Shown here in pieces: positions 1-37,096 of a DNA stretch of 37,096 nt. The DNA is taken from the NCBI GenBank assembly GCA_011364925.1, contig RDOA01000039.1, positions 1 to 37,096 of the forward strand. The letters are read 5' to 3'. Both the position numbers and the translations under genes were made by a program. The stretch's first letter is position 1, and each line of letters opens with the position of its first letter. The notes under the pieces were generated by a model, which worked only from the letters and a program-made list of their open reading frames with translations, had not been told where the DNA came from and did not search any database. This stretch comes from Promethearchaeota archaeon. Its GTDB lineage: Archaea; Asgardarchaeota; Lokiarchaeia; Sigyniarchaeales; SOKP01.

Positions 1-60
1 CCTATAAAAAGAGAATCAAGTTTTAACATTGATATTAAAAATAGAAATTTCCAATATTAT

Positions 61-477
61 TTAGCTTTCTTGAACAACATAGAAATAAATTACTAATACT
101 AATAACCCAATGAATGTAAAAGAGAAAACTGTTGAATTTTTAAACGCTTGTATCAACGAAAGTATAAAAATCAAAAGGATTAGCTTAAAATCTAGTGGTT
201 TACCTGTTAATTCTTTATAATTTCCAATGCTAATCATCATAAAGATGAAGAAAAACAAGATAATAAGGATTTTAAGAATGACATCTATACTTACCCAGAT
301 CAATTCATCGCTTGTAAAAATAACAACAAACTCTCCATTTATAATAACCGATAATACTAAAAACACACCTCCAAGTATAGCTGAAAATATAACTGAACGG
401 TAAGCAGTTTTTTCAACAAACATAGGCTCTTTTTTAAGCGATTCAGGTTTCGCGGTATCTTTTCTTATTTTTGACAT
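61..477 (-). CDS. Hypothetical integral membrane protein (about 4 TM segments)
   Basis: 138 aa ORF with hydrophobic stretches; starts 1 nt after the stop of the 479..1336 ORF. Confidence 0.7.
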   Translation of the reverse strand: MSKIRKDTAKPESLKKEPMFVEKTAYRSVIFSAILGGVFLVLSVIINGEFVVIFTSDELIWVSIDVILKILIILFFFIFMMISIGNYKELTGKPLDFKLILLIFILSLIQAFKNSTVFSFTFIGLLVLVIYFYVVQES

Positions 478-478
478 T

Positions 479-1336
479 TTAGCTCCTTATTCTTTCGATT
501 TTTTTCTTGAGTTGGGTAATTCTATATAGATAAAATATATAAAAAGCTCCTATTGCAGAAAAAACGATTATTGTAGAGACTAATATTATAAGCTCACTGA
601 TATCTTCTGCTGGTTTCCTAGGTGGGTCTAAATATATCGAAACGATATTAGATACAATTATACCATCAGGATATATTGCTGTCTTACCATAGACAATTTT
701 AAAATCAAATTCGGCAACATGTTCTAATTCTACATCTTCAATCCCCCCCTCTCCTTTTTCAACTGGTATAGAAAATTCGTAAACAATTTCATTTCCATCC
801 AATTTAGCAACACCTTCTCCGTTAGACACCGAATCTTCATAGTATGCATTATCTGTAATATAATAATCGAGATATTGTTGAGTATTTCCACTAATATTTG
901 AAAATTGAACAATCTTAGCGTCAGTAAAGTTTAAACGATTATCCCAATCTGCGATTAATATTCCTACAAATTCATTATCATATTCGCTTGAACTATGATC
1001 ATTCAAATTGAAGCGAATTAAGAAGTCTAAATTGTATATCCCTTGACTGGGTTCTGTTTGTAAAATCCAAAAGTCAATAGGCAAACCATTAGTCTCATTA
1101 TCTAGATCTTGAAATAAATCAAGGTTTAGCTTTCTTGCAGAACTCCATTCGCTATTTGTCAAATCCAATATTCCATCTATAACAGGCGCTTTACCAAATC
1201 CCACGTCTGTCTGGATTGGGGTTCCTTTGCCACTTAATATAAAACATGTTGAAATAAGGAATATCTGAGTAAAAAATAAAAGAATAATTATTTTGAGTGT
1301 GTTTCTCTTCAATGTTATAAATCCACTTTTTTTCAA
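479..1336 (-). CDS. Exported, C-terminally membrane-anchored protein, possibly with a CBM9/DOMON-like beta domain
   Basis: N-terminal basic+hydrophobic signal, APVIDG..D...EW motif, VYEFSIP strand, C-terminal TM followed by a basic tail. Confidence 0.6.
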   Translation of the reverse strand: MKKSGFITLKRNTLKIIILLFFTQIFLISTCFILSGKGTPIQTDVGFGKAPVIDGILDLTNSEWSSARKLNLDLFQDLDNETNGLPIDFWILQTEPSQGIYNLDFLIRFNLNDHSSSEYDNEFVGILIADWDNRLNFTDAKIVQFSNISGNTQQYLDYYITDNAYYEDSVSNGEGVAKLDGNEIVYEFSIPVEKGEGGIEDVELEHVAEFDFKIVYGKTAIYPDGIIVSNIVSIYLDPPRKPAEDISELIILVSTIIVFSAIGAFYIFYLYRITQLKKKIERIRS

Positions 1337-1509
1337 TTAAGGTTTTGTTCAAATTTGCTTTTAAGAGACTTAATAAAAGTGATAATTAAAATTGAATTTA
1401 ATATTTTTTCTTTGTTACATTAATTTTTAAGGATTTCAAATCAATTATGAACAATTCTGATCCTATAAGACATAGACTCAAATCTAATATTTCAAGACTT
1501 GATTATAAC

Positions 1510-1959
1510 TCAGGATAGACTATTAGGGAGTAACACACTACAATTAAACTTAGTCAAATAAGCTACAATATAATTTATCAATCGCTTTATATCTCGTTTA
1601 GCTTCAAGTATATTACTATTATTATATTCTGCAAATGCTTTTGGACCTATTGCAATCAACAAACCTGAGAGATCCTTTTCTCTTTTTATAAGAAGCCAAA
1701 AGGGGTTCTTTTTTTCGTTATCTTTAATTAAAAGGAGCATCCAAGCATTTTCAGTCCAATCCTTTGCATCCGGCCCAATAATGCGCTCTATCGCATGTCC
1801 CGTTGTATACTTTTTCGTCATCTTAATGGCTTTGACTAATCGTGCAAAGTAAGATCGTTTTAAACTTAAATATCCATTGAAATATGCTTTTGCATCGTAT
1901 AGTTCTAATTCATTTGCCATTCCATCAGAGAATTTCAAATAAATTTTCCATATGTCCAT
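1510..1959 (-). CDS. Hypothetical protein
   Basis: 149 aa ATG ORF, co-oriented and closely spaced in the rpp30-pop5 gene run. Confidence 0.65.
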   Translation of the reverse strand: MDIWKIYLKFSDGMANELELYDAKAYFNGYLSLKRSYFARLVKAIKMTKKYTTGHAIERIIGPDAKDWTENAWMLLLIKDNEKKNPFWLLIKREKDLSGLLIAIGPKAFAEYNNSNILEAKRDIKRLINYIVAYLTKFNCSVLLPNSLS

Positions 1960-1978
1960 TAAGATTCACTTCAAACTA

Positions 1979-2407
1979 TTACAAACTTAACTCTTCTATT
2001 CTTATATCTTTGAATTTACTTTTATTTTTATCCAGAAATATTTTTAAATCATTAGATTTTTCGTCATCTAAAGCCAGATCAAGATAACACTCAAAATATA
2101 TTCTTCCATCTAATAAAACTAATCCTGATGAATGAATAATATTATACTTTTGGAGTTCTCTGGAAAAGATTTCAATATTTTCATCGATTTGCGTCAAACC
2201 AATAAGCGTGACTTTAAGTACTTTTTCATTCTTTATCGGATATACTGTGAATTTTGCATAATGGGTTGTTTCTGATTTTATAGTTAATACATGTTTATAA
2301 TTTTTAATTCCATCTATATGTGTTAAAGATGTCGTGATCTCAAGATCAGATGATTCGCCTATTTTCGTAATTCGAGCTGAAGTAAGATTTGGGTTCTCCA
2401 TTGCCAA
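1979..2407 (-). CDS. Hypothetical protein, possible C-terminal ACT-like fold
   Basis: 142 aa ORF; alternating beta/alpha pattern KVTL..IIHSSGLV..YFECYL. Confidence 0.55.
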   Translation of the reverse strand: MAMENPNLTSARITKIGESSDLEITTSLTHIDGIKNYKHVLTIKSETTHYAKFTVYPIKNEKVLKVTLIGLTQIDENIEIFSRELQKYNIIHSSGLVLLDGRIYFECYLDLALDDEKSNDLKIFLDKNKSKFKDIRIEELSL

Positions 2408-2436
2408 TTATCCTATTTATTGTTTCTGTAAGGTTA

Positions 2437-2778
2437 TTACTTCTTATTTAACATTAAATCTTTAACATTTTTTATGTTACGAATTGTTCCAGTGGTTTTA
2501 ATAGGAGACAAGATAACTTGGTTCCCTGAAATTTCGTTAATTAAAGTTAGTGATGACATAACTATTTCTTTTGTTTGATGAGAACAATGTATTATGCCAA
2601 AATTATCTTCAAAATTAACATCTAACAACCATAAACCTACTTTACTTGCCTCCTTTAATCCAAAATATTTCCAAATCGATGCCCATAGTGAATTTATAAT
2701 ATCCTTTTTATTTAATACTACAGTTGTATCTTTTATAATTTTAAATAAGATATATCTATGTTTCTCTTTTTTAACTAT
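2437..2778 (-). CDS. rnp2: Ribonuclease P protein component 2 (Pop5/Rpp14 family); extended upstream of the ORF-track start, probable ATA start
   Basis: Reading upstream in frame from 2628 gives IVKKEKHRYILFKI...LWASIWKYFGLKEASKVGLWLL...KTTGTIR, with Pop5 hallmarks KxRYIxF and (S/T)GTI(K/R); adjacent to rpp30. Confidence 0.85.
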   Translation of the reverse strand: MVKKEKHRYILFKIIKDTTVVLNKKDIINSLWASIWKYFGLKEASKVGLWLLDVNFEDNFGIIHCSHQTKEIVMSSLTLINEISGNQVILSPIKTTGTIRNIKNVKDLMLNKK

Positions 2779-3503
2779 TGGATGTCCCCCCTTCCGATTA
2801 GTTTCACACCGAGTTCATAATAGTTTTTATCTTGACGCATTTTAACACGATTGATAAGAGCTAACACATTATCTGAAAAGGCTTTTTTAGCTGTTAAAAG
2901 AGGAATGCTCAATAGAGTATGCGAAACGCTAATTAGAGCTCGAGGGTGCCTTAAATTATAAAAATTATCAACATTTCCACTGATAATAAAGTTAGCATTT
3001 AATTGCATAGATAATTGCAAAGCTCGGTATAGGCTTCTAAGAACCCTAGATTGAATAACTTTGCTTTTTGTCATTAATAGTCCTAAGGAAAATTCAATAA
3101 ACGAATTATTTTGTTTTGTAAGAGAGATTATACCTGGAGTTAATGTTTTAATCACATTTTCGTCTGAAAACGAAATTAAATCCACTCGTGAATCTCTGGC
3201 GGCTTGAATTTGAACTTCTTTATCTGTAGACTCAACTGCAATAATATTTGATACATTAATGTATTGCTTAAGCTTATTTCTTAAGTCGTCTAAATTCTTA
3301 GGTTTAAATGTTGTACGATAATATATTTTAAATTCTGAAAAACTGCTAATTTTATCCATTAGCTCCGGTTTTATGTTTTTAACACCATTTTCAAACTCTA
3401 AGATTAAGTACTTAATTCCTAGATTTTTACAGAAATCTAATTTCTGCTCAATATCCTCAAAATCATTAGAATTTACTTTTAATCTTGATTCAAAATATGG
3501 CAC
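2775..3503 (-). CDS. rnp3: Ribonuclease P protein component 3 (Rpp30)
   Basis: IIAVES...AARDSRVDLIS, IEFSL, FIISGNVDNFYNLRHPR (PHP-like barrel). GTG at 3503 preferred because GAGGGT lies upstream; TTG at 3527 is the alternative. Confidence 0.85.
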   Translation of the reverse strand: MPYFESRLKVNSNDFEDIEQKLDFCKNLGIKYLILEFENGVKNIKPELMDKISSFSEFKIYYRTTFKPKNLDDLRNKLKQYINVSNIIAVESTDKEVQIQAARDSRVDLISFSDENVIKTLTPGIISLTKQNNSFIEFSLGLLMTKSKVIQSRVLRSLYRALQLSMQLNANFIISGNVDNFYNLRHPRALISVSHTLLSIPLLTAKKAFSDNVLALINRVKMRQDKNYYELGVKLIGRGDIQ

Positions 3504-3628
3504 GAAAATATACCCTCGATCGTTCAAAAAGGATTTTAATAATGTCTTTTCGGTTGTTTTAGTAGTTTTAAATAAAAAAAAATTTAATAGAATATATATT
3601 TTACATGTTATACTGATTTGTAATATAA

Positions 3629-4927
3629 GTGGTTCTTATGCCTAATAAACGAAAGCTTTCTGAAATAAGGAGTAAAATTAAGAATGGCACTGCGAATGTT
3701 ATTACAGTTCAAGAATTTATCACGCGAATAAAAGATGGAGAACCCGTCAAGTTCGAGGATGTTGATGTAATTACTACTGCCACCAAAGGTTTGATGAGTG
3801 GAATAATGGGAGTTTTCTCGTTCAGACTAAGTCTACCAAAAACTAATCGGAAATTTACTGAAATAAGTATGAATGGTATATCTGCATTTCCAGGTCCTTG
3901 TCCAAACGAGTATCTAGGAATTGCAGATCTTATCGTTTATGGAACTGCTCAAAGCCAAACAAGAGAACATTACTGTGGAGGGTCCCTATTTAGAGAACTT
4001 GTTGAAGGTAAACCTATTGAAGTTATTGCTAAAAGTAGTGAAGGAGAAGTAATCGAAAGAATATTAACTTTAGAAGATATGCAATATGCGAATTTAATGG
4101 GAACTAGACAAGCTATAAAGAATTACAATGCCATGCTTAACTGTGAATCGTACCAAGTAGATACAATATTTTCCTGCCTTCCATTTGAACCTGATAAATC
4201 ACAACTTACCTTTTCTGGATGTGGAGCTCTAAATCCGTTCCAAAACGATCCTGAATTTCAATCTTTCGGTGTAGGTACTCCACTTCTTGTAAATGGAGCT
4301 ATAGGGTATCTTATAGGACCGGGAACCCGTAACTACATCGAAAAACCTAACATGATGACAATAGCTCCAATGAGTCAGATGAGTCCAGAATATATGGGTG
4401 CATTTAAAACTTCTTATGGAGTTGAACCAATTTGCTCGATCGCCGTTCCTATTCCTATTCTTAACGAAAAAATATTTAATAATGTAGTTAAATCTGATAA
4501 AGATGTAAAACTGAAGATATTAAGTCTAGTTGGGAGAGAAAAAGTAGGAGAAATAACATATGGAGATGTCTGGGATAATAATTTTGTTATGAAATTCAAT
4601 CCTGATGCGTGTAAAAAAGGGTATGAATGTAAAGTTATTGGTAAATGCCCAACAGATGCTTTCATAATAAAAGATGAACTCATTGTCGCTATTGATAGAT
4701 CACGATGTTTCAATTGTGGTAACTGTGCCTGGTTGTGCCCAGAAGCCTTTAAATTAGATCTCAAATCAATCTCTTTTGAAAGTAATAATATTCCAGTCGT
4801 TTTAAGGCAATCAGACCGCGCTGGTGCAATCCTTTTAGCTGAACAGTTAAAACAAATGATCCTCAACGAAGAATTCCCACTGAAAAAGCCTACTGGAGAA
4901 CTAGATTTTGCAGAAAGCATCAAATAG
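3629..4927 (+). CDS. Methanogenesis marker 16-like metalloprotein (DUF39/homocysteine-biosynthesis sulfur-incorporation family with a C-terminal ferredoxin domain)
   Basis: DVDVITTATKGLMSG, NG..AFPGPCPNE.LG, SGCGALNPFQNDP, GTPLLVNGAIGYLIGPGTR; CFNCGNC...CP Fe-S motif. Confidence 0.8.
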   Translation: MVLMPNKRKLSEIRSKIKNGTANVITVQEFITRIKDGEPVKFEDVDVITTATKGLMSGIMGVFSFRLSLPKTNRKFTEISMNGISAFPGPCPNEYLGIADLIVYGTAQSQTREHYCGGSLFRELVEGKPIEVIAKSSEGEVIERILTLEDMQYANLMGTRQAIKNYNAMLNCESYQVDTIFSCLPFEPDKSQLTFSGCGALNPFQNDPEFQSFGVGTPLLVNGAIGYLIGPGTRNYIEKPNMMTIAPMSQMSPEYMGAFKTSYGVEPICSIAVPIPILNEKIFNNVVKSDKDVKLKILSLVGREKVGEITYGDVWDNNFVMKFNPDACKKGYECKVIGKCPTDAFIIKDELIVAIDRSRCFNCGNCAWLCPEAFKLDLKSISFESNNIPVVLRQSDRAGAILLAEQLKQMILNEEFPLKKPTGELDFAESIK

Positions 4928-4949
4928 AGCGTGAAAAAAACACGCTTTT
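4928..4949 (+). terminator. Hairpin plus T-tract after the marker-16 gene
   Basis: AGCGTG-AAAAAAA-CACGCT-TTT immediately after the stop codon. Confidence 0.5.
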
Positions 4950-5003
4950 CCTAACTCTTAGCGTTCTAAAAAAGTTTATTTTTAATTTACAATACTTCAA
5001 TTT

Positions 5004-6746
5004 ATGTCTAAACAAAATATTGGTCCTATAGATGGTGGAGATCTAGTTGTTAAAAGCCTTCTTAAGGAGGGAATTACAAAGGTTTTTGGACTTGTTGGCG
5101 GAGAACTATTACGGATTTATGACGCTATAGAACGCTATGGCCGTGAAGAAGGTATTGATACTATTATGGTTCGCCACGAACAAGCCGCTGGACACATGGC
5201 AGATGCTTGGGCGAGGGCAACCGGTAAATTAGGAGTATGTTTAGGAACTGCGGGTCCTGGCGTCGCTCATCTCGTTCCAGCTGTAGCAGCGGCATGGGCA
5301 GATTCTATTCCACTTCTAGTAATAGGAGCGCAAATCGCTAGAATGTTTGATGACACAGGGATTCTCCAAGGCGGGTTAGATCAAATGAAATTAATGGAAC
5401 CGATCACTAAACTTCAAATTTCTGTCGAAGAACCCTATGAGATACCTAAAGCAATACAAAGAGCGATTAAAGCTGCAATGTCAGGCAGAAGAGGGCCTGT
5501 CTTTTTAGAATTTAGAGAAACTGCTTTAGTACGAAAAGCTAGTGAAGAAGACTTAAACAACATACTTGATCCTGAGCAATATAGACCTATTAATCGACCT
5601 GCTGGGAATTCAGATGAAATAAAAAAAGCAGTACAAATCCTAAAAACTGCCAAAAAGCCATTAATCATTGCTGGTGGGGGTGTTCACGCATCTGATGCGT
5701 CTAATGAATTAAAAAAATTATCAACCACTTATAAAATTCCTTGTGGTACATCTATTAATGGCGTTGGTACAATTGATGTTCGGACTGAAACTTATGTAGG
5801 TTCATATTTAGTCGCTAATGCATACAGAAAAGCAGTAGCTGAAGCTGATGTGGTCATATCTTTCGGTACTAAATGGGATTACACAATACTGTTTGGTGCT
5901 CCACCTATTTGGAATACAAATGCAAAAATAATCCAAAACGATATCGACCCAGAAATGATTGGAAGAAACCGAAAGGTTAGTGTGGCAATTATTGGGGACG
6001 CTAAAGCTGTAATCAACCAACTCCTTGCTGAAATGGAAACTTCACTCCCTAAAGATAAAATTACTCAATGGACGGAATGGAATATGTTTCTTACCGAAGT
6101 TAAGCAAAACGACGCTCTCGAGATTCAAAAATTGTTAAAATACAATAAATTACCTATGAAACCAGAAAGATTTGTATATGAAGTATTAGATTCAATAAAA
6201 CACGATTCTCAATTAGTAATTGACGGTGGCGATATTGCAGTTTTTACTTTTGGATTAATTAGCAATTTTCCGCGCGATCCAAGAACACTATACTTTCCAA
6301 TAACTATGGGGCATCTAGGAACAGGTATCCCGCATGCCATTGGTGCTCAAATTGCGAACCCAGATAAACAGGTTGTTGTAATAAACGGAGACGGTAGCTT
6401 TATGTTTAATGTTCAAGAACTAGATACAGCAGTGAGATTAAATCTACCAATAATCGTAATGATTGCTAACAACTGTGCGTGGGGCATGATAAAAAGCAAA
6501 CAAAAGGGAGAATTTAAGAAGAGATATTGCGATGTTGATTTGCCTCCAACTAATTACGCTGAAATTGCGAAAGGTTTTGGGTGTTACGGTGAAAAAATTG
6601 AAAACCCAGAGGATATCAAACCCGCCATCCAAAGAGCTATAGAATCTAAAAAACCAGCGGTTATAGATGTAGATATCGCTTTTGAAACTCCAATTGCCAT
6701 GAAAGTAATTGCAAATCTTAAAAAAAATCGAGGACTTTATGGCTAA
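5004..6746 (+). CDS. Thiamine pyrophosphate-dependent enzyme, acetolactate synthase large subunit-like
   Basis: RHEQAAGHMADAWAR, GPG, TPP motif GDGSFMF...NN. Confidence 0.9.
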   Translation: MSKQNIGPIDGGDLVVKSLLKEGITKVFGLVGGELLRIYDAIERYGREEGIDTIMVRHEQAAGHMADAWARATGKLGVCLGTAGPGVAHLVPAVAAAWADSIPLLVIGAQIARMFDDTGILQGGLDQMKLMEPITKLQISVEEPYEIPKAIQRAIKAAMSGRRGPVFLEFRETALVRKASEEDLNNILDPEQYRPINRPAGNSDEIKKAVQILKTAKKPLIIAGGGVHASDASNELKKLSTTYKIPCGTSINGVGTIDVRTETYVGSYLVANAYRKAVAEADVVISFGTKWDYTILFGAPPIWNTNAKIIQNDIDPEMIGRNRKVSVAIIGDAKAVINQLLAEMETSLPKDKITQWTEWNMFLTEVKQNDALEIQKLLKYNKLPMKPERFVYEVLDSIKHDSQLVIDGGDIAVFTFGLISNFPRDPRTLYFPITMGHLGTGIPHAIGAQIANPDKQVVVINGDGSFMFNVQELDTAVRLNLPIIVMIANNCAWGMIKSKQKGEFKKRYCDVDLPPTNYAEIAKGFGCYGEKIENPEDIKPAIQRAIESKKPAVIDVDIAFETPIAMKVIANLKKNRGLYG

Positions 6747-6834
6747 TTATTTTACAATTTTCTTTTTATTCAACTTCTTTTCAATTTGAAATAACTTATT
6801 AGGTATTTATTTTAAAAAAGAAAGGGAAGTAAGT

Positions 6835-6883
6835 AGTGTTCAATTGGAGAGCTTCATAATAAAGCACTCTAATAATAAACACC
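6835..6883 (-). other. Conserved 3' stem-loop of mini-gene copy 1
   Basis: Minus strand: GGTGTT...AGAGTGCTTT-ATTAT-GAAGCTCT...AACACT, then TTCCCTTTCTTTTTT. Confidence 0.6.
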
Positions 6884-6886
6884 AAA

Positions 6887-6916
6887 TTACGGATTTATAG
6901 AACCTTGACCGGGCAA
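6887..6916 (-). CDS. Nonapeptide micro-ORF copy 1 (MPGQGSINP, TTG start)
   Basis: AGGTGAT-GGTT-TTG CCC GGT CAA GGT TCT ATA AAT CCG TAA; same length and SD spacing as the three other copies. Confidence 0.7.
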   Translation of the reverse strand: MPGQGSINP

Positions 6917-7012
6917 AACCATCACCTTTTATATAAATTCGATTTACATTGTCGTAAATCCTAAGAAAAGTTAGAGTTTTTTCATCCTTTTCATTTTATT
7001 TTATTCATTACT

Positions 7013-7026
7013 TATTTAAACTTCGA
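7013..7026 (-). promoter_or_regulatory. Putative promoter of mini-gene copy 1
   Basis: Minus strand TCG-AAG-TTTAAATA, shared with the other copies. Confidence 0.55.
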
Positions 7027-7188
7027 TGTTTCTTTTTAAATCAATTAAAATAAGGGAGTAAAATTCTAAATTAAAATATCAGAAAACTTTATATCTAATT
7101 AAATTTAAATTATCTAGGTGAAACTGCCGAACTCTAAATATATCTGTAAACTAACCAGAGTTAAATACGAGAATTATTAAGAACAATT

Positions 7189-8397
7189 CTAGTTTAAGTC
7201 AGAAGGTAGAATTGGATTAACAAGCAAACTTTTATATTCTTTTATAGATGGAATTTTGCCATATTTTTTTCTTAAAATGTTTGTTCCGAGATAATATAAA
7301 AAAGCATTTTTCGAGTAAACAGGATTTAATATCCTTTCAATTTCGTTTTTTAATTGTTCTTCGCTAAAAAGACCAATACCTTTTCCAAATTGAACGAGTT
7401 CCTCCTCGTTATATTTGTCTACTAAAGCGTGATAGGCAAAATTGTACCAAAAAACAGAAATTTTAGCTTTAATTTCGTCTTGTAATATCAATATTTCAAG
7501 AGGGACTTCTTTTGATATATCTGGACAAAATTCTCTTAAAGAAATTTCTGCAGATTCAATGTTTGAAAAGAGAATTGAATTGGCTAATTTCGCAATTCCT
7601 TCTGAAATAATCATCTGAGGAGAATGGATAATCAATATTGATTGCTCAAAGTGATTTAACTCGTGATATAACATTTGTTCTTTTACAGAGAATTCCGTGT
7701 GATGCCCTGGATATCCTTCATGACTAGCAGCTGATAGAAATGCAGTCCAATACATGTCATATTTTGGGTTGAGTTCAATTCTGGATTTGTAATTACCTTG
7801 ATACCAGTTATAGAAAGACCACTTTAAATTGTAATTTGATTGTTCGACCAAATCAATAGAAATCTGCTCTTCTTTAGGTAAGAGATTGGGGAGTATTTTT
7901 TTAGTCTGTTTTCTCACAATGTTCAATGCTTTTTGAAACATAGTGAAGACTTGCGCTTCGGGAACTCTTCGCGTCAGTCTTAAATTAGCCATATGCTCTG
8001 TTATGTTCCCAGGACCTTCATATGCTTCATTAATTTCCTCTTTTAAGTTTTTTAACTCTATCTCATAAGCTGGATCTAAATTTACATCATAAAGTTTTAA
8101 AAATTGGTCTTTTATTGAATAATCGATTCCATTTAACATTTCTATCGATGTTTTCATAGAGGTTATAATTTTTTCAAGGAACCGTTCTCGTTTAAGGTCA
8201 TAACCTTGAGATTGTAAATGTTGTATCAAAGCTCTTGAATCTTTTAATAATCTAATAGGTGCCATTGGAAACTCACTTTCTACGATTTTTCTTAGATTTT
8301 CTGGTCCATAATAAAAATCAACATAACCTTTAATATGCTTATTAATCCGGAGTGCTAATAGTAAATAATCTTCTTCAAATTTGGAAAGTTTTATCAT
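7189..8397 (-). CDS. DUF885-like putative zinc metallopeptidase, paralog A
   Basis: HEGYPGHHTE motif, downstream SEGIA (third ligand), N-terminal YLLLALR...GYVDFYYGP. Confidence 0.75.
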   Translation of the reverse strand: MIKLSKFEEDYLLLALRINKHIKGYVDFYYGPENLRKIVESEFPMAPIRLLKDSRALIQHLQSQGYDLKRERFLEKIITSMKTSIEMLNGIDYSIKDQFLKLYDVNLDPAYEIELKNLKEEINEAYEGPGNITEHMANLRLTRRVPEAQVFTMFQKALNIVRKQTKKILPNLLPKEEQISIDLVEQSNYNLKWSFYNWYQGNYKSRIELNPKYDMYWTAFLSAASHEGYPGHHTEFSVKEQMLYHELNHFEQSILIIHSPQMIISEGIAKLANSILFSNIESAEISLREFCPDISKEVPLEILILQDEIKAKISVFWYNFAYHALVDKYNEEELVQFGKGIGLFSEEQLKNEIERILNPVYSKNAFLYYLGTNILRKKYGKIPSIKEYKSLLVNPILPSDLN

Positions 8398-8584
8398 ATT
8401 GATTTAACATAATAATTATTTTATAAGGAGTTGATCTAAAAATCAACAATTTTAAGAAAATTTAAATGAATCTTTTTTTTACAAATTAATTTAACTTTAA
8501 AATAAACATTTAATTCAATGTTTAATACATCTAATTCAAAATCTCTAATTTTAATTTCTCACAATAACTAAAAGGTGTTTTAAA

Positions 8585-9391
8585 ATGTCGGAAGATAAAT
8601 TTTTAAAAGGAAAGGTAGCTCTAATAACCGGCGCTGGTAGTGGATTTGGCCAAAAAATGGCTATCGCATATGCCGTGAAAGGAGCCGATTTGGTTTTAAA
8701 CGATATTAACGAAGATGGTCTCGAAGAGACACGTAATTTAGTTCTGGAACAATACAATTCTAAAATTCTCTTAGTTAAAGCTGATGTTTCAAACTCCAAA
8801 GAAGTTGAAGAAATGGCTAAAAAGACATTTGAAACTTTTGATAATGTATTTGTGTTAGTGAATAATGCTGGAATAGACGGTGGACTTTATACTGCTTTGA
8901 AAGCCAAAGAGTCTGTATACGATAAAGTGTTTGCCGTTAATGTTAAAGGTCCGTTGAACGTTACTAAAGCGTTCTTTCGGAATATGAAGCGACAGAAGCA
9001 GTTCCAACCAATAGCTGGTAAAATTATAAACATTGCTTCAGTTGCGGGAACTCCAAATGGTCATAATCCGATGCTCGGAATTTATAGCGCAAGTAAAGCG
9101 GCATTAATAGCGTTTACGAAACTATGGGCTCTTGAATTAGGAAAAAGCAACATAACTGTTAACGCTATAAGTCCTGGTGTCTTTCTTACGCCTATCTATA
9201 ATAACGATCCTAAATTAATTCGCCAATTTCTTGAGACAAGAAATGTAAAAATACCAATTGATAGGATCGGTGAGGCAGAATGGGTCGCTGACTTAGCAGT
9301 GTTCTTAGCATCTTCAACAGCAGATTACATCACTGGACAAAACTTCATTATAGACGGTGGAATGAGTATATCAGTCAACAAGCTAAATTAA
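8585..9391 (+). CDS. Short-chain dehydrogenase/reductase (FabG-like)
   Basis: TGAGSGFG, NNAG, YSASK, NAISPG, ITGQ...DGG. Confidence 0.92.
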   Translation: MSEDKFLKGKVALITGAGSGFGQKMAIAYAVKGADLVLNDINEDGLEETRNLVLEQYNSKILLVKADVSNSKEVEEMAKKTFETFDNVFVLVNNAGIDGGLYTALKAKESVYDKVFAVNVKGPLNVTKAFFRNMKRQKQFQPIAGKIINIASVAGTPNGHNPMLGIYSASKAALIAFTKLWALELGKSNITVNAISPGVFLTPIYNNDPKLIRQFLETRNVKIPIDRIGEAEWVADLAVFLASSTADYITGQNFIIDGGMSISVNKLN

Positions 9392-9447
9392 TCTTATGAT
9401 ATCTTTTATTATTCTATAACATTTCTAAAAAAAGAAAAGAAAGTAAG

Positions 9448-9493
9448 TGGTAGGCTTATACGGAGCATTCCTATGCTCTTATAAGTAGTACCA
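9448..9493 (-). other. Conserved 3' stem-loop of mini-gene copy 2
   Basis: TGGTA/TACCA, CTTATA/TATAAG, GAGCAT-AGGA-ATGCTC, followed by a U-rich tract. Confidence 0.7.
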
Positions 9494-9495
9494 AA

Positions 9496-9525
9496 TTACG
9501 GACAAATACCATTTTCGCCTGGCAT
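9496..9525 (-). CDS. Nonapeptide micro-ORF copy 2 (MPGENGICP)
   Basis: GGAGTGAT-TAAA-ATG CCA GGC GAA AAT GGT ATT TGT CCG TAA. Confidence 0.75.
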   Translation of the reverse strand: MPGENGICP

Positions 9526-9633
9526 TTTAATCACTCCATTAGATTTTAAAAATATAAATATATCTATCTAAAATATGAGATTTTTGAACTCAGTTTCCAG
9601 TTTTTTCTCACTTATCTTGTGTATTAAATTGAT

Positions 9634-9650
9634 TATTTAAAATCCGAAAA
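9634..9650 (-). promoter_or_regulatory. Putative promoter of mini-gene copy 2
   Basis: Minus strand TTTTCG-GAT-TTTAAATA. Confidence 0.6.
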
Positions 9651-9704
9651 TATTTGAAAAAAGATACTCTTGATGTTTTTTCTTAAAAAAGAAAGAGAAA
9701 TAAG

Positions 9705-9749
9705 GGTGTATATATTAAGAGTCTCAATATAGATTACTCTTATAACACC
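9705..9749 (-). other. Conserved 3' stem-loop of mini-gene copy 3
   Basis: GGTGT/ACACC and TAAGAGT/ACTCTTA stems, followed by a U-rich tract. Confidence 0.65.
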
Positions 9750-9752
9750 GAA

Positions 9753-9782
9753 TTAAGGCAATGTACCATTGTCTCCTGGCAA
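9753..9782 (-). CDS. Nonapeptide micro-ORF copy 3 (MPGDNGTLP, TTG start)
   Basis: GGATTGAT-TAAT-TTG CCA GGA GAC AAT GGT ACA TTG CCT TAA. Confidence 0.72.
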   Translation of the reverse strand: MPGDNGTLP

Positions 9783-9887
9783 ATTAATCAATCCTTCTAA
9801 ATTTTGAGAAATTTCTTTTCTGTCTTAAATGAATTTAAATATTCTATAGTGTTTTTTTTTACAGTCATTAATATGATTCAAAATAAA

Positions 9888-9904
9888 TATTTAAAATACG
9901 AAAA
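9888..9904 (-). promoter_or_regulatory. Putative promoter of mini-gene copy 3
   Basis: Minus strand TTTTCG-TAT-TTTAAATA. Confidence 0.6.
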
Positions 9905-10077
9905 TGTAGTGTGAGAAAGTTATACAATTTTTCACTATATTTAAATTCCAGTATTAATAGAAGGATGAAAAATTTTGAAATTTTACATTAAATCAGAGAG
10001 TAAAGTTGGATTAATACATAAATTAATAAAATTTTTTAATGAGTATTTTTTAGAGTAAAAAAAAGAAAGGAAAATAA

Positions 10078-10130
10078 TTGTTTAGCTTAAGAAGAGCATT
10101 CAGACAAATAGCTCTCATAAGCAGCACCAA
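10078..10130 (-). other. Conserved 3' stem-loop of mini-gene copy 4
   Basis: GCTTA/TAAGC and AGAGC/GCTCT stems, followed by a U-rich tract. Confidence 0.65.
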
Positions 10131-10131
10131 T

Positions 10132-10161
10132 TTAGGGGTTAGTACCAGGTTCTCCAGGCAT
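10132..10161 (-). CDS. Nonapeptide micro-ORF copy 4 (MPGEPGTNP)
   Basis: GGAGTGAT-TAAA-ATG CCT GGA GAA CCT GGT ACT AAC CCC TAA. Confidence 0.75.
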   Translation of the reverse strand: MPGEPGTNP

Positions 10162-10273
10162 TTTAATCACTCCTTTCATATATTAAAAATCATGAATCTA
10201 TTCTTCTCTTTTATATATTGTTTAGTGTAGGCATTCCTGTTTTTTCTTCACTAATAGTAAGATTAAAATTGAT

Positions 10274-10290
10274 TATTTAAACTACGAAAA
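10274..10290 (-). promoter_or_regulatory. Putative promoter of mini-gene copy 4
   Basis: Minus strand TTTTCG-TAG-TTTAAATA. Confidence 0.6.
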
Positions 10291-10342
10291 TAACGTAACA
10301 GTCTTTAATAAAAATGTTGAACTCAGGTTTTGAATATTAATA

Positions 10343-11554
10343 TTACAACAAATCAGAGGGTAAGATCGGTTTAATCAAAAGATTTCTAAAATTATTAGCT
10401 GATGGAAATTCCCCGTATTTATTTTTGATCATATTCATTCCGAGATTATATGTAAAAACATTTTTCGAGTAGACAGGATCTTTAAGGGCTCTAATTTGGT
10501 TTACAAGTAGATCTTCATTAAAGAGCTCATGACTTTTGCCGTAATTAATTAATTTAGCATCAGTGTAATTATCAATGAGTGCATGATATGCAAAATTATA
10601 CCAAAAAAGTGAAATCTTGTGTTTTACGCTATATTGTCCAATCATAGTTTCAATCGAATCTTCATCAAAAATATTTGGACAAAACTCATTCAATCCAATT
10701 TCTACCTGATCTCTATAAGAAAAGAGCACATTTACAGCAATATCTGCTATACCTTCACTTATTATTAATTTAGGAGAATTTAGGAGCAAAATTGAGTGTT
10801 CAAATTGATTTAATTCTCTACACAATTTTAATTCTTTAACGACAAACTCTGTGTGGTGACCTGGATACCCCTCATGAGCAGAATGCATAAGTAAATTAGT
10901 CCAATACATATGAAATCTCGGATTAACTTCGATTCGACTCTTATAATTACCTAAGTACCAATCATAACAAGTCCATTTTATACTGTCCTTGTCTGTTTCT
11001 TCTGTTATTTCTAAAAATATTTCTTCATTTTCAGGTAAGAGATTGCTAAATAATTCCTTTGTGCGTTTTTCTACGATATCGAGTGCTTTTTTAAAAAATT
11101 CATAAACTTTTTCTTCGGGAACTCTTCTTTTAATTCTTAATTTTTTAATGCGTTCTTCAAGATTTCCATTACTACCGTGAGCATCTGCATATTCTCTTTT
11201 TAAGTTATCCAGTTCTGTTTCATTCGCTGGTTGTAATGTAACATCATAAATCTTTAAAAATTGATTTTCAATAGAAATATTGGAACCGTTTAAAATTTCA
11301 ATAGAGGTTTTCATAGCTATTAATAATTTCTTTAGATAGCACTCGCGTTCTTTATCATAACCTTGTGATCCTAATTGTTTAATTAAAGAAATTGAATCTT
11401 TTAACAATTTACTCGGCGATGTAAGAGGTTCAGTTTGAACAATTTGACTAAGTTTCTCTGGTCCATAATAGAAATCAATATAACCCTTAAAATGTCTATT
11501 AATTCTCAAGGCCAATAGTAGAAATTCTTCCCCAAAACATGATAGTTTTACCAT
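10343..11554 (-). CDS. DUF885-like putative zinc metallopeptidase, paralog B
   Basis: HEGYPGHHTE and SEGIA; colinear with 7189..8397 from the N-terminus to the C-terminal PILPSDL. Confidence 0.75.
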   Translation of the reverse strand: MVKLSCFGEEFLLLALRINRHFKGYIDFYYGPEKLSQIVQTEPLTSPSKLLKDSISLIKQLGSQGYDKERECYLKKLLIAMKTSIEILNGSNISIENQFLKIYDVTLQPANETELDNLKREYADAHGSNGNLEERIKKLRIKRRVPEEKVYEFFKKALDIVEKRTKELFSNLLPENEEIFLEITEETDKDSIKWTCYDWYLGNYKSRIEVNPRFHMYWTNLLMHSAHEGYPGHHTEFVVKELKLCRELNQFEHSILLLNSPKLIISEGIADIAVNVLFSYRDQVEIGLNEFCPNIFDEDSIETMIGQYSVKHKISLFWYNFAYHALIDNYTDAKLINYGKSHELFNEDLLVNQIRALKDPVYSKNVFTYNLGMNMIKNKYGEFPSANNFRNLLIKPILPSDLL

Positions 11555-11666
11555 AATAATTTCAGTAAGGAGATTCTGATCAAATTAATATAATTCCCTG
11601 TGATTATTAAATTTACTAAGTAAAAATCAGATTTATTTAAGAAAGAAAAAGCTGAAAAGAATTATA

Positions 11667-12251
11667 CTACTTGCCACGACCTTTATTTGCTCCTAAACTT
11701 GGTCTTGTTTTTTCAGAACCCCAGCCTTTTTTATGTAAACCTCTGGCTCTTTGACCCGCAGAAGTTAAGCCTCGAGAAGCTCTTCGAGTATGTTGAGGTT
11801 CGCAAATCCAATTGATTTTTGGATCTGATTTAATAACGGGATGGTTTGGATCGACCAAAATTACTTCGTAATACCAACTCCTTCCATCCACATAAACTTT
11901 ATAGCTATTTAGTACCTCTAAATTTGGATATTTTCTTTGTACGCGCTCTTCAGCGACCCACTGCAGATTTTTACCAGTCGTGTACTTAGAGACACCCATA
12001 GCTCTGGGTTTCCTTCCCCGTTTAGGTCGAACTTTATGCATTCCACCTTTTCTGATTCTTGCTCGAACAATGACATAGCCTTGTTTGGCTTTATAGCCTA
12101 ATGTTCTTGCTCTATGTAATTTCGTCGGTTTTTCAACGCGTTCGATCGCTTTCCCTTTTCGATATTTAATCCCTCGTTCCCAATGAGGTGTTTTATATCC
12201 AGAATCGTGTTTTTCGAACGTATCCTTCACATATTGATATCCAGACTTCAT
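11667..12251 (-). CDS. rpl15e: 50S ribosomal protein L15e
   Basis: ARTLGYKAKQGYVIVRARIRKGG, AEERV.RKYPNLEVLNSY, EVILVDPNHP, RGLTSAG. Confidence 0.97.
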   Translation of the reverse strand: MKSGYQYVKDTFEKHDSGYKTPHWERGIKYRKGKAIERVEKPTKLHRARTLGYKAKQGYVIVRARIRKGGMHKVRPKRGRKPRAMGVSKYTTGKNLQWVAEERVQRKYPNLEVLNSYKVYVDGRSWYYEVILVDPNHPVIKSDPKINWICEPQHTRRASRGLTSAGQRARGLHKKGWGSEKTRPSLGANKGRGK

Positions 12252-12406
12252 GATCTAAGTAGTCTCTAATTTTGTAATAAATAATGAAATCAAGAAAAAT
12301 TAATTAATTTTATTATTTTATCATCTTTTTGGATTGTAAATAATTTTATAACCTCACTCTGATTTTTATAAGTAACACACCCTCGTTTATTTTAGAGCTC
12401 GTAACC

Positions 12407-12904
12407 ATGGAAAGCGAAGAGAAAAAGGAAAAAGGACCGAAGAAGAATTTAGATGTAACGGATAAGGACGGTTTGAAAATCGCTTACGATACCGAGGAAT
12501 TTAAGCGCCAGTTTCCTCAATTAATGCAAGAATTATCTGAAAAGAAGAAATCTCTAAAAATCGAAGGCGTTGATTACGAAATTGAGCAACAAAATGTAGA
12601 ACCAATAGAAAATCAAAATACAAAATATTGCGAAAACTTACATAATCCAAGTGCTATTGATTTTATCAGGCGATGTACAAAAGTAGAGGATGCTTTGGGG
12701 ATTTTAGATTATTTACTAAAAAGACAAGAGTTAGATTTTCAAGATTACAATATATTAAAAAATCAGATTAACGAAGAGGGTGGATTAGAGAAATTAATAG
12801 CTGATTGCGGTGGCTTGAAAACTCCGGGATATTACGAAAGGAAGTTTCCAAGGAAAATTAATACTTTAGAAGACGATCAAACTAAAACTAAGAATTTAGA
12901 TTGA
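12407..12904 (+). CDS. DUF2095-family archaeal protein
   Basis: EEFKRQFPQL, PSAIDFIRRC...EDALGILDYL, K.PGYY. Confidence 0.75.
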   Translation: MESEEKKEKGPKKNLDVTDKDGLKIAYDTEEFKRQFPQLMQELSEKKKSLKIEGVDYEIEQQNVEPIENQNTKYCENLHNPSAIDFIRRCTKVEDALGILDYLLKRQELDFQDYNILKNQINEEGGLEKLIADCGGLKTPGYYERKFPRKINTLEDDQTKTKNLD

Positions 12905-12979
12905 TGATGAACTTATGACAATTGTAAGAGCTATTGCTCGTAGCAATGACGTTGTCGCCCCAAACTGAAATCTAAATTC
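12892..12979 (+). ncRNA. C/D-box guide sRNA; D guide predicted to target the 23S rRNA P-loop (Gm2251 equivalent)
   Basis: Box C ATGATGA 12904-12910, box D CTGA 12965-12968, perfect 11-bp terminal stem GAATTTAGATT/AATCTAAATTC; guide TGTCGCCCCA complementary to UGGGGCG. Confidence 0.75.
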
Positions 12980-12982
12980 GAT

Positions 12983-13237
12983 TTAAAAATTTGATTCAAT
13001 TTTATCTCTAAAGCTTAGTCCTTTATCAGTTAAAACATATCCCTCATCATTTTTTACAACGAGTTTTAGCTCCAAGAGCACTGGAACTCGTCCTTTAATA
13101 CATGCCATTGGTAGACCAGAGAAAATTTTCATTGTTTCAAAGTCTTTTGCTCCCTTATCAATAGCAAGGAAAATATCAACACCCATGTTTCCAAGTAAGT
13201 ATTTTAAATCCTGGAATGACTCGTCTTCTTTGCTCAT
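12983..13237 (-). CDS. Small winged-helix protein
   Basis: 84 aa; ...LLELKLV....GYVLTDKG wing motif. Confidence 0.65.
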   Translation of the reverse strand: MSKEDESFQDLKYLLGNMGVDIFLAIDKGAKDFETMKIFSGLPMACIKGRVPVLLELKLVVKNDEGYVLTDKGLSFRDKIESNF

Positions 13238-13243
13238 ATCTGC

Positions 13244-14419
13244 TTAATCCCCTTTCGGTTTATACTTTTTTGCGATAACCGGTTTCGATTCTTTCGGAAG
13301 CGATTTTCTTAAGTATTCGGGAAACGCTGTGCTTATTTGGATATTAGCTTTTAAAAAGATATATCGCTCGTTTTTGTATTTTAATTCTTCAATAACATCG
13401 TGTTTTTTAAGGAATGAAAGTGAGGAATTAAGATGATCTAGAGCCCGTTTCGACACTAGTTTCGGTAATTTATCTTTAGAGATTAATCCACTCCTTAATT
13501 CTGAAAGAAGATTGTATTTTCTAGGATCTGATACGATTTGAAATAATGCAAATGAGTCTTCTTCTAGTTCTTCATCAGTTTTTTTTTCGTAGATACTAAA
13601 ATATTCTTGAACTTTTGGGAGAAACAGCTCTATTAATTCTAGTTCTATTAAATCAGGATTTTCATCAATATATTCGATAACACTATCAGGAGGTATGCGT
13701 TCAGCATTCACTTCTTTTAATAATAACACATATTTCTCGACTATTCCGATTTGATTTATGAATATGAATTGCTTTGAAACCAGCGTATCGATAAGTTCTT
13801 TAAAATCTAAATTTGGAAAAGTATCATTATACCACTCTCTTAATTCCTCTAATGCAATTGGACCTTTAGATAACTTTTTAAGAGTTAGGAATATAAACTT
13901 TTTATTTAATAACGCTGCGATTTTTTCTTCTTCGCTTTTTTCCCTTGTATCTTCAAGAGTAGCCCAGTATAACTCTTTAACCCATAATTTTATCAAGGAA
14001 TTGTTTTTATAGATAAGATCCTTATCGGGTTCGTCAAAATTATTGATGTCGTTAATGTAAAATGCAGTATAAATCTCTTCATTAGATAAGAGTTTCTCTA
14101 AAAATTCAGTACATAATGCATTTACATTTTGTTCAATTTCAGAATTAATTTGTTGATCAAAAATAATAGAAACCATTAGCATTTCCTTATTTCCACGAGC
14201 CCAATCAGAGTAAATTTCGAAGTAATAATTATTCGAACTATTTTTTTCAAATGAGTGAGTAAAAAAACCTTCGCTAACCGTTTGATCCATTATATTCGCT
14301 ATTCTGGCTGATAGTTGTTCGTCTAACATGTTTTCCGGATAGGAATAAAACACCAACGGACCTATTTTTCGATGGAAATAACATAAAGCTACAATTGGTT
14401 TCAATTGTTGGATCTCCAT
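13244..14419 (-). CDS. Longin/uDENN (NPRL2-like) domain protein with probable C-terminal winged helices
   Basis: N-terminal LCYFHRKIGPLVFYSYP and ARGNKEMLMVSIIFD resemble uDENN/longin motifs (recognised by eye). Confidence 0.6.
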   Translation of the reverse strand: MEIQQLKPIVALCYFHRKIGPLVFYSYPENMLDEQLSARIANIMDQTVSEGFFTHSFEKNSSNNYYFEIYSDWARGNKEMLMVSIIFDQQINSEIEQNVNALCTEFLEKLLSNEEIYTAFYINDINNFDEPDKDLIYKNNSLIKLWVKELYWATLEDTREKSEEEKIAALLNKKFIFLTLKKLSKGPIALEELREWYNDTFPNLDFKELIDTLVSKQFIFINQIGIVEKYVLLLKEVNAERIPPDSVIEYIDENPDLIELELIELFLPKVQEYFSIYEKKTDEELEEDSFALFQIVSDPRKYNLLSELRSGLISKDKLPKLVSKRALDHLNSSLSFLKKHDVIEELKYKNERYIFLKANIQISTAFPEYLRKSLPKESKPVIAKKYKPKGD

Positions 14420-14556
14420 TTATTTTTGTATTATGGTTTTTCTTAAATTTTTAATAGTCTTCCCTAGAATAAATTAATATTAAAGGTTATATATTCATAA
14501 AAATAAATAAATTTATTTTAATTAAATGAATTTGGAAGGATTTCCCTAGATAAACT

Positions 14557-15297
14557 ATGAGTCCTATAAAACTTGTAGGCTTTGACCTCGATGATTGTCT
14601 TTTTAATTCAACGGGTCTTTCTCAAATAGCAAGAATTAAGGGGATCGATGCGATGATTAATCTAGGGTTAAAAATTGGACGCCAAAAAGCTCTTCTATTA
14701 ATACAAGAAATTGTAGATGAGTATGGTTCAAATTCTTCGAATCATTACGATTACTTTATTAGACGATTAAACCAATATGAAAATTATTCAATTTCTTTCA
14801 ACGAACAAGTTAGGTACGTAGCAGCAGCAGTAATGGCTTACCACGCCCAAAAAATTAAGCTTATAGCACTATACGACGATGTCAAGAAATGTTTAGAGAA
14901 CCTTAAAGATAATTTAATAAAAACAGCGATAATTACTGATGGTATACCGGTAAAGCAATACGAAAAGATTTTACGACTGGGCATCAACGATTTAATCGAT
15001 TTGGTTGTAATATCTGATGAAATTGCTATTAGAAAACCTAATCCTAAGTTATTTTCCTATTGTCTAAACAAATTCCAAGTTAAGGGACATGAAACTATCT
15101 ATGTAGGGGATAATATCTATAAAGACATAGTTCCCGCAAAACAAAATAAAATCCATACTGTCTATATCCACCGGGGGGGTAAATACGATATCAAAATAAC
15201 AGGTGAAAAGATTGCTGATGAGAACAAACCGGACTATGAAATCTCTAAATTAAACGAAATTTTTGATATAATAACTGAACTTAATAAAAAGTATTAG
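14557..15297 (+). CDS. HAD-superfamily hydrolase (archaeal TIGR02253-like)
   Basis: FDLDDCL, ITDG, KPNP, YVGDN..KD. Confidence 0.9.
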   Translation: MSPIKLVGFDLDDCLFNSTGLSQIARIKGIDAMINLGLKIGRQKALLLIQEIVDEYGSNSSNHYDYFIRRLNQYENYSISFNEQVRYVAAAVMAYHAQKIKLIALYDDVKKCLENLKDNLIKTAIITDGIPVKQYEKILRLGINDLIDLVVISDEIAIRKPNPKLFSYCLNKFQVKGHETIYVGDNIYKDIVPAKQNKIHTVYIHRGGKYDIKITGEKIADENKPDYEISKLNEIFDIITELNKKY

Positions 15298-15308
15298 TCG
15301 GCAAAAAA

Positions 15309-16127
15309 ATGGTTCAAATTGCATGTATTCAGCCAGAGGTTAGTCAAGATAATGAAGCATGCTATTTAGAAATTGAGGAACTAATTAAGAAGTTCTTTTC
15401 GAAACATAACTCTTGCGATATTATTTGTTTACCGGAAAGATGGGTTCCCTTAATAAATGAAAAAAAAATAAATGTTCAAAAAGAAAGAGGAAAAAATTAT
15501 CAATTCATTAAGAATCTTGCTAAAGAATATAGCATAGGTATAATCTCGGGAGCTATTTGGGAAAAGAGAGATGCTTCAAATAGACCAAGGATAACTAGCT
15601 ACTTTTTTGATGATTCTGGAGAAGAGATTGGAAGACAAGATAAGCTTCATTTATATTCTCATGAACAAAAAAATTTCGAACCAGGAGAATGCCTTTATTT
15701 ATTTTCTTATAAGAATTTCTGCTTTGCAATTTTAATTTGTTTTGATATGGCATTTTTTGAAACTCCAAGATTAGCTGCTGAAAGTGGGGCTGAAATTCTG
15801 TTCTCCCCTACTCAGATTAGAGAAGAAGGGATAAAAAATTGGGATATTTATTTAAAAGCTCGAGCACTTGAAAATAGAATCCCTGTTGTAGCATGCAATA
15901 CCTATGGAACATTTTTAAAAAGGAACTTTCCAGGACATAGTAAAATCATATCCTTTGTTGAAGATTTTATTTCACCCTCTAAATTAAAGATTGTTGAAGC
16001 TCCCTTTAATTCAAGCGGTTTTGCGTTTGATGATTTTGATTTAAACTTCCCAAAAAAGCTTAGAAAGTTACGATTTAAAGAAATTATAGAAAAAAGCAAA
16101 ATTACTGTAAAGAAAGCAGGTTTATAA
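15309..16127 (+). CDS. Carbon-nitrogen hydrolase (nitrilase superfamily)
   Basis: E-K-C triad: CLPE, KLHL, ICFD; RALEN. Confidence 0.9.
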   Translation: MVQIACIQPEVSQDNEACYLEIEELIKKFFSKHNSCDIICLPERWVPLINEKKINVQKERGKNYQFIKNLAKEYSIGIISGAIWEKRDASNRPRITSYFFDDSGEEIGRQDKLHLYSHEQKNFEPGECLYLFSYKNFCFAILICFDMAFFETPRLAAESGAEILFSPTQIREEGIKNWDIYLKARALENRIPVVACNTYGTFLKRNFPGHSKIISFVEDFISPSKLKIVEAPFNSSGFAFDDFDLNFPKKLRKLRFKEIIEKSKITVKKAGL

Positions 16128-16302
16128 GAGAATTCTTTACATATCCTTGTTTTTCAGGCTAAAATCTTTACAATATATTACTGATCAGTTAAAAATGCTA
16201 CATCTTTATATCCTTTTAGATCCAATGACCCCTCCGTCTCTCGGGGGGTTTAAATATGAAAAGTCAAATTAAAAGTAAAAAATTAAAAATAAAAAAAGAA
16301 AA

Positions 16303-17496
16303 ATGATTTCAACACAGAATAATAATAGCAATTTTGTAGGACCCCGAGCTCTATTTGATCAATCTTATATCCCCCCTCAGATTCTATACCGAAAAAAAGA
16401 AGAAAAGTCTCTCTTCTCAATTCTAAATGATTCATTTTCAGACAATTTCAGTTTAAATGTATTATATCAAGGTATCCAAGGGATTGGAAAAAAAGTCATA
16501 ATAAACAAAGTTATCAGAGATTTATCACTTCTAAATCCCGAACTCTCAACCATTCATAAGGCATATGTAGATTGTACAGATAAAAATTTGGACGAGATTC
16601 TTATTTCTCTCTTATCTGAAATAGGAGCTCATCAGAACTTAAATTTTGATTTTAAGAGCATTATAAATTCAAATATATCTGACTTATGGAATATATTTAA
16701 ATTGACTTGTAAAAAAGCAGATCACAATCTATTATTTGTGTTCAACAATATTGAACAGTTAAAACCAGAATTTTTCAAAAAATTTCTTCAATATGGAAAA
16801 GAAACTAATATAAGCCTAGTTTCTACTGGGAATCAAATCCTAAAAACTTCCACATTAGATGTTTTACCTGAATTCGACATAAAAAAACGATTAAGTTACT
16901 TTTCATATAGGGAACTTCACGATATTATAAAGCAGAGGATTAGTTTGGCTTTTAAACACGAAGTGGATAAAGAATTGATAGAATTCATAACTGATATGAT
17001 TTTTGAGCATCATGTTCCTGTACCCGGTAAAGGAATAGAAATTCTTAGAGATCTTTACCCCTTTTTAAGTAAACAAGTAGAGTTAAATCATTTAGAGATT
17101 TTAGACATACTCCAAAATCAGTTAGAATCTTTACAAATTACGGACGAATTCAGCATGCTTTCGTACATTTCAGAAGCAGAATTATTAATAATAATTTTTC
17201 TCGACAACTTATCTAATTATTTCCTAAAAAAGTCTAATTTCTATATTACAGTAGAGGAATTAAAAGAATTGTATTATGTCTCATGCGAATCCATTAACTT
17301 TGAAAAAAGTGAAGAGGAATTTAAAAATTTAATTACAACGATGAGAAATATTGGAATAATCAATGCTTCAAAGAAAAATTCTATGAACGATTTCAGATAT
17401 TTCAGCGAGAACATCCTAAATTATAATTTTTACTTTATGGTTATCAATCCTCAAAATCTGAAACACATCGTTGATGCAATTTTTAGCAAGCATTAA
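16303..17496 (+). CDS. Orc1/Cdc6-like AAA+ protein with degenerate ATPase motifs
   Basis: F...YIPPQILYR..E start, GIQGIGKK (Walker A), FVFNNIEQL (Walker B), YS..EL..II..R, C-terminal wHTH-like region. Confidence 0.75.
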   Translation: MISTQNNNSNFVGPRALFDQSYIPPQILYRKKEEKSLFSILNDSFSDNFSLNVLYQGIQGIGKKVIINKVIRDLSLLNPELSTIHKAYVDCTDKNLDEILISLLSEIGAHQNLNFDFKSIINSNISDLWNIFKLTCKKADHNLLFVFNNIEQLKPEFFKKFLQYGKETNISLVSTGNQILKTSTLDVLPEFDIKKRLSYFSYRELHDIIKQRISLAFKHEVDKELIEFITDMIFEHHVPVPGKGIEILRDLYPFLSKQVELNHLEILDILQNQLESLQITDEFSMLSYISEAELLIIIFLDNLSNYFLKKSNFYITVEELKELYYVSCESINFEKSEEEFKNLITTMRNIGIINASKKNSMNDFRYFSENILNYNFYFMVINPQNLKHIVDAIFSKH

Positions 17497-17659
17497 TACA
17501 ATCAGAAACCGGTTAATATCACTTACAGAGTTAGAATTATCGTTGATATATGAAAAACTTAAAACTAAACTCTAATTTTTTTTAATGCTGAGTAAGTATA
17601 TATATAGATGAAATTACTCTTTAATTTTATAATAGGATGATGAAATGGCGGTATAAAAA

Positions 17660-20600
17660 TTGACGCATATAAAGAAAATCTCGATGACCGGATTCAAATC
17701 ATTTGGTGATCGTACCGTTACTTTGCGGCTCTCCTCAGGGTTTACATGTATCGTTGGTCCTAACGGGGCTGGTAAATCAAATATTATTGATGCGTTAACA
17801 TTCGCATTAGGTCGACTAAGTAAAAAAACGATGAGAGCCAAAAGTCTCGAAGATTTGATTTTTGCTGGCTCTCGAGGTAAAAATCCTTCAAATAGGGCCT
17901 CGGTTACTTTATACTTCGATAATTCAGATAAAGTATTTCCAGGTGGAACTGATACTTTTGAAGTAACTCGGACAATTCAAAGAGGTGGGGGCGGAGGTTA
18001 TAAAATGAATGGAAAGAATGCTACACGACAACAGATCCTTAATGCCCTCGCAGCTGCAAACATTGATCCTGACGGTAGCAACCAATTCGTTTTGCAAGGG
18101 AAAATTGTTGAGATGACTCACATGAATCCCGAATCTCGTAGAATTTTTATTGAAGAGCTTATAGGACTTCAGAAGTACGACGAAATGAAGGATGCAACAA
18201 TGAAGGAGTTAGAAAAAGCAGAACGAGACCTCGGGCAATTTGAAGCTATTTTTAAAGAGGTGTCAGCCCAATTAAAGAAAGTGGAAAAGGAAAAGAACGA
18301 TGCTTTAGCTTGGAAGGAATTAGATGAAAAGATTAAACTATATAATGCTCAATTAATTGCTTTGAAGATTGAAAAATTAAGAAAAGAAGAAAATGAATTA
18401 GAAGCAAAAATAGAAGAAACTAACGCAGCTATAGAAGAATTACAAGAAAAAATAACAAGACAAGAAGAAATCTTAAAACAAGAATCATTAGTAATGGATA
18501 ATATTCAGAAAACTATATCTGAAAAAGAAAGAGAGAGAGAATTAATCAATGAAGGCATTACTCAACTTAAAACGCAACAATCCTCAAATCAAACCTCGTT
18601 AAACATAGCAAATAAATCAATTGATAAGATTTCACAAGAAATAAAAACACTAGAAAATCTTCAAATGGTTCTCGAAGAAGGCCAAACCTATGATTCTTTA
18701 ATCGAATCAGAATTAAAAATTGTTACTGATACGGAGAATCAAATTGAGGGCGCTAAAGGTGAAATAGAAAGTAAGCAACAGAAACAAGCTGAAATCGATG
18801 TTAACATAAAAAATAACAGCGATACTCAATCGGGTTATAAAGGAGAGATTTCTACAATCAAACAGAATATCTCTTCGAATAAAGCTCAAATAAAAGTTCT
18901 AAAAGAAAATATAAAAAAAAATGAAGAGAAGAAAAAGAAGTTAGAAATAGAACTTAGTAGGTTAAAAGGGGAATCTGAAAGCGTTGAAGAAGCTGTAAAA
19001 AATACAAATCAGGAAGCTGAATTAATAAGAAAAGAAATTAGCAATTTAAATATAAATATCTCAAAAGAAAACGATAATCAACAAGAATTAGAAAAATTAA
19101 TAAGCGGTTTAAGAGAAGAAAACAATCTTCTAAATTCAAAAATAGCAGATCTTAACTCTACATTATCCTCTCTAAATACTGAAATCTCTATGAATACAAA
19201 TAGAATAGAAAAGTTAAAATCTAGTAAAGTAGAAACAGAGAATAAGATTAAAGAATTGAGTAAAGGAAAAGATACAGAAGAAGCTTTAAAAGAATTATTA
19301 AAAGAAAGAGAATCCTTCGTTCATGATATTAATAAGTTTAAAACTCAAATAAAAGAAGAAGATTCTAATTATAGAAAAAATGAACAAGAATTAGAATTAT
19401 TACTAATGAAACAAGATTCTGTTGAATCAGAAATCAATGATAATAAGACAAAAATAGATAATATCAATACCAAATTAAAATTATTAAAAAGAGAACTTAC
19501 AAATCTTGAAAGAGAAAAACGCGATCTAGATTTAAAATCGTCCACATTAAGCGAAAGTTTAACAACGGCAGAAAATGAATCACAAAAACTTAATACGAAA
19601 AAACAAAACATTCAAAGACGGATGGGAGAACTTACTACGGAAAAAGATAATTTAACCGTTAAAATCGAAAATACAGAAAAAGAATATAATCAAAATACGG
19701 AAGATATTACAGGAATTCTTCAGATTTTGAACATGTTGACTCAGAACATCAATATATCCGTTGAATCGATAAAAAGTAACATCCAACAATCAAACGCTGA
19801 GGCTATTGAAACATCTGCAACCAATTTTAAGCAATTCGTCCTTGACATAGTCGATATCATGAAAACCGTCGAAGACGTTTCTGCGGAAGCTGAAGCAGAA
19901 GAAAAAACCGAAACTTCTGAGGTATCAGAAACCCTCAAATCAATTCTTCAAACTTTAACGCTATTTACAGAGAATGTCGATACAACGATTGATCAATTAA
20001 TAGATGGCGTAAAAGAATCCGCAGACATAGAGATACAACAATCTACTTCCACATTTGACAGTTTCGTTCAAGATTTAATGGAAATATTAGAAAACGTCTA
20101 CCTCTCTTTAAGGAAGTTAACGATGTCAAAATCTCAAGAGTTGTATAAACAGCTTGAAGAAATCACAGAAAATATCAATTCTCAGAATAATGACTTGAAC
20201 ATCATTGATCAAGATTTAACACGAATAAATACCCAAAACAAACACGATTCAGAAGATTTGGCTACGAACGCAAGGAGATTAGAAGAAGTTATTAAAAGAA
20301 TTAGTGAGATAAATGAAAAAGTTGAAAAATCTGAAAGCGAAATTGAACAGAGAAATAAGTTGATAATTGAAAGACAAAAAGAAAATTTCAAGGCTGATAT
20401 CGAAAGTTTTAAACAAAAAAAAGAAGAATATTGGAATACAGTCTCTAAAATTAAAGAAGAAATGGATATAAAACAAAAAGGTTTAGACGATTTACAAATA
20501 AAACTGCAAGAACTTCAAGGAATTCAGACTTTTTACGAGAAAATATTAGAGATTGAAAAGAACGTACAAGAGTTAAGTGCTGCTATTGACGATAAGAAAA

Positions 20601-22126
20601 ATGTAATAGTCAACACAGAAGAAAACATCAAAAAGATTAAACTTGAACAAGATGGTCTAAATACAGAGATTGAGAGTAAAATAACGGAAAAAAATAATTT
20701 TTGGGAAAATACTGAAAAACTACGGGCACAAATCGACGAACAAAATAAGAAACTAGAAGTTACTATGGATAAATTAAGAGCTCTCGAAAATGTTATGATG
20801 ATAATCAATTCAATTGATGAACTATCGAAAGAAAATGTCGAAGCAAATACAAGTATTAGCCAATCCAATAATGATATAGAAAACCTAAACTCTCAAGTGG
20901 AAGAAAAACAAAAGAAAGTTGATGAAGTAGAGGTAATAATAGACTCTTTGAGAGAAGAAAAAGACAAAGAGTTAGAGGCACAAAAGAAAGCACAAAAAGA
21001 GTTAAATAAACTAAATAAAGACCTTCAAAAATCTCAATCAAAACTGAACGAATTGAATAAAAATAAGGAAAGAGAACAAAAAATTATTTCGCTAAATGAT
21101 GATATAAAAACCACTGAAAAACAAATCGAGTCCATATTAAAAGATATCGAGAAAATTGAACTTGAACTGAAACAAGAAGATGCTAAAAAGAACATCAAAC
21201 AAGAAGAAATCAATAAAGAAATTCAAGGAAAGGATTTATCGTGGAAAAAGCAGAAGAACTATCAAAAACAAATCAATGATCTAAAAGCAGATCACTCGAT
21301 GGAAAATTCTAAATTAAATAACTTTGAATCTAAAAAGATCATCACAACTGACCAAATCGAAACCCTATATCAACGATCTAAAGATTATGGCGCTTTACCC
21401 CCAGTTACTGACGATTTGTCTGAATCAGGACTGCAATCAGATATCTCTACTGCTGATAACAAGAAAAAAGCCCTAGAACCCGTTAATCTAAAGGCTATTA
21501 AGCAATATGATACCGTAAAAGAACGATTTGATGAAATTGATATGAGAAGACAAACGATACAGAGGGAAAGAAAATCAATCCTTGACGCAATCGAAAAAAT
21601 CGAGCTGGAAAAAACTCGGACGTTCATGAAAGCGTATCACGAAATCAATCGAGAATTTGCCCGTCTATTCCAAAAACTCTCCCCTGGAGGCTCTGCTAAA
21701 ATGATTCTAGATCGCCCAGACAAGCCGTTTGAGGGTGGCGTAAGTATCGAAGCTCGACCCCGTGGAAAAAAAATCAGCAGCCTCGAAATCCTCAGTGGAG
21801 GAGAGAAAACGCTCGTGGCTCTCTCGTTCATCTTCTCGGTGGAAGAGTTTATGCCAAGCCCTTTTTATATTTTAGACGAGATCGATGCGGCCCTCGATGG
21901 TCCCAACGTCCACAGAGTTTCCATGCTCTTAAAGGACTTTGCGCATCAAGCGCAATTTTTAGTGATTAGTCATCGCGAGGAGAATATCGTGAACGCGGAT
22001 CGGATTTATGGGGTGACGATGCAGCAGTCGGGCATTACGGACATATTTAGCGTGGACTTAGAGGAGGAGGCGAAGCGGTTATTGGAGTTACCGGACGTAG
22101 AGCCTCAGGTGGGGGACAATATTTAA
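17660..22126 (+). CDS. smc: Chromosome segregation ATPase SMC, unusually long and with no recognisable hinge
   Basis: GFKSF, GPNGAGKSN, Q-loop LQG, LSGGE, LDEIDAALD, ISH; long coiled coils; scpA and scpB nearby. Confidence 0.9.
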   Translation: MTHIKKISMTGFKSFGDRTVTLRLSSGFTCIVGPNGAGKSNIIDALTFALGRLSKKTMRAKSLEDLIFAGSRGKNPSNRASVTLYFDNSDKVFPGGTDTFEVTRTIQRGGGGGYKMNGKNATRQQILNALAAANIDPDGSNQFVLQGKIVEMTHMNPESRRIFIEELIGLQKYDEMKDATMKELEKAERDLGQFEAIFKEVSAQLKKVEKEKNDALAWKELDEKIKLYNAQLIALKIEKLRKEENELEAKIEETNAAIEELQEKITRQEEILKQESLVMDNIQKTISEKERERELINEGITQLKTQQSSNQTSLNIANKSIDKISQEIKTLENLQMVLEEGQTYDSLIESELKIVTDTENQIEGAKGEIESKQQKQAEIDVNIKNNSDTQSGYKGEISTIKQNISSNKAQIKVLKENIKKNEEKKKKLEIELSRLKGESESVEEAVKNTNQEAELIRKEISNLNINISKENDNQQELEKLISGLREENNLLNSKIADLNSTLSSLNTEISMNTNRIEKLKSSKVETENKIKELSKGKDTEEALKELLKERESFVHDINKFKTQIKEEDSNYRKNEQELELLLMKQDSVESEINDNKTKIDNINTKLKLLKRELTNLEREKRDLDLKSSTLSESLTTAENESQKLNTKKQNIQRRMGELTTEKDNLTVKIENTEKEYNQNTEDITGILQILNMLTQNINISVESIKSNIQQSNAEAIETSATNFKQFVLDIVDIMKTVEDVSAEAEAEEKTETSEVSETLKSILQTLTLFTENVDTTIDQLIDGVKESADIEIQQSTSTFDSFVQDLMEILENVYLSLRKLTMSKSQELYKQLEEITENINSQNNDLNIIDQDLTRINTQNKHDSEDLATNARRLEEVIKRISEINEKVEKSESEIEQRNKLIIERQKENFKADIESFKQKKEEYWNTVSKIKEEMDIKQKGLDDLQIKLQELQGIQTFYEKILEIEKNVQELSAAIDDKKNVIVNTEENIKKIKLEQDGLNTEIESKITEKNNFWENTEKLRAQIDEQNKKLEVTMDKLRALENVMMIINSIDELSKENVEANTSISQSNNDIENLNSQVEEKQKKVDEVEVIIDSLREEKDKELEAQKKAQKELNKLNKDLQKSQSKLNELNKNKEREQKIISLNDDIKTTEKQIESILKDIEKIELELKQEDAKKNIKQEEINKEIQGKDLSWKKQKNYQKQINDLKADHSMENSKLNNFESKKIITTDQIETLYQRSKDYGALPPVTDDLSESGLQSDISTADNKKKALEPVNLKAIKQYDTVKERFDEIDMRRQTIQRERKSILDAIEKIELEKTRTFMKAYHEINREFARLFQKLSPGGSAKMILDRPDKPFEGGVSIEARPRGKKISSLEILSGGEKTLVALSFIFSVEEFMPSPFYILDEIDAALDGPNVHRVSMLLKDFAHQAQFLVISHREENIVNADRIYGVTMQQSGITDIFSVDLEEEAKRLLELPDVEPQVGDNI

Positions 22127-22275
22127 TTCTTTTTTTTTTTAATTTCTCCATATTTTACATATGCTTTTGATAGAAAAGTATAAAAGAAAAATAAAATTCC
22201 TTGCATTAATTTTTTTCGAAACTCAATTTTAAATGTAAGAACTATAAACTAATAGGAAAAAAGAGGGATGTTACT

Positions 22276-22476
22276 ATGGCAAATGTGCTAAGATTAATCG
22301 CATCGATAATTTTAATGAGCGTTGGATTTCTGATTTTATTTTTAAGCGTGATATTTGGAGTTACGCTTGGCTATAATTATTCGACGCCGGTAATGGGGGG
22401 AGTGATAGGCTTGTTAGGCCTTAGTTTGGGAGTTGTAGGGATTCTATTCTTGATAGATGCGATCAAATCGGATTAA
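22276..22476 (+). CDS. Small two-TM membrane protein
   Basis: 66 aa, two hydrophobic helices, GAGGG upstream of the ATG. Confidence 0.6.
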   Translation: MANVLRLIASIILMSVGFLILFLSVIFGVTLGYNYSTPVMGGVIGLLGLSLGVVGILFLIDAIKSD

Positions 22477-22664
22477 GAATAGCAATAATGGATATAATAT
22501 ATATAAAAATCTTTTTTTTTATTTCGGTAAGTTAATTTCTAATAGGTTTTTTTTGGTCACTTCTAAGATAAAAGTACCCTCCTCTTATCGAAAAGCTCAA
22601 ATTGTAAATTTAGTCAAAGAATTTAAAAGAAAAAATAAGGATTCATAAAAGTATAATTTAACAT

Positions 22665-23498
22665 CTATAAGGCTTTCTTATAAAAATTGTACCAGTGATT
22701 AACTGATGATACTTTTAAATCTGGTCTATCTAGCTCGAATGATGCAGTTATTTCGACCTTTTCGGGGGCAATTCCATCAGAAATAGCACTTTTTATGGTT
22801 GCGCGAAAATCTTTAAAAAATTGGATGTATTCATCTAATGCATTATAACCTTTTAATACTTTACCGTGACCAGGGATTATAAGGTCCGGTTTCATTTCTT
22901 TCATCATTTCGAGTGCCTTGATGTATTGTTCTGGATTACAAGTAGCGTCTCCCGCAAAAGGAAACATGTTTGTAAAAATTAAATCCCCCGCAAAAAGAAC
23001 TTTTTCATAAGGAAAATATACAATACTCGAGCCTGAAGTATGCCCTCCAGTATGAATCGCTTCTATATAGAGGTCCTCATCCCTAATTATTAATTTGTTA
23101 TTGAAAGCTACATCTGGGAGTTCAAATACCACACCCTCAGCCAAGGGATCTGCTTTTATGAATTCTGATACTCTTTGTTCATATGCTTGCTTAATAGAAT
23201 TGGATTGCATATTTTTAAGCATTTGTTCACTACAAAAACTCACGATGTCTTTGAACGCACCAATTCCAAAAATATGATCTGCATGATAGTGAGTAAAGAT
23301 AAGAAATTTTACTGATAAGTTAAAATGATTCTCAAGATTCTTGCGAAATAATTGGGCAGTTTTTGCATAAATTGTAGAATCAATAGCAATTACAAAATTT
23401 CTTAAACTCACTGCTCCAACATTTCCCCTGCCTAATCCCGTTGTATTTGCAACCGTATGAGACGAAACTTCCTCTACATCGTATATTAAGTCCGTCAT
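22665..23498 (-). CDS. Metallo-beta-lactamase-fold hydrolase (cyclase-like)
   Basis: THYHADH, GHT, FAGD, IPGHG. Confidence 0.9.
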   Translation of the reverse strand: MTDLIYDVEEVSSHTVANTTGLGRGNVGAVSLRNFVIAIDSTIYAKTAQLFRKNLENHFNLSVKFLIFTHYHADHIFGIGAFKDIVSFCSEQMLKNMQSNSIKQAYEQRVSEFIKADPLAEGVVFELPDVAFNNKLIIRDEDLYIEAIHTGGHTSGSSIVYFPYEKVLFAGDLIFTNMFPFAGDATCNPEQYIKALEMMKEMKPDLIIPGHGKVLKGYNALDEYIQFFKDFRATIKSAISDGIAPEKVEITASFELDRPDLKVSSVNHWYNFYKKAL

Positions 23499-23686
23499 AA
23501 TATCACTTTGATTTTATGGTATAAAACATTTAGTTGCTTAAGACATTTATTTGGATAATCTTTAAAAAAGCGATTCTTGAGTAAAAAAGAATTTTAAGGA
23601 ATATTAATATCATCATTCTACTTAAATTAATTAAGGTAAAATCCGGTATTATTATTAAATAGTGAAATAAAATCTAACGGTGAAAA

Positions 23687-24697
23687 ATCGTATCAGAAGA
23701 TAAGGATGTAGAGAAAAAACATAACTTTACTGAATGGACAGTAAAAAACTTGAGAGATTTTGCCAGTCGTAATAACATTAAACTTCCTGTCAAATCTAAG
23801 AAGAACGAAATCGTTAAGTTTTTAGAACAAGTAACTTCTCATCCAGAATTTATTGATAGAACCATAGAAGATGAGGATTCAGACCAGGAATTAGAAGTGG
23901 AATTAATTGCTGGTGAGGAAGAAGATCCCGCTTTGCTACACAAAGAAAAGATGGAACTCAAATTTTGGCAAAAGCCTCCATATTCTAGTTTACTGGATCC
24001 AGAAGTGGCAAAAGAGTCTAATGTCGCTTTTTATGACCTCTCATCGTTAGTAGATAAATTTTTTAATAATATGCTCCACGAAGAATTAATCAATTACAAG
24101 ATTTCAGGTATAGCACTAAAAACTTCAGCAGTGCTACATCATTACAAAATATCAAGCATAATTCACGAGGAAGAACAAATACAAAAAAAAGAGGAATTAG
24201 AACGCTTTAGAGAAAAGCATGGTAGATCAATACCCAAAACCTTACCACAACCCATTCAACCTAAAATGTTGATATCTACAAAGGAAGAATTATTTGAAGC
24301 AATGAGGTCTGCTATAATAGAAACAATGCAGAACAAAGAGAAATTAAAGCGTAGAAGAATGAGAAGAGAAGAACTGAAAGAACAAAAACTTCAATTTGAA
24401 TCTAAAGCACATCTACCAAAAGAATTGTTAAAACATATTAGTGGACGGGAACAAACTGTAGAAGAGTTACATGAATCATGGTACAACCGAATCAAATCTA
24501 CAATCCAATTAGAAGATAAAGAAACATCTTTTTTTGATATGGCAGAGCTAATAAATAACGAAGAAGAGAGCGAGATCGGTAAGAAGTTCGCTTTCGTTCG
24601 CATGTTTTTAGCGTTAATGTTCCTTTCAACAGGTAATAAACTAGAATTATTCCAAGAAGAGGATTTTAAAGATTTTTCAATAAATTTAAAAAAATAA
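23687..24697 (+). CDS. scpA: Kleisin ScpA with an N-terminal SAP/HeH-like extension (start uncertain; ORF-track start is TTG 23750)
   Basis: DLSSLVDKF...INYKISGIAL..SA.L...K kleisin N-domain; VRMFLALMFL..GNKLELFQEEDF C-terminal wHTH; lies before scpB. Confidence 0.75.
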   Translation: MVSEDKDVEKKHNFTEWTVKNLRDFASRNNIKLPVKSKKNEIVKFLEQVTSHPEFIDRTIEDEDSDQELEVELIAGEEEDPALLHKEKMELKFWQKPPYSSLLDPEVAKESNVAFYDLSSLVDKFFNNMLHEELINYKISGIALKTSAVLHHYKISSIIHEEEQIQKKEELERFREKHGRSIPKTLPQPIQPKMLISTKEELFEAMRSAIIETMQNKEKLKRRRMRREELKEQKLQFESKAHLPKELLKHISGREQTVEELHESWYNRIKSTIQLEDKETSFFDMAELINNEEESEIGKKFAFVRMFLALMFLSTGNKLELFQEEDFKDFSINLKK

Positions 24698-24725
24698 CGA
24701 AATTTACTGAATTTGGCGATAAAAT

Positions 24726-25577
24726 TTGAACGAAAATCACGAAAAGGAACCAGAAGATCAATTGGAAATTAAAGCCAATGAAGAAACACCGTTGGATGGA
24801 GCCGTTGATGACCTTCCTCAAGAGGAAGGCAATTTAGAAGGGAGTGAGACACTTTCAGAGACTGAAAAAATAATTGAAGAAGAGGAAGAGGATATCGAAG
24901 GAATAATTGAAGAAGAAATTGCTATTGAGGAAGAAGAATCATTGAGTTCCGACTCGTTAGAAGAAGAAGAAGGTGAAAACGATACTGAATCTGTTGGAGA
25001 TGAAGAAGTGGAACCTCAAGTACTTCAGGAACTCACAAAAGAAGACTTAGAATTACAACTAAAAATTCTAAGGAGAAATTTAATAGAAGGTGCTCTTTAT
25101 GCAGCTGGTAGACCTTTAGATGTGGAAGAATTATCAACGAAATTAGAAATCCCTAAAAAAGAAGTCGAAGAACTCGTAAGAGTTGTTGCTTTTGACTATT
25201 TAGAGCGTGAAGGTGCTTTGATTGTTGCCCAAATTGGAGAAAAGTATCAAATGCAGCTTAGACCTGAACTTACCGAGACGGTTTCTAAATTTGCAAAAGG
25301 TGGCGCAATCGCAGAACGCTATTTAAGAACGCTTACTCTTATTGCGTTAAAGCAGCCTATTTTAAAGTCCACAATCATTAAATTAAGAGGAACTGGTGCT
25401 TACGAGCATATAAAATATTTATTAGATAACGATCTAATTTCAGCGGAAAAAAAGGGAAGATCTGCTGAATTAACTACTACAGATAAATACTCCGACATGT
25501 TTGGATTGCCTAAAAATAAGCAAGAATTGAAAAGAATGATGATTTCCCAGTTAGGATTGGGGGAAAATAACGAATAA
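24726..25577 (+). CDS. scpB: SMC-Scp complex subunit ScpB with a long acidic N-terminal tail
   Basis: IEGALYAAGRPL, LRTLTLIALKQPI, RGTGAYEHI, TT.KY...FGL. Confidence 0.9.
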   Translation: MNENHEKEPEDQLEIKANEETPLDGAVDDLPQEEGNLEGSETLSETEKIIEEEEEDIEGIIEEEIAIEEEESLSSDSLEEEEGENDTESVGDEEVEPQVLQELTKEDLELQLKILRRNLIEGALYAAGRPLDVEELSTKLEIPKKEVEELVRVVAFDYLEREGALIVAQIGEKYQMQLRPELTETVSKFAKGGAIAERYLRTLTLIALKQPILKSTIIKLRGTGAYEHIKYLLDNDLISAEKKGRSAELTTTDKYSDMFGLPKNKQELKRMMISQLGLGENNE

Positions 25578-25603
25578 ATCTTAATTTCTTAACATAGATT
25601 TTA

Positions 25604-25651
25604 TCAGTTAAGCCCCTTTTAACATTTGAATGTTCTATGATCATTCATCAA
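25604..25651 (-). ncRNA. Possible second C/D-box sRNA
   Basis: Minus strand TTGATGA...AAAAGGGGCTTAA-CTGA with a central hairpin; no terminal stem and no confirmed target. Confidence 0.3.
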
Positions 25652-25713
25652 GAAGTATTAGTTTAGAATTGCCAAAGTAATTTTTTATATATTAAAAAGC
25701 ATTCTGATTAGTA

Positions 25714-26442
25714 ATGCCATTAAAGAGTAAATTTGAAACCGAGAAGAGCAAGGAAAAGAATATTAGTTTCAAGGGCAAAGTCATTGGGGAACCTATTTTA
25801 AGTATTGGAGATTTGGTGGTAAATCCCGGACGAATAAGCCTGAGCTTTCCAATAGAATTAGAAGCAAGCATTGAATTTACCTTCAAAAAATCGGGTCCAA
25901 TGATGTTAAATCGTCTTAGCAACATCATTGTTAGTTTAGAGGGAGGAGCTTTTTTTAGAAAGGGTGATAGCGTCCACCTGAAGGGTAGGATCATCAAGAT
26001 CACGCATCCAGAAAGACCACCTTCCTTATATATAAAATCAAAATGGTTTTATAATGAAACTTTGAACTCGTTCATTAGTTACGATAAAGAGATGGGCTGG
26101 GAAAGCTCAATTGAAAAGGATATTTTAATCAAGGGAAGAGTCATCAGTAAAACCACGGAATTCATTGATGTTAATTTGAACTTCTTTCTTAGTTTTTTGA
26201 TGGAACTCGAGCACCCCCTAAACGCAAATTTTCAAAAACACGGAAATATTTCTTTATCCAAGGGAGATTCACTAATAATCTCATGTTATAATAAATTATA
26301 TTTTAAAGAGGGAGACATGTTAGAAATGACGGGTAGAATGATCCTCATTTCTTTGGAAGGAAGAGTGTCTTATTACTTCGATCCAGAGCCTAATAATCCT
26401 CCGTATAATGTGACGATGGAGTTCTTTTACAGTTCTAAATAA
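25714..26442 (+). CDS. Hypothetical protein with two tandem OB-fold-like repeats
   Basis: Repeats FKGKVI...FRKGDSVHLKGRII...YNETL and IKGRVI...FKEGDMLEMTGRMI...YNVTM. Confidence 0.6.
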   Translation: MPLKSKFETEKSKEKNISFKGKVIGEPILSIGDLVVNPGRISLSFPIELEASIEFTFKKSGPMMLNRLSNIIVSLEGGAFFRKGDSVHLKGRIIKITHPERPPSLYIKSKWFYNETLNSFISYDKEMGWESSIEKDILIKGRVISKTTEFIDVNLNFFLSFLMELEHPLNANFQKHGNISLSKGDSLIISCYNKLYFKEGDMLEMTGRMILISLEGRVSYYFDPEPNNPPYNVTMEFFYSSK

Positions 26443-26488
26443 TAAATTTCGATAATTTTTGATATCTCATCTTAAAAAATTATTATAA

Positions 26489-29089
26489 TTAGTCAAAGAT
26501 TGAGATAACCAAATCTAATTCTTCGTAGTATTCTTTAAGCATGGGTTTCTCGATAAGTTCTTTTTCTTTTTCCTTGTCAATAACTTCAAAATTTTTGATT
26601 CGTATTGTGTTAAATATATCATTTTTAATTTTTTCAATCTGACTAATTAAATCCTTACTTGTAAGTACTACTACTCTACTAATTTCTTGGTTTAACGGTA
26701 TTTGTAGTTTTGATTTACAATTTCTAAGAATTTTGATAATCTCAATTGCCAATTTTCCTCTGATGGCTAACTCATTAGGTATGTTATCAAAAGGAAGAGG
26801 CCATTGTTCTTGATGGATCGATTCTAACTGGATATATTCTGAATAGATAATCGAGTATATTTCTTCTGTAATGAATGGCATCATAAAAGCAAATGTAATT
26901 AAGATTTTATAAAATAAACTTAAAGCAGACTTTAAAGCATTTTGTCTTATTCTTTGGTTTTCGGAATAAAACTTGTACTTTATAGCTTCAATGTAATTAT
27001 CACAAAGATCATTCCAGAAAAAACTACGCAACGACATAAGTGCTTCGTGCCAATTATACTCGTTATTGTAAACGGTAATCTCATCTAGAACTCTGTTAAA
27101 TTCAGAAAAATAGTAATAATCGATTTCGGTTAATTCCTCAGATTTAAGGTTTAAATTAGAGATTTCGATGTTCTTTTGGTTAAGATATAAAAATCTGTAT
27201 GCGTTCCACATTTTTGTTATAAACCGTGATGCTCCGGTTAACTGTTCAAAATTTCTACTATATTTTTTAAAAAACTTATCAGGTGATAGCTTTTCCTTCT
27301 CGATTTCTATATCTTTTTTTGAGATTGGTTGCTTAGTGTGAGTGTTTATCCAAGTAAACTCAAATGGATAATCGTCTCCCAAAGAACCCATAGCTGCCCA
27401 ATGTCTAACGGCGTCTGCTCCAAATTCAGGCATGACTTCGTCTGGAGAAACCACATTTCCATAACTTTTTGACATATGGCGCCCATCAGGGCCGGCAACC
27501 ATACCGTTTATCATAGCTTCGGAAAACGGTGACTTTCCGGTCAAAATTTTACAGCGAAATAATGTATAAAACATCCATGTACGGATAATCTCGTAACCTT
27601 GCGGGCGATGAACCTCTGCTGTTAAATATGCTTTTTTGAAAAATTCATCGTTTTCTAACCACTTAGCCATTGCGAGTGGTGAAATACTAGAATCTATCCA
27701 ACAATCGCAGACATCTTTCTCTCCAATTATACTAGTGCTTCCACATCTTGGGCAGTTTTTAACTGGCGGAGGAAATATAACTGGATCTAAAGGTAAATCT
27801 TCTCTTTTTGGAGGGATAATTTCATTGCATTCCTGACAATACCAAAAGGGAATAGGTGTTCCAAAGACCCGTTGACGGGAAATTACCCAATTCCAATCTA
27901 AACCCTCTGCCCAATCTATTAGTCGTTGCTTGTGCTTTTCAGGATACCATTTCATCGAATTAGCAGATTCAATTATTTCTTGAGTAGAATCCTTAACATT
28001 GATAAACCACTGATAAACCGGTAAATATTCAATAGGGGTTCTACACGATGAGCGTTCGGTATGAATAATAATACTATGTTCGTATTCTTCTATTTTTTCT
28101 AATAATCCCATACTGTCAAGATCGTCTACTATTTTTTCTCGAGCTTCCATAATCGTAAGTCCTTTATATACTGAATTATTGTTCATATGGCCGTTTTCAG
28201 TGAATATTTGAATTTCATCGAGGTTGTATTCTAACTTCCACTTTATATCCATTTCATCTCCATAGGTGCAAACATAGACCACACCTGTGCCGAAATTCAT
28301 ATCAACTCTATCATCCATATACACGCGAACGATTCGGTTAGCAATTGGTAGCTTGACCTCGGCAGCAGAAAGATCGTAATACCTATCATCATTTGGATTT
28401 ATAAGAACAGATACACACGCCTCCATATATTCGGGTCGTGTAGTTGCTATTGTTAAGTATTTGTCTTCCCTCTCGACTATGGGTAATTTGATGTACCAAA
28501 GATTACCTATTTCGTCATTATATCCTACTTCGGCTTTTGCTACTGATGTCTCACAATTAACACAGAAATGAGTTGGAAATTTTTCCCTGTAAAGTAACCC
28601 CTTTTCATAGAATTCCAAAAGGGAGATTTGAACTTTTCGTTTATACTCATCGCTCATTGTACGATAAGTATACCTCCAATCTGTTGAATATCCTAACTCA
28701 TCCAACTGCTTAGTCATGTTGTCGATATTATCGTTGACCCACTCAACGCATTTCGCTAAGAATTCTTCTCGATTGTCTTTTGAAACACCATAATACTTTG
28801 CAACTGCTAGTTCTACTGGAAGTCCGTGACAATCAAAACCCTGTGGGAAATATACATTATCACCTTTCATTCTATGATATCGAGCAACAAAATCGATCCA
28901 TGAATGATTTAAAATGTGTCCCATGTGTAAAGACCCACTTACAAACGGTGGAGGAGTATCAATAGAAAATAATTTCAATTTTGGATCGAAATCAAAATTA
29001 TAAAGTTTAGATTCTTGCCAAAATCTACTCCATTTTTTCTGTATATCCATAAACTTAAATCGTTTAGGGAATTGACTCTCTTGAGACAT
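26489..29089 (-). CDS. valS: Valine--tRNA ligase (archaeal type)
   Basis: IDTPPP.VSGSLHMGH, ATTRPE, WVISRQRVFGTPIP, RPQGYEIIRTW, HMSKS. Confidence 0.95.
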   Translation of the reverse strand: MSQESQFPKRFKFMDIQKKWSRFWQESKLYNFDFDPKLKLFSIDTPPPFVSGSLHMGHILNHSWIDFVARYHRMKGDNVYFPQGFDCHGLPVELAVAKYYGVSKDNREEFLAKCVEWVNDNIDNMTKQLDELGYSTDWRYTYRTMSDEYKRKVQISLLEFYEKGLLYREKFPTHFCVNCETSVAKAEVGYNDEIGNLWYIKLPIVEREDKYLTIATTRPEYMEACVSVLINPNDDRYYDLSAAEVKLPIANRIVRVYMDDRVDMNFGTGVVYVCTYGDEMDIKWKLEYNLDEIQIFTENGHMNNNSVYKGLTIMEAREKIVDDLDSMGLLEKIEEYEHSIIIHTERSSCRTPIEYLPVYQWFINVKDSTQEIIESANSMKWYPEKHKQRLIDWAEGLDWNWVISRQRVFGTPIPFWYCQECNEIIPPKREDLPLDPVIFPPPVKNCPRCGSTSIIGEKDVCDCWIDSSISPLAMAKWLENDEFFKKAYLTAEVHRPQGYEIIRTWMFYTLFRCKILTGKSPFSEAMINGMVAGPDGRHMSKSYGNVVSPDEVMPEFGADAVRHWAAMGSLGDDYPFEFTWINTHTKQPISKKDIEIEKEKLSPDKFFKKYSRNFEQLTGASRFITKMWNAYRFLYLNQKNIEISNLNLKSEELTEIDYYYFSEFNRVLDEITVYNNEYNWHEALMSLRSFFWNDLCDNYIEAIKYKFYSENQRIRQNALKSALSLFYKILITFAFMMPFITEEIYSIIYSEYIQLESIHQEQWPLPFDNIPNELAIRGKLAIEIIKILRNCKSKLQIPLNQEISRVVVLTSKDLISQIEKIKNDIFNTIRIKNFEVIDKEKEKELIEKPMLKEYYEELDLVISIFD

Positions 29090-29125
29090 TTAAATGCTAA
29101 ATTTACAAAATAATTAAAATATTAG

Positions 29126-29197
29126 TGGACCTGACGGGAATTGAACCCGTGACCTCTTACGTGCGAAGCAAGCGATCTGCTACTGATCTACAGGCCC
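29126..29197 (-). tRNA. tRNA-Ala (anticodon CGC), no intron, CCA not encoded
   Basis: Acceptor stem GGGCCTG/CAGGTCC with G3:U70, anticodon arm CTTGC-TTCGCAC-GTAAG, T arm ACGGG-TTCAATT-CCCGT. Confidence 0.95.
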
Positions 29198-29292
29198 ATT
29201 TTTATCACATTTAATATTAAAGAGAAATAACGATAAACTAAAAATTTTTGGGATTTTGATTAAATAAACTATTTTTCATACTTTCAATGGAG

Positions 29293-31671
29293 TTAATATT
29301 GCGTTCGAGCAATAATATCGTCTTGGGCTTGCTTAGATAGTTCTGTAAATAGAACAGAATATCCTGCGATCCTTACTACTAACCCTTGGTATTCTTCGGG
29401 ATTTAGCTGGGCATCGCATAGAGTTTCTTTCCCTATTACATTGAATTGGATGTGAAACCCTCCATTTTCTACGAAATAAGTTCTAATAAGAGGTACGAAT
29501 AACTCCATTTTAAGTGTATTAGGGTGAAATGAAATAATGATTGAGTTCCCGTTTGTCATTAGTTCGTTATCTAACTTTTTAATCGAATTAAGAATAGCTG
29601 TAGGCCCGTTCTTATCCCTCCCATTAGTAGGACCAATTCCATTCGAAAGATATTCTCTTGATTTGCGTCCATCTGCTGTGGCTGCCGTAAAAACTCCTAA
29701 AGCTAAGTGAAATGAAGTAGAATAAATCCCAGGATTGTACTTTCCTCCTCTATAGTTATTTTGCTTAAGAATTTCTTCACAAAAGAGATTAGCAACATCG
29801 CGAGCTATGTAATCGACATAGTCGTCGTCGTTTCCAAACTTAGGGATTTTGTTAATGAAGAATTGCCTCCATTCTTCGCCTTTTTTCCCACTATACGTAC
29901 CCCTATAATTCTTTGAGAGCATTGTAATCATATCTTCGAAAGAAAGTAATTTATCCTCAAAAACAACTTTTTTAATAACTGCAAGACTATCAGCAACAGT
30001 AGCTAAACCTATTAATTGAGTTGTGGTAAAATCGTATTTAGCACCTCCATTTGTGATATCTATACCTTTTTCAAAGCAATCATCTGTAGTCGCTGACAAA
30101 AATGGTTGTGGATTGAGTTCTGCAATCGTTTTTTCCAAGAAATTCATTGTTTCTACCATATTTTTAACAAAATAGCTAAGCTGAGACGAAAATTCCTCCC
30201 ATAGATCAGAGTATGTGGAGATTTGCTTTGAATTCTTAAGACCATATTCCTTGCGAGTAAACATATCTATTCCGTTATTAAGCGTTAATTCTAAAACTTT
30301 TACAATATTCATCTGTGTGGCGTTAGTACATCCGAATGATTTATGGGGATGTACTGGCTCTACGCATCCTATTGGTGCATATTCCCGGGCATCTTCGAGA
30401 GTATAACCAAGGTCAATTAACCCCGGAATCATTACTAAATCATTAAACAAAGCTATACTCGCTCCAGACTTTATAGCTTCTCCGGTCTGAATTACTAAAT
30501 CATCTGGAGTGTTATTATGAACTCGAACCGAAAAAGCAGGTTGAACCGTTTTTAAGTTGTTATAAGCTTCCAAGAGAATATAAGATAATTCGTTAGTAGC
30601 GTCATTACCATCTCTATCTATGCCTCCGATTGTTAGATTTTCAGCAATCGGTGGGCCTTCACCAGCTACAATTCCCTTATGGAGAACATAATTCCATAAA
30701 GTCGATAGTTTCAAGTAGAAGCATTCAATCAGAAATCGAACTTCCTCGTCAGTAATAATACCAACCTTTTTATCCTTAATATAATAAGGGTAGAGCACTT
30801 GATCCAAACGACCGATACTAATTGCAAAACCTCCGTCTTCTAAACCAGAAATAATGTGAGTGAAATAAATTAGTTGAAGCGCTTCTTTAAATGATTCAGG
30901 TGGATTAGAGGAGATTTTAGAACAGATTTCAGATATCTCCAAGAGTTCGTTTTTCCTCGAATTTATTGGTTCGTTTTCTGCCATTTCATTTGCTAAAGTT
31001 GAAAACCGTTGAATAAATCTTTGAACGCCTTCTAAAACGATGATAACTGCATCAAGAAAGTTAAGTTTTTCTCGATCTTTTGAAAAATCGTTTTTCTTAG
31101 CTTTAGCTGTTTGAATCAAACCATTAAATCCCGATTTTAAGACATTTTTGTGTCCAGGAAAAAAATGACCGACTCCATTTGTCATATTAGTGTCTACAAT
31201 ATAGAGCAAATTCAACATAAGGGCTGTTAATTCTGGATTAAGATAAGAATCAAACCTAGACTTAACGGTTTCCTCTTCATTCTTCCAATAAGGGATAATT
31301 TCCTCCCTTAAAACTTTTTTATCCTCCTCAGAGAGTAAAAATCGCTGCACATCACGATTACTATACAATTCTAAATCTTGTTCTATCGTATCAACGCGCA
31401 CTTCAGGATAAAGTGGTGTTCCTATAAACTTGGAACACCGATTTCCTACGATAAATTCGTCATCCCATATTAAAATTGTCATATTATTCAGTAAATGGTA
31501 CATAGCTTTCGCAAATCTGATGTTTTGAGGTTCATTTTTAGTAGTCTTATATGATTCGGTGAAAAGTTTAGCTCTTTCTATACAGAGTTCATGCCGTTTC
31601 GAAATTACTTCTTTTTTCATTCTTAAAATGCGATCTTTATAATCAGACGGAGAAATCTGTTCTACCTGCAT
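29293..31671 (-). CDS. Glycyl radical enzyme (PFL2/glycerol dehydratase-like family)
   Basis: SIGRLDQ.LYPYY, GCVEP Cys loop, C-terminal VRIAGYS glycine-radical motif. Confidence 0.92.
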   Translation of the reverse strand: MQVEQISPSDYKDRILRMKKEVISKRHELCIERAKLFTESYKTTKNEPQNIRFAKAMYHLLNNMTILIWDDEFIVGNRCSKFIGTPLYPEVRVDTIEQDLELYSNRDVQRFLLSEEDKKVLREEIIPYWKNEEETVKSRFDSYLNPELTALMLNLLYIVDTNMTNGVGHFFPGHKNVLKSGFNGLIQTAKAKKNDFSKDREKLNFLDAVIIVLEGVQRFIQRFSTLANEMAENEPINSRKNELLEISEICSKISSNPPESFKEALQLIYFTHIISGLEDGGFAISIGRLDQVLYPYYIKDKKVGIITDEEVRFLIECFYLKLSTLWNYVLHKGIVAGEGPPIAENLTIGGIDRDGNDATNELSYILLEAYNNLKTVQPAFSVRVHNNTPDDLVIQTGEAIKSGASIALFNDLVMIPGLIDLGYTLEDAREYAPIGCVEPVHPHKSFGCTNATQMNIVKVLELTLNNGIDMFTRKEYGLKNSKQISTYSDLWEEFSSQLSYFVKNMVETMNFLEKTIAELNPQPFLSATTDDCFEKGIDITNGGAKYDFTTTQLIGLATVADSLAVIKKVVFEDKLLSFEDMITMLSKNYRGTYSGKKGEEWRQFFINKIPKFGNDDDYVDYIARDVANLFCEEILKQNNYRGGKYNPGIYSTSFHLALGVFTAATADGRKSREYLSNGIGPTNGRDKNGPTAILNSIKKLDNELMTNGNSIIISFHPNTLKMELFVPLIRTYFVENGGFHIQFNVIGKETLCDAQLNPEEYQGLVVRIAGYSVLFTELSKQAQDDIIARTQY

Positions 31672-31779
31672 TAAAAATCAACAAAGATAATATTATTTAT
31701 GACGATTAAACACATTTTATTAAATTTAAATATAATTATAAAACTAAATAAAAGTTGTCCATATTAAATATTAAATCTC

Positions 31780-32622
31780 TTAGTTAAGGATTAAGACTTC
31801 ATCGATTAATCCTCTCTTCTGGGAAATGCTATTTATATTTCGCTTCGCTTTCAAGGTCACAATTCTATAATCTTTATACAAATCTAATATGAACTCAGAA
31901 TAGGAATTATTAAGAATAATATAACAGCCTTTCTTATCAAGTTCTTTAAACACATCAAATAATTTTTTCTGCGATGTTTTATCGAAATTACTTTTAGTAT
32001 AACTTGTAAATAGAGCAGTTTCAGAGAGTGGGTGATAAGGAGGGTCTAGGTATACAAAATCACCTTGTTTAGCAAAGTTTAAACACAGTTCAAAAGAACC
32101 TAAATATATCTCAACATTTCTTAAAGCTCGACTAACTCTTCTTAAATTTACATCGTCACATATCTTTGGGTTTCTATGTCTTCCAAAAGGAACGTTAAAG
32201 AATCCCTTACTATTAACCCGATATAATCCGTTATATCCACTTTTGTTAAGATAAATTGTTCGGGAAGCTTTCTCAACATCAGAAAGTTGTGCAAATCCAT
32301 TACGATCCCGGTCGAGAGCTCGAACTTTATAATAATAATTTTTCTCATATGTGTGTTTTCTTAGAGATTTTATTAAATTCTCCACATCCTCTTTTATAAC
32401 CTTGTAACAATTTATCAAATCAGGATTATTGTCTGATATAATTGAAATTTCTGGTAATAAGTGGAAGAAAATAGCTCCTCCACCAATAAAAGGTTCTATA
32501 TATTTATTATAATTTTTAGGAAAATATTTAGCCATTTGTGGAATTAATTGCCTTTTACCCCCAGCCCATTTTAAGAAAGGATGTGGTAGAATATTTTGTG
32601 TCAATTTTCCTCCTAAGTTCAA
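31780..32622 (-). CDS. Dam-like N6-adenine DNA methyltransferase
   Basis: LKWAGGK, EPFIGGGA, NGLYRVN..G.FNVPFG, YLDPPY. Confidence 0.92.
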   Translation of the reverse strand: MNLGGKLTQNILPHPFLKWAGGKRQLIPQMAKYFPKNYNKYIEPFIGGGAIFFHLLPEISIISDNNPDLINCYKVIKEDVENLIKSLRKHTYEKNYYYKVRALDRDRNGFAQLSDVEKASRTIYLNKSGYNGLYRVNSKGFFNVPFGRHRNPKICDDVNLRRVSRALRNVEIYLGSFELCLNFAKQGDFVYLDPPYHPLSETALFTSYTKSNFDKTSQKKLFDVFKELDKKGCYIILNNSYSEFILDLYKDYRIVTLKAKRNINSISQKRGLIDEVLILN

Positions 32623-32730
32623 AATATTTTTTGTACAGTTTATACTATATAAAAATATAGATTAAAAATTAACAATTACTATAACCATAAATAAATTAAA
32701 TTTAGAATCCTTATTCCAGTCGACTTTAAA

Positions 32731-33672
32731 ATGATAGATAAGCAAAAATTTGAGGAGCTGTTTAACAAACAACTTATCAAGGATATCTCTGAGGAACAAA
32801 TTGATATAGTTCTATCTGGACAATATGGCAAAGCTTTAGAATTACTCAGGGACGCAGAAGCAACAGGATTATTCCCGGCGCTTGTAGGACCACCAGGAGT
32901 TGGAAAAACTATTTTATGTCGTTATTTTGCTAGATTGAGAGCTGAAGAAAACAAAAATAAGAATTTTCATTGGTTAACGATGGACGAATCTATAAAACCT
33001 AGTCACTTTATCGGTAGTTTTGATCCGGCTATAACATTGAAAAAAGGCTTTGTGCTAGAAGCATTCAATCCTGGCCCTCTTTTAAGAGCAATGTTAGAGG
33101 GTGGGACATTTTTAGCGAATGAAATAAATCGAGCAACCGAATACTCTCAGAATACATTATTAGAACCATTAGAAGAAGCATCAATTAGCATACCTCATTT
33201 AGGGAGAATTAGAGCAGATAAAGACTTTTTTTTCATATCTGCGATGAATCCAGAGGAACTTTCAGGCACTCATAGGTTATCTGAGGCATTAAAGGATAGA
33301 ATTAAAGTTTGGATTAAATTATCATATCCCGATAAAGCAACTGAGCTCGATATAATAAGAATTAATCTACCAGAACATTTTATTATTGAAGAATCCGAAT
33401 TGGAGTTGATTTATTCGATTATAAACGAGACAAGGAGAAATAAAATAGACATCGAAGTCCCTGCGTCTATTAGAGCTGGCATAGCGATTGCTAAACTACT
33501 AGCACATAGAAGAATGCTTGAGAAAAAAGCCGATATAAAGGAAGGGACATCCATCCATAAATACCTTTCAGAAATTACCCAAAATGTATTATTAGGAAGT
33601 ATTAAACCTAAACCGGGAATAAAAGTTGAAAACATAATCGATAATATTATCCATAAAACGTTAGGTGCCTAG
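32731..33672 (+). CDS. MoxR-like AAA+ ATPase
   Basis: GPPGVGKT, PGPL..AM..G, ANEINR, AMNP, LSEALKDR. Confidence 0.88.
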   Translation: MIDKQKFEELFNKQLIKDISEEQIDIVLSGQYGKALELLRDAEATGLFPALVGPPGVGKTILCRYFARLRAEENKNKNFHWLTMDESIKPSHFIGSFDPAITLKKGFVLEAFNPGPLLRAMLEGGTFLANEINRATEYSQNTLLEPLEEASISIPHLGRIRADKDFFFISAMNPEELSGTHRLSEALKDRIKVWIKLSYPDKATELDIIRINLPEHFIIEESELELIYSIINETRRNKIDIEVPASIRAGIAIAKLLAHRRMLEKKADIKEGTSIHKYLSEITQNVLLGSIKPKPGIKVENIIDNIIHKTLGA

Positions 33673-33690
33673 GAGGTAAATGGAAGGTTT

Positions 33691-36183
33691 ATGGGGGTTT
33701 TTCCTGAGAATCCTTGTGAATTTGCTGTAGATTTCATTCGTAAAATGCGAAACCATCGAGATATTGTTCAAATTCCCTCCTCTCGTCAAGTCTTATCTAT
33801 TCCTAAATTAATTTTATCGAGATATTATCGTAAAGGCTTAGTCACCCCTAACGATTATATCGAAATAAGCACAGTAACTTCTTTTCCAGACAATCAAGAG
33901 CTAGCAAAAGATATCGCATTTCAGGTATTGTTTCCAAATTATAAGAAGGATTTCATCGAATCCTTTTTTAATGGTAACGATAGCAGTGATACTGAAGAAT
34001 TCTTAGGAGACGATATTCAATCAGAATTGGACAAACTTCAAGAAATGATCGACGAAATTGAGATGACTAAATCTATAGATACCGATAAAATCGAAAAATT
34101 AGAAAAATTTCTTGAAGAGATAAATTCTAGAAGGGAAGAAGACCCATATAAATCAGCACTACATTTCTTTAACGACGATTCAGAACTATATAAAGAAGAG
34201 ATATCATCTTTAGAAGATTTAATTAAGGAAGCTAAGAACAGGCTAGAACAAAAAATTAACTCGCTAAATCCCGAAGATTTAATGGCCAGTTCGAACCTAG
34301 GTCTCAACGATTTGGTTCAACAAAAATCATTAAGAGAATGGGAAAAATTGGCAAGTAAAGCTCTAAACAAAGAAAATATTGCTGAAGATTTATCAAATTT
34401 GATGAGTTCAAATAAATTGGATGATCTTTTAAAATCTATCAGATTTATCAGTGAAACCTCAAATAATAAAAACATAAAGGAACAAATACAAAACATTAAA
34501 AATCAGCTTCAAAACCAACTTCAAAATCTAGATCAACTCTTCAACGCAGCTAAGACTTTGGGTGAAATTCCAAAGTTTGATCAAGATACCATTCTGAATA
34601 AGTCTTTAGAGCAATCTTCATTTGAGCATAATTTTAACCTAGCAGACTCATTAGATCAATATTTTGGAACCAATCTTAGAGAACAATTACTTAATAAACT
34701 TAATCAGCAAATGGCTGGATCAGATATTAAATTATCATTAGAGAGTTTAACAAAAAATGCGTTTGCTAATAAATCCTGGAATGATTTATTTAATCAAGCT
34801 CTTGAAAGTGCTATAGCGGATGCTAATGACCAGAATATACCATTTGAAGCCTTTAAGTCTCTTTCTCATCAGATACAACAATTAATGAATAGTTGCCCAA
34901 ATATGCATTGTTCTCAAAAAATCTCGCAAAAATTACCAGAATTAATTTCAAAAACGCTTGATGTTTGTGAAACAGCTGAACAGTTAAAAAATGCAACAGA
35001 ATTCTTAAGAAAGATTGGTTTAAACCCTGACCCAGAGGATATTAAACGCAACGGGACAAAGTTAAGTATGTCTGAAGAAGAAATATATGAATTGCTTGAA
35101 CCTAACTATCAACTCCTTAAGAAAATGGTAGAAAAGGGCAATGCCAACTTTCAACAAATTAGTAATTTGATGGAACAAATACAAGATCAATTGAATCAAG
35201 AAAGAATTAAAGAACTCTTAGGTAGTGCTTTAGCTAATAACAATAGAGACGCGTTAGGTGCTATTGGACATTACGATTTAAGTGAAGCCTTAAAAGAAGC
35301 TCAGAAAGTTGGTGGAAAAGAAGGTCAGAATAAAGTTATTTCTTGTTTATCTGCTGGAAGCGGCGAAAATCTTCTAAAACAATGGTTTATTCATAGGAAT
35401 GAATTACCAGAGCAAGCAAAAGCAAAAGTAAAAGAAATCGCAAAGAAAATGCTCATCGACTTAGGTATTTATTATTCAAGAGCTCGTTTAGGAAGCGCCA
35501 CCACTGGAACCATTCCTATTAATGTAGTAAGACCTTATACTATAGGAGATGATTTTGAAAACATTGATTTAGAAGAAACAATATTCAATCTTTTAGAAAA
35601 GGGGAAGAAATTAGACCACATTAATTACGATGATTTTTACGTTTACGAGACAGCGAAAGGACTACGGTCATTTTGTTTTGAACTTGACATAAGCGGTTCA
35701 ATGTCGGGTGAGAAACTTGCATATATGGCTATTTGTGTAACGATGTTAGTCTATGGCATGCGAAAAGACGAAATTGGTGTCGCTTTTTTCGAATCTGATA
35801 CACACGTGTTGAAGAATTTATCTGAAAAAGTCGAAATGGAAAAATTTGCTGACGAATTACTTACGGTATCAGCTAGGGGAGGTACCAGACTCCAAAGTGC
35901 GTTAGAATGGGCGAATAAACAGTTTAAAGATAACTCTACCTCTCGTGAGAAATTAAATGTCTTGTTTACTGATGCGGAAATATTTGACATCAAACAAGCG
36001 ATAGAAGAATTACGGAAATTCCGTTCCTTAAGTGTAGATTTCATTTTGGTAACTCCTGAATCTTCTTTCAATTTAAAAGAAGCTGAAAAAATGGTAAAAA
36101 TATCTGGAGGACAACTTTTGACCATTAAAGATTGGAATGAATTTCCAAAATTAATGTCAGAGATTATAAAGTCGAGATTTTAG
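33691..36183 (+). CDS. VWA-domain protein (MoxR partner) with a long helical N-terminal region
   Basis: IDLEETI, MIDAS motif DISGSM, GGT.L..AL, FTD. Confidence 0.85.
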   Translation: MGVFPENPCEFAVDFIRKMRNHRDIVQIPSSRQVLSIPKLILSRYYRKGLVTPNDYIEISTVTSFPDNQELAKDIAFQVLFPNYKKDFIESFFNGNDSSDTEEFLGDDIQSELDKLQEMIDEIEMTKSIDTDKIEKLEKFLEEINSRREEDPYKSALHFFNDDSELYKEEISSLEDLIKEAKNRLEQKINSLNPEDLMASSNLGLNDLVQQKSLREWEKLASKALNKENIAEDLSNLMSSNKLDDLLKSIRFISETSNNKNIKEQIQNIKNQLQNQLQNLDQLFNAAKTLGEIPKFDQDTILNKSLEQSSFEHNFNLADSLDQYFGTNLREQLLNKLNQQMAGSDIKLSLESLTKNAFANKSWNDLFNQALESAIADANDQNIPFEAFKSLSHQIQQLMNSCPNMHCSQKISQKLPELISKTLDVCETAEQLKNATEFLRKIGLNPDPEDIKRNGTKLSMSEEEIYELLEPNYQLLKKMVEKGNANFQQISNLMEQIQDQLNQERIKELLGSALANNNRDALGAIGHYDLSEALKEAQKVGGKEGQNKVISCLSAGSGENLLKQWFIHRNELPEQAKAKVKEIAKKMLIDLGIYYSRARLGSATTGTIPINVVRPYTIGDDFENIDLEETIFNLLEKGKKLDHINYDDFYVYETAKGLRSFCFELDISGSMSGEKLAYMAICVTMLVYGMRKDEIGVAFFESDTHVLKNLSEKVEMEKFADELLTVSARGGTRLQSALEWANKQFKDNSTSREKLNVLFTDAEIFDIKQAIEELRKFRSLSVDFILVTPESSFNLKEAEKMVKISGGQLLTIKDWNEFPKLMSEIIKSRF

Positions 36184-36187
36184 CAAC

Positions 36188-37096
36188 ATGTCTAAAGAAT
36201 TGCTTATTGATAAAATAATAGAGAAATATGGAAAGGAACGGTATAGAAAATCAGTTGAATTTCCGAAAAATAAAGTTAATATAATCTCGTTAAGAGAAGA
36301 ACCAGTAAAGATTAGAGCAATCATTTTAGATAATGACCGCGAATATCATTTAATCATTAATGAAAGTAAAAATGAAATTTTTCATGATTGTCCGACTTTT
36401 TTAATACACAGCGAAATTGATGAGAAGGTTTGTATTCATCTTTTGAACCTCTTATTTACGCTTGATCCAGTAATTTCTTTAAAAATTATAGAAAATCTCA
36501 ATTTATTTAATTTAACATCTGAAGATTTTGGCTCAAAAAAAAAAAGTTCGAATTATCTAAAATTAGCAAATATGTGCATTAATAGTAATAATTGCGTCGA
36601 AGGTTTAAACTATTTAAATAAAGCTATTGTTAATCAGAAAGAATGTGAGCCGATAATTGAACGGTATTTGAAAACAGCGATTGAAAATAATTTATTCATT
36701 GAATTTTTTGAGTTTTTACAATCAGCATATAACAACGAGTTAGGGAATTACTTGCTCAAATACAACCACTACATCGAAAAAGGTATGAAATTATTTTTGA
36801 AATCTGCCTCAAAATACACATTCTTTGAAATATTACGAATAATTGAATTCAGTGATAAATTTTTAGATTTCTATAAATTCCAAAGTGAATCATTTGTTAA
36901 TTCTATAGCAGCAGAATTATTAGAAATGGCTAATTCAAATAATTTTGAAGAGAAATACTTTTCTCTGTATTTCATTAAGAAGAATTACGAGGCTTTAATT
37001 CGACTTAATCCACTTTTCAAAGAAGTAATCACTTCAACAAACTTTTTATCATTTCGAGACGATCTTATTAATTATTTTACAAATGAAATCGAAAAC
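36188..37096 (+). CDS. SWIM-type zinc finger protein, partial (runs off the window end)
   Basis: Open from ATG 36188 to the end: MSKELLIDKIIEKYGKERY...IFHDCPTF...KVCIHLL; 4 nt after the VWA stop. Confidence 0.75.
   Translation, partial: MSKELLIDKIIEKYGKERYRKSVEFPKNKVNIISLREEPVKIRAIILDNDREYHLIINESKNEIFHDCPTFLIHSEIDEKVCIHLLNLLFTLDPVISLKIIENLNLFNLTSEDFGSKKKSSNYLKLANMCINSNNCVEGLNYLNKAIVNQKECEPIIERYLKTAIENNLFIEFFEFLQSAYNNELGNYLLKYNHYIEKGMKLFLKSASKYTFFEILRIIEFSDKFLDFYKFQSESFVNSIAAELLEMANSNNFEEKYFSLYFIKKNYEALIRLNPLFKEVITSTNFLSFRDDLINYFTNEIEN

Follow-up and report, generated by a model that had tools for sequence, protein, structure and literature searches.

Nonapeptide mini-genes beside DUF885-like peptidases and a regulator-transporter locus point to a possible peptide-signalling circuit in an Asgard archaeal family

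Results

Four nonapeptide units accompany two peptidase genes

The stretch of DNA analysed here (the window) comprises 37,096 nt of contig RDOA01000039.1 from a Promethearchaeota archaeon. Its minus strand carries two peptidase genes, each followed by one or more genes of only nine codons (Table 1). The order along the strand is peptidase B, peptide copies 4, 3 and 2, an SDR oxidoreductase gene on the opposite strand, peptidase A and peptide copy 1. This is the layout given in the original prediction, and all four of its minus-strand units, with TATA box, Shine-Dalgarno (SD) site, nine-codon ORF, TAA, hairpin and U-tract, were recovered at the positions it had named. A TTTAAATA box lies 104-120 nt 5' of the start codon in each of the four units, and 4 nt 5' of every start is an SD-like site (GGAGTGAT, GGTGAT or, for copy 3, the weaker GGATTGAT) complementary to the 16S 3' end taken from the same genome. 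Every stop codon is followed by a hairpin of 45-60 nt and then a U-tract, again in all four units. An ATG in frame with copy 1, at 6922, lies across the SD-like site and is a less likely start than the TTG.

The homology of the units spans roughly 220 nt and takes in their non-coding parts. The decayed C-terminal remnant of a third enzyme copy sits between copies 4 and 3; it was not part of the original prediction and records a tandem duplication of the cassette. In relatives, the SDR gene lies directly 3' of the ThDP-enzyme gene, so cassette A lies within this SDR/ThDP cluster.

Table 1. Features of the peptidase-peptide locus, in minus-strand order.
Feature	Position	Strand	Remarks
Peptidase B	10343-11554	-	403 aa; HEGYPGHH at residues 227-234, third ligand Glu267; pLDDT 96
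TATA-like box, unit 4	10274-10281	-	62 nt past peptidase B stop; putative promoter of its own
Peptide gene copy 4	10132-10161	-	ATG start, 9 codons, MPGEPGTNP, ends Pro-TAA
Hairpin and U-tract, unit 4	10057-10132	-	z -3.27; terminator-like
Enzyme remnant (third copy)	9983-10057	-	~24 codons and stop; E 8.2e-6
TATA-like box, unit 3	9888-9895	-	
Peptide gene copy 3	9753-9782	-	TTG start, MPGDNGTLP, ends Pro-TAA
Hairpin and U-tract, unit 3	9685-9749	-	z -3.30
TATA-like box, unit 2	9634-9641	-	
Peptide gene copy 2	9496-9525	-	ATG start, MPGENGICP, ends Pro-TAA
Hairpin and U-tract, unit 2	9427-9499	-	z -3.59; directed into convergent SDR gene
SDR oxidoreductase	8585-9391	+	bystander
Peptidase A	7189-8397	-	402 aa; same intact motif at residues 226-233, Glu266
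TATA-like box, unit 1	7013-7020	-	
Peptide gene copy 1	6887-6916	-	TTG start, MPGQGSINP, ends Pro-TAA
Hairpin and U-tract, unit 1	6813-6890	-	z -4.68; directed into convergent ThDP-enzyme gene

The nine-codon ORFs exceed chance and vary synonymously

The 3.9 Mb genome holds 11 strict copies of the peptide gene, against 0.27 expected and 0-1 in shuffled sequence. When length was left free, 11 of the 16 nine-codon ORFs opening with start-Pro-Gly terminated in Pro, compared with 5 of 114 ORFs of other lengths. At codons 2, 3 and 9 the first two positions hardly vary, preserving Pro2, Gly3 and Pro9, whereas the third positions take all four bases at codons 3 and 9 and three bases at codon 2. Identical peptides are specified by differing DNA, and the reading frame is conserved across unrelated hairpin families. 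Because the variation is synonymous, function appears to lie at the level of the peptide; judged from the sequence, the four ORFs in the window are real genes.

Up to 18 nine-codon genes occur per genome. The fixed PG...P scaffold originally proposed describes one subclade and does not extend to the wider family, where His occurs at position 3, lengths run from 8 to 14 residues and some peptides continue briefly past the last Pro. Across the family the C-terminal Pro alone is near-invariant, and most enzyme-linked peptides terminate at it. A looser DNA pattern has a background of 0-3 chance matches per genome. Rejected matches included one at 22006-22035 of the window (antisense of an SMC gene end) and three in genome G167 (inside a long ORF); a single bacterial match (L153; GC-rich, ~550 nt upstream, non-recurrent) was taken as chance.

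The enzymes are predicted DUF885-like gluzincins

Peptidases A and B share 55% identity, keep the metal motif intact and are predicted to be cytoplasmic gluzincins; a signal peptide and a TM segment were looked for in peptidase B and none was found. H227, E228, H233/H234 and E267 are kept in at least 90% of alignment rows, the gluzincin pattern of two His ligands and a catalytic Glu on one helix with a third-ligand Glu further along, and the motif is intact throughout the clade enzymes. Tyr217, Gln307 and Tyr323 are specific to the clade and are candidate determinants of the binding pocket. The nearest folds are DUF885 structures (PF05960; PDB 3IUK, 3O0Y, 3U24), with Z scores of 22.3, 21.0 and 20.6 over 338-362 aligned residues and Foldseek E values of 1e-6 to 6e-4, and these share the HExxPGH motif and downstream Glu. 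However, the window enzymes score 18.7 and 15.4 bits against PF05960, whose gathering cut-off is 32.4, are 12-14% identical to the DUF885 structures, are shorter (~400 versus ~550 aa) and have no signal or lipoprotein peptide. The family assignment originally made thus stands for the fold (Z 22) and for HEGYPGHH with its downstream Glu, but the scores fall below the Pfam cut-off, so the enzymes are DUF885-like only.

The next folds are M32 and MATCAP, and the nearest folds of known function are carboxypeptidases and oligopeptidases. M32 carboxypeptidases, M3 oligopeptidases and MATCAP/TMCP share the gluzincin fold (Z 12-14.5), and the His motif of MATCAP is also lengthened (PMC10499314); the motif here, HExxxxH(H), is nonetheless longer than HExxH or HExxxH, and identity is 8-13%. 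Sequence searches seeded by the enzyme alignment returned nothing relevant from PDB or NCBIfam, matches to OGT being rejected as short helical look-alikes.

Peptide genes recur behind the enzymes of two subclades

The coupling of peptides to peptidases that the original prediction proposed recurs in other genomes, and it survives the co-occurrence check by which that prediction had said it could be refuted. In two Loki subclades, 56 of the 58 enzymes with flanking DNA have a peptide gene directly 3', and in one whole subclade the two genes lie tail-to-tail. The exceptions are two clade enzymes of G008, which have a different small ORF in place of the peptide gene. None of the basal Asgard and bacterial homologs examined has an adjoining downstream peptide gene, and close single-copy enzyme homologs without any peptide gene exist. 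Gene neighbourhoods therefore give the coupling strong support within these subclades. In quick IQ-TREE and FastTree trees, the two peptide-linked subclades were joined with support 88 in one and had no firm join in the other. Enzymes and peptides covary weakly (Mantel rho 0.12, p 0.03), which may be simple co-descent.

Cassettes number 1-10 per genome, are patchily distributed and are inserted at varied housekeeping loci, and several different peptides can follow a single enzyme. Retention is asymmetric: clade enzymes almost never lack a peptide, while orphan peptide genes adjoin decayed enzyme tails and are conserved between species. Four genomes that are 95-100% complete (G013, G014, G017 and G220) have peptide genes, and the enzyme was not found in them. 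The peptidase is the one candidate modifying enzyme that recurs, with no recurring tailoring gene found near the cassettes; MoxR/vWA, a DUF7064 protein, GT4 and an epimerase beside orphan peptide genes were set aside as variable or as insertion-site markers.

A second locus places the peptide family between a regulator and a transporter

Members of the family occur in a second context, flanked on one side by the gene of a 1,200-aa pseudo-zincin/Lrp regulator and on the other by that of an MFS transporter. Near-complete genomes for which no peptidase was found show this arrangement too. Nearly all genomes of the archaeal family (117 of 135) encode the regulator. Among the best 30 regulator loci, the peptide gene lies just 5' of the regulator gene in 21, the adjoining arrangement of RRNPP and LCP systems, and is divergent from it in 20; at the other 9 it was not seen. 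An MFS gene is kept 3' of the peptide gene even where it is a 25%-identity replacement.

The modelled regulator has an N-terminal zincin-like domain without His ligands, an HTH and Lrp/AsnC modules. Residues 205-370 match NirDL (Z 12.7) and AsnC, LrpC and PF0864 (Z 6-7), consistent with an HTH followed by a ferredoxin-like RAM domain, and residues 3-139 match SPRTN/selecase zincins (Z 7.2 and 6.2) with LREAY replacing HExxH; all of these matches except NirDL have Z below 8. The sequence has no Pfam match and no PDB sequence match, Foldseek matches to AcrB were rejected (TM <0.1), and no TPR family was found among the Pfam matches of either peptide-linked protein, enzyme or regulator. From this arrangement, the regulator is likely the receptor of the peptide, and the MFS protein likely its transporter or a regulated target.

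Regulator-linked and enzyme-linked peptides of the same genome match at positions 6-8(+10), with a score of 24 versus 15.2 when permuted (p 1.4e-4) in a test that was prompted by eye and whose 10 genomes are kin. In the genome studied here, residues 6-9 of copy 2 are those of the regulator-linked peptide (contig C70, 47600-47629). Recent copying does not account for the match: synonymous differences separate 39 of the 54 shared codons, with no relationship between the 3' flanks.

Discussion

Each unit reads as a stand-alone mini transcription unit for a peptide of 8-14 (mostly 9) residues ending at or near the conserved Pro. Met aminopeptidase removes a Met that precedes Pro, and the product would be a Pro...Pro octapeptide, a poor substrate for most exopeptidases. 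At the core locus, where one peptide gene is observed beside the divergent regulator and MFS genes, this peptide could act as a signal. The window cassettes would encode active cytoplasmic oligo- or carboxypeptidases binding peptides of this class by their C-terminal half, cleaving the signal and so damping or resetting the regulator, while the co-encoded peptides would occupy or inhibit their own enzyme. Such antagonism would in turn lead the cassettes to duplicate, hop and accumulate. We give this reading, a leaderless peptide-signal circuit in a single Lokiarchaeial family, its signal degraded or gated by mobile peptidase-peptide cassettes, about an even chance (roughly 0.5). Counting against it are the polarity of the peptides and their lack of an export signal, the weak enzyme-peptide covariation, the two G008 enzymes with another small ORF, and a nearly universal regulator whose peptide gene was not seen at 9 of the best 30 loci. 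The further step to cell-to-cell signalling in archaea, built from non-RRNPP parts (leaderless Pro-capped nonapeptides, a dead-zincin/Lrp receptor and socially selected, accumulating peptidase-inhibitor cassettes), is a more tentative proposal.

Parallels exist in bacteria. Leaderless communication peptides (LCPs) of Firmicutes, such as SIP of the SIP/RopB pair, are hydrophobic signals of 8-9 residues encoded divergently from their receptor (PMC10518010). Here too an ultra-small ORF yields an 8-10 residue peptide without signal or leader, divergent from a gene for a cytoplasmic transcription regulator and sometimes with a transporter gene downstream. Unlike LCPs, these peptides are polar and Pro-capped, the candidate receptor is modelled as a pseudo-zincin with multiple Lrp modules, apparently in place of an HTH-TPR (RRNPP) protein, the host is an archaeon, and many additional peptide genes are tied to peptidases. 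The logic of accumulation resembles that of the Rap-Phr cassettes of Bacillus (PMC4771773), in which a small gene for the cognate peptide, under a promoter of its own, likewise directly follows the enzyme gene and each genome carries many paralogous mobile cassettes. The enzyme here is, however, a gluzincin rather than a TPR phosphatase, and inhibition by the peptide is a supposition. As ORFs of 8-14 codons without a hydrophobic leader, the peptide genes also have neither the signal sequence nor the processing site of classical RRNPP propeptides (Phr, PapR, SHP).

The original prediction left the peptides as substrates, RiPP-like precursors, inhibitors or signals. The regulator-peptide-MFS locus favours a signal or inhibitor. 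The precursor option is weakened; in it the enzyme would cyclise the nonapeptide, trim its N-terminus or cut C-terminal extensions back to Pro, and the variable core would serve as a library. Cyanobactins, MSDIN/amatoxins and orbitides are Pro-terminated RiPPs with a hypervariable core, and the cassettes share with them fixed ends around such a core and several different precursors per enzyme; C-terminal extensions past Pro in some members would suit trimming by a carboxypeptidase, the class of the nearest functional folds. Yet the peptides total nine residues with neither leader nor follower, without which ring closure by a zinc hydrolase has no energy source, and no serine-protease macrocyclase or recurring tailoring gene accompanies them. 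Most enzyme-linked peptides are already Pro-terminated, and the peptide persists in the four 95-100% complete genomes where the enzyme was not found. We consider RiPP maturation less likely than the signal circuit, and unlikely overall.

That enzymes decay first and peptides remain, in patchy, mobile, multi-copy cassettes at varied housekeeping loci, would also fit a selfish toxin-antitoxin-like element, the regulator locus being a separate use. The peptidase would then harm a host protein, for instance by MATCAP-like clipping of its C-terminus, with the Pro-ended peptide as the antidote, much as ACE-type gluzincins are inhibited by peptides with a C-terminal Pro. We regard this as rather improbable: it leaves unexplained why enzyme-linked and regulator-linked peptides match within a genome, why one enzyme can have several different peptides and why orphan peptide genes are conserved across species, and close single-copy enzyme homologs without a peptide gene speak against it. 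Stalling at Pro-stop, known from TnaC, raises the prospect of an attenuator without a diffusible peptide, in which a stalled ribosome controls read-through at the hairpin. In copies 1 and 2 the hairpin does start at the stop codon or overlap it, and regulator-linked copies lie 5' of a co-oriented MFS gene, but copies 1 and 2 are directed into convergent genes, every tandem copy has a separate TATA box, a whole subclade has the tail-to-tail arrangement, and the peptidase linkage goes unexplained; we think little of its chances. Least probable by far is that a structured RNA or promoter repeat is the conserved element and the ORF incidental. Homology over non-coding parts of the ~220 nt unit would suit it; the synonymous third positions, the same peptide from differing DNA and the frame kept across unrelated hairpin families do not.

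Within the library searched, we found no account of these peptide cassettes, peptidase-linked or regulator-linked, and none of Asgard archaea signalling by peptides; among the DUF885 papers listed, no title or abstract names a substrate. The nonapeptide genes with a peptidase, and with a regulator and transporter, in one Asgard family point to a possible, previously undescribed archaeal peptide-signalling circuit. Genes of nine codons fall under annotation length limits, yet are under selection here. If the signalling reading is true, the peptides would be the first natural ligand for a DUF885-like enzyme, and dozens of natural enzyme-peptide and regulator-peptide pairs offer cheap matched reagents for which culture is not needed. 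Two questions thereby become accessible: what DUF885-like gluzincins target, and whether diversified peptide signals, and peptidases dedicated to them, are in use among the archaea related to eukaryotes.

Structure and selection of the peptide mini-genes

Four minus-strand units had been proposed from the sequence, and all of their elements (box, SD-like site, 9-codon ORF, hairpin and U-tract) are present in each. The TTTAAATA box lies 104–120 nt upstream of the start, the SD-like site matches the 16S tail of the same genome, and every ORF ends in Pro-TAA ahead of the hairpin (z −3.3 to −4.7) and U-tract. The host genome (3.9 Mb, 33% GC, 100% complete), of which the window forms contig C49, holds 11 strict copies (start-Pro-Gly...Pro ORFs of nine codons) versus 0–1 in shuffles. 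Beyond these, a variant peptide gene lies on contig C34 behind the most distant enzyme paralog, and a peptide gene is found downstream of all five enzyme paralogs of this genome.

Because Pro2, Gly3 and Pro9 were built into the search pattern, their constancy is partly circular. Independent of the pattern are the length excess (11/16 versus 5/114), the free third codon positions, the identical peptides encoded by different DNA, and the members without any Pro-Gly that were located by their position behind an enzyme (L017, L065 and L195). Judged by these sequences, the gene structure is established and the peptide is under selection. A seeming fifth mini-ORF in the window was rejected because it runs antisense to the gene end that encodes the conserved C-terminus of SMC. 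One enzyme cassette (L065; G272, contig C137), with three convergent 10-codon peptide genes, is situated immediately behind an apparent rRNA gene stretch. An orphan on host contig C44 lies upstream of a 370-aa gene; the matching locus in G356 holds a tail-to-tail enzyme cassette (L239).

Coordinates of features in the host genome and one related locus
Feature	Location	Position	Strand
Peptide ORF, copy 1	window	6887-6916	-
Peptide ORF, copy 2	window	9496-9525	-
Peptide ORF, copy 3	window	9753-9782	-
Peptide ORF, copy 4	window	10132-10161	-
Enzyme A	window	7189-8397	-
Enzyme B	window	10343-11554	-
SDR	window	8585-9391	+
HcyBio/DUF39-ferredoxin, ThDP enzyme, SDR cluster	window	3629-9391	
SMC-like ATPase	window	17660-22126	
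Seeming fifth mini-ORF (rejected)	window	22006-22035	-
ScpB	window	24726-25577	
Dam-type methylase, MoxR AAA ATPase, vWA protein	window	31780-36183	
Orphan peptide gene	G000 C44	19034-19063	
Regulator-peptide-MFS locus (L207, L263)	G000 C70	46023-51522	
Peptide gene of that locus	G000 C70	47600-47629	
Stretch at a locus with the 36-codon ORF	G008 L093	5040-5200	

Enzymes and their linkage to the peptide

The two enzymes, A and B, share 55% identity, and neither a signal nor a membrane segment was found in either. Both retain HEGYPGHH and the downstream Glu, an intact metal site. Their assignment to DUF885 holds for the fold (model pLDDT 96; the nearest structures are three DUF885 entries, Z 20.6–22.3), while the Pfam score falls below the cut-off. 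M32 carboxypeptidases, oligoendopeptidase F, MATCAP, Dcp and ACE come next (Z 12–14.5). The closest relatives are Promethearchaeota (Lokiarchaeia) records. The wider family (1,248 representatives) mostly gives one match per genome across many Asgard lineages and includes Actinomycetota-rich clusters; no peptide gene of the nonapeptide kind was found beside the members examined in either group.

The predicted coupling of enzyme and peptide recurs in other genomes. In trees, peptide-linked enzymes form two subclades of one Loki family, in two genera: a co-oriented subclade with a downstream peptide gene in 44 of the 46 enzymes with flanks, and a tail-to-tail subclade with one in all 12. Among basal Loki-type enzymes the count was 0/13. 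Within the genus, strict-pattern matches, a few of which carry an internal stop, occur in 8/8 relatives with a close enzyme (3–18 each) versus 0/16 of the rest. Copy number reaches 10 enzymes per genome, and 18 peptide genes in one genome.

The cassettes are inserted between housekeeping genes, at sites that change. A decayed enzyme tail lies between copies 4 and 3 in the window (E 8e-6). G016 and G110 have similar tails, and G367 and G020 have weak ones adjoining orphan peptide genes. These remnants show that cassette duplication and then enzyme loss gave rise to the arrays and to some, at least, of the orphans. Core similarity tracks enzyme similarity weakly (rho 0.12). The two enzymes of the clade that lack a Pro-capped peptide are in G008, together with a third, broken copy (L093, L094 and L095). 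Each is followed tail-to-tail by a 36-codon signal-peptide-like hydrophobic ORF, which L094 has in truncated form and which may be a replacement partner.

A second linkage, to a regulator

Orphan peptide genes are repeatedly flanked by a divergent gene for a 1,200-aa protein on one side and a co-oriented MFS transporter gene on the other. The single such locus of the host genome, with a 1,204-aa regulator, is probably the core of the system. The regulator model (pLDDT 83) comprises an N-terminal zincin-like domain, an HTH and Lrp/AsnC modules, and LREAY replaces the metal motif, leaving a dead site. The regulator occurs in 117/135 genomes of the family, with a peptide gene of 8 to 14 codons just upstream in 21 of the 30 best loci. 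Several 95–100% complete genomes with a regulator-linked peptide gave no enzyme match, even by profile search, so the peptide appears independent of the enzyme. Cys is commoner in the regulator-linked peptides (6/16 versus 1/73).

Some loci depart from the usual form. L270 (G019, contig C52) has 11 codons and an apparent, non-canonical ATT start after a good SD; L252 and L253, from two genomes, carry one peptide in two lengths, 10 codons and 14 codons, the latter extended further at the C-terminus. A regulator-type copy recurs at L080, L082 and L208, where its neighbours are a DUF7064/DUF7065 protein and one of 455 aa that has no Pfam match.

In the C-terminal half, the regulator-linked peptide is closer to one of the enzyme-linked peptides of its own genome than its counterparts in other genomes are (24 versus 15.2; 10 genomes). 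The p value of 1.4e-4 overstates the match, as this was a post hoc test on related genomes. GICP, for example, is common to window copy 2 and the C70 peptide, the two G008 peptides are one residue apart, and those of G002 both carry a rare Lys extension. Recent copying is an unlikely source of the match, since 39/54 shared codons differ synonymously and the hairpins are unrelated. We treat both sets as one peptide family.

Surroundings of the window

The window also encodes rpl15e and RNase P p30. In relatives, a 147-aa gene, absent here, separates HcyBio/DUF39-ferredoxin from the ThDP enzyme, and the ThDP-SDR pair, split here by cassette A, is contiguous. The SMC-like ATPase (1,488 aa) is long for its family, with ScpB nearby. 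The site upstream of MoxR is often occupied elsewhere by a cassette or orphan peptide gene (L081, L103 and L183); neither was found there in the window. DATKTW01 (L001 and L007; G011), titled 'Candidatus Nanopelagicaceae bacterium', has genes 62–74% identical to the host's, in the same genus, and is probably a mislabelled Loki MAG.

Proposed function

Our literature search found no description of a nonapeptide-peptidase or regulator system. The closest in our comparison are leaderless communication peptides (PMC10518010) and Rap-Phr; unlike these, the present system has neither a propeptide nor a hydrophobic peptide, and the proteins linked to it have folds unrelated to theirs. By precursor anatomy, the genes are not RiPP.

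Enzyme and peptide probably interact physically in some way. Maturation of the peptide by the enzyme seems unlikely, an independent toxin-antidote cassette somewhat less likely still, and attenuation improbable. A peptide-signalling circuit, to which we give a probability of about one half, is the simplest account joining the enzyme and regulator contexts. In such a circuit the peptide would be translated, lose its Met, be exported and bind a receptor, the pseudo-zincin/Lrp protein, which would read it as a signal. The active peptidases would recognize the same C-terminal determinants, each travelling with a peptide that fits its pocket, and would repress the response until relieved by their own peptide. 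Two criteria have been described for the accumulation of extra quorum-sensing cassettes (PMC4771773). By analogy, an enzyme acting in this way would satisfy both, consistent with the copy-number pattern of the family.

Follow-up and report, generated by a model that had tools for sequence, protein, structure and literature searches.

Leaderless micro-genes for proline-ended peptides beside DUF885-fold peptidases in a Lokiarchaeon: a candidate peptide-signalling system

Four micro-genes of nine codons

The window, i.e., the whole stretch of 37,096 nucleotides analysed here, belongs to a Lokiarchaeon and contains four micro-ORFs, all located on the minus strand, as well as two genes for zinc peptidases (Table 1). 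An earlier reading of the sequence alone (the sequence-only reading) had listed the coordinates of the four ORFs, their length of nine codons plus TAA, the start codon order TTG/ATG/TTG/ATG and the codons used at positions 2, 3 and 9, all of which were borne out. It had also described an SD-like word ending 4 nt upstream of the start codon. This holds for all four genes of the window, but among homologues the spacing is common rather than fixed. A scan covering all lengths up to 16 codons found no other start-Pro-Gly...Pro-stop ORFs in the window. The 3.9-Mb genome contains 11 instances of the nine-codon pattern, compared with none in a 4-Mb order-3 Markov simulation.

Table 1. Coordinates of the micro-genes, their flanking elements and the adjacent peptidase genes in the window.
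Feature	Position	Strand	Remarks
Micro-gene 1	6887..6916	-	9 codons + TAA, TTG start, Met-Pro-Gly-x5-Pro
Micro-gene 2	9496..9525	-	ATG start
Micro-gene 3	9753..9782	-	TTG start
Micro-gene 4	10132..10161	-	ATG start
SD-like site, gene 1	6921..6927	-	
SD-like site, gene 2	9530..9537	-	
SD-like site, gene 3	9787..9794	-	
SD-like site, gene 4	10166..10173	-	
TATA-like box, gene 1	7013..7021	-	105 nt upstream
TATA-like box, gene 2	9634..9642	-	117 nt upstream
TATA-like box, gene 3	9888..9896	-	114 nt upstream
TATA-like box, gene 4	10274..10282	-	121 nt upstream
3' hairpin (6834-6884) + pyrimidine/T-run, gene 1	6814..6884	-	-17.4 kcal/mol, z -4.6 vs base shuffles
3' hairpin (9448-9493) + T-run, gene 2	9427..9493	-	z -4.0
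3' hairpin (9705-9749) + T-run, gene 3	9684..9749	-	z -3.6
3' hairpin (10080-10127) + T-run, gene 4	10058..10127	-	z -2.6
DUF885-like zinc peptidase, paralogue A	7189..8397	-	402 aa; His/Glu metal motif 226-233, Glu266
DUF885-like zinc peptidase, paralogue B	10343..11554	-	403 aa; 55% identical to A

Of 114 homologous upstream regions, 92 contain a TATA-like box, compared with 8% of shuffles. The ORFs of peptidase-linked cassettes comprise 8-12 codons with in-frame stops upstream, and a leader beyond Met or Met-Pro is absent. Judging from these features, each of the four ORFs appears to be a gene with its own transcript, encoding a leaderless peptide in which the ends are fixed and the core varies, and the translation of which is predicted. 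A look-up of RNA data listed no run for the locus, which weighs neither for nor against expression. That the micro-genes are real peptide genes is close to certain. The peptide of micro-gene 1 differs in that its Gly is at position 5 rather than 6, and the adjacent enzyme clusters (support 0.99) with others that likewise have a first peptide of the Gly5/Asn8 type. The last four residues encoded by micro-gene 2 recur in the peptide of this genome's regulator/MFS locus (C70:47600-47629).

Selection acts on the ends of the peptide

The sequence-only reading had proposed selection on the peptide rather than on DNA or RNA, to be checked by a dN/dS-type analysis of homologues. As pN/pS over all pairs was saturated (0.73 overall), close disjoint pairs picked by their flanks were used instead. 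In 33 such pairs, all 24 changes counted at codons 2, 3 and 9 are silent and none is a replacement, whereas codons 4-8 have a pN/pS of 1.42. The analysis thus reveals a coding signature and selection at both ends of the peptide, but no purifying selection in its core. Moreover, the TATA-like box and the 3' hairpin are likewise conserved, so the constraint affects peptide and nucleic acid both.

Because pattern-based counts at codons 2, 3 and 9 are circular, two non-circular definitions of the units were added. Defined by their flanks only, namely an SD and a hairpin 30 nt apart, the units yielded 47 nine-codon ORFs, all of which have Pro9, while Pro2 and Gly3 are each present in 46. Among homologues, Pro9 is encoded by all four Pro codons. 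Frequent frameshifts or internal stops had been named as evidence against coding; all 50 true flank-defined units are ORFs, including three in which a 1-nt deletion adds one residue. Length variants of the micro-genes differ by whole codons.

Strict Pro/Gly symmetry of the peptide was considered as a rule, and is weakened by Phe2/His3 variants. If Gly3 is dropped from the pattern, chance matches dominate. Lone matches in other Asgard families (e.g., L219, L221, L224, and L227) were treated as chance because they lie mostly within or opposite long genes.

DUF885-fold peptidases adjacent to the micro-genes

Paralogue A and micro-gene 1 form a cassette between ALS-like and SDR genes, which are direct neighbours in most relatives. 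Paralogue B is followed by micro-genes 4, 3 and 2, in that order. Both enzymes miss the gathering cut-off of Pfam DUF885 (PF05960) with 15.4 and 18.7 vs 32.4 bits, and a PDB sequence search gave nothing useful, so that the enzyme was placed by fold searches alone. The predicted structure (pLDDT 92.9) matches DUF885 with Z 21.8, followed by M32 carboxypeptidase (15.1), Dcp (12.2), and ACE (11.8). The best DUF885 alignment, to 3iuk, has an rmsd of 4.0 over 351 aligned residues. Besides the overall fold (Z 18-22), the window enzymes share the His/Glu metal motif and a distal Glu with the DUF885/PF05960 proteins (PDB 3iuk, 3o0y, 3u24); the same motif, the distal Glu and a fold match with Z of about 12-15 connect them to the M32/M3/M2 gluzincins (M32/M3/Dcp/ACE). 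Unlike Pfam DUF885 members, they are about 400 aa long, cytoplasmic and below the Pfam cut-off. In the numbering of paralogue B, His227, Glu228, His233, His234 and Glu267 are invariant, and a hydrophobic segment is absent from paralogue A. The window enzymes are therefore probably active cytoplasmic oligopeptidases of the DUF885/M32/ACE fold. Clade-specific changes include Tyr217, Gln307, Tyr323, the loss of the otherwise conserved Thr-Asp-x-Pro loop, and Tyr to Asn at 365. Literature searches retrieved no DUF885 substrate, and those on M32 specificity and on zinc macrocyclases were empty.

Linkage of peptidase and micro-gene

All five peptidase paralogues of this genome are followed by a nine-codon ORF. 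Such an ORF follows the enzyme at 50 of 65 loci, compared with 1.25% of 3,037 control gene ends. One enzyme clade (support 0.97), in which sequences can be as little as 30% identical, has a micro-gene in 90 of its 93 members, while enzymes outside it gave three chance-looking calls in 91. The micro-gene is arranged in tandem or inverted, and the linkage survives inversion; in a second clade it is convergent to the enzyme. The linkage represents one origin with retention, not many independent events. Homologues of the enzyme from bacteria (approximately 80) and from basal Asgard lineages (16) showed no comparable micro-gene within 650 nt downstream. Up to three peptide precursors belong to one enzyme, and the peptide type partly follows the enzyme subclade. 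Next to the micro-genes, only the peptidase recurs; no other gene for tailoring or export was found there repeatedly. The peptidase family is patchily distributed over 36 of 135 genomes of the Lokiarchaeial family, with 0-10 paralogues per genome at varied insertion sites.

The regulator and MFS locus

Elsewhere than in the window, the same peptide family adjoins a Lrp-like regulator of approximately 1,200 aa at 22 of 26 regulator loci, and is also encoded upstream of, and co-oriented with, an MFS gene. Micro-gene, regulator and MFS transporter form the core locus of the peptide family in one Lokiarchaeial family. Since the regulator is present in 118 of the 135 genomes and the peptidase family in 36, the peptidase is accessory. 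In many genomes, regulator and peptide are present and the cassette enzyme was not found.

Pfam and NCBIfam searches with the regulator (1,204 aa) gave no match, and the ESM Atlas lead is a weak AsnC-type hit (0.79). In fold searches, residues ~207-367 match Lrp/AsnC as a wHTH+RAM-like unit, and residues 14-204 match M1 gluzincins with middling Z of 7.4-8.4, the His pair being missing at the metal motif. Among the matches listed for residues 1-470, there are gluzincin as well as Lrp/AsnC folds, but no entry of an RRNPP protein. These middling matches suggest a zinc-less gluzincin-like N-terminal domain followed by Lrp/AsnC-like units.

The interval between SDR and rpl15e holds a peptidase cassette in the window and regulator, MFS and peptides in another genome, G220. 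Within a genome, regulator-linked and peptidase-linked peptides resemble each other more than they do between genomes (p 0.008-0.02, n=10, with kin not independent), and no cassette peptide is identical to any regulator-linked one. A search for an operator shared by the promoters of cassettes and regulator loci found the TATA-like box alone. The genome G340 (one contig, 90% complete) has a peptidase and peptide cassette, and neither the regulator nor the corresponding MFS was found with the queries used.

Proposed function and alternatives

According to the best reading, to which we give an even chance, the micro-genes would encode leaderless signal peptides and the accessory peptidase would clear them. 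The peptide would lose its Met, be exported by the MFS transporter, and be bound by the dead-peptidase domain of the regulator, altering transcription. Met removal had been proposed to give a Pro-capped octapeptide, which is plausible for the four peptides of the window; in some homologues, residue 2 is Phe, Arg, Tyr, Asn, His or Cys. The window would contain two accessory cassettes pairing extra peptide variants with an active cytoplasmic oligopeptidase. As Pro at both ends should withstand general exopeptidases, a dedicated enzyme most likely cuts and clears the peptides. Clearance might reset the signal, or protect the producer from variants acting on the regulators of other strains. Against this reading, a cell producing both the peptide and the enzyme that destroys it in the same cytoplasm would need export or timing. 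The lack of identity between cassette and regulator-linked peptides, the gene content of G340, the single origin of the linkage and the middling fold matches of the regulator also count against it. The peptides are likely ligands of the regulator family and, with similar likelihood, substrates of the adjacent enzyme; clearance is a tentative assignment of the substrate role, slightly short of an even chance, and maturation an unlikely one.

Maturation would imply a RiPP-like module, in which the enzyme trims the C-terminus or cyclises the peptide head-to-tail, giving diverse cyclic hepta- and octapeptides. In the cyclisation variant, an X-Pro or Pro-X bond would be broken and an equivalent bond made, using the Pro at both ends. 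We consider this alternative unlikely. Fixed ends around a hypervariable core, up to three precursors per enzyme, the clade-specific enzyme changes, and the one or two follower-like residues beyond the terminal Pro of some homologues are consistent with such a role, and AlbE/AlbF provides the precedent of a zinc protease macrocyclase with an unresolved mechanism (PMC12731061). However, 107 of 112 cassette peptides stop at Pro and have no follower to drive transpeptidation, and no further gene for tailoring or export was found repeatedly next to the cassettes. The many genomes with regulator and peptide in which the enzyme was not found argue against an obligatory maturase.

It is improbable that the peptide is an inhibitor or antitoxin holding the adjacent peptidase off, as in a toxin-antitoxin or defence cassette. 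The patchy distribution with varied insertion sites and the partial mirroring of enzyme subclade by peptide type would fit. A hydrophobic-Pro C-terminus recalls ACE-inhibitory peptides, and the enzyme fold is ACE-like. Against this, the peptide family occurs at regulator loci of genomes where the enzyme was not found, about 90 related enzymes lack a micro-gene within 650 nt downstream, the core changes fast with several different peptides per enzyme, and the PADLOC models (anti-phage/toxin-antitoxin) gave no match.

Stalling of the TnaC type at a Pro-stop is known, and the sequence-only reading had suggested an effect of the Pro-stop on ribosome termination. A leader or arrest peptide controlling a downstream gene in cis would agree with the near-invariant Pro-stop of the cassettes and with the co-oriented gene at the MFS locus. 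This role is very improbable and found no support in the window, because no co-oriented gene that could be regulated lies downstream: genes 1 and 2 face the 3' ends of convergent genes, unlike in TnaC-type systems, and genes 3 and 4 face other micro-genes with their own TATA boxes. Convergence with the enzyme in the second clade and the one or two residues after Pro in many regulator-linked homologues also oppose it. A non-coding RNA or DNA repeat with an incidental ORF, to which the conserved promoter and hairpin and the unconstrained codons 4-8 might point, is the least credible explanation in view of the silent changes at codons 2, 3 and 9, the ORFs in all true flank-defined units, the whole-codon length variation and the absence of a match in an Rfam covariance-model search.

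Comparison with known systems

In the Rgg/SHP system of Firmicutes (RRNPP), PptAB serves for export and PepO for degradation (PMC5167397). The Asgard loci resemble it in a tiny peptide gene adjoining a cytoplasmic regulator, and, as predicted from the genes, in a mature signal of approximately eight residues, a transporter, and an accessory zinc peptidase with the potential to restrict the signal. In contrast to RRNPP precursors, the micro-gene has no leader, pro-region or N-terminal export region. The RRNPP receptor is an HTH-TPR protein and the transporter an ABC type, whereas the first 470 residues of the Asgard regulator appear to combine a dead gluzincin with Lrp units and the locus encodes an MFS protein. 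Furthermore, the peptidase has the DUF885 fold and lies next to genes for peptide variants of its own, and the host is an Asgard archaeon. With Lrp/AsnC regulators, the giant protein shares its wHTH+RAM-like unit, but it is a fusion behind a gluzincin-like domain and linked to peptide genes.

Leaderless or short-precursor RiPPs include microcin C with MccA and the fungal MSDIN/POPB pathway. The micro-genes resemble these and the subtilosin AlbE/AlbF system (PMC12731061) in being very short, with their own promoter and 3' hairpin, and share fixed ends, a variable core, several precursors per enzyme and Pro at the ends. They differ in that most copies lack leader and follower, the cassette has no radical SAM enzyme, adenylase or prolyl oligopeptidase, and the enzyme was not found in many peptide-carrying genomes.

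Significance

Together, the loci combining the peptide gene with a peptidase or with regulator and transporter suggest that close relatives of eukaryotes have a peptide-signalling system of a kind not described before. Archaeal cell-cell signalling is little known, and the signal of Haloferax is an unidentified small molecule (PMC12240190). Literature searches retrieved no publication describing micro-genes of this kind in Asgard archaea; as 30 bases are too short for the cut-offs applied in standard gene calling, the family has probably been missed in annotations. It is conceivable, at a little under an even chance, that one Lokiarchaeia family uses gene-encoded peptide communication with parts unrelated to bacterial ones, jointly comprising leaderless Pro-ended peptides of 8-12 residues, an MFS exporter, and a dead-peptidase/Lrp receptor, to which mobile peptidase-plus-peptide cassettes may add, jam or erase strain-specific signals. 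If true, DUF885-fold enzymes would gain their first substrate, and the lineage nearest to eukaryotes would offer a peptide, a transporter, a receptor and a peptidase as a complete set defined by its genes, which can be tested without culturing the host.

Micro-gene anatomy

The micro-genes are a real feature of the genome and belong to an undescribed system whose function we infer. The four micro-ORFs of the window (genes 1 to 4) lie on the minus strand. In a sequence-only reading they had been described as nine codons plus TAA, with synonymous codons at conserved residues and with 4 nt between each SD-like word and its start codon; this was confirmed exactly for all four. The genome contains 11 matches to start-Pro-Gly-x5-Pro-stop, compared with none in an order-3 Markov simulation of 4 Mb. 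Every unit is preceded, at a distance of 105-121 nt, by a TATA-like box, and its stop codon leads directly into a 3' hairpin, whose z relative to base shuffles is -2.6 to -4.6, and then into a T-run. Of 114 homologous upstream regions, 92 have the TATA-like box, compared with 8% of shuffles. An Rfam search matched no family. The micro-genes look like small stand-alone genes, and their ORFs are presumably translated.

Features of the micro-gene system and of neighbouring or related loci (G, genome, with G000 being the window's own; L, homologous locus; C, contig)
Feature	Location	Remarks
Gene 1	6887-6916	
Gene 2	9496-9525	
Gene 3	9753-9782	
Gene 4	10132-10161	
Paralogue A	7189-8397	402-aa ORF, followed by gene 1
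Paralogue B	10343-11554	403-aa ORF, followed by genes 4, 3 and 2; 55% identical to paralogue A
Interval by L15e-like gene	9391-11667	recurring slot with different modules per genome (also L286, L253, L256, L263, L189, L199)
SMC-like gene, 1,488 aa	17660-25577	ScpA- and ScpB-like genes nearby (by eye from translations); unrelated to micro-genes
Orphan micro-gene	C70:47600-47629	between a downstream same-strand MFS transporter gene and a divergent 1,204-aa gene
Further G000 micro-gene	C42:39368-39397	not after a peptidase
Further G000 micro-gene	C42:39239-39268	not after a peptidase
Further G000 micro-gene	C44:4678-4707	not after a peptidase
Further G000 micro-gene	C44:19034-19063	not after a peptidase
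Further G000 micro-gene	C101:81163-81192	not after a peptidase
G004 micro-gene at SDR site	L213:1053-1082	in-frame TGA at codon 6; no adjoining peptidase
G003 frame, 277 aa	C98:8189-8977	matches the giant regulator solely in its N-terminal zinc-less domain region
G164 ThiF-family gene	L222:3813-4808	directly upstream of a micro-gene (3587-3616) preceding the giant regulator

Among the five further micro-genes of G000, one lies upstream of a peptidase, and in two the start codon is unusual or lost.

Selection on the peptides

The 87 fetched loci and the window's genome yielded 86 distinct ORFs, corresponding to 72 peptides. Two tests were made independent of the peptide pattern. In the first, SD-led ORFs of any length were collected from the 450 nt that follow the neighbouring enzyme gene; 55 had nine codons, of which 52 end in Pro. 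Such a unit was present at 50 of 65 loci, compared with 1.25% of 3,037 control gene ends. The second defined units by SD and hairpin only and gave 47 nine-codon ORFs; all of these have Pro9, 46 have Pro2, 46 have Gly3 and 32 have Gly6. It also returned three variants with a 1-nt deletion (one residue gained) and three background matches.

A set of 33 disjoint close pairs, whose flanks share 89% identity, was then compared. At codons 2, 3 and 9 the pairs differ by 24 silent changes and no replacement, whereas codons 4-8 have a pN of 0.31 and a pS of 0.22 (ratio 1.42). The peptide core is therefore free or diversifying. The coding signature noted in the sequence-only reading is thus real, but it holds at the ends of the peptide and not in its core.

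The adjacent DUF885-like peptidase

Paralogues A and B match DUF885 weakly, below the cut-off, and contain no hydrophobic segment. Named homologues stem chiefly from Promethearchaeota/Lokiarchaeota. The predicted structure (pLDDT 92.9) most resembles DUF885 structures (Z 18-21.8), followed by M32 carboxypeptidases (15.1), oligoendopeptidase F (13.0), Dcp (12.2) and ACE (11.8). Enzymes of the latter four types have a closed channel and act on short peptides. His227, Glu228, His233, His234, Glu267 and Tyr369 are invariant. All five enzyme paralogues of the window's genome are followed by a nine-codon ORF, and the peptide of one of them (39% identical) ends in Pro-Glu. Residues 193, 212-217, 307, 323 and 365 of paralogue B differ between peptide-linked and peptide-free enzymes and are candidate specificity residues; the change from Tyr to Asn at 365 is confined to the tandem clade.

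The enzyme tree, of 198 sequences, places the peptide-linked ones in a single Lokiarchaeial clade of 100 members, with support 0.97 and identities as low as 30%. A micro-gene lies beside 90 of 93 assessable members, compared with 3 of 91 sequences outside, those three looking like chance. In one subclade the micro-gene is in tandem and nearly always has nine codons; in a second it is inverted, with 9-12 codons, mostly retaining the Met-Pro start and a hydrophobic-Pro end. The coupling has a single origin and was kept through duplications and one inversion; it does not reflect many independent events. Apart from housekeeping genes of the neighbourhood, seen at no more than 9 of 82 loci, no other gene recurs beside the cassettes of peptidase and micro-gene. 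ALS and SDR genes are side by side in seven related loci, which identifies cassette 1 as an insertion in the window's genome. The interrupted micro-gene of G004, a single case, possibly reflects decay following enzyme loss.

In a small enzyme subclade (L024, L030, L040, L081), peptides of 8 or 9 codons start with Met-Phe-His, so Met is probably retained. A short DUF885-like family of ~400 aa, with at least 597 matching loci, is widespread in Chloroflexota, Deinococcota and Actinomycetota, and no micro-gene was found near its genes at L088-L167.

The giant regulator and its ties to the cassettes

The gene divergent from the orphan micro-gene encodes a giant protein that 118 of the host family's 135 genomes possess; it was not found in the other families searched. 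The peptidase family occurs in 36 of these 135 genomes. Of 26 giant-gene loci, 22 have an adjacent micro-gene of the same style, often with 1-2 residues beyond the last Pro. Residues 1-470 were folded (pLDDT 77.8), and the model resembles, at middling Z of 7.4-8.4, Lrp/AsnC regulators (~207-367) and M1 aminopeptidase catalytic domains (14-204). The metal-motif helix reads Arg95-Glu96-x-Tyr98, without the His pair. The 277-aa frame of G003 is a possible stand-alone peptide-binding decoy. The ThiF-family gene of G164 could be a housekeeping gene or an MccB-like peptide adenylase. In G016, G020, G369 and G002, some peptides, mostly regulator-linked, are present in two identical or near-identical copies at separate genome sites.

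Three observations tie the window's cassettes to the regulator module. Regulator-linked and cassette peptides have a common anatomy. The interval from SDR to the L15e-like ribosomal protein gene holds a peptidase cassette in the window's genome and other relatives, and the regulator, MFS transporter and two micro-genes in G220. Lastly, regulator-linked peptides are closer to cassette peptides of their own genome (best core identity 2.3 of 5, compared with 1.6 elsewhere; p 0.008 with n = 10, where kin are not independent), although no regulator-linked peptide is identical to a cassette peptide. A strict tie is weakened by G340, where a cassette is present and a search found neither giant regulator nor this MFS transporter.

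Proposed function

The explanation considered most likely, with about an even chance of being correct, builds on the observed linkage, folds and selection. Once Met had been removed ahead of Pro, the MFS transporter would export the leaderless signal peptide, which the giant regulator would sense through its dead-peptidase domain and the cassette peptidase would clear. By the MetAP rule, Met is cleaved before Pro. Additional peptide variants would broaden or jam inter-strain signalling. The scheme would share its logic with Rgg/SHP, PptAB and PepO (PMC5167397), using unrelated parts.

Alternatively, though rather less probably, the cassette enzyme may be a maturase or macrocyclase, for which AlbE/AlbF offer a precedent (PMC12731061) and which suits the fixed ends and variable core. 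However, 107 of 112 cassette peptides lack a follower, and in many peptide-bearing genomes no such enzyme was found. Signalling or maturation also fits better than a peptide acting as inhibitor or antitoxin, which is improbable, than a Pro-stop acting in cis, which is very improbable, and than a non-coding RNA, the least credible of all.

Archaeal signalling has been described as little known (PMC12240190). Measured against the RRNPP, known RiPP, arrest-peptide, PADLOC and Rfam families, the system either lacks the traits that define them or does not show them clearly, and no description of such a system was found in a literature search that covered few subscription papers.
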